From contig CAWBAT010000005.1 in the NCBI GenBank assembly GCA_963786955.1, positions 576,001 through 640,000 on the forward strand: a DNA stretch of 64,000 bases, in the 5' to 3' direction. A program made the translations under genes and the position numbers. Shown here piece by piece: positions 1 through 64,000 of the stretch. The notes under the pieces were generated by a model that did not search any database, had not been told where the DNA came from, and worked only from the letters and a program-made list of their open reading frames with translations. Origin of the DNA: an uncultured Acidimicrobiia bacterium (lineage in GTDB: Bacteria > Acidobacteriota > Terriglobia > Versatilivoradales > Versatilivoraceae). Every line of letters starts with the position of its first letter. The stretch's first letter is position 1.

Positions 1-245
1 ATACCGCTATGGATATGGCAGCTGCCATGGGCATCGAGATTTTAACGGAAGAACAATATCGAGAGTTGCAGAAACTTGGAAATTTCGATACGAAAACGTC
101 GAGCTGGTTGAAAACACCTTCTGAAATTAGAAAACTCGGCGGCGCCATCTTTGCCGATCGTCGCTACGACCATGTCTTCGTGTATCACAACGGTGCGGCC
201 TCTTACTATGGCGTCAGGGGGTTCCGTGGCTCGCTAAGGGTCTAA
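1..245 (+). CDS. DUF4256-family protein, 5' part outside window
   Basis: C-terminal motifs LTEEQYRELQ, DTKTSSW, GGAIFADRRY, YHNGAxSYYxxRGFRG recognised as DUF4256. Confidence 0.8.
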   Translation, partial: TAMDMAAAMGIEILTEEQYRELQKLGNFDTKTSSWLKTPSEIRKLGGAIFADRRYDHVFVYHNGAASYYGVRGFRGSLRV

Positions 246-403
246 ATTTTGCACAGACAGCTAAATTTGAATTGAGAACGGATCACGCAAAAGAGAGGAA
301 TGCAAAAGACAAGGTCTTGTCCGTAAACATCGGCTGGCAACTTGAAGCGCGCACTGGCGCCGCGCGCTTCTCTCAACTCGCCTTGTCCAAGGAGGTAGGT
401 CCT

Positions 404-646
404 ATGCCCGGTAAAGCGTCCAAGTCGAAAGCATTCGTCAAGCTCCACGCGGACGGGAGCGTATGGGCTCGCGGTCAAACAGTGGATGGCGTTCCCACAG
501 GATATTGGGAGTGGTTTCGCAAGGACGGAGTGCGAATGCGTTCAGGCTATTTCGAGTCTGGAGAACAAGTTGATCAATGGACGACGTACGACAAGCGTGG
601 CGCGGTATACAAAGTGACCAACATGAAGCCGAAAGTAAAGGCCTGA
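404..646 (+). CDS. small MORN-variant/YwqK-like repeat protein
   Basis: AAGGAGG RBS before ATG 404; GYWEWFRKDG..MRSGYF..GEQVDQWTTY repeats. Confidence 0.7.
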   Translation: MPGKASKSKAFVKLHADGSVWARGQTVDGVPTGYWEWFRKDGVRMRSGYFESGEQVDQWTTYDKRGAVYKVTNMKPKVKA

Positions 647-830
647 AGATCCCAGGCCACATTCAGCGGTTGCTATGAGATCGATCCGGCGCATCAGCTT
701 TTTGAAGAAGAGAGGCCCTTCCCCAGCGCCTCTGCTAAACCGGCAGTCTGACACAGCGTAGATCACCGGTACTGTCTCGAGGCCATCGCAGCCTTCGAAT
801 TGTTCACGCGCCGTTGATAGGATCGTTTCC

Positions 831-901
831 GTCAAACACGCCTTGCAGCCGACGGTTCCCGCGCACCTGTCCCGGCAAAGGTTATCGGCAGATCGTTAGG
901 C
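831..901 (+). mobile_element. degenerate attC-like site
   Basis: GTCAAAC-ACGCCTTGCAGCCGAC...GATC-GTTAGGC; right core matches GTTRRRY, left core one mismatch from RYYYAAC. Confidence 0.55.
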
Positions 902-1128
902 CATGACTTTCACACTGCCACGGTGATATGATTTTCCTTGTTGAGTCCAACCCTCTTTCGGGACAGAGGCTTCCGTTTCCAGTTATTCTCCCGTGAAGAA
1001 GCACGCTGCAATTGCAGGTTCACAGTCCCAAAAGTGAAACTAAATTCTGGCTAGAACTCAAGATCGAGCTGACTCAGAACTACGGGTTAAACTTGACCGT
1101 TCTATTGAATCAGCGAATGCGGAAGTTG

Positions 1129-2382
1129 ATGCCACAGATCGGCGAGAGTTGGCTAACGAGCCCTACAGTGACGAGACCGACCTATGCGGAGAGCGTGCTC
1201 CCGGCCGGGGCTGCAAACGCGGTGTCGTTGCCATCTGTCTGGGTGCGCAGTCCAGCTTGGGACGGGTTCTGGATGCTGAGTGCGCTCTGGCTGGCGCCGA
1301 TCATCCTGTGGCTTTGCCATGGGTATTCCAACCCGGAGGACAGCCCGCTCGATCTGCTTTACTTCGGCCTAACCGCGCTGTTCTGGATCGGTCATCGCCT
1401 GTCCAGCACATACCTCGCTTATTGCACAGAGGCCTATCGGCCTCTGTTGCGATCGCAGCCGGTCCGGTTCGTCGTCCTCCCGTTGCTAGTAACGGCCGGG
1501 TGCTTTGCTGTCTTTCTTCCGTCGGACACGGCGTTACCATGGAGTCGCGAAGACCGTTTGGTGGCGGTTGCAATCCTCGATTACGTTTTTGTGACGTATC
1601 ACTTTGCCGCACAGCATTTCGGCGCCCTCTCGCTCTACCGCACGCGGGTCGGTCGCAACACCTGCACTTATACAAGAAATATGGACCGGCTCTTCGCGCT
1701 GGGCGTCGGTGGCGTTCTCGTCTTCCTGGCAGACATCCTGGCTGGAGCGGTCGCCTATCAGGACCAATGGGTCGATCGGTGGGTTTTCCCCGCCTGGCTT
1801 GTTTCGGCGCAGGAGGGAATCCGCGCAGGCGCTACAATCACCCTGCTCGCCGCAACAGCTGCAATGCTTTTTGTAGAACTGCGCTCGCCGCGATGGTCGC
1901 TCCCGCGCCTGCTTTACGTTCTGGGAATCGCGGCCATGGTCGCCCTTGCTCTCCGCCCGCGGAGTCTGTTTCTTTTCCTGGTAATCTGGACTTCGCAGCA
2001 CTGGATTCTCGCGACGGGGCTCGCTTCCCAAACGCCGATCGGTGAGCCGGCTCCCGTGCGCGGTGTTGGACGGCGGGTGCTCCACGCATTGAACACGCGG
2101 CCGTGGGCCATTTTGGCGCTCCTTGTGGTTGCGTCGGTCATGCTCTTGCCCCTCTTCGAAGTCGAAGCGATCGGGCAGAATGGAACATATTATGGGGAAC
2201 GGATATTCGGCGCTATCGCGACGGGATTGCGTACGTCTTCATGGGTTCCTGCACTCCTGGCCCTCGGCTTCGCGACCGGGTTCATCCACTATCTTCTCGA
2301 CCGGAGCGTCTATCGAATGTCAAGCCCCCAAATCCGCACCGCGGCTCGTGGTCTTCTCGCCGGGACCGGCAAAACAGTATGA
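1129..2382 (+). CDS. multi-pass membrane protein with conserved His motifs, function unknown
   Basis: many hydrophobic segments; HRLSSTY, YHFAAQHFG, QHW, HYLLDR motifs; start uncertain. Confidence 0.7.
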   Translation: MPQIGESWLTSPTVTRPTYAESVLPAGAANAVSLPSVWVRSPAWDGFWMLSALWLAPIILWLCHGYSNPEDSPLDLLYFGLTALFWIGHRLSSTYLAYCTEAYRPLLRSQPVRFVVLPLLVTAGCFAVFLPSDTALPWSREDRLVAVAILDYVFVTYHFAAQHFGALSLYRTRVGRNTCTYTRNMDRLFALGVGGVLVFLADILAGAVAYQDQWVDRWVFPAWLVSAQEGIRAGATITLLAATAAMLFVELRSPRWSLPRLLYVLGIAAMVALALRPRSLFLFLVIWTSQHWILATGLASQTPIGEPAPVRGVGRRVLHALNTRPWAILALLVVASVMLLPLFEVEAIGQNGTYYGERIFGAIATGLRTSSWVPALLALGFATGFIHYLLDRSVYRMSSPQIRTAARGLLAGTGKTV

Positions 2383-2450
2383 CGCAGAAAAATCACGAGC
2401 AAACCGGAGAAGTTGATAAGAAGAAGAGCTTGAACTGCCTCGCGCCAGCG

Positions 2451-2556
2451 GTCTAACGAAAACGTGCACGCCGATCGCTACAAAAGCGCTGCGGCTGCGC
2501 TGGCAATCCATCAGGCCGCGTCCGAGGCAGTCGTCTGCGAAGCGCGAGTGTTAATG
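2451..2556 (+). mobile_element. possible highly degenerate attC-like site
   Basis: perfect GTCTAAC left core; only imperfect GTTAATG right core. Confidence 0.25.
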
Positions 2557-3087
2557 AGGAGTATCCGCTATGGAGCACGACACAGGCGCATCATCGCTGC
2601 CACCGGAACTTGTGCTCATCTTCCCGGCTGCGTTGTCTGCGTGTCAGCGGTTATCATGCGCCACCTTGCAGCCGCTGCACTGCGAGCCGGCGCGTACCTG
2701 CACTTCAGCAGATTGTCACGTGGTATTCGGCTCGGTATTGGACGCTCTGGGTACTTCTGATCGGCCTTACACAGTTTTTCCTGCGATGCTCGCCGGATGC
2801 GTGAAGTTGATTCGGAACTGGACCGCGTTCCTGACCCGCGGACGGGCCGCTACGGACAACCGTCGGTTGCGATCCTCTCGGACCCTGCGACACGAATTAT
2901 CACAGTAGCAATACCTGGCGGCGGGGGCGATCCTCCGGCGCCGTTGTCGCCTGCACATGCTTGCGGACTGACGGAGTCGTAAGCTTCACGCCTCGGAAAC
3001 AACTAATCCTGCCGAAGGGAGTGCCGCTCCTTTGCTCAAGTCCTGCTCCTCAAGATGCGAGTTACGTTCCAAGCTGCTCCGAGAGGA

Positions 3088-3300
3088 GGTTCTGGGTGCT
3101 TTCAGCAACCTTCCTTGAGTAGCAAGATAAGTCAAATATTGGGCGATGCCTGACTCGCGCAAGGTGCTGGGGTAGCGCTTGTCATGAAATAGAACGAATC
3201 GCTTGGACCAATGGACATACGCCTGCTCGGTGCGGGTACTTCAGTGCCATGTTCTGAAGATCCCCCTCATTTGATCAAGGAGTTTGAGATTTTCATCCAT
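3088..3300 (-). pseudogene. intI: integron integrase N-terminal (SAM-like) domain remnant
   Basis: hand translation MDENLKLLDQMRGIFRTWH*STRTEQAYVHWSKRFVLFHDKRYP...YLTYLATQG/KVAESTQN matches the IntI consensus KLLDQ..HYSxRTEQAYVxWxxRFxxFH..VAxSTQN; in-frame TGA at 3241-3243, a frameshift, no catalytic domain. Confidence 0.88.
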
Positions 3301-3479
3301 AGTTGCTCGAATTAGACAGAATTCTGAACATGGGAATCGATGGGATTGTTTCTGTCTACAATAATGAGCTTAAAATAGAAATATCTTCTGATATTTTTTG
3401 ACTTAAGAAAGTGATTGGCCAATACTGCAGAAGGCAATTAAAGAGAAAACTCGCGAATATTGCAAAGTGCGATATTCAC

Positions 3480-3498
3480 CTTAATCATTAGTTAGAGC
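3480..3498 (+). mobile_element. putative attI site
   Basis: CTTAATCATTAGTTAGAGC at the end of the AT-rich spacer upstream of the divergent intI, just before the first cassette-like gene. Confidence 0.5.
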
Positions 3499-3510
3499 CT
3501 CGGAACCAGC

Positions 3511-4195
3511 GTGGGCCGCCGCTACGGGCGCAGTCGAAACGGGGAGGACGCAGTATGGGGCTTGAAGAATCGGTTGAGGTCACGGGCTAAAGTGCCAGCG
3601 CGGCTTGAGGGTGATGCGCTAGCGGCCGAAATCGAGTGCTGCAAGGCGGCCGCCGTAAGAAGCGGAATACCGCAGAAGGTAGTCAAGTTCTATGGCGACG
3701 GCTTGAAGTATTTTCGCGCTTGGTGGGCGAGCCCAGAGAATAGACGTTGGGTGACTCCAGGTGTCAAGATCGTCGACGTTGGGTCGTGGGATAACGGGTT
3801 CACTTTCGAATATGCGGGACCGCTGCCGCTTTGTTTTCAAGTCCAGACAGCAGGCATATTCCGACGGCGACGGCATCCCGAAGACGTTGACCTCTGGGTT
3901 GAGCGACGGTATCGTTTGCGAAATCGACTGCATCGAATGTCCGGACCAGCACACCAGTGGATTGGATTTCGAAACGCAGACAGGATTAATCGCAGGCCCA
4001 GAAACTGAATTGCTCGGCAAACTCGCCGACGAAGGTCAAGCTCACGCTAAGGAGATGTCGAGGATCAGTGGAGCCGAATCAAGCGCAAGTTGGCGGAAGA
4101 CTCGCGAACGAAGTTTGGTGTCTGATGGTTCCAGTGCGGGCGAAGCCGCCGCGCATCAGCGTTCAGGGTCACGAAAGGACCTTGATTCTGACTAG
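3511..4195 (+). pseudogene. probable frameshifted cassette gene of unknown function
   Basis: GGAGG-ATG at about 3554 and protein-like stretches in overlapping frames (ORFs 3511-4008 and 3761-4195). Confidence 0.35.
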
Positions 4196-4228
4196 CGCCA
4201 TCGTCCTCCGCAGAGACTGAACACACTG

Positions 4229-4762
4229 ATGGCCGCAGTCATTGTCAAATCGTTGGATGAACTCTTTGCGGCGCTCGCGGCTGCGCGCGCCGCAAGGTCG
4301 ATCCGACTGCTTGGCATGGATGGCGAGAACGGCGTCGGGAAGACGACTCTTGCGACGGCGCTCGGTCCAGGGATTCTCGCAAAGACAATCCACCTGGACT
4401 CGCTTCTTGAAAAGGACAAAGGTGGGTTCACGGACTTCATCGACGTAGTACACCTCGCGAAGGAAGTTGAGGAGGCGCTCGCGTCGTCGACCCTCGTCGT
4501 CGTAGAGGGGGTGTGCCTTCTTGCCGTATTGAACGGATAGGCGGCACCCTGACGCACTGATCATGTTCGTCGCGTCGCGTCGTCACGGACACTGGTACAG
4601 CAAGGAGCTTCTTGATGAGATCCCGAGGACGGCGATCCAGAAGAAAGGCTCCGAAGGCGTAATCCTCCACCTTTGGTGATGGAGATCGTCCGGTATCACA
4701 AGGCCTTCTGCCCCGTCTCGCTCGCGGACATCTTGTTCGACGGGTGCAGATCCGATGATTGA
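4229..4762 (+). pseudogene. P-loop nucleoside/nucleotide kinase-like cassette gene, disrupted
   Basis: Walker A GENGVGKTT and Walker B VVVEG; stop at 4540, protein-like text continues in other frames (EIVRYHKAFCP..ADILF) up to the attC. Confidence 0.6.
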
Positions 4763-4768
4763 GCGGCT

Positions 4769-4826
4769 AGCTAACCCTTCATTGCCACGGATTTCCTTCG
4801 GCAACCGCTGAACTCAAACAATAGGC
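4769..4826 (+). mobile_element. attC-like site, right core mutated
   Basis: AGCTAAC-CCTTCATTGCCACGG..CCTTCGGCAACCGCTGAACTCAAAC-AATAGGC; short 59-base-element layout with GTT changed to AAT. Confidence 0.65.
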
Positions 4827-4891
4827 GTCATGGTCGACACTGCCGCCATTTCAAGTCCTAGTCGAAATCGTCATTGACGGAGGCCTAACCA

Positions 4892-5334
4892 ATGCCACGA
4901 GTAAGCACCTATCTGAACTTTTCTCGCTCCACGGAAAAAGCATTTGTCTTCTACCAATCTGTTTTCGGGAGGGAGTTCGCTGGTCCCATTCACCGATTCG
5001 GCGCAGTTCCTGCGGCGCCAGGGCAGCCACCGTTAGCCGAGTCCGACAAGAAGCCTCGTCATGCCACATCGAACTCCCAATCCTTGGCGGCCATGTTTTG
5101 ATGGGCACTGATGCTCCAGAGTACTATGGGCTTCTCGTTGACACAGGGCAATAACGTCTAAATCAATATTGAGCCGGATACCCGCGCTGAGACAGACAAA
5201 CTTTTCAATGCCCTATCTGATCAACGGGAAAGTCGAGATGCCCTTGCAGGACATGTTCTGGGGAGGCTACTTCGGCAGCCTTACCGATACAGTTCGGGAT
5301 CCGCTGGATGTTCAACTGCGCCAGTAAGACCTAA
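4892..5334 (+). pseudogene. VOC/PhnB-family protein, disrupted
   Basis: STYLNF, FYQSVFG, IELPILGGHVLMGTD, MPLQDMFWGGYFGSL, FGIRWMFN spread over several frames with an internal stop. Confidence 0.8.
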
Positions 5335-5360
5335 GTGCCCCACGTGCTATAGAGTTTGGA

Positions 5361-5510
5361 ATGACGAATTCAAAACAAATCGCGGGATTGATCGGTCCAA
5401 CTATTATTGGTATTGCGCTCACTATATCCGAAGCGATGAATCTTCAGATCTGGGCGAACAATATCGCTCCTGTCACTTATCTCATCAGTGCCTGGATTAA
5501 ATGGAATTGA
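5361..5510 (+). pseudogene. truncated membrane protein fragment
   Basis: MTNSKQIAGLIGPTIIGIALTISEAMNLQIW.. ends abruptly; approximate end. Confidence 0.35.
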
Positions 5511-5533
5511 GTTTTGGGGAGCATAACGTGCAA

Positions 5534-5911
5534 ATGAAATCTATCTGGGCCGTGGTTGCGGGCGTGATCTTCATCCTCGTTTCCACGACCCTTGTCGACA
5601 TCGCTCTTCACGTAACCGGCGTCTTCCCGCCTATGGACCAGCCGATCAACGACGCCCTCGCCCTGCTTGCAACCTCCTATCGCATCGCCATCAGCGTCTC
5701 CGGCGCCGGGCTTACAGCCCGGCTGGCACCGGATAAGCCCATGAAGCACGCGATGATCCTTGGCTATATGGGCATTGTCTTGGGCCTTGTGGGCGTCGTA
5801 GCAACCTGGAACTTGGGGCTCGGACCCAGGTGGTACCCGATCTCGCTCGTCGCGCTGGCGATACCGCAATGCTGGGCTAGTGGCAGGATCTACGAGATGC
5901 AGGCGGGCTAG
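5534..5911 (+). CDS. small four-TM membrane protein (cassette gene)
   Basis: four hydrophobic helices, GPRWYP motif; followed by attC. Confidence 0.75.
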   Translation: MKSIWAVVAGVIFILVSTTLVDIALHVTGVFPPMDQPINDALALLATSYRIAISVSGAGLTARLAPDKPMKHAMILGYMGIVLGLVGVVATWNLGLGPRWYPISLVALAIPQCWASGRIYEMQAG

Positions 5912-5955
5912 CGCTGAAGGTTGATTTTGATTCAGCGAATCGGCGACGGGGTGCC

Positions 5956-6020
5956 GCATAACAAGCCGTTGTAGACTGACGGGCGCTGCGCGCCCGCAGC
6001 TTAACGGCGGGAGGTTAGGC
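5956..6020 (+). mobile_element. attC site
   Basis: GCATAAC-AAGCCGTTG..GGGCGCTGCGCGCCC..TTAACGGCGG-GTTAGGC; both cores and inner complementary boxes present. Confidence 0.8.
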
Positions 6021-6184
6021 CGATCAGATACCCAATATTGATCATTACGGCAGTGACGACCTTGTGCGTGCAACCGCTTATCGATTATTTTGTCTGAGAC
6101 GGGAGTGACTTCTGGAGATGTCGGCATCTAGACGGCTTAGGGATCTTGGGTCAGGTAGCTGACCTCACGACAAAGGCACTGGAG

Positions 6185-6940
6185 ATGGATACACTCACGG
6201 GTAAAGTAGCGATCATTACGGGCGGAGCGTCCGGCATCGGCAAGGCAGCGGCGGAGGTGTTGGCCGAGGCCAATCTGTCCGGCTTGACCATTGCGGACAT
6301 CGACGGAAAGGCGGCTGAGGAAGTCGCGACCGAGATCTGCCGCCGATTCGATACGGAGGCCATTGGCGTCGCCACAAACGTCGCTGTGGCCGCCGAAGTC
6401 GAGGCGATGTGCACCCTGACATTGGAGCATTTCCACCGGATCGATATTCTCGTGAACAACGCCGGCATTGCTCCGGTGGTCCCGTGGGCGGATGTGACGG
6501 AGGCCAACTGGCGGCACGTGCTGGATATCAATTTAAACGGGGCGTTGCTCTGTATGCTGGCCGTATTGCCGACCATGCAACGACAGCAGGCCGGCCGCAT
6601 TGTCAATATCTCCTCCGCCGGAGCGTTTCTCGGAAGTATCTGCGCACATCCCGCCTATGGCGTCGCGAAGGCGGGCCTGATCGCCCTGACCAAATCCGCG
6701 GCCAAGGCGTTTGCCACGGACGGCATCCTGGTCAATGCCGTCGCCCCGGGAAGTATTGACACGCCGATGGCCCAAAGCTTCGGCGAGGCGCAAGTGGAGG
6801 CATTTCGCCAAGCTGCCCCCCTGAAGCGCCAGGGTAGCCCGCGTGAAATTGCGGATGCTGTCTGGTATCTCGTGTCGGATCGATCCACTTATGTGACCGG
6901 CGCGACGTTGCATGTCAATGGGGGCTCGTTGTTAGTCTAA
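6185..6940 (+). CDS. SDR oxidoreductase (FabG-like)
   Basis: TGGASGIG, NNAG, YGVAK, VNAVAPG motifs. Confidence 0.9.
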   Translation: MDTLTGKVAIITGGASGIGKAAAEVLAEANLSGLTIADIDGKAAEEVATEICRRFDTEAIGVATNVAVAAEVEAMCTLTLEHFHRIDILVNNAGIAPVVPWADVTEANWRHVLDINLNGALLCMLAVLPTMQRQQAGRIVNISSAGAFLGSICAHPAYGVAKAGLIALTKSAAKAFATDGILVNAVAPGSIDTPMAQSFGEAQVEAFRQAAPLKRQGSPREIADAVWYLVSDRSTYVTGATLHVNGGSLLV

Positions 6941-7068
6941 TCAGTCCTGAACCCCATGGGATTCGGAGTCCACTGCATGTCAGGCCGGGCCTGGTGTGGA
7001 GTACGGTCGGGATTAAGAAGGCACACAATGTTCAGCAGGTCAGTCCGAGAGTGACCAAGGAGAGATCG

Positions 7069-7467
7069 ATGTCTAAATACGCTCAGTGCATTATTGAACC
7101 AGAGACCTTTCCCCTGTGGGAAGCACCGGATGTGTCGCGCTGTGTGACGCCGCTGATCACACCGGCGTCATGTGGATCCAAACAGATGGCGACGGGGCTG
7201 TGGCGACTATATCCCGGCCATGAATCGGATCCGGACATCCACCCTGATGCGGACGAGATTTACTACGTCGTCAGTGGCGAGGGGACACTCGTGTTGGGGG
7301 AGGAAACTTACACTGTGCGGAAGGGTATGACCGTCTTCATCCCCGCCAACGTGCCGCATCAGTCCTTCAACCGCGGAAAGGAAGATCTGGTCTATTACTT
7401 CGTCTTCGCCCCTCCGCCAAGTGGTCCTTCAAAGCAGGAGGCCCAGGGCTGGGTGAAATTGCGGTAG
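7069..7467 (+). CDS. cupin domain protein
   Basis: AAGGAG RBS; HPDADEIYYVVSGEG...IPANVPH cupin motifs. Confidence 0.85.
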   Translation: MSKYAQCIIEPETFPLWEAPDVSRCVTPLITPASCGSKQMATGLWRLYPGHESDPDIHPDADEIYYVVSGEGTLVLGEETYTVRKGMTVFIPANVPHQSFNRGKEDLVYYFVFAPPPSGPSKQEAQGWVKLR

Positions 7468-7550
7468 GACGGGTGGCGGACAACCGGGAGATCGGCCTAT
7501 CCACCGCAACAGCCGATCTTCTCACTGCTTATTATTTCATGGTAACCGCT

Positions 7551-7958
7551 ATGTTCTTCAAAGACCTGAGCACCTGTGCCTACTTCGCCCGCGGCGTCAA
7601 CGTGCGGGCAATCGGTTGGCTGGAGGATGGTCACCCCTACCGCCAGGGCGAAGTGTCCGCCGAGTTCCTGGCCGTGCTCAAGGCGCAAATCGCCATTGCG
7701 TACCAGGCCGTTCACTTTTTGGGCTCCCATAGTTGCAGCTTGTGCCCGAAGGGCCAAGAGCGCACCGGCTTTCGCAACTTGTTGGTTCCCACCGGTGAAC
7801 TGCTGTATGTAGCGCCGGAGTTGGTGGTCCACTACATCGAGGGCCACGACTATCAGCCCCCTGAGGAATTTATGGTCGCGGTGATGGCTTGCCCGGAGCA
7901 GAATTCGGCCGCATTCCTGCAGTTGCTTCAGCCATTCGAGTACAGTTGGACAGTATAG
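7551..7958 (+). CDS. conserved hypothetical protein with possible metal site (cassette gene)
   Basis: AIGWL, GSHSCSLC, YVAPELVVHYI..HDYQPP motifs; followed by attC. Confidence 0.7.
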   Translation: MFFKDLSTCAYFARGVNVRAIGWLEDGHPYRQGEVSAEFLAVLKAQIAIAYQAVHFLGSHSCSLCPKGQERTGFRNLLVPTGELLYVAPELVVHYIEGHDYQPPEEFMVAVMACPEQNSAAFLQLLQPFEYSWTV

Positions 7959-7959
7959 C

Positions 7960-8028
7960 GCTTAACAATTCGCTTGAGCGGATGCATGCCAAACACGGCG
8001 ACCACCGCTCAGTTCAAGGTCGCTAGAC
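7960..8028 (+). mobile_element. attC-like site
   Basis: GCTTAAC directly after the stop codon; TGAGCGG/CCGCTCA inner inverted pair; right core GCTAGAC (GTT changed to GCT). Confidence 0.7.
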
Positions 8029-8051
8029 TGCTTTAATGGACAAGAGCCAGG

Positions 8052-8240
8052 ATGCCAGTTGACCGTTTCAACCGACGGCTGAGTTACCTCTCTCTCTTTA
8101 TCACTCCGTTCCTCGTGTTCGTCGTGGGGGCCGTGCGCGCGCTGCGCATCTCAGGGGTGTATCACTCCCTTGAAGCAGTACTGATCACTGCTATCTCCGT
8201 GTCAGCGTGGAAACTTGACGGGTGGCGAAGACATGTGCGG
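8052..8240 (+). pseudogene. membrane cassette gene truncated by a MITE
   Basis: hydrophobic N-terminus directly after attC; ORF runs into the MITE at 8241. Confidence 0.45.
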
Positions 8241-8492
8241 TTAGCCCGGATTTCTCACCACCGGGGGAAAACAGAAACAGTAGAGTAGCGAAACCATTTG
8301 AATTCAGAGCTCCTTGGCAACGTAGGGAACGCTGCGGCGAGCGTTCCCTACAAACAGTTCGACAATTTCTTTCCACCGTTCTTTTTCCTTGGGAAGAGGA
8401 ACACAATAATGAATTATCGGCTCCCCTCGCCCCAACGCGGGAGAGGGGCTGGGGGGGGAAATGCGGCGCTGGTGACGAGAAATTTGGATTAG
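8241..8492 (+). mobile_element. MITE copy A with internal REP-like hairpins
   Basis: ends TAGCCCGGATTTCTCA / GAGAAATTTGGATTA; internal GTAGGGAACGC..GCGTTCCCTAC palindrome; reverse complement of 12338-12611. Confidence 0.8.
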
Positions 8493-8877
8493 CATGTCTT
8501 CGAATCTATTGACTCACTTCGAGATTTTTTGTGATGGCAGAACTACTGGCCGGAAAACATGGCGGTGCGCTGCTCGAGGATGTCGGGTCCTCCAGAAACC
8601 GCTTATCCAGGGCTTCTTGAGGGAGAAAGAGTGTTTTAATCCTTGAAAAACTTTCTTTTGGAATCGATCTTTCTATCCGCAATCTCTCTAACCTGGCCCG
8701 ACTCCGTCGTATCTCTTATTCCCCCTCTTCCCCGCCGCTTACCTTCTCCCCCGATAACTCCAATAGAATCTGACCCACATTTCTGGTGTTTTTCAAACGG
8801 TGCACTTTCAGACTTGCTTATCCTTTGGTTCACTGATGCCGAAATGAATGGGGAAACCAGTTGGAGCTCCACCCCTT

Positions 8878-9183
8878 ATGAATATTGATACTCACGCCAT
8901 CCCCCGCAGAGGGCCGCGATTTGAAATCAAGCTGCCGGTCACGGTCAGTGGAATTACCAAGGACGGACACTATTTTAGGCGGCCTGCCGAAACCCTCAAT
9001 GGAAGCACAGAAGGCATGGGATTGCTTTTGGACCAAGAGTTGGATCCCTTTGCCGCCCTGGTCATTTCCATTTCGCGCAACGAACAGGTCCTTCAAATTC
9101 AATCCGAAGTTCGTCACGTTACACCCTTTGACAAGCAGAGGAATCTGGTCGGCGTCAAATTCAGGAAGATGGCGTTTGTTTAA
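8878..9183 (+). CDS. PilZ-domain protein
   Basis: RRGPR (RxxxR) and NGSTEG (D/NxSxxG) c-di-GMP motifs. Confidence 0.8.
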   Translation: MNIDTHAIPRRGPRFEIKLPVTVSGITKDGHYFRRPAETLNGSTEGMGLLLDQELDPFAALVISISRNEQVLQIQSEVRHVTPFDKQRNLVGVKFRKMAFV

Positions 9184-9348
9184 GGCTGATGGATCCTTAT
9201 ATTACCGCGACACATTCAACCATAAATCTTCGTGGCTACCAGTTCTTCATTCCAGGAGCATCGTCTGGTAGAGAATGAGATAAAATCATCCGAATCATTG
9301 CAAAGCCGCTATACTGCCTCATGATTTGACAAGGATCTAAGGATCCAT

Positions 9349-10852
9349 TTGGCGGCGTCTCCATTGGCAAGCAACGACAAACAGACAAGAACAAAAACGA
9401 CCGATAACCTGCTCATTCTTCTTACGGGTGCGACAGGCTACATTGGCGGGCGTTTGCTCCAGTTGCTGGAACATCGCGGCTATCGAGTACGTTGCCTGGC
9501 CCGACGTCCTGAATTTCTCAGGCCAAAGGTCTCGCCATCGACAGAAGTTGTGCCCGGAGACGTGCTGGATCGCCGCAGCCTTGAATCAGCCTTTCAGGGA
9601 ATCGGTGCGGCCTACTACCTGGTTCACTCGATGGGTTCGGCGGGATCCTTTGAGGAGAATGATCGACAAGCAGCCCGCAACTTCGGCGAGGCTGCGAAAG
9701 TCAGCAGGGGTGAAGCGCATCATCTACCTGGGCGGTTTGGGGAACGAACACGAAACGCTCTCGCCACACTTGCGCAGCCGCCAGGAAGTCGGACAGATCC
9801 TGCGCGAGTCGGGCATACCTGTGGTCGAGTTTCGCGCCTCTATTGTCATCGGGTCTGGGAGCCTGTCCTTTGAAATGATCCGCTCGTTAGTGGAACGGCT
9901 GCCGATCATGATCACCCCGAAATGGGTATCCATGCGAGCGCAGCCGATTGCGGTGGACGATGTGATCGCGTACCTGATCGCGGCGATTAATTTGCCGCTT
10001 TCCGAACACCATATTTATGAGGTCGGCGGAGCAGACCAAGTATCTTACGCCGATATCATGCGCGCCTATGCGCGGCAGCGCGGGATGCGCATCCGGATGA
10101 TCCCAGTGCCCGCGCTGACCCCCTTTCTGTCCAGCTTGTGGCTGGGACTGGTCACGCCTTTGTATGCTCGCGTCGGGCGCAAGCTCATTGAGAGCATCGT
10201 GCATTCAACGGTAGTTCGCGATGATACGGCACTGAAGACGTTCGACATCCGCCCAATAGGAATCGAGGAAGCACTCTCTCACGCACTGGCCAGGGAAGAG
10301 AAGCAGTTTGCCGCTACAAGGTGGTCTGATGCGCTGTCCACCTCGCCCCTAGTCTCTTCGTGGGGTGGCGTGCGATTCGGAATGCGGCTCGTTGACTCGC
10401 GGGCGACTCGTCTAGCCATTCCGCCTGAAGTTGCCTTCAAGCCCATTCAGCGGATTGGGGGCGACACAGGCTGGTACGCCTGGAACTGGCTGTGGCGGTT
10501 CCGAGGCTTTGTCGACCTGCTGGCGGGGGGCGTAGGCGTGAGGCGTGGGCGCCCGATGCCGGAAACTTTGCGCGTTGGCGATGCCGTCGACTTCTGGCGC
10601 GTGGAGGTGTTCGAGCCCCACCGGCGTCTGCGTCTTGCCGCCGAGATGAAATTACCCGGGCGGGCGTGGTTGGAATTTGAGGTTAGCGGAGACGAGTCTT
10701 CGGCAACGATTCGCCAGACAGCAATTTTTGACCCGGTGGGGTTTTTCGGGCAGGTTTACTGGTACGCGCTTTATCCCGTACATCAGCTCGTGTTTGGTGG
10801 CATGCTGAAGGGTATCGTAGCCGCAGCTCTTCGTGACGAAGCGAAGGGCTAA
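9349..10852 (+). CDS. YbjT-like NAD-dependent epimerase with C-terminal DUF2867; frameshift near 9700
   Basis: TGATGYIG, YYLVHSM in frame 1; KRIIYLGGLG to GDAVDFWRV/AEMKLPGRAWLEF in frame 2. Confidence 0.85.
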
Positions 10853-11167
10853 AGAATGACCCCAACACATCTCACCCGTAGGCTGACACTCCGCCACTTT
10901 ATCCCGATCTTGCAGGATCGGGCCACTGCCTCTTCACCCGATTTACGGACCTGACAATTGGGCTCCAATTGAATGTTTGTATTTCATTTGGCCGCAGGCT
11001 AGAATCACGCGAAGCTAGCTCAAATCGTGGCTTCACGCGCACTTGATCCAGTTTCATGTCCGCTCCAGTGGTTGATGACTAAGACGTTGACCCGACCTGG
11101 ACACTCACAGAGGGATCACACGTGCCGGCGGCTTGTTGTGCTGGCATGAACCGCCCTGAGGAGGCAC

Positions 11168-11611
11168 TTGTTCGCAGATCTTGAAGATCTCGCTGGACGA
11201 TTTTTGGCGGGCACAATCCCGTTCGGAGAATGGACCCATCAGGCACATCTGGCCGTCGGAACGTGGCATGTGAGCCGATATGGAGCCAAAGAGGCGCTTG
11301 CACGTCTTCGGATCGGAATCCAGTGTCTGAATGAGAAACATGGAACGCCCAATTCGTTGACGCGGGGTTATCATGAAACGATTACCTGCGCCTATGTCCA
11401 GCTTCTTGCAGAGTTTCTTGCGAGTTGTCCTCCAGGGATGCCGCTCCAAGAGCAAGTGGTGTGCCTCTTAGAGGGCCCGGTGGCTGACAAGAATCTGCTT
11501 TTCAAATTCTATTCCCGTGAGACCCTAATGTCTGCACGAGCGAGGTCTGAATGGGTCGAGCCGGACATTGCACCGCTGAGATTAGATGGTATTCTTGGAA
11601 AGCAAAGTTAA
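11168..11611 (+). CDS. conserved hypothetical protein
   Basis: WTHQAHL, GYHETIT, YSRETLMS..AR..WVEPD family motifs. Confidence 0.7.
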   Translation: MFADLEDLAGRFLAGTIPFGEWTHQAHLAVGTWHVSRYGAKEALARLRIGIQCLNEKHGTPNSLTRGYHETITCAYVQLLAEFLASCPPGMPLQEQVVCLLEGPVADKNLLFKFYSRETLMSARARSEWVEPDIAPLRLDGILGKQS

Positions 11612-11716
11612 GACCGAATCCCGAAGTTGCTTGCCCGAACCTGAATAGAGACCTTACCAAGCAGCTCTACCTTCGGCGTTGTGAATCAAAACAATCCAGT
11701 ACAGGAGGTACTTTAG

Positions 11717-12301
11717 ATGAGTAAGGGAAGGCTGGAAGCGTTCAGTGATGGCGTGATTGCCATCATCATTACCATCATGGTGCTCGAATTAAAGGTGCCC
11801 CATGAAGCCACATTGGCGGCACTGATCCCAGTGTTCCCGGTATTTTTAAGCTATATTCTCAGTTTTGTCATTCTCGGCATCTACTGGAATAACCATCATC
11901 ACTTACTCCAGGCTATCAAGCAGGTAGACGGACGTGTGCTTTGGGCCAATTTACATCTGCTGTTCTGGTTGTCCCTCATCCCCTTTGTCACGGGGTGGGT
12001 AGGGCAGAATCATTTTGCCGCCTGGCCGGTGGCACTTTACGGCGTGGTGCAATCCTTTGCCGCCGTCGCTTATTTTATTCTCACCCAAGTCCTCATCTTT
12101 CTGCACGGCAGAGATTCCGCTCTGGCGACTGCAATAGGCCGGGACTTCAAAGGCAAGGCCTCAACGGTGGTCTTTTTTGTGGCGGTTCCTATTGCCTTTC
12201 TGAATTCGTGGTTCGCCTTCATCTTGTACGTTATGGTTGCCGTCATGTGGCTCGTCCCCGATCGTCGGATTGAAAAAACACTAGCCGAACGGGGCACGTG
12301 A
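11717..12301 (+). CDS. TMEM175/DUF1211 potassium channel family protein
   Basis: AGGAGG RBS; RLEAFSDGVIAIIITIMVLE and YWNNHHH motifs. Confidence 0.92.
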   Translation: MSKGRLEAFSDGVIAIIITIMVLELKVPHEATLAALIPVFPVFLSYILSFVILGIYWNNHHHLLQAIKQVDGRVLWANLHLLFWLSLIPFVTGWVGQNHFAAWPVALYGVVQSFAAVAYFILTQVLIFLHGRDSALATAIGRDFKGKASTVVFFVAVPIAFLNSWFAFILYVMVAVMWLVPDRRIEKTLAERGT

Positions 12302-12337
12302 TCTCAACGAGAAGCGGCCTTCGAACAATCCTGAAGC

Positions 12338-12611
12338 CGGCACAGATTTCTCACCAAGAGCGTCGCATTCCCCCTCACCCCCTGAAGCAGTCTCAATGCT
12401 TCAGCCTCTCCCGCGTTGGTGCGAGGGGAGCCGATAATTCATGATTGGGTTCCTCTTTCTAAGGGAGAGAGAAGGTGGAAAGAAATTGTCGAGCTATTTG
12501 TAGGGAACGCTCTCCGCAGCGTTCCCTACGTTGCCAAAGAGCTCTGAATTCAAATCGTTTCACTACTCTACTGTTTCTGTTTTCCCCCGGTGGATGAGAA
12601 ATCCGCGCTAG
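12338..12611 (-). mobile_element. MITE copy B (inverted relative to copy A)
   Basis: reverse complement aligns by eye with 8241-8492 over almost the whole length; extra CTGAAGCA..TGCTTCAG hairpin. Confidence 0.8.
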
Positions 12612-12623
12612 TGTCCATGGGCG

Positions 12624-13178
12624 TCAGTGAATATGCCTGATCTCCGGCGCAGTTCTCCAGTTTCTCTTTTCAATGAGACGAACATTGGGGACATCTTTCA
12701 ACCAAAGCAGGTAGGTTTGCAGTTTGCGTAGCTCTTGGTCTAATGCATCTCCCATAAATGGCGTCACATAAATGGTGTTTCCGTAATGACGCTCGAGCTT
12801 CTCAGGACTGTCATCGATAACCACGATGCTCTCCAGAGAAAAGCCAAGCCGTCTGACTTTTTTGAGATCTTTAATCCAATGGTCTTCCCCTGAATCAGTA
12901 TCGAATCTCCGTGTGCAACGATTTCGTGTCCATACAAATTGAAGCTTTTCCGGATTTTCAAATATTGTCCTGACGACATCGTTTGCATAGCCAGAACCCG
13001 ATGAGGTCCAGACGGCAACCTTGAAGTACGCAAACGCAAATTCGATGAAGCTCTTGAGATCGGGCCGCTGGTAAACGAAATAAGACCCAACTCGAAAGTC
13101 TTCTGTGCGGGACAACTTCTGTTCGGTGGCAAAAACCAGTGTTTCATCGAGGTCGAGAATGAGCAGTTTGGTCACCAT
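12624..13178 (-). CDS. NIF/FCP1-like HAD phosphatase
   Basis: LDLDETL, VWTSS, KDL, IDDSP motifs. Confidence 0.88.
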   Translation of the reverse strand: MVTKLLILDLDETLVFATEQKLSRTEDFRVGSYFVYQRPDLKSFIEFAFAYFKVAVWTSSGSGYANDVVRTIFENPEKLQFVWTRNRCTRRFDTDSGEDHWIKDLKKVRRLGFSLESIVVIDDSPEKLERHYGNTIYVTPFMGDALDQELRKLQTYLLWLKDVPNVRLIEKRNWRTAPEIRHIH

Positions 13179-13326
13179 GGCTTTATTAGCGACATTTTCT
13201 TGAAAGGTTTGTCGATCGGAAACTCAGCCGACCCACCCTGACACCCCTCCAGTGGAGGAGAATTGAGGCAAATCTCGATTGGGGAAGGCGCATCTTAAGA
13301 ATTTGCTCTTTAAGGCATCCGAGTCC

Positions 13327-14253
13327 TTACCTCCGGAGCCGGACATAGGCACGTTTGGCAAGGTAAAGAAAGTGCCCGACCACGCCTCGATCTTGCGCTT
13401 GCAGAAGCTTGGCTATCTCAGCGTATTGCTCGCGAATATGGTCATCGCGTACGGCAAACAGGTGCTTCATTTCAAGAACATCTTCGTGGCAGAGGACATA
13501 GCCTTCAGTGAATCGGTCATCCAGTTGACGATTCACATAAACTGTGGAGTGCCTGCCCGCGGTCTGTTCCGGGGGGCGTTCAGTCGTATAAAAATAAAGC
13601 GCAATGGATTTGCGCGACAAGGCCTTTTTGCCGGCAGGCAGGCGAATCTCAGAAAACCCATGCCAGCTTTGTTCACTTGTTTCGAAGAGGACGCCGCGAT
13701 TGAATAGAGGCAGAATCGCTTTAATCGGACGCGCTTCCCTCCGCGGATCGGAAAACAATTCGAGCGATCCGCCCCAAGCCGAGTCCCATTCCGGATTGAG
13801 ATAAACGATTAGATTGAGGCGCCGGTGCCAGCGTTCGCTGGGGTGGTAGTTGAAATCAATGTGGGCATCTAGGCCTTGCCCTTCGCGGTTTTCATGCGTA
13901 CCGCCTCCGAGGTAGAACGGGTCGTAGATCAAATCGGGAATTCCCGTAAGCTTACTGATAATCTCCAGAAACTTACGTGTCTGAATGGTTGCGTCCAGGC
14001 GGGAGTAAGTGCTCCCCAATTTGCGAATTCGGTCGAAGGTTGATTTGCTACCCACTTTCCCGTCATCACCGACAGCGCTGCCTCGCTCGAAGGCCGGGAA
14101 TTCTTCATACAGAGTTGTTGCGAATTCAGGAGAAAAAAAGCCATCGATAACAACATGGGGAAATGGCACCCCGGTAATGAATTGCTGGCGGTATGTCTCC
14201 GCTTTGTCGATTAGGTGCGCAGCAAGTATGGAAGGCTCTTCAAAATCAGTCAC
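13327..14253 (-). CDS. 2OG-Fe(II) oxygenase (prolyl-hydroxylase-like)
   Basis: PFPHVVID, GGGTH, HIDFN, RRLNLIVYLN, SWHG, RKS. Confidence 0.88.
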   Translation of the reverse strand: MTDFEEPSILAAHLIDKAETYRQQFITGVPFPHVVIDGFFSPEFATTLYEEFPAFERGSAVGDDGKVGSKSTFDRIRKLGSTYSRLDATIQTRKFLEIISKLTGIPDLIYDPFYLGGGTHENREGQGLDAHIDFNYHPSERWHRRLNLIVYLNPEWDSAWGGSLELFSDPRREARPIKAILPLFNRGVLFETSEQSWHGFSEIRLPAGKKALSRKSIALYFYTTERPPEQTAGRHSTVYVNRQLDDRFTEGYVLCHEDVLEMKHLFAVRDDHIREQYAEIAKLLQAQDRGVVGHFLYLAKRAYVRLRR

Positions 14254-14310
14254 ATTGTCCTCTGAAATGGATCCACGATTTCAACGCCAATCGCAAGTCA
14301 GCCAGGGACT

Positions 14311-14733
14311 TTACCATGGATCGTAGGTGCCGAAGTTCCACAGATGGCCTTCTAGGTCACGGCATGAAAAGCCGCGCCCACCATAATCTTCATCCTTGAT
14401 GTCGAGTACGATTTTAGTGTCGGCGGCTTTGGCGCGTGAATAGACCACGTCTGCATCGGCAACAATCACATAGGGAGTCTGGGTTTCAGCGCCACCAATC
14501 TCGTCAGGTTGTTTCATCAGCCTCCCAAATTCCGAATCCACAATCGAGCCGAGCATGATCATCCCGTTCCCAAAGCTGAGCTGAGCATGGGCGATGGTTC
14601 CATCCGGGTTAGGCACGACCAGTTGCTTCTCGAAACCAAACGCTTCGCAAAGCCACTCAATCGCGGCGGGTGCATTACGATAACGGAGACAAGGGATGAC
14701 GGTGGCCTTTGTATTCTTTGCGAAAGTAGGCAT
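14311..14733 (-). CDS. VOC/glyoxalase family protein
   Basis: IPCLRY, HAQL, YGGRGFSCRDLEGHLW. Confidence 0.9.
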   Translation of the reverse strand: MPTFAKNTKATVIPCLRYRNAPAAIEWLCEAFGFEKQLVVPNPDGTIAHAQLSFGNGMIMLGSIVDSEFGRLMKQPDEIGGAETQTPYVIVADADVVYSRAKAADTKIVLDIKDEDYGGRGFSCRDLEGHLWNFGTYDPW

Positions 14734-14745
14734 GGATTTCTCCTC

Positions 14746-15003
14746 TCAACATCTGTTCATGATGTTTAATGATTGCCAGTCGAATGACGCCGGACCATTG
14801 ACCCGCCAAATACCAAGGCCCAATGTAATGACGCCCAGCCAAAAGCTGAAAAAGAAGAGTAGACCCGGATCAATCGGATTGGGATTAGGGTCCGGCCAGA
14901 CCCCGACGTCCGCCAGAAAGATGATACCGAGCAGCGGGGCGCTTCCAACCATGAGTACGCCGAGTCCAATGCGAACTAATCGATCAGAAAAATACCCACG
15001 CAT
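14746..15003 (-). CDS. small two-TM membrane protein
   Basis: two hydrophobic helices around DPNPNP. Confidence 0.55.
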   Translation of the reverse strand: MRGYFSDRLVRIGLGVLMVGSAPLLGIIFLADVGVWPDPNPNPIDPGLLFFFSFWLGVITLGLGIWRVNGPASFDWQSLNIMNRC

Positions 15004-15319
15004 ATTTGTCTATGACTCGATCGAAAAGTGACGGTAGAAGCATATCACATCGGATTCAAAGAAAGGTCAGCGGCGCGCCGGAGTATCGAGTACAAACGCA
15101 AAATGTGATTTCATCAATCCGGCGCGACCTCCCTCAAGTCCCCCCTTGTTCAAGGGAGGACAGTCGCGAGGGACAGTGCCGCGTCTTCAACCGACCTAAG
15201 GGCCGAGTTCTAGGAGGCCGGATGACGCGTAGGGCTATCGCGGCGGCGCGGAACTCCGCCATCCTTCAACTGATTCCTCCTTTGAAGGGGGTGCAGGGGG
15301 ATGTTTCGATTCATCTCGA

Positions 15320-17167
15320 TCAGCGCGCCAGTTCGGGATGCTTCAGATGAAAGCCAGTGGCATCTTGATAGGCTTTGGCTAAGGAGAGGAGCTTGGCTTC
15401 ACCAAAAAGATCCCCCAGAAATGTCAGGCTCACCGGTGTCTCGGGTCCTCCAAAGCGGTCATCGTCGGCATGATCCAGTGGCGGCAGGATCGGTGCGTCC
15501 CCCCCGCGAAAGCCATTCGGCAAAATAACGGCCGGATGGCCGGTGAGATTCGTTACGACCAGCTGATCGCTCGAAGTTGGAGCCACGATCACATCCACCT
15601 TTTTAAAAATCTCCGCCATAGCTTCCATGGCGAGCAGACGGGCACGGTTGGCATTAATGTAGTCGACCGCAGGATAAAAACGAGCAACCCGAAATAAGTT
15701 TGGCCAATCTTCCGGACCCTGTTCAGCAAGCAACCGGTCGCGCCCAGAGCGCGTCAGTTCGTCAAATGCAGCCGCGGCTTCAGCGAACAGAATCGGGATC
15801 ATCTCGTTGTAGGGCAGCTTAGGAATTTTCACTTCAATCAGGCGGACACCCATGGAATTCAGTTTGGCCAAAGCCGCTTGATCAAAGCGACGATCGTATT
15901 TCCGACGGATCATCGCCTCTGCATGGCGTTTCTTCCGCTCTTCCGCTTTCTTCAGCTCTTCTTGGCTGGGACTGGCTGGCAAAGCGGTTTCTTCGGGAAG
16001 AGGAGTTTCTTCCAAATCGAAGTCGGTCTTCAGATAACCGACGCGCAGCTTGCGCCAATCATACTCAGCGTCCCAATTGAAAGCCACGCGGTGCACGGTA
16101 CGATCATGATCATCCGGGCCGTAGATCGTATTGAGCACGAGGGCACAATCTTCGACGGAGCGACAGATGGGCCCCAGCTTGTCCATGGTCCAGGAAAGTG
16201 CCATCGCACCGGTACGCGGAACCATCCCAAAAGTCGGACGCAATCCTGTGGTCCCACAGCGGGTGGAGGGTGAAGAGATGGAACCAAGCGTTTCTGATCC
16301 AATTGCAAATCCCAAGCATCCGGCAGCGGTCGCCGAAGCCGGACCGGCTGAAGAACCACTGGAGCCTTGGACAGGATTCCAGGGATTGCGCGTTCTTCCT
16401 CCAAACCACTTGTCGCCCTTGGCCAGCGCACCGAGAGTGAGCTTGGCAACGAGGATCGCTCCGGCTTCATCCAGCCGTTTCACGACGGTGGCATTCTCAT
16501 CGAGAACTTGCCCCTGAAAACCTCCCGCACCCCATGTCGTTGGATAACCTTTGACAGCGAGAAGATCTTTCGCTCCCCACGGAATTCCATGCAACGGGCC
16601 GCGATAGTGGCCACCGGCAATCTCCCGATCGACCTCTTTAGCCTGTGCCAGGGCCCTTTCTTCAGTGAGTGTAATTACAAATTTCAGCTGGGGATCATAA
16701 CGCCGCAATCGTGCCAGGTACATTTGCGTGAGCGCCGTCGCGGTCACTTTTCTTGTCCGGAGTAATTCCGCCAGTTCATGAACGGTGGCAAAAGCCAATT
16801 TCTCCAGATCCTTTGGGACGATCGAATCCATTGGGGCCGACACTGCCGACATCTTCATCGGGCGAACTTCCGACTCGAACTTCATCCCGGGAAGCACCGG
16901 ATCAAAAATAAAGGCCGACGCCAGGCTGTTAGGGATATTCAGTGCACGGATCGCTTCAATATTTTTGAGATTATGATTCAGGCCCTCAAGCATCACAGGT
17001 TTGAGTTCATCACGGATCGTGACTCCTGCAATGAGGGCAGCCTGATTGATCATTTCCACGGTGATCTGGGTCTTTTGATCTGCAAGCGCCCAGAGCACTC
17101 CGGGGAAAAGGGTCGAAGAAAGACCGAGGTGAGAACACAATGCGAGGAAGCGACGCCGGTCAAGCAT
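15320..17167 (-). CDS. amidase signature family enzyme with Tat signal
   Basis: MLDRRRFL start; GPLHGIPWGAKD, GSSGSSAG, GSETLGSI. Confidence 0.9.
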   Translation of the reverse strand: MLDRRRFLALCSHLGLSSTLFPGVLWALADQKTQITVEMINQAALIAGVTIRDELKPVMLEGLNHNLKNIEAIRALNIPNSLASAFIFDPVLPGMKFESEVRPMKMSAVSAPMDSIVPKDLEKLAFATVHELAELLRTRKVTATALTQMYLARLRRYDPQLKFVITLTEERALAQAKEVDREIAGGHYRGPLHGIPWGAKDLLAVKGYPTTWGAGGFQGQVLDENATVVKRLDEAGAILVAKLTLGALAKGDKWFGGRTRNPWNPVQGSSGSSAGPASATAAGCLGFAIGSETLGSISSPSTRCGTTGLRPTFGMVPRTGAMALSWTMDKLGPICRSVEDCALVLNTIYGPDDHDRTVHRVAFNWDAEYDWRKLRVGYLKTDFDLEETPLPEETALPASPSQEELKKAEERKKRHAEAMIRRKYDRRFDQAALAKLNSMGVRLIEVKIPKLPYNEMIPILFAEAAAAFDELTRSGRDRLLAEQGPEDWPNLFRVARFYPAVDYINANRARLLAMEAMAEIFKKVDVIVAPTSSDQLVVTNLTGHPAVILPNGFRGGDAPILPPLDHADDDRFGGPETPVSLTFLGDLFGEAKLLSLAKAYQDATGFHLKHPELAR

Positions 17168-17379
17168 CCGTAATGAGTAACTCAAACGGAATTTAATGTC
17201 CAGCTGTCGCTTGGAAGTGGGTTGCCCTCGATGCAACCTGTCTGGCTTGTATCCAGTGCAAAAATGAACGATTACCGGATGTAGCGACTCTTGTAGGTAG
17301 GGAGGTTTCGTCGAAACCCCGATTGACGGCACTCTCGGCAGCACGCCCTACCTTGAACGGCAAGATTCCCGAGCAATGC

Positions 17380-17931
17380 TCATTTAGACGGGGTTTTCCC
17401 CGTATTGAGGATCATTGGCGGTATTCCAAAATGTCCACCCATTTTTGCGAGATCAACCGGTCCTACGATGTTAACAACGGTCAATTCTTTGGGTTCAGCC
17501 GAAAGAATAGCCAAGCCGACAATCTTGTCACCACTGAGCATGGAATAAATCTCTGTGGACTCTTTTTCCTGCTTGCTATGTACACTCACGATCCTTGTCC
17601 AGCCTGGGGACTGCAACTGCTTGCGGATCAAGTCGAGATCAGCCTGAGAATAAACCCCTTCCTTCTCAAATTCGAAACTCCTGACATAAATTCCCTTCAG
17701 ACCTGAGACGAGTTCCTTAATCTCTGCATCAGTCTCACCTTTCGAAAGAAACTTGCTGGCTGTCTGCAACATGGGTCCTTCAAGGTCGACGTCAGAAACC
17801 TCGGATGCCTTTGCAGCCAGCTTATCCAGATGGTCGATTTTAAGCTTTGCCTCTTGGCCATAAGCCAAGGGGACCACGATCACAAGGAGTGACCCTAAAC
17901 AGAGAAGGCAATACAATTTCAAATTCTTCAT
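17380..17931 (-). CDS. DUF4252 exported protein
   Basis: signal peptide; LKGIYVRSFEF, ELTVVNIVG. Confidence 0.82.
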   Translation of the reverse strand: MKNLKLYCLLCLGSLLVIVVPLAYGQEAKLKIDHLDKLAAKASEVSDVDLEGPMLQTASKFLSKGETDAEIKELVSGLKGIYVRSFEFEKEGVYSQADLDLIRKQLQSPGWTRIVSVHSKQEKESTEIYSMLSGDKIVGLAILSAEPKELTVVNIVGPVDLAKMGGHFGIPPMILNTGKTPSK

Positions 17932-18048
17932 GAATCCTCCTTATTAGAAATTTGGAACTGCCTCTATGCGTTCTAATGCCAATGCTGTCTGTTGGCTACT
18001 AATTGAAAGTCCATTGGAATTCACGCTTGAAGCCCTCAGCTTTAAGTC

Positions 18049-18423
18049 TCACCGTTCCACTCGATCAAGGGTTTCTTTATTTTGAATCCTCAACAGTTTC
18101 TTCTGAACAATGCTCAACTTCTCATTTGCAATCCTCAGAGCCAAAACGAGTTGTTCCTTCGCCCTCTCTCCCTCAACCTCTGCCAGTCGATGGTTTTCGA
18201 CCCTTCGATAACCGAGCCGTCCCAAGCCCACCAACAGACAGGCCAAAACACCGACGGCCGCCCAGCGCAGCCTTGGTGCTACCAAGAGCTCACGAAGAGT
18301 CTTCTTCCAACTAATGTCATGCTTTTCGCGGACAGCAATCATCTCAAGAAGCCGAGCGGTGAAGAGGGCAGATGGTTCTTTCCTCGATAAGGCTTTTCGG
18401 AGTTGGTTTTCAAATTTGTTCAT
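18049..18423 (-). CDS. single-TM anti-sigma factor
   Basis: overlaps sigma stop (ATGA); FENQLRKAL N-terminus and one TM helix. Confidence 0.7.
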   Translation of the reverse strand: MNKFENQLRKALSRKEPSALFTARLLEMIAVREKHDISWKKTLRELLVAPRLRWAAVGVLACLLVGLGRLGYRRVENHRLAEVEGERAKEQLVLALRIANEKLSIVQKKLLRIQNKETLDRVER

Positions 18424-18959
18424 ACTGCTGCTTTCTCCAACACCTGTAATTTCTCCCTCAATATAGCAATCGCTCTCTGCAATTGGCTTTTAACGGTATT
18501 CACAGGCATTTCCAAAATATCAGCGATTTCCTTGGGCTCCAGATCCTCCTGAAAACGTAAAGTGATTATGAGGCGTTGCTTTTCAGGGAGCGTCGCGATT
18601 AAACGTTGCAGTCGCTTTGACTGGAAGGGATCGTCTTCTCGATCAGAAATTTCGATCTGCGCCAGATCTTCTAAGTTCACAAGATGCCCCGACTTCCGAC
18701 GACGTATCCAATCAATGCAAAGATTTGATGTGACTTTTCGCAGCCAGAAGACAAGATGTTGAGGTGATTGGAACGGAGCTCCGTGTCGAGAAAGTTTCAG
18801 AAAGACTTCTTGGGCAAGCTCTTCTGCCTCTCCAGTGTCGTTAAGAAAATGATAAGCCAAGCTATAGACCATAGCCTGATTTTCCCGAATCAATTTCTCA
18901 AGCGCTAGGAGACCAGCAACCTTTTGATCCGCCTTTGTCTCATTGTCATCTCGATGCAT
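18420..18959 (-). CDS. ECF RNA polymerase sigma factor
   Basis: AEELAQEVF, WLRKVTSNLCIDW, EIADILEMPVNTVKSQL. Confidence 0.92.
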   Translation of the reverse strand: MHRDDNETKADQKVAGLLALEKLIRENQAMVYSLAYHFLNDTGEAEELAQEVFLKLSRHGAPFQSPQHLVFWLRKVTSNLCIDWIRRRKSGHLVNLEDLAQIEISDREDDPFQSKRLQRLIATLPEKQRLIITLRFQEDLEPKEIADILEMPVNTVKSQLQRAIAILREKLQVLEKAAV

Positions 18960-19489
18960 TCGAACTGTCTCACTCCAAGCCTTTCATTTCCTATATACGC
19001 AAAATATAGCTCTTGCGAATGCAATTTTTTTTGGAGGACCAGTAAACGCAATCTTCCGAAAGACAGAACCAGGCGGCGTTGGCTTCTGATAGGGTTGACC
19101 TGCAAAGCCGTCCGCATTCCCCGACAGCGGTCGCTCTCCTGAGGGGCTAACTACAGATTGGATCATCTGTTCAAAACTAGTACAAACCGAGGATGGAAAC
19201 ACCGGGAACGAAAAGGAAGTAAAAGACAGAGATTTTTGTGGCTGCCGGCGAAGTTTGATTATCAACTGGAAGAGAATTCTATTGTGCGACGACATCGGAA
19301 GGGTGGTCTTAAGCGATCCGAAAGAACCTGGAGTGGCGCAAGAATAGAGGGGGCGGGCCAGGGTTTAGTTTTTTTCTTGGCGCACTTGGCGTTTCGGTTT
19401 TCCGACGGCAGGTTCGCGATCAAGGTCTAGAGTTAACGGTTATGGGTCGATCCCAACCCAAGAAAAAATCAAGCCCCCCCTTGTCCTCT

Positions 19490-21163
19490 CTATCCTTTCC
19501 TCTCCATCACTAGTACCCAATCTTGGAAGATCGGCGGAACGGGAATCTGCCAATCCCCTGAAGCATCCGCCGTGGCTTCGCCGAGTTCATATTCCTTTCC
19601 ATTGGGAGGGCTGAAAAAGAAGGCGTGATAGCGTATACCCGGTTCCAGTTGTTTCATCTTAGGAGCATTCCATACGGGTGGGAGAAAAGCGATTCGCAGC
19701 TCTCCCGGAATTCCAGCGAGATAGGGCTGAATATAATTTTCCGAAGTCCAATGGGGATCGATCCATTCCGGATGTGGCTCTAGTCGCCACCACGGGTAGC
19801 GCAGCAAAAGAGTTTTAGCCAATCCGAGTTGCCGTGACCCCGGCAACTGAGCGGCTTCATCCCAGGGTGTATCTCCCCACGAGCGCCCGTGTGGAGACGG
19901 CCCAAACGGCTGCTTCGTTGTATTGACTTGCCAGATCCCGTTCGCACCGTAAGTATGTCCACCAGCCCCGTTGAGAATACAGGCCCAGAACATAAACCGT
20001 TGAATTTCTTGCCGGCTGGCTTCCATGATCCCTTCATAGCAGACCTCGCCATCCACTACGGGCATCTTGGGAATGTGCTGCAGGGAAGTGGTGACTAGTC
20101 TGACGGTTTTGGGAATGCTGTTGCGATCGCTGTGACCCGTTTGGAGCATGTCAAAGTCAATCACAGTGGGATCATCAACCGAATCGTGAGCGGTTTCCGA
20201 AGGATGGATTGTCAACGGGTGATGAGAGGGATCGATCTGACGCACATACCTGGCCACTTCGGTCCAACCTTTCTTCTGGGCGACTTTGTCTTCTTCCGGA
20301 TTCTTAGAAAGATAATAGGGCATCGTTCCTTCACCGGCCAGGCACCAGAGCACGGGATAAGCTCCCCAGCGCGCCACCAGGTATCGCCAGTGTTGCTTCA
20401 TTTTCGTGAGGCCCATGATCGGGAGAAAATAGCCCCAACAGCCTACAATACAGGGAACTAATCCAATCTCGGCCAGATACTGGATGCGCAGGTCGGCTTG
20501 ATCAAAGTAGGCCGGATTGATTCTGCTGTAGCCCTTTTCCCACGGATATCCCGCTTCGTTGGCACCGCGGGGGTCGAATTCCGGCATATCGGGATAAAGG
20601 CCGGCGACAATCTGGACGACAGTAAACCCTTTCTTGATCCGGTCTGCAGCAAGCAGCTGAATGTCTTCCGGCCATCGCATCCGTTGGCATAATCCCATCC
20701 ACCAGGTGTCTCCCAACCAGAAAAATGAAGTTCCGTCGCGATGCTCAAAATGGCGGAGATCGGTGGATACCTTGAGAGGCCCGTGTTTGTAAAGCGGGCT
20801 TTCACCTGTGTAGCTTAATACTTCAATGAATCCGGTCCGCCCATGCAAATCTGGATTGCCGGTGTCACTGCAAATGGTTCGAAAAGAATAGCGCCCCGGG
20901 GTGGGTGGAGAGAACCGGACAGTCCATAACTGTTCCCCTGCCCAAAAAGCCGGGACACGATACTCCTGCTTTTCTGGGCTAATGAACAGGACATCTAACT
21001 CGACTTCGTTAAACGGGTCCTTGTATGTCTTCTGAGAATTGAAAGAGGACTGGGCAACCCGGTTTTGAACGGCGTATCTAGTTTGAGCCAATCCCAGACG
21101 ATTCGCGAGCAAACCGGCTCCCGCGGCTGTGACCAGAAACGAGCGACGTGATAGAGATCTCAT
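19490..21163 (-). CDS. DUF5060/DUF4038 (apiosidase-like) putative glycoside hydrolase, Tat-exported
   Basis: SRRSFL; FFWLGDTWW, MLQTGH, GEVCYE, GHTYGANGIW. Confidence 0.85.
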   Translation of the reverse strand: MRSLSRRSFLVTAAGAGLLANRLGLAQTRYAVQNRVAQSSFNSQKTYKDPFNEVELDVLFISPEKQEYRVPAFWAGEQLWTVRFSPPTPGRYSFRTICSDTGNPDLHGRTGFIEVLSYTGESPLYKHGPLKVSTDLRHFEHRDGTSFFWLGDTWWMGLCQRMRWPEDIQLLAADRIKKGFTVVQIVAGLYPDMPEFDPRGANEAGYPWEKGYSRINPAYFDQADLRIQYLAEIGLVPCIVGCWGYFLPIMGLTKMKQHWRYLVARWGAYPVLWCLAGEGTMPYYLSKNPEEDKVAQKKGWTEVARYVRQIDPSHHPLTIHPSETAHDSVDDPTVIDFDMLQTGHSDRNSIPKTVRLVTTSLQHIPKMPVVDGEVCYEGIMEASRQEIQRFMFWACILNGAGGHTYGANGIWQVNTTKQPFGPSPHGRSWGDTPWDEAAQLPGSRQLGLAKTLLLRYPWWRLEPHPEWIDPHWTSENYIQPYLAGIPGELRIAFLPPVWNAPKMKQLEPGIRYHAFFFSPPNGKEYELGEATADASGDWQIPVPPIFQDWVLVMERKG

Positions 21164-21338
21164 CTGTTCTCCTTAATCAAGTGAATGGACGTGCCTTAAT
21201 TTCCCTCTAACTGGGGGAAGGTTCGTTTGCAGTGCCAAGCGTGAAAGACCGCAGTGGTAAAGGGACTTCGACCCACCCCTGAGGGCTAAAGACGCGTGAA
21301 GGCTTCTCAAGCCTTCACTCCCCTCCGACGGAGGGAAA

Positions 21339-21440
21339 GTGTGAAAAAATCGGTTGTAGCGGCGGGCTGTGACCGCCGGATTCTTTTCATTTCAACGGCT
21401 TGGTCGGCGCTCATAGAGCGCCGCTACAATTTCTTCACAC
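21339..21440. repeat. REPIN-like doublet inside short inverted repeats
   Basis: GTGTGAAAAAAT / ATTTCTTCACAC ends enclosing TTGTAGCGGCGG.. and ..CGGCGCTCATAGAGCGCCGCTACAA. Confidence 0.7.
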
Positions 21441-21686
21441 CAGGAGTGCAGGGGTGGACTTATCAATGAAAAGCGGGCAGGAGGCCGACGCTTCCAACCG
21501 CTCACTCCCAATAATAGATCAGAACGGGTAGGTCTTCTGCCTATTTTGTGTCAAGCAATTTGTTCCGGTTGGAGCGGGCGCTCCACCCGAAGAAAAAAAA
21601 GCCCGAGTGGCAAGGGCATGCGGGTCCGCCGTCCCCCGCTCGCACATTCCACAATAACTAATTAAGGATGACGGGACCAACCCTCT

Positions 21687-22625
21687 TCATTTAGGACTCT
21701 TAGTCTTTCCGATGCGATGAAGCAGACTTTGCAACTCTTTATTGTTTTGAACCAACTTGTACACCTCGGTGAAATCGGCCTGCGCATCAAAACGTTCCAG
21801 AGCCATCTCCCAGTATTGCCGAGTGCGCAGAGCAAGGGGTAAATCCATTCTGAGGCGGTGTTCCAGGTTCGTAATCAGTTTGAGGTCTTTATAAGCGACT
21901 CGAATGCTTGCCCCGGATTGAAAGGAATTGGAAAGGATAAAACGTGGAAAACGGAGTTCGGTTTCATAGCTCCGTGCATTGCTGTTTTGAAAGACATCAA
22001 TTAATAGAGCGGGATCGAAACCGAGCGCTTTTCCAGCCCAGAGCGCTTCACAAGTGGCCAGGAAAAGAGTAAACGAAAGTTGATTTTGCAGCAGTTTGAC
22101 CTTCTGGCCCATACCTGCACCGCCCGCATAGACAACTTTTCTTGAGATGGCCGAAAATAGGGGCTGGCAATCCTTACAGAGCCGTTTGTCTCCGCCTACC
22201 ATGAGGAGCAAAGTGCCCGCCCTGGCGCCGACCGCCCCTCCCGTCATGGGCGCCTCAAGCATACGAAACCCCTTCTTGGCTAGCCGTTTTTGATTTCTGA
22301 TGGCCAATGCAGGGTCCCCGGTCGTCATATCAATGACAAGGTCCCCTCGACGCAACCCGGCCAAAACCGCCTGTTTGGAATAGAGCACCTCATCGAGAGC
22401 TGCATTGTCGGTCACAGTTAGCAAGACCACCCGACTAGCCTGGCCCAGTTCCTTGAGAGAAGTGGTGAGCCGCACTCCTTTTCGGCCAGATCCCCATTGG
22501 CGGACCTTATCGCTTCGTTCATGAACCGTTAAAGAGAAGCCATGTTTAAGAAGATTTTCGGCGACGCCGAGCCCCATGTTTCCCAGCCCCACTAGTCCTA
22601 TAGGAGTTGCAGTTGAAATTTTCAT
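21687..22625 (-). CDS. 3-hydroxyisobutyrate dehydrogenase-family NAD(P) oxidoreductase
   Basis: GLGNMG, EAPMTGG, KLLQN. Confidence 0.88.
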   Translation of the reverse strand: MKISTATPIGLVGLGNMGLGVAENLLKHGFSLTVHERSDKVRQWGSGRKGVRLTTSLKELGQASRVVLLTVTDNAALDEVLYSKQAVLAGLRRGDLVIDMTTGDPALAIRNQKRLAKKGFRMLEAPMTGGAVGARAGTLLLMVGGDKRLCKDCQPLFSAISRKVVYAGGAGMGQKVKLLQNQLSFTLFLATCEALWAGKALGFDPALLIDVFQNSNARSYETELRFPRFILSNSFQSGASIRVAYKDLKLITNLEHRLRMDLPLALRTRQYWEMALERFDAQADFTEVYKLVQNNKELQSLLHRIGKTKSPK

Positions 22626-22829
22626 GTTTGATCTCCGATCGTTTTGAATGAAAAAGATACCTTATATCAAAGAATTGACAACGAATATCACCTTGATCAT
22701 GCCTCCAATTCGTTATATTCTCTATAGTTGGTTTCCCATGAATTCCTAAACTAAATTTGTCTGAGATTTCTGTGCAGGTGAAGGCAGGGGATTGTCAAAT
22801 ATCCCGTGGGGAGAGGAACGGTTGATCTT

Positions 22830-24239
22830 ATGACTTCGCGACGGGGCCTTTATATGCTTGCTCAACTCTTTTTTTGTGGAGTCCTTTTCATGCTTCCTTC
22901 AGCTATGGCTGCTGCCGAAGATGCCGGGAAGAAGGATACCAGCGAGCCTGTCAGTTATTTCAAACAGATTCGACCCATCTTGCAGCGGCAATGCCAGGGA
23001 TGCCACCAGCCAGCCACTAAACAGGCTGATTTGATGTTGACGAGCTATGAGTCCTTCAAAGCGGGAGGGCGCAGCGGGCCCGCTTTTGTGCCGGGAGATC
23101 CTGGTAAGAGTCTGATCATGGCTTACCTGAATGGGGAACGGGAGCCCCGCATGCCCCTGGGAGGGGAACCCCTTACGGCTGAACAAATTGGCTTCTTTCA
23201 ACGCTGGATTGCTGCAGGAGCAGCGGATGACACTCCTGATGTGGGACGGGATACCGTTGCGGCAGGAAAACCTCCGGTTTATACCATCGCCCCGGCGATC
23301 GTTGCTGTCGCCTATTCTCCTGATGGCAACTTGATAGCGGTTTCCGGATATCGGGAAGTTCTCCTCCACAAATACGACGGCAGCGAACTGGTTGCGCGAC
23401 TGGTGGGCGTATCCGATCGCATCCAGTCCATAGTTTTCTCACCCGACGGGAAATTGATGGCGGCGGTTGGTGGAACTCCCGCTCGCTTTGGTGAAGTTCA
23501 AATCTGGGATCTCGAAACCCGCCAGCTAAAACGATCTATCACTGTTTCTTCAGACACCTTATTTGGCGCTTCCTTCTCTCCGGATGGATCTAAGCTGGCC
23601 TTCGGCTGTGCCGACAACACGATTCGCATTATCGATGTCCAATCGGGCAAAGAACTGCAGAAGATGACACATCACGATAATTGGGTGTTCGGAACCGCAT
23701 TTTCAGTCGACGGGAAAAGATTGGTGTCAGTGGGCCGGGACCGTGCAGTGAAACTCATGGATGTGAATACGGGCGCGTTCATTGAGAATCTAAATCAACT
23801 GCGTGGCGAACTCGATTGTGTCGCTCGCCATCCTAAGAAAGATATCGTGCTGGTGGGTGGGGCAGACCGTCTTCCGTTACTTTATATGATGACCCGACCT
23901 CGCGCCATGCGGGTAGGCGAAGAATCCACTCTGATCCGACAATTTGAGAAACAGCCGGGAAAAATTGTGACTGCGGCATTCAAGCCGGATGGTCAGAAGA
24001 TCGCCGTAGGAGGAGCTGCAAGCGATATTGCGATCTATAGCACGGAAGACGGGCAGAAAACGGCAAGCTTAACGGGATTTGAAGGGGAAATATACACGTT
24101 GTCCTTTAATCCAAAAGGGGATCGCCTCGCAGCCGCCGGTTTTGATGGCAAAATTCGGATCTATGACCCCGAAACTGGAAAATTGATCACGACATTTATT
24201 CCTGTCCCCTTGGAAAAACCCGCGATTTCCATGAAATAG
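22830..24239 (+). CDS. exported planctomycete-type cytochrome c plus WD40 repeat protein
   Basis: signal peptide, CQGCH, RMPLGG..WIAAGA, several FSPDG WD40 repeats. Confidence 0.88.
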   Translation: MTSRRGLYMLAQLFFCGVLFMLPSAMAAAEDAGKKDTSEPVSYFKQIRPILQRQCQGCHQPATKQADLMLTSYESFKAGGRSGPAFVPGDPGKSLIMAYLNGEREPRMPLGGEPLTAEQIGFFQRWIAAGAADDTPDVGRDTVAAGKPPVYTIAPAIVAVAYSPDGNLIAVSGYREVLLHKYDGSELVARLVGVSDRIQSIVFSPDGKLMAAVGGTPARFGEVQIWDLETRQLKRSITVSSDTLFGASFSPDGSKLAFGCADNTIRIIDVQSGKELQKMTHHDNWVFGTAFSVDGKRLVSVGRDRAVKLMDVNTGAFIENLNQLRGELDCVARHPKKDIVLVGGADRLPLLYMMTRPRAMRVGEESTLIRQFEKQPGKIVTAAFKPDGQKIAVGGAASDIAIYSTEDGQKTASLTGFEGEIYTLSFNPKGDRLAAAGFDGKIRIYDPETGKLITTFIPVPLEKPAISMK

Positions 24240-24242
24240 ATA

Positions 24243-24431
24243 TTGAAGAAGATAATGGACCACGGGGGACACGGGGGTGGCGACGATCTAATCGATTGTG
24301 ACGATAATTTGATCGACAAAGTCTTGACGGCGGTGACAATGGTCCACCGAAGTCTAGGCCCTGGGCTATTTGAGTCGGTATATGAATCCGCCACGATGAT
24401 CGAGCTATACGAAAAGAATATGGCAACTTAA
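24243..24431 (+). pseudogene. truncated GxxExxY copy
   Basis: VHRSLGPGLFESVYE then stop; paralogous to the 5' end of the next gene. Confidence 0.8.
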
Positions 24432-24908
24432 GAGGTAAGTCGCGATTCCCGCACGGTCACCTGGAAAAAATGAAAATAATAGCCGCCGGGGAGCACGGGG
24501 GTGGCGGCGATCTTATCGATTGTAATCATGCCTTGATTGATAGTGTGTTAACAGCCTTGACTGAAGTTCATCGAACACTAGGTCCTGGGCTTTTCGAATC
24601 AGTTTATGAATCTGCAACAATGATTGAATTGGAAAAGATGAACATCCCAGCCAAAAGGCAAGTAGAGATTCCGGTTCATTATCGTGGAAAGGATTTAGGC
24701 ATTGGCTTCCGCGCGGATATTGTAGTTTCGGGTTGTCTTCTATTGGAACTGAAAACGATCGAAGAGTTTGCCCCTATTCATATCGCGCAGGTAATTACTT
24801 ACCTGAGGCTTCTGCGATTCAAGCGAGGATATTTGATCAATTTTAACAAGAAACTTTTAAAGGATGGGATCAAACGTGTTTCGATTTAGTCCCCGTGTCC
24901 CCCGTGGT
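24259..24908. mobile_element. GxxExxY element bounded by a perfect 18-bp inverted repeat
   Basis: ACCACGGGGGACACGGGG (24259-24276) and CCCCGTGTCCCCCGTGGT (24891-24908). Confidence 0.7.
24470..24889 (+). CDS. GxxExxY protein (PD-(D/E)XK nuclease fold)
   Basis: GPGLFESVYE, RADIVV, ELK, AQVITYL, GYLINF. Confidence 0.92.
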   Translation: MKIIAAGEHGGGGDLIDCNHALIDSVLTALTEVHRTLGPGLFESVYESATMIELEKMNIPAKRQVEIPVHYRGKDLGIGFRADIVVSGCLLLELKTIEEFAPIHIAQVITYLRLLRFKRGYLINFNKKLLKDGIKRVSI

Positions 24909-27389
24909 TTTCGATCTTTCGTATTTTTTCAAATCTTCATCGTGATTAACGGCGCTGCTAACTTATTCGCGGCGGGGCCGGTCTTAAAATCCATGGAACC
25001 GCGCGGTGGGCAGCAAGGCAGAGCCTTCACGCTCACACTCGTAGGGGAACAATTAACGAGTGGCGCTGAACTCATTACCACTTTACCGGGTTCTCTATCG
25101 CGCTTGTCCTCCCCGCCCGATACTCCTGAATCTGATTCCCAGCTTTATTTCCTGGTGCAGTTGACGGCAGACGCAAAGGTAGGACTCTACCCCATCCGCA
25201 TCCGGACGGACCGGGGCCTCTCCAATATTCTGCTCTTCAGCATTGGTACTTTACCCGAGACAGCCGAAGAGGAATCCCTTCTGAAGCAGCCCACCGACAA
25301 GACCAACAATGATTCCGTGGCGCGCGCCCAAAGGTTAACTCTGCCAATTACAGTCAATGGCACTCTCGAAGGCCCGGACCAGGATTATTACCGTTTTAAC
25401 GTGAAGGCCGGTGAGAAGTGGGTTTGTGAAGTTGAAGCGAGGCGAGGCGGTTCGGCGATTGACCCGGCGTTCGAGATTCTGGACGCTACGGGCGCGACAA
25501 TTGGGAGAGTAAACGACAGCCCCGGGATCGGCGTCGATGCGCGGCAAGAATTCACATTCCAGAAATCCGGCGAGTATTTCATCGTCGTCCATGACGTGAA
25601 GTATAGCGACCAGGAACAAAACTTCTATCGTCTGAAAATCGGTTCGTATCCTTTTGCAGAGGGAATGTTTCCGTTGGGCTGGCAACGAGGGGGTTCTGTC
25701 GACGTGACGATGTTTGGAGGGAATCTAGCCAAGCCTGTCACAGTGAAGCCGGACCTCAAACAGGATCCCACGAAAGTATTCATGCCGGTCGGGCTTCCGG
25801 GGAGCGACAGCCTTCCTTTCCTCTTCCGCATCGGTGGCTTGCCGGAAACTTTGGAGCCTGTAAACGCCTCCGCCGGCCAAGGAAAGACTCCCTCGTCAGA
25901 GAAGGAAAAGACGGCAACTTTAGAAAGCTTGCCGACTCTTCCTTTGGCAACTGTGGTCAATGGCCGAATTAGCCAACCCGGAGAAATAGACCGTTATCGT
26001 CTCAAAGTTTCCCCCGGCCAGCACTGGAATTTCGAGATGGAAGCAGCCTCACTCCAAACTTCGAAATTGCTGGGTGTCCTCTCTATTTATGATGCCGCAA
26101 CCAACAAACGTCTGGATATCGCGGAACTGGGCAAAGAGGATGGAAGAAACCCCTTCAATTTTGAAGGAAGCCGCAACGAGGTGGATCCGCGTCTTTCCTT
26201 TCAAGTGCCAGACAACGTGACGGAAATTATTGTTGCCGTGGAAGACTTGATTGGACGCAGCGGACCTGACTACGCCTACCGTCTGGTCGGTTATGAGCAG
26301 GCACCCGATTTTGCGATCGAGCTCAACACCCCGTACGTGAATATTCCCCAGAACGGTTCGGTGGCGGTGGACGTTATGGTCAATCGCCGAGGCTATGATG
26401 GGCCCATTCGCTTGAGTATTCCAGATCTTCCACCCGACATCATTTTCGAAGGTGGGAACATTCCCGCCGAAATGAATCCCCCTGAGGACCGGCGGTCCCA
26501 GATTCCCGGAGTCTTTACACTTTCTGCCCCGCCTGAGGCTAAAATTCGTTCCTTTCCAATGACCATCTATGCGGACGCTGTTTCTTCCCCAACGCCCATC
26601 CGCAAACTCGTCGCCGGACCAGGCATTTTGAATGTGGTCCAGGGAAATAAGCAAAAGCCTGTCAAAGCTCCCTGGCTGAGCACCCAAATGCCCGCCGCAA
26701 CGACAAAGCCTTTGCCTTTGGGCCTCGAGCTTTCTACTCATCATGTCCGCATCATCCAAGGAACAGAATTTCTCTTAAAATGGAAACTCGTTAGGCCAAC
26801 AGCTTCCACAGAGACCGTGCGTCCCGACCCTCGAGGGTTGGCATCCATCAAAGACTTCAGGTTTGCACGAAGAACAGACCGTCCCGACTTTGACCAAGAA
26901 GGAGGCTTCACTTTAGCCACCACCTTCGCAACGCCTCTCGTGACTTTCGACTTCATATTCGATGGATCCAAGATGGTCGGTGGGAAATTGGAGAAGGTGG
27001 TGACTTCCCCCGCAATCACGGTCGAGATAGTGCCGGGCTATGTATTGAAACTTGCCTCGCAGACGATTGAGATGAAGACCGGCGGAAAATTCGAATTGGC
27101 GGGCAAAGTAGAGCGAGAACCGGGGTTTACCGGAATCATCAAGGTCCGGGCAGATGATTTGCCTGATCATTTGACTTGTCAGGATGTCATTATGAAACCC
27201 GATCAGAACGATTTTTCTCTGGTCTTTCAGGCCAGTCCGGAAGTTGCCCCAGGAGACTTTCCCATTCGAATACTCTCCTCAGCAACCATTCCGGAACGGA
27301 GGGACCAACAGGAGTATAGCGTACCAGAGCAGAAGGCTCGGCTGGTTGTTTCGGCAAGTAAAGGGAGCATTCAACAAGCCGTGAAGTGA
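24864..27389 (+). CDS. exported multi-PPC (pre-peptidase C-terminal) domain protein
   Basis: PRGGQQG start of mature chain; repeated NG.....DxYRF PPC modules; true start ambiguous. Confidence 0.8.
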   Translation: MGSNVFRFSPRVPRGFRSFVFFQIFIVINGAANLFAAGPVLKSMEPRGGQQGRAFTLTLVGEQLTSGAELITTLPGSLSRLSSPPDTPESDSQLYFLVQLTADAKVGLYPIRIRTDRGLSNILLFSIGTLPETAEEESLLKQPTDKTNNDSVARAQRLTLPITVNGTLEGPDQDYYRFNVKAGEKWVCEVEARRGGSAIDPAFEILDATGATIGRVNDSPGIGVDARQEFTFQKSGEYFIVVHDVKYSDQEQNFYRLKIGSYPFAEGMFPLGWQRGGSVDVTMFGGNLAKPVTVKPDLKQDPTKVFMPVGLPGSDSLPFLFRIGGLPETLEPVNASAGQGKTPSSEKEKTATLESLPTLPLATVVNGRISQPGEIDRYRLKVSPGQHWNFEMEAASLQTSKLLGVLSIYDAATNKRLDIAELGKEDGRNPFNFEGSRNEVDPRLSFQVPDNVTEIIVAVEDLIGRSGPDYAYRLVGYEQAPDFAIELNTPYVNIPQNGSVAVDVMVNRRGYDGPIRLSIPDLPPDIIFEGGNIPAEMNPPEDRRSQIPGVFTLSAPPEAKIRSFPMTIYADAVSSPTPIRKLVAGPGILNVVQGNKQKPVKAPWLSTQMPAATTKPLPLGLELSTHHVRIIQGTEFLLKWKLVRPTASTETVRPDPRGLASIKDFRFARRTDRPDFDQEGGFTLATTFATPLVTFDFIFDGSKMVGGKLEKVVTSPAITVEIVPGYVLKLASQTIEMKTGGKFELAGKVEREPGFTGIIKVRADDLPDHLTCQDVIMKPDQNDFSLVFQASPEVAPGDFPIRILSSATIPERRDQQEYSVPEQKARLVVSASKGSIQQAVK

Positions 27390-27524
27390 ACGGCCATTGC
27401 TGTAGCCAGGGATAATTGACTCCGGCCAGCCCGAGCGTTTAGGTAATTTTGAGGAATCTTAGCGGCAAGCACCGACTAAGAAATATGGCTTAGTTGTTTT
27501 AGATTTTCGAAATGGAATTTTGGA

Positions 27525-30071
27525 GTGAAGACCATGGTTTCTAATAGAAAAACAAATTTATTGCCTTTGATTTTTGCCCTGGCAGTTGCATCGCTTTATT
27601 TCGGGGGGGATTCGTTCTCAGCCGATAAGACAACTCCCCGGCCCCTCGCCGCGAAACCGAGTGTCCCATCTGTTGCTGCCGGCCCGACGGCAGCACCTGG
27701 CAAACTCGTCTCACTGGAAATCGTGCCACCCCGTTTGGTTTTCACCGACCGTCGTGATTCTTATCATCTCCTGGTTACCGGGAAGATGGCCGACGGAAGC
27801 ACCGAGGATCTGACCAAGGTGGCCAAGTTCACTTTGCGGGATGACAAGCTCGTGATTGATGCTCAGGGGTATGTTTCTCCGATCAAAGAAGGTGAGACTC
27901 AGCTCAAGATCCAGGCTGGCGGATTGGAAACCGAGGTCCCAGTGAGCATCCAGTCGCTGGCAAAATCACGCCCTGTTGACTTTGTCCGGGATATTGCTCC
28001 GATAGTTAACAAAGTTGGATGCACTTCGGGCCCCTGTCATGGGGCCGCCAAAGGAAAGAACGGATTCAAGCTTTCCTTGCGGGGTTATGATCCGGAATTT
28101 GATTTTGAAATGCTGGTTCATGATGTGTCTGGCCGGCGCGTAAACCGCGTCGACCCCGCTCACAGCCTCATGATCGCCAAGCCCACCATGCAGGTTCCAC
28201 ATGGCGGGAACCTCCGCATCGAACCCGATTCACGCTACTACCAAATGATTGTGCAATGGATCTCCAGTGGGACTCCTTTTGGGAATTTAGAATCGTCGAA
28301 GGTAGACAAATTGGAAGTTCTTCCGAGAGACATTCTGCTCAGCAAGCCAGGAATGGGCCAGCAAGTGTCCGTCCTCGCGCATTATCGAGATGGCACCGAG
28401 CGTGACGTCACACGAGAGGCCAACTTCTCTAGCAATACTCCGACCGTTGCCGAAGTGAGTCAGGATGGACTGGTCAGCACCTTGCGCAAAGGAGAATCGG
28501 CCCTGTTGGTTCGTTACGGGGGAAGGTTTGAAACCATCACTATCACAGTTCTCGATGACCGCCCCGGTTTCCAATGGGCCCAGTTGCCCCAAAACAATTA
28601 CATTGACCAGTTTGAAGATGCCAAACTGAGGAAGTTGCGAATTCTTCCCTCGAAACTTTCGACAGATAGCGAATTTATCCGCCGTATTTACCTAGATCTG
28701 ATCGGTTTGCCACCCACTCCCGAAGAAGTACGGGCATTTCAGAACGATCCGGCTGAAAGCCGTCTCAAGCGTGCCCAGTTGATCGATCGACTGATGGCGC
28801 GGCCCGAATACGTCGATCACTGGGCAGTGAAATGGGGGGACCTGTTCCAAAACAATCGCAAGTTTGTTGGAGACAAAGGGGTATGGCTTTATCAGCAATG
28901 GATCAAGGCTTCTCTGGCTCAGAACAAACCCTACGACCTTTGGGTCAGGGAGATGCTTACAGCCAGAGGAAGCACCTACGAAAATCCAGCCGCCAATTTC
29001 TTTCGTGTAGGCAAAGACCCCAAAGTGGCCATGGAGACAACGACCCAGTTGTTCTTGGGAGTGCGCATGGTCTGTGCGCAGTGCCACGACCACCCCTTCG
29101 AACAATGGACGCAGAACCAATACTACGAGATGACTGCATTCTTTAACTCCATCGGGGTTAAAGAAGGAATCGATAGTCAGGAAGAAATTGTCTACGTCAA
29201 GAGAGAAGAAGGTCAGACCAAACACCCCAAAGATGGAAGGATCATTAAACCCAAAGTGCTTTTCGGAAGTTCAACGGAGTCCCCACAGGACAGTGACCGT
29301 CGGATGGTTCTGGTTCGCTGGTTGACTTCCAAAGACAATCCGTACTTTGCCAGGGCGGCCGCAAATCGCGTGTGGAGCTATTTCTTTGGCCGCGGCATTA
29401 TCGAACCAGTCGATGATATCCGGGCCAGCAACCCTCCCAGCAACGAGCCCCTACTGGCTGCCATGACTAAAGACTTCGCAAACCATCAATTTGATTTGCG
29501 GCATCTTGTTCGGACCATTGTGAATTCCCGAACGTATCAGATGAGCTTCGAACCAAACGAATGGAATCGGGAAGATGAAGTCAACTTCTCCCATGCCTTG
29601 CCGCGGCGTCTCCCGGCCGAGACTCTTTTTGATGCCATTAGTGTGGCTACAGGCAACACCTTGAAATTCAAAGAAGTCCCGAAGGGTTTCCACGCGGCGC
29701 AGTTTCCGGACGCAACGGTGGGAATGGGAGGTTTCTTGGATCTTTTCGGCAGGCCGCAACGGGATTCCGCCTGCGAGTGTGAGCGACGCAGTGACGTCAG
29801 TCTGACGCAGGCGCTAAACCTCATCAATGGCCCTTTTGTGGCTGAGGCAATATCGAATCCGGAAGGCCGGGTCGCTAAATTGGTCATACAGGGGACACCG
29901 GACAACAAGATCGTTGAGGAACTTTATTTAGCCGCATACAGCCGGCCTCCGGAACCAAAAGAGATGGAGATGGGGCTGCATTATCTATCGAGTAGTCAGA
30001 ATCGTGCTGAGAAATCCCAGGACCTGATGTGGGCGTTGCTCAACAGCAATGCGTTCTTGTTTAATCGGTAG
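27525..30071 (+). CDS. DUF1549/DUF1553 protein with Ig-like domains
   Basis: GCTSGPCHG, FIRRIYLDLIGLPPT, CAQCHDHPF, NRVW..FFGRGI, CECER, DLMWALLNS. Confidence 0.92.
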   Translation: MKTMVSNRKTNLLPLIFALAVASLYFGGDSFSADKTTPRPLAAKPSVPSVAAGPTAAPGKLVSLEIVPPRLVFTDRRDSYHLLVTGKMADGSTEDLTKVAKFTLRDDKLVIDAQGYVSPIKEGETQLKIQAGGLETEVPVSIQSLAKSRPVDFVRDIAPIVNKVGCTSGPCHGAAKGKNGFKLSLRGYDPEFDFEMLVHDVSGRRVNRVDPAHSLMIAKPTMQVPHGGNLRIEPDSRYYQMIVQWISSGTPFGNLESSKVDKLEVLPRDILLSKPGMGQQVSVLAHYRDGTERDVTREANFSSNTPTVAEVSQDGLVSTLRKGESALLVRYGGRFETITITVLDDRPGFQWAQLPQNNYIDQFEDAKLRKLRILPSKLSTDSEFIRRIYLDLIGLPPTPEEVRAFQNDPAESRLKRAQLIDRLMARPEYVDHWAVKWGDLFQNNRKFVGDKGVWLYQQWIKASLAQNKPYDLWVREMLTARGSTYENPAANFFRVGKDPKVAMETTTQLFLGVRMVCAQCHDHPFEQWTQNQYYEMTAFFNSIGVKEGIDSQEEIVYVKREEGQTKHPKDGRIIKPKVLFGSSTESPQDSDRRMVLVRWLTSKDNPYFARAAANRVWSYFFGRGIIEPVDDIRASNPPSNEPLLAAMTKDFANHQFDLRHLVRTIVNSRTYQMSFEPNEWNREDEVNFSHALPRRLPAETLFDAISVATGNTLKFKEVPKGFHAAQFPDATVGMGGFLDLFGRPQRDSACECERRSDVSLTQALNLINGPFVAEAISNPEGRVAKLVIQGTPDNKIVEELYLAAYSRPPEPKEMEMGLHYLSSSQNRAEKSQDLMWALLNSNAFLFNR

Positions 30072-30134
30072 ACAATCAGGTCACTGCGTAATGAGCAGCA
30101 ATGAAGACTAAATTGAAGTCATGTGGAGGTTACT

Positions 30135-31580
30135 ATGTTAACGATTCCGGGAGCCAAAGGCAGTAGTTGCGATGGAGTGTCTCGTCGCCAATTCTTACAG
30201 GTTGGTGGTGCGACGCTCGTCGGCTTGAGCCTGCCTCAATTTTTCTCTTTGAAAGCGCTCGCAGCAGAAGCAGCGAGCGCCCCCCTCGGTAAACCATTTG
30301 GTAACGCCAAATCGGTGATCCTGGTTTTCCTGCAGGGTGGACCGAGTCATTTGGATATCTGGGACCCCAAGCCCGACGCACCCTCCAATATTCGCGGCGA
30401 CTTCAAGCCCATCAAGACAAAAGTTCCAGGGATCTATGTCAGTGAGATCATGCCTATGCTGGCCGAGCAGATGGACAAGGTTACTTTGATCCGCTCCATG
30501 AGCTATACGCCATCCGGCCTGTTTAACCACACGGCTGCCATCTACCAGATGATGACCGGCTACCCTCCAGACAAAGTGTCCCCTTCGGGACAATTGGAAC
30601 CGCCATCTCCAAGGGATTTCCCGCACATGGGTTGCCAGATTTCCAAGATGAAACCTCCCAAAGACGCCATGCTCCCGTTCGTTGAAATGCCCCGCCCGTT
30701 GCAGGAAAGCGGTGTCATTGGAAAAGGGGGCGCAGCGGGTTTCCTGGGAAAAGCCTATGATCCGTATCGCTTGTATCAGGATCCGAACAAGTCCATCAAA
30801 CTCGACGACCTGACGCTCCGGACCGATGTCCCTCCGGATCGCCTTCAATCGCGGTTTGAACTGCTTAAGGGAATTAATGATTCCATGCCGGACCTGGAAA
30901 AAGCGGTCAGTTCATTTGCTCTGAACCAATATTACGAGAAAGCATATGATCTGGTGCTCTCGGGAAAAGCTCGCAATGCCTTTGATTTGGAAATGGAGCC
31001 AGCCAAGGTCCGTGACCGCTATGGCAGAACGACTTTTGGCCAGGGAGCCTTGTTAACCCGACGTCTGGTGGAAGCGGGCACACGCTTTGTTCAATTGAAT
31101 TGGCCTTCCGTCGCCAATGGCAATCCTGAAGTCGATTCCTGGGATACTCACTCGGCAAACTTTGGCCCGCTCAAGAACTTGCACTGCCCCGTTCTCGATA
31201 AAGCGTTGTCGGCCTTGATCGAAGACCTCGACCAGCGGGGCTTGTTTAAAGACACCCTTTTGATCGCGGTCGGCGAATTCGGACGCTCGCCTCGCCTCGG
31301 TGTCAGCACTTCTGGAAATGTCAATTCTCCCGACGGGCGCGATCATTGGCCTTATTGCTACACGGCATTGATCGCCGGCGCCGGAGTAAAGCGGGGTGAA
31401 ATCTACGGGAAATCCGACGCAACCGGATCGTCTCCGTTAGAAAACCCCGTCCATCCTACGGATCTGGTCGCCACGATTTATTATTCCTTAGGCATCCATC
31501 CGGAAATGGAAATTTTGAACGATTTGAATCAACCCAGGGAGCTCGTCAAGGGGAATCCCGTTTTAAGCCTGTTCAGTTGA
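30135..31580 (+). CDS. DUF1501 protein, Tat-exported
   Basis: SRRQFLQ; GGPSHLDIWDPKP, WDTH, GEFGRSP, GRDHW. Confidence 0.93.
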   Translation: MLTIPGAKGSSCDGVSRRQFLQVGGATLVGLSLPQFFSLKALAAEAASAPLGKPFGNAKSVILVFLQGGPSHLDIWDPKPDAPSNIRGDFKPIKTKVPGIYVSEIMPMLAEQMDKVTLIRSMSYTPSGLFNHTAAIYQMMTGYPPDKVSPSGQLEPPSPRDFPHMGCQISKMKPPKDAMLPFVEMPRPLQESGVIGKGGAAGFLGKAYDPYRLYQDPNKSIKLDDLTLRTDVPPDRLQSRFELLKGINDSMPDLEKAVSSFALNQYYEKAYDLVLSGKARNAFDLEMEPAKVRDRYGRTTFGQGALLTRRLVEAGTRFVQLNWPSVANGNPEVDSWDTHSANFGPLKNLHCPVLDKALSALIEDLDQRGLFKDTLLIAVGEFGRSPRLGVSTSGNVNSPDGRDHWPYCYTALIAGAGVKRGEIYGKSDATGSSPLENPVHPTDLVATIYYSLGIHPEMEILNDLNQPRELVKGNPVLSLFS

Positions 31581-31641
31581 ACCTCACGGTATTTTCATTT
31601 TTACCGTACTTCAAGACTAAATTAATCAAGGAGAATAGACC

Positions 31642-32830
31642 ATGGCAAGCAATCGTGGAGTAGCGTATATCAAGCCGGGGGTGGTGGAGGTGCAAAGCAT
31701 CGACTACCCGAAGCTAGCGATCGGGAATCGGAAGTGCGAACACGGGGTGATTTTAAAGACTGTGGCGACCAACATCTGCGGCAGCGACCAGCACATGGTG
31801 CGAGGGCGGACGACGGCACCGATGGGGCTGGTGTTAGGGCACGAGATCACGGGGGAAGTGATTGAAGCGGGGCGGGATGTGGAGTTTATCAAGGTGGGGG
31901 ACCTGGTGTCGGTGCCGTTTAACATTGCCTGTGGGCGGTGTCGCAACTGCAAGGAGCGGGCGACGGGGGTGTGTTTGAATGTGAATCCGGCGCGGCCGGG
32001 AGCGGCTTACGGGTATGTAGACATGGGGGGATGGATTGGGGGGCAGGCGGAGTATGTGATGGTACCGTATGCGGACTTCAACCTGTTGAAGTTTCCCGAC
32101 AAGGCGCGGGCGATGACGAAGATCCGGGATTTGACGCTGTTTGTCGGACATTTTTCCGACGGGGTATCACGGGGCGGTGAGTGCGGGGACCGGGCCGGGA
32201 TCGGTGGTGTATATCGCAGGGGCGGGGCCGGTAGGGTTGGCCAGTGCGGCCTCGGCACAGTTACTGGGAGCGGCCTGTGTGATTGTGGGAGATTTGATCC
32301 CGGAGCGGTTGGCGCAGGCGAAGAGTTTCGGGTGTGAAGTGGTGGATGTGTCGAAGAAGGCGACGATTGCCGAGCAGATTGAGCAGATTGTGGGAGTCCC
32401 GGAAGTGGATTGTGCGGTGGACTGCGTAGGGTTTGAAGCACGGGGACATGGATCGGACTCGGGGAAAGAAGCGCCGGCGACGGTCTTGAACTCGTTGATG
32501 GAGATTACGCGGGCAGGCGGAGCGCTGGGCATTCCGGGGTTGTATGTGACGGGAGATCCGGGCGGAGTGGATGAGAACGCCAAAGTCGGACGGTTGAGCA
32601 TCCGGATCGGATTAGGCTGGGCGAAGTCGCATTTCTTCACGACAGGACAATGCCCGGTGATGAAATACAACCGGGCGTTGATGACGGCGATTCTCTACGA
32701 CAAGATTCAGATCGCCAAGGCGGTAAACGTGACGGTGATTTCACTGGATGAGGCGCCGCAAGGGTACAAGGATTTCGACAAAGGCGCGGCCAAGAAGTTT
32801 GTCATCGATCCGCACAAATCGGTCAAGTAA
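31642..32830 (+). CDS. fdhA: glutathione-independent formaldehyde dehydrogenase; +1 frameshift near 32141
   Basis: NICGSDQHMVRGRT, GHE, CGRCRNC..C, (L)SDIFPTG, PGLYVTGDPG. Confidence 0.9.
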
Positions 32831-32850
32831 TCACAGATCGCTCCGGTTAA

Positions 32851-32899
32851 AAACAAAAACGCCGCAGATCGGGAAATTCGGTCTGCGGCGTTTTTGTTT
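32851..32899. terminator. bidirectional rho-independent terminator
   Basis: AAACAAAAACGCCGCAGA-loop-TCTGCGGCGTTTTTGTTT after the fdhA stop. Confidence 0.85.
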
Positions 32900-32904
32900 A
32901 GGTT

Positions 32905-33272
32905 GTAGGGAACGCTCGCCGTAGCGTTCCAGGCAGTCACGGCCCACCATTGTCTCTCGCAAAGGCTCAATGAACGCGAGGTGGAGCGGACGCATGGGAC
33001 ACCGTCCCCCTGCGCAGGCTTGAAGGAGATTGGGAGGAGTAAGTGCAGACGCCACCTCCCTGAAATCTCCCCCTGTGCAAGGGGGGACCACTGTGGGCTG
33101 CGGGGGATGTCTTGCTGCAGCAATCCTATTTGTCATTTGTCAATTCCCATTTGCCATTTTTGATTTAAGCTTTTCAATGGAAAATGATAAATGAACAATC
33201 AACAATGACAAATTACTCTTCTTTAGAAGTCGCTCACCCCCAACCCTTCTCCCGCGTTGGGGCCAGGGGGGA
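32905..33272. repeat. cluster of REP-like, CCCC/GGGG hairpin and heptamer repeats
   Basis: GTAGGGAACGC at 32905; CCCCCTGTGCAAGGGGGG; ATTTGTC arrays 33128-33213; CTCCCGCGTTGGGG at about 33250 shared with the MITE. Confidence 0.65.
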
Positions 33273-33353
33273 CCGTCGCTGGCATAATGAACGCGCGACG
33301 GAGCGCGCATTCCACCCGGGGGCAGGGGGAGCCGATGCTGGGAGCTCGGTGCT

Positions 33354-34487
33354 TTATTCCCCTCCCGTGGCTTCCGAAGGCGCAGTTCTATTCCCTACCT
33401 GCTCAGGAACCGCTGACATTCGCCGTTCCCATTCCTGTTTTTCTTCGTAGAGGATTCTAAATACTGCCTGGGTCACGGAAAAGATGACAGGCCCAGCAAA
33501 AAGACCAAGCAGCCCAAAGGCCTGCACTCCTCCCATTAATGCAAAGAAGATCATGAGCGTGTTTAGCTCCACGCCTTTCTTGAGCAGCAGGGGACGAATG
33601 ACGTTATCGACCATTCCTACTAGAACCGCGCTCCATATCAAAAGAAATACGGCTTTGCCATATGACCCGGCAACGACTAATGTGATCACACCCGGCACCC
33701 ATACCAGGGCAGTGCCCACGAGAGGAATCAACGAGGCAAATGAGGCCATCGTCCCCCAGATTATCGGAGACGGAAGACTGGCGATGGCAAAACCAACTCC
33801 CACCAATATTCCTTGCAATCCGGCGACCGCTACCATGCCGTACAAATTGGCGACAATCGCATTGGCCATGAGATTTAGCAGCTCGTTGGTCCGATCGTGT
33901 CCCAGCGGGACATAGGTTATGAGCAATCGGTAGAAATCACTTCCACTCCTGAATAGGAAGAACATGATAAAAAGGACCAGGAGCACCATGCCGATGGTGC
34001 TGGCAATATTACTGAACAGAGAGCTAGCCCACGATATGGAAGCCGTGCTCATTGCCTTTATCCTAGAAAGAAGCATGACCCGAAGGTCCGGCGCGGCGAC
34101 ACCTGTCTTTTTCGCCACCCACTCCACGGGTCCCTCTACCAAATGATTGTACAAATTGGTCCACCCCCCTTCTTGCTGGCTTTGTGCCTCGAGTTGGTAG
34201 TAGAGTTCGCGCCCTTCATTCGCTCCTTTGACTCCCAAATAAGCCAAAGGGCCCAATACCACCAAGACCATCAACAAAATGGTCAGTAGGGCCGATCCGC
34301 TTGGATTACGGATCCGAGTCTGAATCAGCCGGAACACCGGCTGGAAGGAAAGTGTCAAAAGGATCGCCCACAGGATCGGTTTTGAAAAAGGCAGGACTAT
34401 CAGATACACCCCATACAAGAGCAGGAACAGAAGCCCGATCAGGCAGAACAAGGAGAAACTTTTCTTGGGTTCAAGGCCTGGCGTCAT
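33354..34487 (-). CDS. AI-2E family transporter
   Basis: multi-TM; IPLVGTALVW, DNVIRP, GGVQAFGLLGLFAGP. Confidence 0.9.
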   Translation of the reverse strand: MTPGLEPKKSFSLFCLIGLLFLLLYGVYLIVLPFSKPILWAILLTLSFQPVFRLIQTRIRNPSGSALLTILLMVLVVLGPLAYLGVKGANEGRELYYQLEAQSQQEGGWTNLYNHLVEGPVEWVAKKTGVAAPDLRVMLLSRIKAMSTASISWASSLFSNIASTIGMVLLVLFIMFFLFRSGSDFYRLLITYVPLGHDRTNELLNLMANAIVANLYGMVAVAGLQGILVGVGFAIASLPSPIIWGTMASFASLIPLVGTALVWVPGVITLVVAGSYGKAVFLLIWSAVLVGMVDNVIRPLLLKKGVELNTLMIFFALMGGVQAFGLLGLFAGPVIFSVTQAVFRILYEEKQEWERRMSAVPEQVGNRTAPSEATGGE

Positions 34488-34777
34488 CTAAGATCTCCTC
34501 ACTCAATGCGAATCACTGGTCTGGTTTTTCTGAATATCTCGACTGTACCCTAGCAAAACGAATGCCGGGATTCAAGTGATGCCTGGAACGCTCGAACTTT
34601 TCTTGCTTTCTTCTTTCCCTAAAAAGAGTTAGTTTTTTATCGCACCGCTATTTCCTACCCGGGCCGTTCTGGTCTTGAGTTGGCATAAGTCTCATCAGCC
34701 TTCGAACAGCTTTCTTAAGATCGTAATCAGAGGATTGAAACCATGCAACGACACGCTGCAACTCCATGCGAGGAAAA

Positions 34778-36154
34778 ATGACTCCACCCTTTAAGACAGC
34801 CCTTCGTCAACCAGAAGGGAAACCACATGAAGGCAGTCTCGTTTTCGTTTACCTGGTCTCTATCGTGGCTGCTGTAGGAGGGTTTCTGTTTGGTTTTGAT
34901 ACAGCCGTGATTAATGGCGCATTGCCATTTTTGAGGGAAACTTTTCAGCTGACCGATGTACAGATCGAAATTGCAGCCAGCAGCCTGTTGCTCGGATGTG
35001 TCATCGGCGTCAGTTTCGCCGGCTCGCTGAGCGATCGCTATGGACGAAAGCGGATTCTGTTTCTGGCGGCAGGACTTTTCTTTCTCTCCGCGGTTGGAGC
35101 TGCCATTCCCAGCAACCTGGCTCAATTCATTGCCGCGCGCTTTGTTGGAGGGCTCGCCATTGGCGTGGCCTCGATGCTCTCTCCCCTGTATATCGCCGAA
35201 ATCGCCCCGGCAGAGATCCGGGGACGACTGGTTTCGTTAAATCAAATGGCGATCATCACTGGGATTACCTGTTCTTATTTTGTGAGTTGGGTGCTCTCTG
35301 GTATCGGCGTCTCCAGCTGGCGCTGGATGTTTGGAGTCGCCGGGGTTCCTTCGTTGCTCTTTGCCCTGGGAATATTGTCTATGCCGGAAAGTCCACGCTG
35401 GCTGGTCAAGCAGGGAAAGTTTGAGCTGGCCGGAAAGATCCTCTCGCAAGTCAGTGGAAAGAGGCAGGCTCAGCTAGAATTGGAAGAGATTAAGGAAGCG
35501 ATTGCACAGGAGGAAGGCTCAATTGTTCAACTCTTCCAGCCGGGCCTGAGGCGACCGATGCTGATAGCCATTGCTCTCGCTATTCTTCAACAAGTTACCG
35601 GGATCAATACGATCCTCTATTACAGCTCCATCATCTTGACCCGGAACAATGCCTCATCTGCCAGTGATGCTCTACGGGCTAACGTCGTCGTTGGGCTGAT
35701 TAGTTTTGTGGCTACCCTGATGGCGCTCTGGATCATCGATAAGGTAGGACGAAAACCCTTGCTGCTGACAGCCTCTGGAGGCATGGCCCTATCTTTGATT
35801 GGATTGGGAATCGCCTTCCACGGAGCCTCTCCGCCCCAACTCTTAATCCTGGTGATGATTTTTTCTTACGTGGCATTTTTTTCAGTGGGGATGGGTCCTG
35901 GCGTGTGGGTTATCATTTCTGAGTTGTTTCCCACGAGTGTTCGCGGAAGAGCCATGGCCATTGCCACCGTCTTCTTGTGGGCCGCCTGCTTGTTGGTGAC
36001 CTTGTCGTTCTTGTCTTTGATGAATGTTCTCACACCTTCTGGCACGTTCTGGCTTTATGCCTTCCTCTGCGTCATCACACTCGTATTCATCTGGAGATTT
36101 CTCCCGGAGACAAAAGGAAAGACCCTGGAGGAAATTGAGAAGTGGTGGAGATAG
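34778..36154 (+). CDS. sugar porter family MFS transporter
   Basis: GFLFGFDTAVI, DRYGRK, PESPRWL, QQVTGIN, PETKGKTLEEI. Confidence 0.95.
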   Translation: MTPPFKTALRQPEGKPHEGSLVFVYLVSIVAAVGGFLFGFDTAVINGALPFLRETFQLTDVQIEIAASSLLLGCVIGVSFAGSLSDRYGRKRILFLAAGLFFLSAVGAAIPSNLAQFIAARFVGGLAIGVASMLSPLYIAEIAPAEIRGRLVSLNQMAIITGITCSYFVSWVLSGIGVSSWRWMFGVAGVPSLLFALGILSMPESPRWLVKQGKFELAGKILSQVSGKRQAQLELEEIKEAIAQEEGSIVQLFQPGLRRPMLIAIALAILQQVTGINTILYYSSIILTRNNASSASDALRANVVVGLISFVATLMALWIIDKVGRKPLLLTASGGMALSLIGLGIAFHGASPPQLLILVMIFSYVAFFSVGMGPGVWVIISELFPTSVRGRAMAIATVFLWAACLLVTLSFLSLMNVLTPSGTFWLYAFLCVITLVFIWRFLPETKGKTLEEIEKWWR

Positions 36155-36747
36155 CTTGAGCGGCGGGAAGCGAGAAAGAGGAAATTATTGGTCATTGGTC
36201 ATTGGCCATCGTTCATTGTTCATTTGATATTTGTGATTGGCTTTGGCTATTCTAAATTTGATTGACTCGTGAAATCCAAAATACCTCAGACATCTGAGGA
36301 GTCTGCGCTACTCATTTTCTCGCTTATTCGCGTTCATTCGCGTATATCTGCGGCTCTCATTCTTATCGTTTCTAAGAGAAAGCCATGATCTTTGCCCATT
36401 TGATATCGGTGATTTATCAGCTATTTTCGACCTGTTCGCGGAGGAACCAAAGTGATGGATCGTTGCACTAATTTCGGTTGGCAGGTGTCTCAAAATCGTT
36501 GACACTCTCCGCTGCCTTAGACAATCATACCCGACATTCGGAATCGGAAAATGGTAGGGCCGATCGAGTGTCATAAAGGTATCTTTGCATGGTGGGGGTA
36601 TCTTTCGACTCGAAGGCGTGCAGCTCGTGGAGGGGTCCGTTGTTGGGAAAGGGCTCAGTCTGGTGCAAAGTTTGGCGGTGCGTAATGATAAGTGGAATGT
36701 AGGCGTGATGTGACGTTAAGAGCGCAAAGGCTCCCACGATCATCATT

Positions 36748-36865
36748 GTGAACAGCTACCGAGTCAAGCCCGAGTCGTATGGCACCTTGAAGGAAATCAC
36801 CGACGTTCTGAGGGAAAACGCGGAGCTCAAGGTCCTGATCTTGGACCATACGGAGTCGGACGGCA
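36748..36865 (+). pseudogene. OmpA-like peptidoglycan-binding domain fragment
   Basis: VKPESYGTLKEITDVLREN.ELKVLILDHTESDG resembles the OmpA_C GHTD region; no intact gene. Confidence 0.6.
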
Positions 36866-36908
36866 TAGCGGAAATCCGGCTCGAAGTAAATCATAGCGGA
36901 GGCGAGAT

Positions 36909-37727
36909 TTGGTCAGAAGCAGTCGGAGAACGTCGGCATCTGTCGCGATTGCCGCCATCGTCATAGCAAGTGGCGCGCTGTTGGCAGAGGGCGCGCTCGT
37001 GCAACTCGGCCTCACGGAGGCCGCCGCGCGCAAGTTTTTGTTCGATGAAATCAAGAGTCCCGCATCGAGCCGCAGAAGCGAGATTGTGGTCGCCGGCAAT
37101 CGGGCGTTTCTCAAGCTTCCGCCCTCCGCTCGCGGCCCGGCTGCCACGGCTCTGTTTACCTGGGCTAAGGCCTACGTCAACTCGCCTACGTTCAAGACCC
37201 TCTATACCAACTACCGCAGAGACGTGGGAGTGCCGCCAAAGCAGCTCACTGTCGACGAGGAAGTTCGGAAAACCCTGGACGACATGCTGGCCGGAGTGGA
37301 GCAGGCTAAGCGGATGGCGGCCTTGATGCCCCCTGCTGACCGTGCCGGCGCTCTCGAACAGATCAATCACGGCGAGGCCATCGCACGGGATCCTGAGACC
37401 TTTAAGAAGCTCAAAGCTCAGATGGAAGCTGCTCGGGGCCAGTCGGCTGGAAACGGCGCGCTTGCCAAAGACGCGGAAGAGGCGCTTCCCGCCGACCCTC
37501 AGAAGCTCTTCGCGCGCCGATTGCGCGAGTTCCTGAAGGCGACGGCCGACACCAACTTCTCGGCCAGGACCATCAGCCTCACTGGCGGCGCCGACGGCAT
37601 CGAGTTCGTCGATCCCGCCGACAGGAAAAAGTCGTGGGTTTGGCAGGCAGCAGTCATCGCGGGCCAGGAGGCCTCCACGGCAGCCCGCGCTGCGGCCGAG
37701 TCCTGGCTGAAGGAGATCGAGAAATGA
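36909..37727 (+). CDS. exported helical hypothetical protein
   Basis: signal peptide; coiled-coil-like centre; ATGA overlap with next gene. Confidence 0.75.
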   Translation: MVRSSRRTSASVAIAAIVIASGALLAEGALVQLGLTEAAARKFLFDEIKSPASSRRSEIVVAGNRAFLKLPPSARGPAATALFTWAKAYVNSPTFKTLYTNYRRDVGVPPKQLTVDEEVRKTLDDMLAGVEQAKRMAALMPPADRAGALEQINHGEAIARDPETFKKLKAQMEAARGQSAGNGALAKDAEEALPADPQKLFARRLREFLKATADTNFSARTISLTGGADGIEFVDPADRKKSWVWQAAVIAGQEASTAARAAAESWLKEIEK

Positions 37728-38980
37728 ATCGACGACGCGCGCTCACGCTTTTGGCCGCTTCCCCTTGGGTTGCCTCACGTGCCTGGGCACAAATCCGTCC
37801 CTCAGCAAAATGCCGCGTATTCCTCGGAACTCATGGACTGCTCCTCGAACCGGGAGGGACGCTCAGAACTTGGCTCATACAGGAACGAAGCGATGGCTTG
37901 GCGCCAGATTGGCTTGGCCTTGGGCACAACAAGCCCTTGAGCGCGTTCACTCTGGTGGCGGTTCCGGGCCTCACCAACGTCGTCAAAGCGGCGGCCGGAA
38001 ACGCATGCTCCTTCGCGGTGCTCGCCGATGGCCGGCTGCTCTCCTGGGGCTGGAACGCCGGCAGCGGCCGCCTCGGCACCACACCGCTATCGGTGGTTGA
38101 AGCGACGGCCTCCTGGGCACCGAACTCGAATCTGCCAGTGCCTTTGGCGACGAAATTTGACGCCGTCGATGTTTCCTCGCAGGACTCCCACGTTCTGGCG
38201 CTAGCCCGCGACGGCAGCGTCTATGCGTGGGGCAAAGGAGACAGAGGACAGCTCGGCATTGGTCCGTTGCCCATCATCAAGTTCAAAACCCATACGCCGT
38301 CTGCAATGACGTATGTGCCGTTTCCCGTGCGCATTCCGAATTTGACGGACGTCGCGGCCATCAGCGCCGGGCGCGAACACTCGCTGGCGTTGCTCAAGGA
38401 TGGAACGGTTAGAGGTTGGGGTAGCAATAAGCTCGGAGAGGTCGGTGATGGCACGACCATCGATCGCGACCGGCCAGTGCCGGTTCAGGGTGTTCGCAAT
38501 GCGGTGGCACTTGCCACCGGCGGCGATGGGTTCTCGGCGGCCCTTCTGGCCGACGGCACCGTAATGACCTGGGGAAGCTCAGCCAACGGGGCACTTGGCC
38601 GGGCGCCGTGGGTCGGTGAGAGCGCCCCTAGCCCGACACCTGCACTCGTGCCTGGGGTGCAAGGCATTCGGGCTATCGGGGCCGGACTTCGTCACATGAT
38701 CGCACTGACCGAAACCGGAACCATCATCTCGTGGGGAGACGACACGTACGGCAACCTGGGCCGAGACAACAATAAGACAAACGTGCCGGGTGTCATCAAG
38801 TCGCTGACGGGTGTTCAGTCCATCTTCACGATTAATTCGGTCTGCTTTGCGGTCCTCGCGAGTGGCCGCATCATGAACTGGGGTGGCGGGGTGCGTCCCT
38901 GGACGCGGCCTGGCGGTGGAATGAACTGGATCAGTCGCTCGCCGATCCTGCTCTGGCTCGACGGACTGGATCAACCGTAG
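37724..38980 (+). CDS. RCC1-repeat beta-propeller protein, probable Tat signal
   Basis: MNRRRALTLL; repeated LAL..DG.V..WG.N..GQLG. Confidence 0.88.
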   Translation: MNRRRALTLLAASPWVASRAWAQIRPSAKCRVFLGTHGLLLEPGGTLRTWLIQERSDGLAPDWLGLGHNKPLSAFTLVAVPGLTNVVKAAAGNACSFAVLADGRLLSWGWNAGSGRLGTTPLSVVEATASWAPNSNLPVPLATKFDAVDVSSQDSHVLALARDGSVYAWGKGDRGQLGIGPLPIIKFKTHTPSAMTYVPFPVRIPNLTDVAAISAGREHSLALLKDGTVRGWGSNKLGEVGDGTTIDRDRPVPVQGVRNAVALATGGDGFSAALLADGTVMTWGSSANGALGRAPWVGESAPSPTPALVPGVQGIRAIGAGLRHMIALTETGTIISWGDDTYGNLGRDNNKTNVPGVIKSLTGVQSIFTINSVCFAVLASGRIMNWGGGVRPWTRPGGGMNWISRSPILLWLDGLDQP

Positions 38981-39050
38981 GAACTTGATTCGCTGCGCGC
39001 CAAGTCGAGAACCTGGAAACGAACGTTCTCTGCGGTCCAAAGAGGAAACC

Positions 39051-40133
39051 ATGATCAAGAGGACATTTCTTATCGTCATTCTGTTCCTTGCCGTTTTTCG
39101 TTCCGCAGTATTCGCCGAGACCACGGTCTGCGATGATGCCGCAATCATGTCGCTGAAGGGGAAATGGGTAACCCAGCATGCCCCTCGGCCCTCACCCAAG
39201 GAGGTCACAAACGAGCAGTACTTGCAGATCACAAAGCGCGCGGATGCCGTTCATCCCTTGCTGTTGGAGACCTACCCGGAACTGGTGGGCATACAGGAAG
39301 GACGATGGTGGCACGGAGGTGGTGCGCCGAGTTCTTTCGCCCCAGGACTTCTTGCCTATTACTATGTTGGCGGCCTCAGTCAGTACTTCTGCGCGCCTAA
39401 CGCATCACCGGATTCCATCTTAGGGAAATTGGGGGCGCCCTTTAATCCCGTCTATGTCCGTGGAGCAGCCGAGACGAATCTGATGGTGACTTTCAACGGC
39501 GGGTTCCCGATGACGACGGCGGGAATGACCGTGGACGGACTCCAGGTGTTCCATCGTCTGCGCCCGGCAGGCACCTGGAAAGGCTACGAGCTGTACGTTC
39601 CACAGCAGAATGCAATCGAAAAGGGAGGCCTGGTGCTGTTGACCCGAAAGGGCATGCTGCCCTATCGCCCGGTCACGCGGAAGCAGTATCTCGATTACAA
39701 GATCGCAGAAATCCAGCGTTTTTACGACGACACTACCGCTGCCGCAAATGAGATCTTGAAAAATCCGGATGCGTCACGCGTGCCGGAATTCGTAGAAGGA
39801 GCAAAGCGGAGCCTTGCCGACGCAGCCAGGATGAGAGATGAACGCACCGCACCGTTTCAGGAGGAGTTGAAGAAGAACACGGCTGACAAGACACTCGGCT
39901 CCCTGGCGATCGTGGAAGGAGAGGGTCCCGACATCTTCACAACCGAGGAGAAAGGGGGCAAGGCACTCGTGACTGTGAACCAGGACTACTTTCGGAAGGA
40001 TCTCCCACCCTACGTGCCGCAGTTCATCGTGGTCCAATGGCAATTGCAGGTGGGTGTGGCGTCCAGCTACTTTAAGAAGATGGTAGAAGCCAACCTTCCG
40101 ATTGAGAAGTTCCAGGCCATGATCGACAGGTAG
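39051..40133 (+). CDS. exported hypothetical protein, paralogue 1
   Basis: GAGG RBS, signal peptide; shares blocks with 40308-41423. Confidence 0.8.
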   Translation: MIKRTFLIVILFLAVFRSAVFAETTVCDDAAIMSLKGKWVTQHAPRPSPKEVTNEQYLQITKRADAVHPLLLETYPELVGIQEGRWWHGGGAPSSFAPGLLAYYYVGGLSQYFCAPNASPDSILGKLGAPFNPVYVRGAAETNLMVTFNGGFPMTTAGMTVDGLQVFHRLRPAGTWKGYELYVPQQNAIEKGGLVLLTRKGMLPYRPVTRKQYLDYKIAEIQRFYDDTTAAANEILKNPDASRVPEFVEGAKRSLADAARMRDERTAPFQEELKKNTADKTLGSLAIVEGEGPDIFTTEEKGGKALVTVNQDYFRKDLPPYVPQFIVVQWQLQVGVASSYFKKMVEANLPIEKFQAMIDR

Positions 40134-40228
40134 GACATGATGACACTCCTTGTCCTGCCGTTAATTTCGAGTCATGCCCTGAAGACTTTCCAATCGGGTA
40201 TCGCTTAAGTAAGAGGGCATTCAATGCT

Positions 40229-40273
40229 GGTAGCAACGGGCTTTAGCCGGGCCGCCTAAAGGCGGTACTACGA
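40229..40273. repeat. GTAG-type REP doublet
   Basis: GTAGCAACGGGCTTTAGCCGG followed by CCGCCTAAAGGCGGTACTAC. Confidence 0.6.
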
Positions 40274-40307
40274 ACGGGACCATCGTCTGCGGTCCGAAGA
40301 GGAAACC

Positions 40308-41423
40308 ATGATCAAGAGAACCGTTCTTACCGCCGTTCTTTGCCTCGGCATCTGCAACTCCGCAGCGTTCGCCCAGGCACCGCCCATCTGCAACGACTCG
40401 ATGATCATGGCGACCAAGGGAAAATGGAAAGCTCCTTCTAACAGCCTACGGCCCCCACGAGAGTTAGTCACCAATGAACATTACCGGGAGGTCACAAACC
40501 GCATCGACGCCGTCCATCCGTTGCTGCTGGAGGCCTATCCGGACCTGTCGGGCATGGAGGCAAGGTGGATGAGGGATGGTCCTGTGACATCTCGCTACAG
40601 CGCAGAAATTATCAAGTATGAGTATTCCTACTTCGCCACCCTCTACAATTACTCCTGTTTGCTGGACGCGAGACCAGGGTCACCCGCAGCGCTGGCGGGC
40701 GCGCCTTTCAGACCCCTCCTCAACGGAGAGACCGGTACCTATTTCATAGTGAAGTTCAATGGGGGGTTCTTGTCGGAGGACATCAACCCGAAGTTCACGG
40801 TAAACGGACGCCGGGTGCTCCTTCTTGAGCGCCCGACAGAAACCTGGAAAGGCTACGACGTGTATAGAACCCCTACCGAAGTCGGCAAGCCTGTACATGG
40901 CAAGGTGATACTGACCCGAAAGGGCATGCGGCCCTATCGCCCGATCACCCGTAAGCAATACCTCGATTACATGATCGAGACGGTGCATCGTCAATTCGAC
41001 GACATGATCGCGGGCGCGAAGAAGACTCTCCAAATGCCAGAAGATCCACTCGGTATAAAGGACGGGGTACGGCAGATGCTTGCCGACGCAACCAAGGCCA
41101 GGGAGTCCATCAGCGCACGGTTTCAGGAAGAGTTGAAGGAGAATGAGGCCGACAAAACGCTCAACTCCCCTGCGATCGTGGATGGGATAGAAAAAACAAG
41201 ATTCTTTGAGAGCCCCAACGTCTTCACGACCGAGGAAAAGGGCGGCCAGGCGCTTGTGACTGTGAACCCAGACTACTTTCGGAAGAATCTCCCGCCTTAT
41301 GTGCCGCAGGTCATCGTGGTCCATTGGATATGGGAGGAGCAGTATGTGGCGAAAACGTACTATGGGAAGAAAGTGGAAGCCAACCTTCCGATTGAGAAAT
41401 TCCAAGCCATGATCGACAAGTAG
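40308..41423 (+). CDS. exported hypothetical protein, paralogue 2
   Basis: same upstream TCTGCGGTCC.AAGAGGAAACCATGATCAAGAG and same C-terminus VEANLPIEKFQAMID as paralogue 1. Confidence 0.8.
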   Translation: MIKRTVLTAVLCLGICNSAAFAQAPPICNDSMIMATKGKWKAPSNSLRPPRELVTNEHYREVTNRIDAVHPLLLEAYPDLSGMEARWMRDGPVTSRYSAEIIKYEYSYFATLYNYSCLLDARPGSPAALAGAPFRPLLNGETGTYFIVKFNGGFLSEDINPKFTVNGRRVLLLERPTETWKGYDVYRTPTEVGKPVHGKVILTRKGMRPYRPITRKQYLDYMIETVHRQFDDMIAGAKKTLQMPEDPLGIKDGVRQMLADATKARESISARFQEELKENEADKTLNSPAIVDGIEKTRFFESPNVFTTEEKGGQALVTVNPDYFRKNLPPYVPQVIVVHWIWEEQYVAKTYYGKKVEANLPIEKFQAMIDK

Positions 41424-41495
41424 GGCAATGAAGATCGCCCTTCTCCTGCCGTTCGCCGCTGAGGACAGCGGCTCCCACTCTCTGTTTATCTGCGG

Positions 41496-42530
41496 CTAGT
41501 CGGATTTATCTTCTTCGAGATTTTGCACAAACTGCCAGCCGAAGCGGCCTTTGATGCAGAGATTTCCATGAGTGACGTCGTGGTCGAGGGGTGAAGTGGC
41601 TTTGACAATACGATTGTCTTGAACGTGCAGCGTTAAGTTGCACCCGACACCGCAGTAAGGGCAAATGGTTTGAGTCTGGGTTTGTTGTGATTCATCCCAG
41701 GTCCCGGCCTGCCGCATCTCATATTCACTGAGAAACATCAAAGCCCCGGTCGGACAAACTCCAATACAGTTGCCGCAATAGACGCAGGCTGATTCAGGCA
41801 GAGGGACGGCATGCTCGGTGGAGATGCGGGCCTCGAAGCCTCGCCCCGCAACTGCAATGGCAAACGTGTTCTGAGCATCCACTCCGCAAGCTTCAACGCA
41901 CTTATAACAAAGGATACATTTCCCGTAGTCGCGCACATAGAGTTCGTTATCGAACTTCGTGGGCTGTGCCACGGTGGCAGCCTGTCTTCCGCCATTCCCC
42001 GGCGGGGTATGAATGCCAGGCCGGGCCGCGTCACGCTCTCCTGTTTCCGCTGGAACGGCCTTGGTTCCAAAACGTTCCGGACGCGCTCCGTATTGCTTCA
42101 TATAATGCTGCAACTCCGGCGCGGTCGACACGTCAACCGAGGAGGCCAGAAATTCCAAGACCAGCCGCCGACTCAGCCGGACGCGCTCCGTTTCTGTTTT
42201 CACGATCATTCCCGCCTCAGCCTTTCGGGAACAGGCAGGCACTAAAGTTCGAGAACCTTCCACCTCGACGACACAAATTCGACACACATTCACAGGCGTG
42301 AGGTTCTCCAGGTAACAAAGCGTTGGCGTATCGATATTCAGCTGGCGGCAGGCTTGCAAAAGAGTTGTGCCTTCAGGGACCGAAATGACCTGACCATTGA
42401 CGGTTAAACTCACCGGACGTTTCTCGGGGGGGGCCGGGATTTCCGGCAGCGGTCCACGCGGAACCGGGTTAATGGAAGGCCCCTTCCAATTAGGGGGTAA
42501 TGGATTATTTTTATGAGAATGAACGGACAT
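41496..42530 (-). CDS. formate dehydrogenase Fe-S subunit (2Fe-2S, 2x4Fe-4S, Mo-bisPGD Fe4S4 domain)
   Basis: PTLC..CRIC..C; CILCYKC; CVYCGNC..CP; CPYCGVGC..LCIKGRFG. Confidence 0.9.
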   Translation of the reverse strand: MSVHSHKNNPLPPNWKGPSINPVPRGPLPEIPAPPEKRPVSLTVNGQVISVPEGTTLLQACRQLNIDTPTLCYLENLTPVNVCRICVVEVEGSRTLVPACSRKAEAGMIVKTETERVRLSRRLVLEFLASSVDVSTAPELQHYMKQYGARPERFGTKAVPAETGERDAARPGIHTPPGNGGRQAATVAQPTKFDNELYVRDYGKCILCYKCVEACGVDAQNTFAIAVAGRGFEARISTEHAVPLPESACVYCGNCIGVCPTGALMFLSEYEMRQAGTWDESQQTQTQTICPYCGVGCNLTLHVQDNRIVKATSPLDHDVTHGNLCIKGRFGWQFVQNLEEDKSD

Positions 42531-42644
42531 TTATGATTTCTGGATTATTCGAATTTGAGCATGGAGACACAATAACAGGAACAACGTACGCAGTTCCAAA
42601 AACGACGACTTTTCCAGTTTGGGTTTTCCCGTTTTCCTCGATGA

Positions 42645-42851
42645 ACCCACCCCTACACCCCTCCGGCGGAGGGGAATTAGGACAAGTCCCCCTTGGAAGG
42701 GGGCAGCAGCCCTAGGCTGCGGGGGATGTCTTGGGCGCATTAATGAACCCCAGTACAAAGCATTGTTCATTGCCCATTGGTCATTTGTCATTGAGTTAAA
42801 TTTTCATTCCAAAAAATGTTAAATGGCAAATGAACGATGAGAAATGAACAA
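42645..42851. repeat. CCCC/GGGG hairpin and heptamer repeat cluster inside the FDH operon
   Basis: CCCCTCCGGCGGAGGGG, CCCCTTGGAAGGGG, ATTGGTC/ATTTGTC arrays followed by their inverse. Confidence 0.6.
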
Positions 42852-42923
42852 TTTTCTTCCTCTAATGTGAACCAAAATACACGAAGCCCGATCCCTTAAG
42901 TATTTGGACACTCTCTTCCTGAT

Positions 42924-44792
42924 TCATTCAAACAGCTTCCAACGCGCCATCGCTGATTCCATGGCACTGGATGCCGTCTGCCCTAATCCGCAGATGGAGG
43001 CATCGCGCATGGCCTGGCTGACTTCTTTGAAGAGAATCAACTCGTCCTGCATCGTGCCAATGAGAGTTCCGTGACTTAAACGATGCAGTAACTCTTCCTG
43101 TCGCACCGTCCCAACTCGACAAGGAACACACTGACCACAGGACTCGTCCCGGAAGAAAGCGGCAATGCGAGACAAAGTCCCTTTCAAGTTCACGCTACTG
43201 TCGAATAAAAGGACGACACCCGAACCCAACGTGGCGCCAATGGTTCGAGTCCCTTCAAATGTCAGAGGAACATCCAACTCTTGGGGAGAAACAAAAGCTC
43301 CAGCAGCGCCGCCGAGCAAAACCGCCTGCAGTTTTCCGTTGCCTCCAACCCCACCGGCCAGTTCGATCAATTGTCGGAGAGTCGCACCAAATACGAGTTC
43401 ATAGACTCCGGGGCGATTCACATGTCCGGAAAGGCAGAACAGTTTAGAGCCGGTTGAGCGCTCCGTCCCGCAGCCGGCATAGCCAGCACCACCTTCCTTG
43501 ATCACCTCCAAGACGTTCACCAAAGTTTCTACATTATTGACCACTGTGGGCTTACCAAACAAACCGTGTTGGGTTGGGAAAGGAGGCTTGTTCCGTGGTT
43601 CGCCTCGGTACCCTTCAATCGAGTTGAACAAGGCGGTCTCTTCTCCGCAAATGTAAGCTCCCGCTCCCCGCCGAATTTCAATCTCGAAGGAAATACCCTG
43701 ATCGAGAATGTTAGAGCCGAGCAAGCCGCGGGATCTCGCCACCTCAATCGCATGCGCCAATCGTTCGGTAGCTAGGGGATATTCTCCGCGGACATAGAGA
43801 AAGCCCTTCTCACAACCCGTCGCAAATCCGGCAATCGTCATGGCCTCAACGAGAGCAAACGGGTCTCCTTCCATAATCACTCGATCCTTAAACGTGCCGG
43901 GCTCGGACTCATCGGCATTGCACACGAGGTAGTGTGGCTGTTCGGCAGCATGAGCCACCGCTTCCCACTTCTTCCCCGTTGGGAAAGCCGCTCCACCGCG
44001 GCCCACCAGCCGGGAGTCGATCACTTCCCGGACTACGGGATCGGCGCCCATTTCCAAAGCCCGGCGCAATGCCGCATAGCCTCCGTGGGCCTGGTATTCA
44101 TCGATGCTTTCGGGGTTCACCGTTCCGACACGGCTCAAAAGCCGCAATCCTGCCTGGCCAGCCTGGGGGACAGAGCGTTTCAAGTCATGGTCATCCACAG
44201 GGGAATGATTTAGGTTCCGGCTCTCTTTTAGAATAGACGCGATTCTGTCAGACGCCACCGGAGCCAGAACTCTTTCCTGAGGCTGGGTTCCGCCTACTGA
44301 AAGCAGCGCTGCTGGAGCACGCTCGCAGAGGCCCAGACAGGGACTGCGCAACCAGGTTGTCCTTCCATCCGAGCTGGGTGTTCCTGCGTCTCCGAGGCTG
44401 CGCTTTAAACGGTCGCACAGGTTTTCGGCTCCGGCAGTTTGGCAGGCAATATCATCACAAACATGAACAACAACCGGCGGGCGAAGTGTCATGGAGAAAA
44501 GACCGTAAAAACTGGCCACTCCATAGGCCTCCGCAGGAGGAATGTCTAATCTCCGGCAGGCATAATTAAAAGCTCCAGTCGCAATCCAGCCAAAACGAGC
44601 TTGGATGGCATGTAATACCGGCAAAAGCAGGTGACGCTGTAATCGCGCACTGGGTCCGCCAAAGGCAACATGCCCTTCCAAATCGATGCGGCGCTCTCCT
44701 CCCCACCAGCCTGAATTGGAAGGTCCCAAAACTTTGTCGACGGATTCTATTTCTTCCGGTGTCGCGACAATATCAGCAAATCGAAGATCCAA
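42924..44792 (-). CDS. NuoE/NuoF-like fused NAD(H)-binding diaphorase subunit
   Basis: CDDIAC, CLGLC, GRGGAAFPTG, NADESEPG, YICGEETAL, SCGQCVPCR. Confidence 0.92.
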   Translation of the reverse strand: MDLRFADIVATPEEIESVDKVLGPSNSGWWGGERRIDLEGHVAFGGPSARLQRHLLLPVLHAIQARFGWIATGAFNYACRRLDIPPAEAYGVASFYGLFSMTLRPPVVVHVCDDIACQTAGAENLCDRLKRSLGDAGTPSSDGRTTWLRSPCLGLCERAPAALLSVGGTQPQERVLAPVASDRIASILKESRNLNHSPVDDHDLKRSVPQAGQAGLRLLSRVGTVNPESIDEYQAHGGYAALRRALEMGADPVVREVIDSRLVGRGGAAFPTGKKWEAVAHAAEQPHYLVCNADESEPGTFKDRVIMEGDPFALVEAMTIAGFATGCEKGFLYVRGEYPLATERLAHAIEVARSRGLLGSNILDQGISFEIEIRRGAGAYICGEETALFNSIEGYRGEPRNKPPFPTQHGLFGKPTVVNNVETLVNVLEVIKEGGAGYAGCGTERSTGSKLFCLSGHVNRPGVYELVFGATLRQLIELAGGVGGNGKLQAVLLGGAAGAFVSPQELDVPLTFEGTRTIGATLGSGVVLLFDSSVNLKGTLSRIAAFFRDESCGQCVPCRVGTVRQEELLHRLSHGTLIGTMQDELILFKEVSQAMRDASICGLGQTASSAMESAMARWKLFE

Positions 44793-44859
44793 TCAGGACT
44801 CCTCGGGATGAAACATCTCATTATTTTTCTTATTATTTGCGATCGGCTATTTTCAATTT

Positions 44860-46806
44860 CTAACTGACTTTGACGCCTTCCGCAACCGATGCGATTTCGT
44901 AGTCTTTCTCAGCAACTACCTTGTCGATTCGGATCGCCGCGGCCTTGAATTCCGATGTGCCAGACTTGGGGTCCACGGCGTCAATGGTCAAAAAATTGGT
45001 AGCGACTTCATCAGGAAAATGCATCGTCATAAAAGTGAGGCCGGGACGTAAAGAGGAATCATAGCGCACCGCGACGAGCAAAGATCCCCGGCGGGAACTG
45101 ACCCTGACTAATTCACCCTCAGCTATCGCATAGCGGATCCCGTCTTCGGGTGAGACGTCCAGAGTCTCACTCCGACGAAGCGGAGACGTAAAGCCGCCCG
45201 TCTGAACCCCCGTATTATAAGAGTCGAGGCGACGACCGGTGGTCAAACGGAGCGGATACTGCTCATCCAGAGGGTCGACAGGCGGAACGAATTCAACAGC
45301 ATTAAAGGATGCAGCGGGGCCCACTCTGGGTTTCTGCCAAAGGCGGCTGTGGAGGAACAACTCACCTGGATGCGTTTCGTCGTAACAAGGCCACTGCAAG
45401 CCTCCCATCGCCTCCAGTCGGACATAACTCATCCCTGCATGGACCGGGCTTAGAGAGCGCAATTCATTCCACAAATCCTCGGCAGAGGGACTCCCCCAAT
45501 CTTTCCCCAGGCGGCGTGCCAACTCGCAGAGGATTTCGAGATCATCCTTCGCATCGGAAGGAGGATCCATTGCCCGTCGGACTCTTTGGACGCGGCGCTC
45601 GCTGTTGGTCACGGTTCCTTCAGACTCATTCCATCCGGATGCCGCCGGCAGAACGACATCGGCCATTTCGGCAGTCGCGGTTAAGAGGATGTCCTGCACC
45701 ACCAAGATATCCAGGCTCTTCAGGAGCCGGACGGCCCGTTCTTGGTCTGCTTCTGATTGGGCCGGGTTTTCCCCAATGACGTAAAGTGCCTTGAATTCTC
45801 CTCGATCCATTGCATCAAACATACCGCTCAAGTGCATTCCCCGTTGGGGGGGGATTCTGGCATTCCAGGCTTGCTCAAACTTGGCTCGGAGCCCTTCATT
45901 CTCGACATGTTGAAAGCCAGGAAGCCGATCGGGAATCGCCCCCATGTCTCCCCCTCCCTGCACGTTGTTCTGCCCACGCAAAGGATTGAGTCCAGATCCG
46001 TAGCGCCCGACATGCCCGGTGAGAAGCCCCAGATTCAGCAAGGCAAGAACATTATCCACCGCGTTATGATGCTCGGTAATCCCAAGAGTCCAGCAAATCA
46101 TGGCTCGATCGGCGCGAGCATAAGCATGTGCCACGTCGCGAATGACCGCTGCCGGAACTCCCGTTATCTTCTCGGCAAATTCCAGAGTATAGCGGTCCAC
46201 CGATTGGCGAAATTCCTCAAATCCGGTGGTGGCATTCTCTATAAATGACTGATGTTGCAAGCCTCCAACAATGATCTCCCTTGCCATGGCGTTGGCCAAG
46301 GCAATGTCTGACCCCACGTCCAGACCCAGCCACACATCGGCCCACTGGGCGGAACTGGTCCGTCTGGGATCAACTACATACAACCGGGCCCCGTTATGAA
46401 TCCCCTTCAAGACATGGTGGAAAAAAATCGGATGAGTTTCGCGCGCATTCGATCCCCAGAGAATAATCAGATCCGTCTCTTCGGTCTCGCGATAGGAACT
46501 CGTCCCCCCTCCCACACCGAAAACCGTCGCCAGACCGACGACGCTAGGGGCATGTCAGGTACGGTTGCAACTATCGATGTTGTTGGTCCCGATGACCGTG
46601 CGAGCAAACTTTTGCGCGAGATAGTTCATCTCGTTCGTTGTCTTCGAGCAGCTGAAGATTCCGAAGTTCTCGGGTCCATGTTTTTCCATGGCCGCCCGAA
46701 ATCCCTGGGCGGCTCGATCTAATGCCTCTTCCCAGGTAGCCGGACGGAGGCTGCCGTTTTCACGGACCAGTGGTTGGGTCAATCGGGTCTTGCGCCTTTT
46801 CATCAT
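44860..46806 (-). CDS. fdhF: selenocysteine-containing formate dehydrogenase catalytic subunit
   Basis: ORFs 46555-46806 and 44860-46515 are in frame across TGA 46555-46557: IDSCNRT-U-HAPSV; LRGQNNVQG motif. Confidence 0.92.
46525..46543 (-). promoter_or_regulatory. bacterial SECIS element
   Basis: CGUCGUC-GGUCU-GGCGACG hairpin starting 11 nt after the UGA. Confidence 0.85.
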
Positions 46807-47113
46807 TACCTCTCGAAATCACTCTGGAGTTCTGTAAATTCCTACCAGAAGTAATCACCACGAAACTCAACGATTAATTGATGAGTTGTGCTTACTCACA
46901 GCTCAGATCCAACCGTTCTCGCCTTGCAAGTCCTTTTCCTTCTAACGAATGGCAGTGTACCGTCAATCCGGAGGGTTGACAAGTCGCTATTTCAGACCGG
47001 CTCAGCGAAGGTGAAAGCTGGAAATGGAGAATGAATCGTAAACAATGAACACTCAATCTGGATCTGTTTTCATTCTCTTGGACTACCTTTTCCTCTTAGT
47101 AGCTTATGGCAAT

Positions 47114-47755
47114 TCAGCGGCGTCCAATCTCAAGGATCTGTGCCTGGATTAGTTCGATACGCTCTCTAGGCTGACTGTTTTTCCCTGTTGGCACTGAGGC
47201 AATCTTGTTCACTGTCTCCATCCCGGAATAGACCTTTCCGAAGATGGTGTATTGGTTGTCCAGCTTTGGCTGTGGGGCAAGGCAAATAAAGAAAGAGGTA
47301 GACGCACTTCCCGGTTTATCGCCGTGCGCCATAGAAAGAGTCCCGGCCAGATGTTTCAAGCGGCTGAATTCTGGCTGCAGCGGACGCACGGCAGATTCAT
47401 ACTCTTGTATTTCAAGAGGTGGGTGCCGAGTCCCCAGATCCCCTCCTTGAATCACGAAGTTTCGGACGACTCGATGCCAGGCCGTGTGGTCGTAAAACCC
47501 AAGCTGACAGAGCCCAAGAAATGTGCGCACATGCACGGGAGCGACATCTGGGAAAAACTCCAGTTCAATTTCCCCCAGCGAGGTCTTCAGAACGACGCGA
47601 TAATTTTTCAGCTCCTCTCTCGATTTCACGGAAAAAGAGACCCATGTTGGGGCGATCTTTTCTTTGGGTCTATCTCCCGGGAGGTTGTTCTGCCGGTTTT
47701 CTCCGCACGCCAATAAAAAAAACATGGCCGGAAGGAATATACTTTTTCTCTTCAC
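47114..47755 (-). CDS. cyclophilin-type peptidyl-prolyl isomerase, lipoprotein
   Basis: AAGGAG-GTG start; LLAC lipobox; HRVVRNFVIQGGD, GTLSMA, YTIFG. Confidence 0.88.
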   Translation of the reverse strand: MKRKSIFLPAMFFLLACGENRQNNLPGDRPKEKIAPTWVSFSVKSREELKNYRVVLKTSLGEIELEFFPDVAPVHVRTFLGLCQLGFYDHTAWHRVVRNFVIQGGDLGTRHPPLEIQEYESAVRPLQPEFSRLKHLAGTLSMAHGDKPGSASTSFFICLAPQPKLDNQYTIFGKVYSGMETVNKIASVPTGKNSQPRERIELIQAQILEIGRR

Positions 47756-47816
47756 AAGGATTTTCTCCTTGAATGGACTATAATCCTGAAAAATCATGCC
47801 TCAATTGGAGGTCTCA

Positions 47817-48797
47817 GTGGAACAAGATCTTTCTCGTGAATTCCTGAAAGTGGTCGAAGAAGCGGCCATTGCTTCAGCCAGAACAATGGGTTTTGGGGAA
47901 CGAAAAGTCTCGGATCATGCCGCCGTCCAAGCCATGCGCAAAGTGATGGACACCATTCCCATGAATGGGACAATCGTCATCGGCGAAGGCGAACGCGACG
48001 AGGCTCCCATGCTCTACATTGGAGAAAGAGTTGGGAGGAGCGGGCCCGACCAGGCTCAAAATCATGAAGTCGATATCGCTGTCGATCCTCTGGAAGGCAC
48101 CAATCTATGCGCCATGGGCACTGCGGGAGCGATAACAGTTTTGGCCTGCTCTGAGAAGGGTGGGTTGTTGCACGCGCCGGATTGCTACATGGAAAAAATC
48201 ATCGTGGGGCCTTCCTGTAAGGGAGCTATCGATCTGAATGCCCCGGTGAAAGACAACCTGCGCGCCATTGCCAAAAGGTTGGACCGGGACATTGAAAATC
48301 TGGTAATCGTGATTTTGGACAGGCCTCGACATGCGCAGCTGATTGCCGAGATTCGCGCAGCCGGAGCACGAATTCGCCTCATTTCCGATGGGGACCTTTC
48401 GGCTGGAATCAGCGTGGCCTTGCGCGGCACAGGCGTTCACGCCGTCATGGGAAGCGGCGGGGCTCCGGAAGGAGTGCTGACGGCGGCGGCACTCCGATGC
48501 CTGAATGGGGAAATTCAGGGGCGTCTGGTGATCAAAGATGAAAGACAGGCCGAACGCATGACCCAAATGGGAATTCGAGATCTCAAGAAGATTTACTCGA
48601 CAACGGATCTGGCGTCGGCCAAGAACATTATTTTCGCAGCCACCGGGGTCACGGATGGAACCCTGCTCAAAGGAGTGCGTTTTTTTGCTGTTGGAGTGCG
48701 AACCCAGTCACTTTTGATGAACCTGGCCCACCGGACGGTGCGATTTGTGGATACAGTCCATCTTTCCGACCGGCCAGACGTGCAAGTGAGGTTCTAG
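47817..48797 (+). CDS. glpX: class II fructose-1,6-bisphosphatase
   Basis: [37 protein letters not shown]. Confidence 0.95.
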
Positions 48798-48838
48798 ACT
48801 TTGAAGGGCCCTCTCAGAGGAGCACTGGAATTACGATA

Positions 48839-49016
48839 AAACCCACCTTGGGTGAAGGATCGAGAGAAGTCCTCTCTTGGGAGGGGAGTGCAGCTTTGAG
48901 AAAGCTGCACGCTCCAGCCCTTAGGGGTGGGTGCGGTTCCCGCTGGGAGCGCGAGTATCCTACCCGCATTTCGTCAATAACAAACCCACCCCTACGCCCC
49001 TCCGACGGAAAGGAAT
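48839..49016. repeat. CCCC/GGGG hairpin repeat cluster
   Basis: CCTCTCTTGGGAGGGG, TTAGGGGTGGGT, AACCCACCCCTACGCCCCTCCGACGG; related to 13230-13263, 21270-21336 and 42645-42680. Confidence 0.55.
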
Positions 49017-49199
49017 CACAACAATACCTGTCTTGTGGGGGTAGATACGCCCCGCACAAATGTTCTAGCACGAAAATAAGACAACAAAAACCGATGGGGA
49101 GTCCCCGATTGACTAAACGCTGGTATCAGGCATAATCAACTCAAGTCGTCAAAAGCCTCGAGGCAACGAGGACGAATTTTTCTCAGCCTAATTATTCAA

Positions 49200-50696
49200 A
49201 TGACAGAAGAACTTCTTTCACCCTCCGAGAATTCTCGCAAGCGTGTCGTCCTAGTCGGAGCCGGAGACGCGGCCCTGGGTCTGGCTAAGGAACTTGCATT
49301 GAACCCTAACCTAGGGGTTCACCCCGTGGCAATCGTAGATGATGATTCGTGCAAGCACGGTACGACGATCTGCAATGTACCCGTTGTGGGGTTTATCCAT
49401 GAGCTTGAGAAACTTGTCAGAAACAACGAAGTCGATGAGGTCTTTATCTGTATTCCAAGCGCCACTCGTTCCGAGATCAGCAAGATACTGGCTATCTGCT
49501 TGAGCTGTGGAATCCCAGTCCGGACGTTGCCTTCCCTGGGCGAGTTGATCAACAAACGCACGAGTTGGCGAGAGTTACGCCAGCCTTGCATTGAAGACAT
49601 TCTCCAGCGCGCCGAGATTCTTTTTGAAACCAACACAGTTTGTGAAGTGATTCGCGGAACGACAGTCCTAGTAAGTGGCGCCGGTGGCAGTATTGGTTCA
49701 GAGTTATGCCGTCAGATTGCAGCAGCAGATCCTCGCTGCCTCTTGCTTCTTGATAAGTCGGAAAACAGTTTGTTTTATAGGAACTTAGAGATACGCGACC
49801 ATTTTCCCAACCTTCGAACCCATCCATTGCTCTTGGATGTCGTCCAAAGGCAGCAAGTTGAAAGGGTATTCCGCGAATTCCGCCCGGAATTGGTCTTCCA
49901 TGCAGCTGCATTTAAGCACGTCGGTTTGTGCGAGGGTCATCCCGTCCAGACAATGCAGAACAACGTCATAGGGACTCGCAATATCGCCATGGCGGCTGCG
50001 AGCGCAGGAGTCCATCGATTCGTCAATATTTCCACGGATAAAGCGGTCAAGCCTACGACAATCATGGGCCTGAGCAAAAAATTGACAGAATTGTCTATCC
50101 AGGAGATATCCAGGTCCTATCCCGGACGATTTTCCAGTGTCCGTTTCGGGAATGTGGCTGGAAGCACTGGAAGCGTCATTCGTTTGTTCTGGGACCAAAT
50201 CCAAAAAGGCGGACCTTTACGAATCACAGACTCGAGAGCCACCAGATACTTCATCGCCATTCCCGAGGCCGTGTATTTAATTATCCGGGCTGCTCAACTC
50301 TGCAGAGGCGGTGAAACATTCGTATTTGATATGGGAAAGCCCATAAGCATTCTTGAACTCGCAAAGACTCTCTGCTTACTTTCAGGGCTCAAACCCTACG
50401 TGGACATCCCGATTGAGTTCGTTGGCATTCAAGAGGGTGAGAAGATAAACGAAGAGCTTTGGGAGGACTGGGAAAAACCCCGGAGAACTTCAACCGACGA
50501 GATTTTGGTCATTGCAGAGCGAGATCCAAGATCTTTTGGAATTCTCAAGGCTATTGAGAAACTCGATAGTTACATAGAAGAAAATAATGCCATCGAACTC
50601 GTGGAGTGCGCGCGACACCTCTGTACTGATGTCAGGAGAACATCGGAGGATCCCGATGCGCAGCGCCAGTGCCTGGTCGCGAGGAGCAAAGCATGA
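49200..50696 (+). CDS. CapD/PglF-like nucleotide-sugar 4,6-dehydratase
   Basis: GAGGSIGSELCRQ, FHAAAFKHV, STDKAV, VRFGNV. Confidence 0.9.
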   Translation: MTEELLSPSENSRKRVVLVGAGDAALGLAKELALNPNLGVHPVAIVDDDSCKHGTTICNVPVVGFIHELEKLVRNNEVDEVFICIPSATRSEISKILAICLSCGIPVRTLPSLGELINKRTSWRELRQPCIEDILQRAEILFETNTVCEVIRGTTVLVSGAGGSIGSELCRQIAAADPRCLLLLDKSENSLFYRNLEIRDHFPNLRTHPLLLDVVQRQQVERVFREFRPELVFHAAAFKHVGLCEGHPVQTMQNNVIGTRNIAMAAASAGVHRFVNISTDKAVKPTTIMGLSKKLTELSIQEISRSYPGRFSSVRFGNVAGSTGSVIRLFWDQIQKGGPLRITDSRATRYFIAIPEAVYLIIRAAQLCRGGETFVFDMGKPISILELAKTLCLLSGLKPYVDIPIEFVGIQEGEKINEELWEDWEKPRRTSTDEILVIAERDPRSFGILKAIEKLDSYIEENNAIELVECARHLCTDVRRTSEDPDAQRQCLVARSKA

Positions 50697-51904
50697 ATGT
50701 CCCTCTCTCTCTCCCTGATATTGGCGATTTGGAGGTTCAATATGTAACGGATGTCTTACGCAGCGGGCATTTAAGCATGGGCCCACGTTTAAGAGAGTTT
50801 GAAGATAAGTTTGCCAGCTATGTGGGGACACGCTTCGCGGTTGCCACAAATAGTGGCACGTCTGCTTTGCACCTTATTATGCGGGCGCTTGAAATTGGCC
50901 CCGAAGACGAAGTCATCACCACATCCTTCAGCTTTTTTGCCTCTGCTGCATGTATTTTGTATGAGCGAGCCTTACCTGTTTTTGTCGATATTGACCCTTT
51001 CACGTTGAACATAGATCCCACCCAGATTCGCTCCTTCCTTGAAGAACGATGTTTCAAAGACCCGCATTCGGAGGGCTACATCGATCGTCTTACGAGCAGA
51101 AAGGTCAAGGCGATTTTACCTGTTCATCTATTTGGGCTACCGTCTGAGATGGAGCCGATCCTGGACCTCGCGGCGGAGTATGGATTGTCCGTGATTGAGG
51201 ATGCATGCGAGGCGTTGGGGGCGAAATACCGTGGCCGTAACGTCGGCACATTTGGCCGAGCGGCGGCTTTCGCCTTTTACCCTAATAAGCAGCTGACCAC
51301 TGCTGAAGGGGGCATGATCGTGACCGATGATGAGCCGATTGCATTGCTCGCGAGAAGCATGCGGAATCAAGGTCGTGACACCGATTCCGGTTGGTTGCAG
51401 CACGTGCGGCTGGGATACAACTACCGTTTGAGTGATGTTCACTGCGCCATTGGCATCGCCCAGCTGGAAAGACTCCCCGAGTTGCTGGAGCTGCGGTCAC
51501 ACGTGGCCGACCGTTACGATCATTCCCTGGCGGGAGTAACCGGCCTGACGCTGCCCTATACACCCCCGTGGTGCGACCGAAGCTGGTTTGTTTACGTCAT
51601 CCGGTTCGACGGCTGCGCTCACTCATCGAGAGCAGTTCAACGCGACCGGGTCATGCAGGCGCTAAGAGCTCAAAACATAGGATGCCAGCCCTATTTCCCT
51701 GCCATTCACCGACAACCCTATTTTCAGGAAATCGGGAGTTGCGAATATGGGCGCTTAGCCAATACGGAAACTGCCGCTGACAGTTGCTTGGCTTTGCCGA
51801 TGTTTTCAAAGGCCAGCCCAGAGCAAATTGGTTACGTTTGCGAAAATCTGCTCAGCGTCCTCAAAGAAGAACCGGTGGAACTAATTCGTCCACATTCGAA
51901 ATAA
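50693..51904 (+). CDS. DegT/DnrJ/EryC1/StrS aminotransferase
   Basis: NSGTSALHL, IEDACEA, FYPNKQLTTAEGG, GYNYRL. Confidence 0.93.
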   Translation: MNVPLSLPDIGDLEVQYVTDVLRSGHLSMGPRLREFEDKFASYVGTRFAVATNSGTSALHLIMRALEIGPEDEVITTSFSFFASAACILYERALPVFVDIDPFTLNIDPTQIRSFLEERCFKDPHSEGYIDRLTSRKVKAILPVHLFGLPSEMEPILDLAAEYGLSVIEDACEALGAKYRGRNVGTFGRAAAFAFYPNKQLTTAEGGMIVTDDEPIALLARSMRNQGRDTDSGWLQHVRLGYNYRLSDVHCAIGIAQLERLPELLELRSHVADRYDHSLAGVTGLTLPYTPPWCDRSWFVYVIRFDGCAHSSRAVQRDRVMQALRAQNIGCQPYFPAIHRQPYFQEIGSCEYGRLANTETAADSCLALPMFSKASPEQIGYVCENLLSVLKEEPVELIRPHSK

Positions 51905-51980
51905 AGATGATTTCCAGCGCCTAGACATTATTGGCACCAGGGTTGGTCAAAGGATCCTCTCCGTTGGCTCTCCTACGCTA

Positions 51981-52176
51981 CCTGCCAGGTAATGGGTTGG
52001 TTATGGGGGGATTACAGCATCGGTAGCCACGCGGAATTCACTTTCAAATTCGTCGTGGGTTATCCGGACGCCAGGAAAAGCCCACGGCGAGCGACAGCGG
52101 TCGCGCAGAAAAGCGCTCGCCGAGGCTACCCAAGCAGAACCCAATCCCCCCGATAATTAACCCATTACCCGGCAGG
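51981..52176. mobile_element. MITE-like element with about 33-bp inverted repeats
   Basis: CCTGCCAGGTAATGGGTTGGTTATGGGGGGATT / AATCCCCCCGATAATTAACCCATTACCCGGCAGG. Confidence 0.7.
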
Positions 52177-52222
52177 ATGCATCCAACTTGCCCATCCAGT
52201 TCGTTCAGTTTATTCTGTGTGA

Positions 52223-54656
52223 ATGATAATCAGGGCCAACGATAAATCCAATCCGCGAGGAAAAGCAGCTACGCTGCTTCTCGTCTGCCTTTTCGTTATC
52301 TTATTTGGACTCAATGGTTCCAACGATTCATATGCCCAAGCTAAGCTCGGTCGATTGCTGGTTCATCTGGCGGATGAGACGGGCAATGCCGTTCCCGGAG
52401 TTGAGGTATTGATCGAGAGCGCAGAAATTCACATCCAGCAAAAATCCGTTTCAAACGATTCCGGCGAGGTATTTTTTCGCGGCCTTCCCTACAGCGCGTA
52501 TTGGATCGCGATCGAAGATACCCGCTTTGAACCCCTCCGGAAGTCGCTGTCCGTCGCCAGTGAGGTTTCCAAAGAACTTCGAATTGAATTAAAGATTCAC
52601 ACGTTGGTGCAAAACCTGACCATTTCAGATCTTCCGCCATTGATGGATCCGCAGAAAACTAACGGCAGCCTCTATCGTGGGGAAGATCAGATCCAGCGCC
52701 GTTTCGCAAGCTTACCCAACCGGGATGCGATTAATATGGTGGCCTCCATGCCAGGATGGGTTCTGGAGAATAACGGCGTCTTGCATCCTCGCGGTTCGGA
52801 ATATCAGACTCAATACGTGCTGGATGGCATCCCGGTGCTGGACAATCGTTCTCCGGCCTTCGCTTCGGGTCCGTTAATGGACTCCACAGAATCCTTCGAA
52901 GTCATAACGGGGGGGATCCCCGCCGAATATGGACGTAAACTGGGAGGAGTGATTAACGTTGCATCCCGCCCCGGGAATCCTCTGACGCACGGTTCCGTAG
53001 GCGTCTTCGGGGGAAGCCACAGCCTGCTGGGCGGGGGATTCCTATTCGGTGACAAGAAAGAGCACTGGGACTATTCGGCTGCCCTCAGTGGCTCCCACAG
53101 CGCCCGCTATCTCGACCCCCCTAATATTGAAAACCTCCACAACCAGGGCAATTCGGCAGCCGGTTCTTTTCGATTGGATTATTTCCCTCAACCCTCCGAT
53201 GCACTCCATTTCTTTACCTGGGCCAATGGAACCGGCTTGGAAGTCCCGAATGAGGTTTTCCAGGAACAAGCCGGTCAAGATCAAACCAGGACGAACCGGG
53301 ACACGAGTTTCAGCGTCGCTTGGGATCATTATCAATCAGCCCACGCGATGAGCAGCGTGGTGGCCTATGCCCGCAATGTCTCTTCTGATTTAAGCAGCAA
53401 TCCTTTTTCGACTCCAGTCATCAGTCAACAGCGCCGGGGTTTTCAATCTTACGGGGCCATGGGTTCTTACAACTGGATCGTTCACAATCACCAACTGAAA
53501 GTGGGGGGGGGATGTGCTGCTCACCCCCGTAAACGAACTTTTTGATTTCACCCTCTCAGATCCTGAGTTCTTTGACAGCAGGGACCTCACAGCCACTTCG
53601 ACTCCTTCCTTGGTCTCGCAAATCTTAAATGGCGAGCCATTCAATTTCTTTGGCAGACGATCCAGCTTGGAATCGTCTGGTTATTTTCAAGATCACTTCA
53701 ATTGGAAACACTGGTCTTTCAACTTGGGCGTGCGGTACGACAACTACCGCTTCTTGATTCACGATTCAGCCTGGAGTCCAAGAGTCGGGATCGCTTATTT
53801 CATACGCAAGACCCAAACACGATTCCATTTTTCCTATGATCGAGCCTATCAGACCCCCAGCATTGAAAACTTGCTGCTGTCCTCGTCCTTGCAAGCGCAG
53901 AACCTGAGCCCTCGACGCGCACTCGACCAACCGGGAGGTTTGGGAGTGCCGACCAGCCGGGCAGATTTCTATGAAGCGGGTATCTCGCAAGCACTGGGAA
54001 GACGGGCACGATTGGATGTCGAGTATTTCCGCCGGAAAATTGGGAATTTTGCAGATGACGATATTTTCTTCAACACCGGAATCAATTTTCCTATTTCACT
54101 CTATGGAGCGCGGATTAAAGGTGCCGAAGCCCGGCTCGAATTGCAGAACTGGCAAGGATTTTCGGGCTTCGTCAGTTATTCCTATCTGCAGGGTTTTGCT
54201 TTGTCTCCGGTGACCGGTGGCCTGTTTCTCGGCGACAGTGCTTCGGAACTGATCCAGCCTGGATTGCGATTCCCGATAAGTCAGGACCAGAGAAATACGG
54301 TCCATAGCCAAATCCAATTCCAGCGTCCGTCCAGCCGCTGGTGGCTGGCAGCAGGCCATACCTATGAAAGTGGATTGCCCGTGGACCTGGACGAAGCATC
54401 CAGCGGTGGAATGATCGTGGATCCGCGGATCTTGAATCAGGTCAACTTTGAACGCGGGCGAGTTAAGCCCCGCCATTTATGGGATCTGTCGGCTGGGGCA
54501 CATTTATGGGGGGAGGAGCGACAGCGAATTACCGTGCAAGTCGACTGGATCAACGTTGCCAATCGATTTTATCTCATCAACTACAGTGGACTGTTTTCAC
54601 AAACCACAGTCGGGCTGCCTTCAACTGTGACGGCAAAACTCACGTATCAGTTTTGA
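52223..54656 (+). CDS. TonB-dependent receptor; +1 frameshift in G9 tract 53503-53511
   Basis: carboxypeptidase-regulatory-like N-domain, plug GGIPAEYG..GGVIN, beta-barrel ending in YQF. Confidence 0.87.
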
Positions 54657-54981
54657 CGTGTTCTAAGAGCGAAAATTTTTAAGTCGGGCGCTCTGAAAGT
54701 TGGTGCAGCAACCCTGCCAGGAAGGCTGAGTTTTTAGGCGGAGTCCGCCGTGCGGCAGACTTCACCCTCCACAGTTGTGCAGTCCCCCTGCACCTCTCCC
54801 TCGTTGGGGCGAGGGGAGCCGAAAATTCATTATCTGGTCTGGGGGGATGAGTTCCACAAGGCTGCTCTTGTCGTCGTCGTGCTCCCTTGCACAAGGGGGA
54901 CTTCAGGGGGGTGAATAACCAACTACCAACAATCAATGGGTCTGCTTTTGGCTGGCAGGTTGCCCGCGCTCCCAGGTGCCC

Positions 54982-55773
54982 TTATCCCCTCACAAACTGC
55001 TCAATTGAAGTGCAAATTTCTTCGGGCACCTCAAAAAGCGGGAAATGACTTTGGGTTTTCAGCTTCTCTACGTAAAACCAAGCATGGGTTTCCGCAAAGA
55101 TCTGTTGGGCCGTGAAATATTCCAGAGCTTGCGGTTGAGCATAGAGGTGTAATACAGGCACCGAAGGACTCAGTCCCAACAGGGCTTTTAAAGGGTTTCC
55201 GGCTTTGGTATAGGCAGCCTTAATCTCGCGAGCGGCTCGAGACCACATTTCGAAACCATACGCCCCCATCTCCTCTCTCACAAATCGGGTCAGTTTAGGA
55301 TTCTCTACTCCATGGAGCCAGAGATCAAAGGTCAGGTTGATGGTCTGACTCCAGCTTTCGGTAGATTGCATTCCGTTCAGGGATTGAAGAAATGCTGCCG
55401 GAGGATCCAACATCAGCCAGTCAAGATGCACGAGCTTGGGGATTCGTGCTCCCAACCGCTGCCGGAGTTTAATCGCAACCCAACCCGCATGGGCCAGTGA
55501 CACGGGAACAACCTGCGACGCGCGACTAGCTGCGATGACCGATAAGGCGTCCTCAATTAATTGTTCTTCCCCGAACTCACCACCCGCAGGCCCAGATTCG
55601 CCATGTCCCCGCCAATCCAACGATAAAGCACGGCGATGATGACTGCAGCGGGAGAGCAGATCCTGAAAGATTGTGCGATTCGCACACCACCCGGGCATGA
55701 ACAAAAGAGCTGGTTCCCCCTGCCCTAGGTCATCATAAACAATTGAAACGCCCTGAGAACTCGTGATTGCCAA
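54982..55773 (-). CDS. alpha/beta-hydrolase fold HOD/AqdC-like cofactor-independent dioxygenase
   Basis: PGWC, DWRGHG, PVSLAHAGWV, LDWLM, EEMGAYG..W.R, HLYAQP, SHFP parallel the HOD motifs. Confidence 0.75.
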   Translation of the reverse strand: MAITSSQGVSIVYDDLGQGEPALLFMPGWCANRTIFQDLLSRCSHHRRALSLDWRGHGESGPAGGEFGEEQLIEDALSVIAASRASQVVPVSLAHAGWVAIKLRQRLGARIPKLVHLDWLMLDPPAAFLQSLNGMQSTESWSQTINLTFDLWLHGVENPKLTRFVREEMGAYGFEMWSRAAREIKAAYTKAGNPLKALLGLSPSVPVLHLYAQPQALEYFTAQQIFAETHAWFYVEKLKTQSHFPLFEVPEEICTSIEQFVRG

Positions 55774-55777
55774 GCAT

Positions 55778-56684
55778 TCATCTCCAGTTCAGAATCTTTT
55801 CGAGCCTTTGCCTGGCTTCCTCAATGAGTTCGGTCTCCGCCGACTGGCCGAGCAAGTGCTCATAGAGCTTCTCGGCAGGTTCAAAGTCCCCCAGGTTCTC
55901 ATAATGTTTTGCTAAATAGAAATAAGCTTCTCCAAAAGGCCGGATCAAGGGCAATGGTTTTTTCAAACTCCCGGATCGCCAAATCGTCGTAACCTTCATC
56001 TGCGAGCAGGTTTGCCAAGAAATAATGTCCGTCCCGGTCATCGGGTTTAAGGATGACAAATCGCCGCAACTGTTCAAGGGCCTTGTCGATTAGTCCGAGT
56101 TGGGCGAGAGTAACCCCAAAATTAAAACAAGCATCGGCATCACTTGGATTTTTTGCGACCTTCTCTGCTTCCGCACACAATACTTCTGACGTCAATGCCT
56201 TGTTGAAATAGTAATCCTCCTTGTACGGCGGGAATCCCGATTTCCAGAACTCCAGGGTCCTTTGCCTGTCGACAAAGCTAACACCCGGCTCGGACCTCAG
56301 CAAAGACTGTAACTCGTCTTCAACTGCGGCTTCCTGGGAGTCTTCCGGGATTGAATTTCGCTGAATGAGCAAATCGTTGTAGGCAGCGCTCCCCTCCTCT
56401 AACTTGGAAATCGCAACATTCAAATAGTACCGCGCCTTCCTGAGGTCCCCCGACCTTAGGGCCTCCTGTACGCTGAACTCCGCGTTTTCCTGTTCCTTGG
56501 CTGCAATCCGGTCCAGGATCGTTTTCAATTCCTCTTGTGAAGCCGGGTCTTGATGCTCAATCAGTTCTGCTGCTCGCTCGCATTCCAGGCGGGCCATTCC
56601 CAATTTTCCGAGCTGTTCATATTTTCGGGCCCTTTGAATGTAAGCTCCCGCATCCATCCCTAACAGCTTTCTCAAGAACGACAT
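55778..56684 (-). CDS. tetratricopeptide repeat protein; frameshift near 55935
   Basis: TPR motifs (ACFNFGVTL, GHYFLANLL) continuing in the second frame (EAYFYLAKHYE). Confidence 0.8.
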
Positions 56685-56700
56685 GTTGCCTCCTTTGCCC

Positions 56701-57891
56701 TCAATAGACAAACTCCTTAATATCATACAAGGAGACCTTCGGTTTTTGCAGCTCTTCGAAGTTCAGCGCGCAGCGGATGGCATTCAGCTGGGATTCGCGC
56801 TCTTGTTCGGTTAATGAGCCAATGCCCGCTTCGGCCGCTCGTAGAGAATATTCCATCGAGGTGGATTCGAGAAAAGGTGAAAAATAAAGGATATCCCCAA
56901 CCCCCAGTCCCATCAAATTTACCAGATCCGCAGTTTGTTCAATGTGTCGATGCAAGAAGCGACTTCCTCCGATGCCGATCATGATGATGACTCCCAGACT
57001 CAAGCCGGCTCCTTTGACCGCCAAACAGACCTCCAGCGTTTGCTTCGCTGTAGCGGGTTTGTTCAAAAAACGCAGTAACTCATCACAGCCCGTTTCAACT
57101 CCGACATAGACACGCCGTAAATTCCTTTCTCTCAACTGTCCAAAGTCCTTTTCGGTCTTCTTGTCACCGGTAAAGACATCGAGAAAGGAGTAAATCCCAC
57201 GAAACCCTTGCGATTCGTGGTCACCAGAATGGGGAGCACTCATCGGAAAAGTTTCATTGATCCGGTCCATCATTTTGAGCAATTTTGATTGCGGGAGGAC
57301 TAAGGCATTGGCATCACCTAGAAAAATCGATTGCCGTAAACGGATGGCCGCTCCGAAGAAGTCCTTTGCGGCTTGAAGGTGTTTCTCGAATTCATTCTCT
57401 GACTTTATCCGGAAAGAAGTTTTGCGGTAAAAGTGGCAAAAGGTGCAATGATTCCAATGACAACCTTCCGTTGCTTGAAGGACTAAAGCAAGATATTGGT
57501 CTGGAGGAAGAATGGTGACGGGAGAATAAACGGCTCGGAATCGTTTTCGTTCATCTTCCAACCGTGCATAATCCCAGTCCACAACAAGTTTCAACCAGCT
57601 CTTGACTTGGCCGAGAGCCTGTTGTCGACTTGGCTCATCACTCCAGGATTCGACCTCCTCTTTTTCAAGGCGTCTCAGGATGTCACTGCAATGATCACCA
57701 ATTCTCTCAATGACAGCTCGTTTCTCCGACTTCTCCAACTCCCGAATATTCTTCCAGGTCCCATATCGGTTCGACAGTCTTTTCTTCTTGATGATCCGAT
57801 TGTCGAGTGTTCGGATGTAGGTGCCGCCTTCGTTCCAGAGCGAAAGGAGTTTCCCGGTAAGATCAAAGGAATAGACTTCCTTCTCATCCAT
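56701..57891 (-). CDS. radical SAM protein
   Basis: CHWNHCTFC, FLGDANAL, GVETG; may extend to about 57989 across a frameshift. Confidence 0.9.
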   Translation of the reverse strand: MDEKEVYSFDLTGKLLSLWNEGGTYIRTLDNRIIKKKRLSNRYGTWKNIRELEKSEKRAVIERIGDHCSDILRRLEKEEVESWSDEPSRQQALGQVKSWLKLVVDWDYARLEDERKRFRAVYSPVTILPPDQYLALVLQATEGCHWNHCTFCHFYRKTSFRIKSENEFEKHLQAAKDFFGAAIRLRQSIFLGDANALVLPQSKLLKMMDRINETFPMSAPHSGDHESQGFRGIYSFLDVFTGDKKTEKDFGQLRERNLRRVYVGVETGCDELLRFLNKPATAKQTLEVCLAVKGAGLSLGVIIMIGIGGSRFLHRHIEQTADLVNLMGLGVGDILYFSPFLESTSMEYSLRAAEAGIGSLTEQERESQLNAIRCALNFEELQKPKVSLYDIKEFVY

Positions 57892-58020
57892 GCTCAGGGA
57901 GAAAGAAGACGATTTGAGACTAAAAAGAATCGCTCCCCGGTCGGAGTGAGACGAAATTCGGCGAGCACCTGGATGTTCCTCCCTGACATCTAATCCGTGC
58001 CGATCTGCTCGAACGAGCCA

Positions 58021-58365
58021 CTATCCTTGAGCCTTCAGCACGCTCCGAATTTCTTTTTGAACAAAGTCTTTGGCGGAATCAAGAGCTTGGAACACCCCCT
58101 GCTGTGTTTTCTCTGTCCATTGCCGGCTTCGGCCAATCCCTTCCTGAACTTCTTCCATGACTTTGTCCGTCCAGTCTTCGCAAGCGTGAGACAACTGCAG
58201 CTGAAGGGCCTCGGCTTTATTCTTGGCTATTTTTCCCAGATGGACAATATCGCGCCTTGTCTTCTTCCCGGATTGGGGTGCCAGGAGTAAAGCGATTCCC
58301 GCCCCCAAGAGGCTGCCGGCCACAAACGAGCTGATCGGTATGAGTTTCGAATGGTTGTTTTCCAT
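58021..58365 (-). CDS. YtxH-domain protein
   Basis: GAGIALLLAPQSGKKTR; GAGGAGG RBS. Confidence 0.88.
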   Translation of the reverse strand: MENNHSKLIPISSFVAGSLLGAGIALLLAPQSGKKTRRDIVHLGKIAKNKAEALQLQLSHACEDWTDKVMEEVQEGIGRSRQWTEKTQQGVFQALDSAKDFVQKEIRSVLKAQG

Positions 58366-58533
58366 GATAGACCTCCTCAAAGTTAATCCTTCTCTGAATT
58401 GAGAAATTCCCTTCTACAACGACCCGTCTGCGATCCTTGCTAACGCCACAGGCGTTAAGTTATTTCCTTGCTAACGGCAATTGCTACCTCTCTTTGATTG
58501 TAGTGGAAACTCCAAAATCGTCACATGGACCGC

Positions 58534-58974
58534 CTAATTGATGGCTTCTGGCGGAACAAATTTGTAGTGAGACTGGAGGAACGCAACCAGATCGATTAGC
58601 TGCTGGACGGTCATGGTGCTATTAAAATTAAGCATCTTGGACTTTCCATCTGTTTCCACAGCTTCTTTCGGATAGCCACGAATGATTCGATGCGAAGGAT
58701 TGATAATCGAAGTGACCAAATCCCCGTAAGTGTGGATCTGGTAAGTGTCTCCCCCGAGCATTACCATGACCTGCGCACTCCCGGGGGGAGAAGGCAACTC
58801 GACGCCTTTGACCGTATGGCATTCGTGGCATTTGAGATCGGTGAAAGCGATTTTGCCTTTTTCCGGATCACCATCAGGCATGCGAAACCCTCGTCCTGAC
58901 TTGGCCCCGCCGCCGCAATGGATCAAGAGAATCAAGAAAATAACGACCAAAATGATAAAGAGCTTGTGCCGCAT
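58534..58974 (-). CDS. monoheme c-type cytochrome (probable lipoprotein)
   Basis: CHECH; GDPEKGK; TSIINPSH; distal Met in SKM. Confidence 0.85.
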   Translation of the reverse strand: MRHKLFIILVVIFLILLIHCGGGAKSGRGFRMPDGDPEKGKIAFTDLKCHECHTVKGVELPSPPGSAQVMVMLGGDTYQIHTYGDLVTSIINPSHRIIRGYPKEAVETDGKSKMLNFNSTMTVQQLIDLVAFLQSHYKFVPPEAIN

Positions 58975-59008
58975 AGGTCCTCCTTCAGCTCAGTTGAGAC
59001 GTATCGCC

Positions 59009-59443
59009 TTACTTCACTGGTGGCAAAATTATTTCGTATTGAGACTGGAGGAAAGCCACCAAATTGATCATCTGGCGAACGGTCATGACTTGAGTGTAGT
59101 CCGTCATCCGGGACTTTCCATCAACCGAAATCAACTCTTTCTTATAACCCTTGGCTAAGCGGTGAGAAGGATTAATGATCGAGGTCACCAGCTCTCCGTA
59201 GGTCTTTACATTGCGCACTTGCCCTCCCAGATTGACCACCACTGGAGGAACCACTTCCAGAGGAGGCAGTTCAACTCCTGCCACCGTATGGCAAAAATTG
59301 CATTTTAGCTCCACAAAGGCTGCTTTCCCCTCTTCGATGTCGCCGTTTGGCAACCGGAAGCCCATTGATGACTTAGGCCCGGCATCGCATGCCGCCATTG
59401 ACAGTGCGAAGAATACGGGGACGATGGCCATCAATATTTTCAT
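59009..59443 (-). CDS. monoheme c-type cytochrome (probable lipoprotein), paralogue
   Basis: MAAC lipobox; CNFCH; TSIINPSH; SRM. Confidence 0.85.
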   Translation of the reverse strand: MKILMAIVPVFFALSMAACDAGPKSSMGFRLPNGDIEEGKAAFVELKCNFCHTVAGVELPPLEVVPPVVVNLGGQVRNVKTYGELVTSIINPSHRLAKGYKKELISVDGKSRMTDYTQVMTVRQMINLVAFLQSQYEIILPPVK

Positions 59444-59917
59444 CGCTAACCTCCTTCATTCCTCCTTCCCCTGCAACACATCCGATCAACCTTCTTGGTT
59501 TGGGTATTCAAATTGGGTATGGTCTCGCAGGATGCATCATGAAGCTCTGCCCAAAGCACCTTCCTCCTCAATTGCATGATCCCTACCAAACTTAGAAGTC
59601 CGCCAATCTCCCCCCTACAGATCAAAAAAAGGCGCAAGATGAAGGATTTGCATCTTCATTGGCCCTCGTCTGCTCCTGGGAATTCTCCCGTAATGATGGG
59701 GGGAGGGAGGACGGTGAAAGGGGAATGTGGCTAAAGACCCGTGGCTGGGTGAAATAATCCGATCGACACCAAATCCCTACTGCTCAGGCTTGCGTGAAAT
59801 TGCTAAGATAATCAATGAGTGAGCCGACGGCTCGTCAAAATTATTTCATGGCACGTACCTTGCTGCATCTTATGAGAACTGCTCGTTGCCGACCATCGAC
59901 CTAAAGAGGAGCTCATC

Positions 59918-60889
59918 ATGAATAGACGGAATTTCCTGAAAGGAGTCCCCCCACTGACAGCGTTGTTAGGTGTATTTCCGGCATCCCTTTCCGCTATCGA
60001 GCGAGAAGAAACTCCAGGGAAACTGGAACGCCGTTCCCTGGGTCGCACCGGTGAGAAGCTCTCAATTCTTGGCTTTGGAGGCATTGTTGTCATGAATGCC
60101 ACTCCTCAGGAAGCATCCCGACGCGTCGGCGAAGCCATTGATGCTGGTATCAACTACTTTGACGTAGCCCCAAGTTACGGCAACGCAGAGGAGAGGCTGG
60201 GCCCTGCACTGGAAACTTACCGAAAAAATGTATTTGTCGCCTGCAAGACGACCCAACGCAGCAAAGCGGGTGCTGCGGCAGAGCTTGAAAACTCCTTAAA
60301 GAAGATGCGAACCGATCATTTTAACCTGTACCAGCTTCATGCGGTCGCTAAACTCGAGGAGGTCGAACAAATCCTCAAGCCTGGTGGTGCGTTGGAGGCT
60401 TTCTTGGAAGCGAAGAAAGCTGGGAAAATTCATTTCATTGGCTTTTCAGCGCATTCTGTGGAAGCTGCTTTAGCCCTAATGGATCGATTCGAGTTTGACA
60501 CGATCCTGTTTCCAATTAACTTTGCAACCTGGTATGCCGGGAATTTCGGCCCTCAAGTGCTGGCAAAAGCTCAGGAGAAGAAAATGGGGATTCTGGCATT
60601 GAAGGCAATGGCCAATCGGCCTTGGCCTGAGGGGGCAACAAAGACCTTTTCGAAGTGCTGGTACGAACCCCTCTCGGAACCCTCTGAGGCAATGCTTGGA
60701 CTGCGTTTTACGCTCTCCCATCCCATTACGGCGGCGATACCTCCTGGAGATGAAAATCTGTTCCGGATGGCTCTGCAATTGGCAGCCAGCTTCACCCCAC
60801 TGTCTCCCTCAGAAGCAGAGAAACTTAAACAAAAAGGGATGAAGTCGGAGCCCATATTCAAGTATCCACAGCCGGGAGTAAATGCTTGA
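59918..60889 (+). CDS. aldo/keto reductase with twin-arginine N-terminus
   Basis: MNRRNFL; GINYFDVAPSYG, LYQLH, IGFSAH. Confidence 0.9.
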   Translation: MNRRNFLKGVPPLTALLGVFPASLSAIEREETPGKLERRSLGRTGEKLSILGFGGIVVMNATPQEASRRVGEAIDAGINYFDVAPSYGNAEERLGPALETYRKNVFVACKTTQRSKAGAAAELENSLKKMRTDHFNLYQLHAVAKLEEVEQILKPGGALEAFLEAKKAGKIHFIGFSAHSVEAALALMDRFEFDTILFPINFATWYAGNFGPQVLAKAQEKKMGILALKAMANRPWPEGATKTFSKCWYEPLSEPSEAMLGLRFTLSHPITAAIPPGDENLFRMALQLAASFTPLSPSEAEKLKQKGMKSEPIFKYPQPGVNA

Positions 60890-60966
60890 TGTAAAACATT
60901 CGGTTGACTCAACCCCTGTGCCTTTCCTATGGAGTCGCTGGAAACGATTGATCCAGGAGGTGGCGT

Positions 60967-61164
60967 ATGATCAACCTGGAGTTATCAGAAGAAGAACAAC
61001 TAACACTGATCATTGTTCTTGAGGAGAGTATTTCAGACCTTAGAGGAGAGATTGTCCATACGGAAAGAATGGACTTCAAAGAGGATTTGAAACGGAAAAG
61101 AACGACCCTGGCTCATGTCTTGCAGATGCTAAAGGGCGTGGCCGCAAGCTCAGCCACTACCTAA
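60967..61164 (+). CDS. small helical hypothetical protein
   Basis: AGGAGG RBS; LEESISDLRGEIVHT motif; stop supplied by the MITE edge. Confidence 0.65.
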   Translation: MINLELSEEEQLTLIIVLEESISDLRGEIVHTERMDFKEDLKRKRTTLAHVLQMLKGVAASSATT

Positions 61165-61292
61165 GTACTGCTATTCGTAAATACGGTGACGTTAACGCCG
61201 GGTCGGTGACCCGGCCTACAACTTTGTAGGCCGCGTGACCCCACGCGGCGCCTAAACTCAGGAACGCCACCGTATTTATGAAATGCAGTACT
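61164..61292. mobile_element. MITE with 30-bp inverted repeats enclosing a REP doublet
   Basis: arms 61164-61193 and 61263-61292 match at 26/30; CTAAG at both ends; internal GCCGGGTC..GACCCGGCCTAC / GTAGGCCGCG..CGCGGC. Confidence 0.8.
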
Positions 61293-61830
61293 AAGTTAGT
61301 TTCGGCGTCCAGATCGAACAGTTCTTTACCGTTACTGAATAAGTTCGTCGCTCTTTGACTATTGCTCCATATGCACTCGCTTCGTAACTCCAAAGAGGAC
61401 TGATTGCCCTTACCTAAATGGAACGGATTCATGACTTCCTGAAGGAAGATGATTCCCGAAGAATGATGGATCTGCAACCACTCCGGGCTATCAAACAGTG
61501 GCTCGGCCATCACTCGCCTAAACAATTCTGAAACTTCATTGGAACCCGCTCTACGTTCCAACACACCGTTGACAATAGAGGTGACGTTGGAATACCACGT
61601 CTTTCCCCTAAGCCTAGCTGCGGCGCGATGAGCTAGATTTCTTCCCTTTTGGAAACCGAAGTGCTTTGCGCTATTCAGCTAAGAGGTCTCGTCAAAGAGA
61701 GGATAAATTAAGAGGGGAAATTTACATGAAAGGAGGAGGTCGACAGCTTTGGCGCGCCTGAAGAATTTAGGGCCGTAAAAGGACGGGGCCGTTTTTCGAA
61801 GCAGCGCTGAAAACTGAAGGCTAAGAGGAT

Positions 61831-62916
61831 ATGGCCACCAAGAATTTGAACTACGATAGACTCAAATTCCTTTTCCTGTTAATGATGTTGCTGGCTCTGG
61901 CTCTCTCTTGGGTTGGGATGAGAGATATTCCAACAATGCCCTTTTCAGGATATCAGGTGAGCTCGGACTACCGGGTGGTTCAGCTGAACCCAAGCGGTCC
62001 AGCTGCCCTCTCAGGAATGAGGCTCGACGACAAAGTCACTGAGGTCAACGGAATCCAGACCGAAAGACTGTATCAGATCTGGCGTCAACCCGAGCCGATG
62101 ATTGGAGATACTGTGAGTTTAAAAGTTAGGCGGGCCGACACCGAGTTTGCGATCACTTTCAAACTGTTCCCTTTACCGGCGCAACAGGCAACCCTGACTT
62201 GGATTTATCAAATTACGGCGGTTTTCATGCTAGTCGGAGGTCTCTTGGTTTTCTGGAGGAAGCCCAGGAAGGAAACTTTGCTGTTTTATTTGAGCAGCAC
62301 CTTCATCGCCCTCGGTTTGATGACTCCTCCTCATCTGAAGTCCTTCTTCCTCCGCGATCTGGTAGCGCTAAATTCCTTGCTCTTCTTGCTCCTCGGGCTG
62401 GCGTTCTTTCTCCATTTAACCATCATTTTCCCAAGACCTAAATTGTCTGTGCTAGAGACTCCTGTTGAGATCTTCATTTACTTGCCGGTACCCGTCATGG
62501 TGTTTCTCTACTTGGCTCTTGGCCTGTTCCAGCCATGGGAAAATCTTCGGTTGAATCAGACACTCCATTATGTTTTCGGGTTATGCGTCCTATATTGCCT
62601 GGGACTAGCCCTGGCAGCAGTTGTTCATAGCTTCTGGAAAGCAAGATCGACACCACAGCAATGGAACTGGCTGCTGGTAGGCTCGCTTTTGGGCCTCTTA
62701 CCTCCGGCCCTATTGGTGTTCAGAAATAGCTTTCTCCCGAACCTGCCTCTCCCGGGAAGCTCTTTTTACACCCTGATGATCTTGCTTACCTACTTTACTT
62801 TCAGCTGGGCGCTCTTAAGAGAGGAACCGAAGACAGGATTCAGATCTATTCATGAAAGCGGCTTAGAGTCAGATGAGAAGGCCTGGCTCTACGCTACTTG
62901 GGAAAGGGGCAGGTAG
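61831..62916 (+). CDS. PDZ-domain multi-TM membrane protein
   Basis: TM, then PSGPAALSGMRLDDKVTEVNG (PDZ), then about 7 TM helices. Confidence 0.78.
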   Translation: MATKNLNYDRLKFLFLLMMLLALALSWVGMRDIPTMPFSGYQVSSDYRVVQLNPSGPAALSGMRLDDKVTEVNGIQTERLYQIWRQPEPMIGDTVSLKVRRADTEFAITFKLFPLPAQQATLTWIYQITAVFMLVGGLLVFWRKPRKETLLFYLSSTFIALGLMTPPHLKSFFLRDLVALNSLLFLLLGLAFFLHLTIIFPRPKLSVLETPVEIFIYLPVPVMVFLYLALGLFQPWENLRLNQTLHYVFGLCVLYCLGLALAAVVHSFWKARSTPQQWNWLLVGSLLGLLPPALLVFRNSFLPNLPLPGSSFYTLMILLTYFTFSWALLREEPKTGFRSIHESGLESDEKAWLYATWERGR

Positions 62917-62978
62917 AGCTTCAGTTCTCACTACGACTGGCACATAGAAAATAATCGCATATGCGCACCGGCCTTTCA

Positions 62979-64000
62979 TCATAATGCTCCGACCAACGCT
63001 TCAACTGCGGCAGCTTTTCGTGCGGAGGTTCGCAACATTGCCCCAATGCCTTCACACTCTTTGAGTCTGGCGGCAGCCACCTCACGGACACATTTTGCTT
63101 TGCCTTCATTTCGGAACACCCGATGAATCAACAATTCGAGCAGATCGGAAACGGGGGTGAGTGTTAGATGACAGGCGTTACAGGAAGTCTGCCGCTCCCG
63201 GAAGAGTCTATTACAGCCTGGGCATTGCTTTCCCGGTAGGACTATTCCTGCACCATAAACGAGATTCCAGATCATATCCCGGTCAAGAGCTTTCAAGATT
63301 TCTGCCAATCCAACGACCGCCCCAGCTTGTTTCGAAGCCGCAACCTGTATCTTTTCAACCAGTATGGTTTCTTCTTTCCGGAGAGTTTCGCAGATGACTC
63401 TTGCGGTTGTCTCCAGCACCAAAGCGGTATCGGCCTGAACTGGAAGGGCAACCGGATCCGCAGCGATATTGGCTAAGCGTTTCGGGAGTAGTCGTTGCAT
63501 ATAACCAACAACCTCTGAAGGGCCCCCCAGAATGAGATAATGATACGGATGAGAATCAAGCATGCGATCCGCAAATTCCACTACTTCCTTCAAATGCCAA
63601 TGAGCATGGACCTCGGCTTTCCTTTGAAAATTCATTTGAGACCGGATATGGTCAGAACCCGACTTTTTAGAGTGTTTTACATTCGCTTCTGACACAGTGC
63701 TAAAATGCATTTCGGCTTCACCCTGGACGATTCTCAAGATCCTTCCCTGATGCCGATCAACCAGCACGACGAGATAAGGTTGACCTTCATCCAGAGCCTC
63801 TAATAGAGGACGCAAATAGGGTTCAACACCCCAAAAAACATTGTTGTGTAAAGGCAAATGGAGGCTCCAGGACCCAAGGGGTTTGCCCATCCCGTCCGAG
63901 AAATAGACCAAGCTTCGAGCCGTGGGTTGATAGTTCGAGACAAAACTCTGGATGATTTTTGTCTGATGCAGAAAGTCCTGTCGCTCCTGGCCGGGTTGGA
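62979..64000 (-). CDS. bacterial archaeo-eukaryotic release factor (baeRF)-like protein, 5' part outside window
   Basis: PYLRPL, VVLVD, LILGG, AVVGL, CPGC/CNAC zinc ribbon, GIGAMLR eRF1-like end. Confidence 0.78.
   Translation of the reverse strand, partial: QPGQERQDFLHQTKIIQSFVSNYQPTARSLVYFSDGMGKPLGSWSLHLPLHNNVFWGVEPYLRPLLEALDEGQPYLVVLVDRHQGRILRIVQGEAEMHFSTVSEANVKHSKKSGSDHIRSQMNFQRKAEVHAHWHLKEVVEFADRMLDSHPYHYLILGGPSEVVGYMQRLLPKRLANIAADPVALPVQADTALVLETTARVICETLRKEETILVEKIQVAASKQAGAVVGLAEILKALDRDMIWNLVYGAGIVLPGKQCPGCNRLFRERQTSCNACHLTLTPVSDLLELLIHRVFRNEGKAKCVREVAAARLKECEGIGAMLRTSARKAAAVEALVGAL

Follow-up and report, generated by a model that had tools for sequence, protein, structure and literature searches.

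The question raised by this locus is whether the region from about 3085 to 8028 of the window (i.e., the whole 64,000-nucleotide stretch of DNA analysed here, from an uncultured Acidobacteriota genome) is a decayed chromosomal integron, as a first-pass annotation had proposed, or ordinary chromosome that only resembles one. We consider it very probable that the region is indeed a decayed chromosomal integron; the divergent intI-attI-array layout that had been described is real, with the intI stub on the minus strand and the genes from 3511 to 8288, taken here as cassettes, all on the plus strand in the ORF list, and the integrase is dead. The features discussed below, with the evidence used to assign each of them, are:

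2803-3084, no strand assigned: filler that separates the intI stub from a conserved small membrane ORF (comparison with G002, a genome of the same genus; blastn)
3085-3300, minus strand: intI stub, the N-terminal SAM-like domain of an integron integrase (translations, PF13495, NCBIfam, alignment with a paralogue)
3301-3497, plus strand: attI region, which includes a candidate promoter for the cassettes and, at 3491-3497, the crossover core GTTAGAG (alignment of seven heads)
3498-4768, plus strand: decayed remnants of proximal cassettes (ORFs, with frame changes read by eye)
4769-4826, plus strand: proposed first attC, at best heavily eroded, with R' AATAGGC (fails both the covariance models and the fold test)
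4892-5340, plus strand: VOC/glyoxalase-like cassette gene, now a pseudogene (alignment with an ORF of the related genome G001)
5501-5911, plus strand: intact 136-aa membrane-protein ORF, the last gene ahead of the good attC (ORF list)
5956-6020, plus strand: intact attC with R'' GCATAAC, R' GTTAGGC and a bulged stem (covariance models R1 and R2, fold)
6146-7958, plus strand: three intact genes, encoding an SDR oxidoreductase (6146-6940), a cupin (6994/7069-7467) and a DUF7919 protein (7473/7551-7958) (Pfam)
7960-8028, plus strand: weakly supported eroded attC right behind the DUF7919 stop codon, with R' GCTAGAC, the core GTT being changed to GCT (R1, R2)
8052-8288, plus strand: 78-aa ORF with its end running into a dispersed repeat (ORF list, blastn)

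On the minus strand, the frame that opens with the ATG at 3300 translates into an IntI-like N-terminus with a TGA as codon 20 (3241-3243); past this stop codon, IntI-like sequence (..KVAESTQN..) resumes in a different frame, and DNA alignment placed a frameshift near 3116, where the stub has one base fewer than its paralogue on contig C4. The stub matched PF13495 in the Pfam search (E = 5.6e-12), and the two NCBIfam families that it matched at E ≤ 0.01 are both integron integrases (NF011946, E = 1e-13, and TIGR02249, E = 4e-11). Scores of 51 bits (NF011946) and 43 bits (TIGR02249) lie far under the full-length cut-offs, as expected for 59 positions, the TIGR02249 match spanning profile positions 1-59 of 315. 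The IntI N-terminus with a stop codon and a frameshift that had been noticed at 3088-3300 was thus recovered. The likeness to intI stops near 3085, where DNA homology with the C4 copy begins. The catalytic half with the RHRY residues of tyrosine recombinases is missing from the stub and the C-terminal domain is gone, as is the IntI-specific extra segment of the catalytic domain, which the intact IntIs of relatives do have; the gene ends at about codon 72, and neither a profile search nor comparison with intact IntIs revealed another intI piece adjoining the stub. Judged from its sequence, 3085-3300 is what remains of an intI gene rather than an IntI protein, and the integrase is dead, with only about 72 codons left, a stop codon and a frameshift.

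The spacer behind the stub was compared among seven heads (i.e., intI remnant and attI region), four from the host genome and three from the same-genus G002. All seven can be aligned through ...TTAATCATTA (3481-3490, ending ...ATTA); GTT comes next in five, the exceptions being C4_290k (TCG) and G002_C10 (TTT), and beyond the crossover the heads carry unrelated DNA (mean identity 0.31). The 110 nt ahead of the crossover average 0.80 identity among heads, as compared to 0.50 for the intI part. That the heads align up to 3490 and then diverge bears out the earlier description of an AT-rich spacer with an attI-like end, and confirms by comparison that the spacer is a real attI region with its predicted crossover at G|TT. 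A promoter-like site conserved across heads (TTGACT, 17 nt, AATACT) is found at 3398-3426; it is one of two such sites in the region, where 2.4 are expected by chance, and we regard it as a candidate cassette promoter (Pc), given its consensus match and its conservation.

Sites of the attC type were assessed with two covariance models, both free of sequence from the window; R1 was trained on 14 attCs of four relatives (G003, G004, G007 and G017) and R2 on 22 attCs of the host genome that lie outside the window. On its own, RNAalifold recovered no more than the inner stem from the aligned attCs; R and L pairing was assigned by hand and then checked for covariation, and in the R1 alignment 14 of 21 pairs change on both sides, with none of 500 shuffles reaching the observed values. 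Hand-made attC scanners were too strict on R-box pairing and missed sites visible by eye; the covariance models were used instead. Of the three attCs originally proposed, at 4769, 5956 and 7960, the one at 5956-6020 is confirmed as an attC, with strong matches to both R1 (33.3 bits, E = 2.5e-6) and R2 (34.5 bits, E = 1e-7) and a bottom strand that folds at -18.9 kcal/mol (z = -4.18; none of 200 shuffles folds equally well) into a hairpin with bulged bases on one stem arm. The site at 7960-8028, which is spanned by contigs of three public runs, is weakly supported as an eroded attC, matching R1 with 17.2 bits (E = 0.023) and R2 with 17.3 bits (E = 0.006) when 20 kb were searched, a match that is not significant genome-wide (E = 6.6); its fold is ordinary (z = -0.93; 34 of 200 shuffles fold as well). 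The site at 4769 is not supported as an attC, being above chance in neither model and in no fold test (no R1 match at E ≤ 10 with filters off; R2, 8.8 bits, E = 1.4; fold z = -0.14 and +0.29). Folding of the bottom strands, a check that the first-pass annotation had suggested, thus favoured only 5956-6020. Two further eroded attCs picked out by eye, at 6944-7040 and 7484-7539, were dropped; they matched neither R1 nor R2, and their fold z values were +0.37 and -1.75.

The genes between attI and the array end are in different states of preservation, with the promoter-proximal cassette genes being pseudogenes and the distal genes being intact. In 3498-4768, a gene with no Pfam match is split across two frames (3511-4008 and 3761-4195). 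A TAG and frame changes that extend to about 4762 interrupt a second gene, which is P-loop kinase-like (4229-4540); its kinase NCBIfam matches are weak (E = 5e-4 and 2e-3), and it matched no Pfam family. The VOC-type gene has four insertions and a TAA replacing a sense codon relative to an intact 168-aa ORF of G001, and four neighbouring genes are intact; on this alignment, the decay of cassettes that had been suspected is real. No family was found in Pfam or NCBIfam for the 136-aa ORF. The array ends at a dispersed repeat that begins at 8241 and has 80 blastn matches in the genome; public-run contigs have loose ends at this position. While 20 of 22 public runs contain some words of 2700-8300, at most 0.20 of these words are present in any of them; contigs of four runs (X1, X2, X3 and X5) cover 6250-8300 and almost nothing of 2887-6250, a gap that is no sign of absence.

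Some of the array could belong to the ordinary chromosome, because R1 and R2 found no attC between 6020 and 7960, hence none among the SDR, cupin and DUF7919 genes, and because the SDR-cupin pair is kept in G002, beside a 456-aa gene, without an attC. All three genes may be cassettes that have lost their attCs; alternatively, SDR and cupin may be ordinary genes. A possible though unlikely alternative is, therefore, that the integron contributed only about 2803-6116, comprising the filler, the stub, attI, the decayed cassettes and a single attC, that the 456-aa gene upstream and the SDR-cupin pair belong to the ordinary gene content of the lineage, that DUF7919 and its eroded attC form a lone cassette at a secondary site, and that the integron fragment was inserted into, or deleted from, a conserved gene row. 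Consistent with this, the sister species G002 is without about 2803-6116; it matches 1079-2801 (91% identity) and then 6114-7484 (88%), with the two matches only 4 bases apart in BLAST coordinates and about 8 other bases seen by eye at the junction, and these identities are like those of the flanking core genes (84-92%). The filler at 2803-3084 is the left part of this missing segment of about 3.3 kb, and blastn of 2383-3085 against the whole genome found no second copy. Moreover, no attC was found by R1 in 39 kb of G002 loci or by R2 near the SDR-cupin homologues of G001. However, SDR, cupin and DUF7919 run in the same direction as the array and are flanked by two attC matches on the same strand; the three species of the genus all differ in the distance between the flanking core genes (about 4.7, 8.4 and 11.8 kb), and attCs demonstrably erode in this locus. 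A 15-nt inverted match (2756-2770 and 6014-6028) was considered as a boundary signal and dropped, such a match being at about chance level in 3.7 kb (an estimated 0.3 expected).

The host genome contains four truncated heads and five attC clusters, and another head lies only 6 kb upstream of the head at 3085-3497. The four heads retain different lengths of intI (about 504, 215, 110 and 77 bp), and each has its own, different first cassette from the crossover on. From the window alone, it is invisible that the head studied here is one of four. Searched genome-wide, R1 placed 23 of its 29 matches in five clusters, four of which begin at a head. No intact intI was found in the 93%-complete assembly, with none of 13 genome matches reaching the 265-bit cut-off, and the suggestion that an intact intI elsewhere in the genome might act in trans found no support there; an intact intI could be unassembled, because the assembly is 93% complete and one attC cluster, at C4:897186-903785, stops 0.9 kb from a contig end. 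Among 41 genomes searched, nine contain an intact intI, eight of them in the same family. A search of related loci with the single C4 IntI fragment gave no matches, while an alignment-based search with IntI confirmed 570 of 601 stretches (best identity 64%; MAG records labelled Acidobacteriota and others); none of those 570 stretches was a close intact relative of the heads.

The presence of several heads leaves room for two further views of the locus. It is conceivable, but improbable, that the genus keeps integrase-less heads, with at least seven attI-promoter modules in two species; the attI core would then have been selected after the death of intI, the modules would still be serving as promoters and possibly as landing pads for a transient IntI supplied by a plasmid, by a neighbour or from an unassembled locus, and a head could, together with its cassettes, move or disappear as one block within the array of another head, as with about 2803-6116. 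Quite improbable is a spread or homogenisation of the heads without integrase, as copies of an attI-promoter module made by duplication or gene conversion and kept for driving downstream genes. The host heads are more alike (identity 0.81-0.88) than they are to the three G002 heads (0.56-0.80), and the attI core is better conserved than the intI part, as such copying would have it, but these contrasts in identity are weak evidence, since related sequences are non-independent. Dispersed repeats also adjoin the truncated intI in two heads; nevertheless, the unequal intI lengths and the different first cassettes fit separate eroding integrons rather than a single mobile unit, and no terminal repeats or duplications were found at the head of the 3085 region.

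A living integron, with the stop codon, the frameshift and the broken cassettes being assembly errors, is next to impossible, given that the catalytic two-thirds of intI are missing rather than frameshifted, that the TGA, TAA and TAG are substitutions rather than indels, and that neighbour genes of 136 to 456 codons are intact. It is almost certainly wrong, too, that there is no integron and that the stub is a fragment of XerC/D or of a phage integrase, with chance or REP-like hairpins; PF13495 is also found in other tyrosine recombinases and the IntI-specific insertion falls outside the stub, but the stub is matched by integron-integrase NCBIfam models only and shares 57% identity with the C4 IntI fragment, as compared to 19% between the genome's Xer-like protein and this same fragment, the C4 paralogue itself matches the IntI model at positions 1-146 with 190 bits, and the attC matches are clustered downstream of heads on the cassette strand. 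The stub also shares 34-42% identity with each of five intact IntI proteins from relatives.

Under our preferred reading, that of a decayed chromosomal integron, a working IntI would have put promoterless cassettes into attI at G|TT (3491/3492) through attI x attC recombination, and the candidate promoter in the attI spacer (3398-3426) would have read into these cassettes. Since then, intI has lost everything past about codon 72 and gained a stop codon and a frameshift; as a consequence, cassettes could be neither excised nor gained, and attC sites would no longer be maintained by use, leaving 5956-6020 intact, 7960-8028 without its GTT core and others gone or unrecognisable. Proximal cassette genes have turned into pseudogenes, with the intact distal genes presumably being under selection. 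The element belongs to a set of four truncated heads in the genome, which are paralogous, each have cassettes of their own and all appear frozen.

While this locus changes nothing fundamental in the understanding of integrons, it documents integron death in a soil and sediment phylum with few detailed descriptions, in a genome with four platforms that have each been stripped of their integrase to a different degree. The apparent order of loss is one in which docking site and putative promoter outlive the integrase gene, and attC sites and cassettes erode later.

In sedentary chromosomal integrons, of which the Vibrio superintegron is an example, intI is active and the arrays are long, with attCs that are nearly identical. 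The element described here is likewise chromosomal and shares the divergent intI-attI-array layout, but it has a dead intI, a short array and heterogeneous attCs. A cluster of attC sites lacking an integron integrase is termed a CALIN in the description of IntegronFinder (Cury et al. 2016, PMC4889954), which proposes that one way for a CALIN to arise is for a complete integron to lose its integrase, and which reports multiple integrases in 20% of integron-bearing genomes, as well as pseudogenes near only 15 of 279 CALIN in a search by the C-terminal domain. Our locus resembles a CALIN beside an intI pseudogene, as it combines an attC array, no working integrase and a recognisable adjoining intI remnant; under the CALIN definition (at least two attCs within 4 kb and no intI) it is borderline, having one strong and one weak site 1.9 kb apart according to R1 and R2 rather than the IntegronFinder model. 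Unlike the cases described there (PMC4889954), only the N-terminus survives here, and a C-terminal search would miss the stub. Because N-terminal stubs are unseen by such searches, orphan arrays may adjoin integrase remnants more often than 15 of 279 times.

Although the first-pass annotation had considered integrons to be little studied in this phylum, attCs of Acidobacteria have been published before; an Acidobacteria-specific attC covariance model is described by Ghaly et al. 2021 (PMC8352920), showing that integron cassettes and attCs of the phylum were already catalogued well enough for a taxon-specific model. A further parallel is provided by the chromosomal integrons of Xanthomonas, in which, according to Gillings et al. 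as cited in a recent preprint (bioRxiv 10.1101/2025.06.18.660453), intI was killed by stop codons, frameshifts or deletions, after which the array was stable; the preprint describes this inactivation as recurrent and lineage-specific. Both are chromosomal integrons with an inactivated intI, but the Xanthomonas account concerns one platform at a fixed site (ilvD), whereas in the genome described here, from a different phylum, truncated heads occupy four separate sites, with two of the heads in tandem 6 kb apart. Elements of this type, in which attCs cluster next to a pseudogene of intI, are already known, Xanthomonas being an example.

The decayed integron (about 3085–8028) begins with an intI stub (3085–3300, minus strand), in which an IntI-like N-terminus reads from an ATG at 3300. 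A TGA interrupts its frame at codon 20 (3241–3243), and past the residues YLATQGR, IntI-like sequence (KVAESTQN) resumes in a different frame. Stub residues 7–65 matched positions 1–59 of the 85-position Pfam profile Phage_int_SAM_4 (E = 5.6e-12), and the only NCBIfam models matched at E ≤ 0.01 were both for integron integrases (NF011946, 1e-13; TIGR02249, 4e-11). Five intact IntI proteins of relatives aligned to 3070–3339 with 34–42% identity across 71–90 residues; no further similarity to these five was found to the left of the match. Profile and homology searches thus bear out the first-pass annotation, which had claimed an intI stub with a stop and a frameshift. The stub shares 57% identity with a longer fragment of IntI encoded on contig C4, as compared to 19% between that fragment and a Xer-like recombinase of the same genome; the IntI-specific segment present in the relatives' IntIs is missing from the Xer-like protein, and the stub stops far short of it. 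Judged from its sequence, the stub retains the 5′-terminal fifth of intI and is inactivated three times over.

A blastn search with 3061–3500 identified four copies (approximately 81% identity) in the genome, each part of a "head" (a truncated intI remnant and an attI region with a candidate promoter, followed by cassettes):
window 3061–3500 region, head
C5:573010–573318, head, 6 kb upstream of the window head
C4:290155–290559, head
C4:117011–117283, head
The length of intI left differs by head (about 504, 215, 110, and 77 bp). A search of 31 family genomes added three copies, all in G002, a genome of the same genus; the other 29 family genomes searched had no head copy. The alignment of the seven heads holds in all of them up to TTAATCATTA (3481–3490), which is directly followed by GTT in five (TCG in the C4:290k head and TTT in the head on C10 of G002), while the DNA downstream of the crossover is unrelated (mean identity 0.31). 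Shared head sequence followed by unrelated DNA is, from these alignments, the pattern that marks an attI crossover, each head having its own first cassette, in agreement with the attI-like spacer end proposed previously. Mean identity over the 21 head pairs was 0.80 in the 110 nt upstream of the crossover, as compared to 0.50 in the intI part and 0.58 in the intI-proximal half of the spacer; the attI core thus appears better conserved than the intI part, a contrast that is suggestive only because the heads share a common origin. The conserved block contains a candidate promoter (TTGACT-17-AATACT, 3398–3426) directed into the array; consensus promoter sites are no more frequent in the region than expected by chance, and the promoter call therefore rests on conservation.

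The head upstream of the window (17010–17318 of excerpt L029) lies 2.7 kb before the window start in the same orientation as the window head and consists of about 110 bp of intI and an attI ending in GTTAGAG; it is followed by an EEP-like gene and an alpha/beta-hydrolase-like gene (both named by eye) and by attCs, both strong, at L029 18051–18113 and 19422–19482 (40 and 41 bits). The heads at C4:117011–127724 (excerpt L030) and C4:289913–295952 (excerpt L009) have arrays with 9 and 6 attC matches, respectively; in the latter, 167 codons of intI remain, cut beside dispersed repeats. A further short repeat, which contains an inverted repeat rich in GC (L029 16850–16925, L009 3820–3885; 11 blastn matches genome-wide) borders the intI truncation point in two of the four heads.

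Two attC covariance models were built from sequence outside the window. R1 derives from 14 short attCs adjoining intact intI in four relatives (G003, G004, G007, and G017) and includes no sequence of the genome under study; with R and L pairs assigned by hand, 84% of alignment cells are paired, and in 14 of 21 pairs both partners vary, values matched by none of 500 shuffles. R2 derives from 22 attCs of this genome. Positions 1–20000 were scanned with R1 with filters off, and bottom strands were folded as DNA against 200 shuffles. Two sites were retained:
5956–6020, plus strand, attC (R1 33.3 bits, E = 2.5e-6; R2 34.5 bits, E = 1e-7)
7960–8028, plus strand, attC (R1 17.2 bits, E = 0.023; R2 17.3 bits, E = 0.006)
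The first is sound; its bottom strand folds with z = −4.18 (0/200 shuffles equally stable) and bulged bases on one arm. The second (z = −0.93; R′ core GCTAGAC at 8022–8028 in the model alignments) is eroded but credible by position, as it directly follows a stop codon, is on the strand of the cassettes, and lies 1.9 kb from the good site. The third attC proposed by the first-pass annotation, at 4769, is unsupported: R1 reported nothing in the scan, even at E ≤ 10, and 4769–4826 reached 8.8 bits with R2 (E = 1.4) and a fold z of −0.14. Bottom-strand folding thus held for one of the three proposed sites. Both proposed mutated cores were seen, the second (AATAGGC, 4820–4826) in a non-significant model alignment. 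A weak attC-like match at 831–901 (plus strand; R2 10.5 bits, E = 0.48; R′ GTTAGGC), between a MORN-like ORF and a 456-aa membrane gene, may represent the end of the array behind the upstream head, in eroded form.

All putative cassette genes (3511–8288) are on the plus strand. The promoter-proximal 2 kb is wreckage: the first gene, of unknown kind, is divided between two frames, a P-loop kinase-like gene is broken by a TAG and frame changes, and a VOC-type gene carries four insertions and a TAA replacing a sense codon, as compared to an intact 168-codon ORF in the same-genus genome G001. Genes for a 136-aa membrane protein, an SDR, a cupin, and a DUF7919 protein, further downstream, are intact. 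We read the decay as real because three lesions are substitutions to stop codons, intI was lost by truncation, and lesions are dense relative to the four intact neighbours; public-run contigs cover 6250–8300, and the individual indels are as read from the assembly. These contigs join the cupin and DUF7919 genes, the eroded attC, and a 78-aa ORF in three runs and break at 8241, the start of a dispersed repeat, which fits the array end placed there previously. The cassettes closest to the promoter are the most decayed. The repeat (8241–8470; approximately 200–250 bp, with a perfect 12-bp hairpin) has an inverted copy at 12405–12610 and 80 blastn matches in the genome, some ten of which are close to full length (89–95% identity); on C4 one copy adjoins the truncated intI, and G002 has copies too. 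It is possibly a MITE-like element. Upstream of the stub, a small membrane ORF (2570–2908, plus strand), open and conserved in G002, has an extra T near 2666, attributable to a frameshift or to an error in the assembly.

Contig C6 of G002 is collinear with this region: common upstream genes precede an attI head, the positional counterpart of the C5:573k head, and different cassette DNA; then come the 456-aa membrane gene with the small membrane ORF (1079–2801, 91% identity), about 8 other bases, the SDR-cupin pair (6114–7484, 88% identity), a peptidase gene, and common downstream genes. G002 thus lacks approximately 2803–6116, comprising filler, stub, attI, decayed cassettes, and the good attC. 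Neither a crossover site nor a significant repeat lies at the ends of this segment, which would slightly favour illegitimate deletion from G002 over insertion in the window; G001 lacks the entire region and therefore does not set the polarity. With R1, 39 kb surrounding the three heads of G002 yielded no attC, and with R2 the neighbourhood of the SDR-cupin homologues in G001 yielded none either, so it is uncertain whether this pair represents cassettes stripped of their attCs or ordinary genes, which would shorten the array. The orthologous-position head (excerpt L119, C6:366000–384000 of G002) has a 487-aa gene in place of intI, and the first gene after it is NmrA-like (named by eye) and frameshifted; no attC was detectable in the L119 array.

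A six-frame TIGR02249 search of the 93%-complete assembly found no intI above the cut-off, and hence no intact integrase acting in trans of the kind that the first-pass annotation had proposed to look for; the best match was the 167-codon C4 fragment (190 bits across positions 1–146). At C6:130703–131509, a tyrosine-recombinase gene is broken and carries a TGA; the IntI model matches it in three pieces, but it lacks the IntI-specific part, has no attC nearby, and is probably a pseudogene of the Xer or phage type. Genome-wide, R1 gave at least 29 matches at E ≤ 10 (150 of 2019 first-look candidates scored), 23 of these 29 in five clusters:
C4:117849–127724, attC cluster
C4:291159–295952, attC cluster
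C4:897186–903785, minus strand, attC cluster (7 matches; no head in the assembled contig)
C5:574051–575482, attC cluster
window, attC cluster
Four clusters start at one of the four heads. The fifth (C4:897186–903785) stops 0.9 kb from the contig end, and its head, even an intact intI, could therefore be lost in the unassembled gap. In the three loci beyond the window that were scanned with filters off, 18 sites with E < 0.01 had the expected orientation. Intact intI was found in 9 of 41 genomes searched (eight from the same family) and in neither of the two same-genus genomes.

In its anatomy the window integron is classical, from which we infer the classical mechanism. Circular cassettes would have entered attI at G|TT through IntI recombination of their folded attC sites, and would have been expressed from the candidate spacer promoter. 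What the sequence shows is the stage following integrase loss; that loss would have ended cassette shuffling, after which recombination sites may drift and genes without use may decay. Acidobacterial attCs have been modelled previously (PMC8352920). A narrow literature search found no report of an acidobacterial genome with several truncated heads; four heads with nested degrees of truncation in one genome, and an attI-promoter core that outlives the integrase gene, are thus modest additions. The window integron itself belongs to a known kind of element. A CALIN beside an intI pseudogene is a category of the IntegronFinder authors (PMC4889954), of which the situation in the window would probably be a case; the window integron also resembles the inactivated integrons of Xanthomonas, which, according to the account in 10.1101/2025.06.18.660453, were described long ago.
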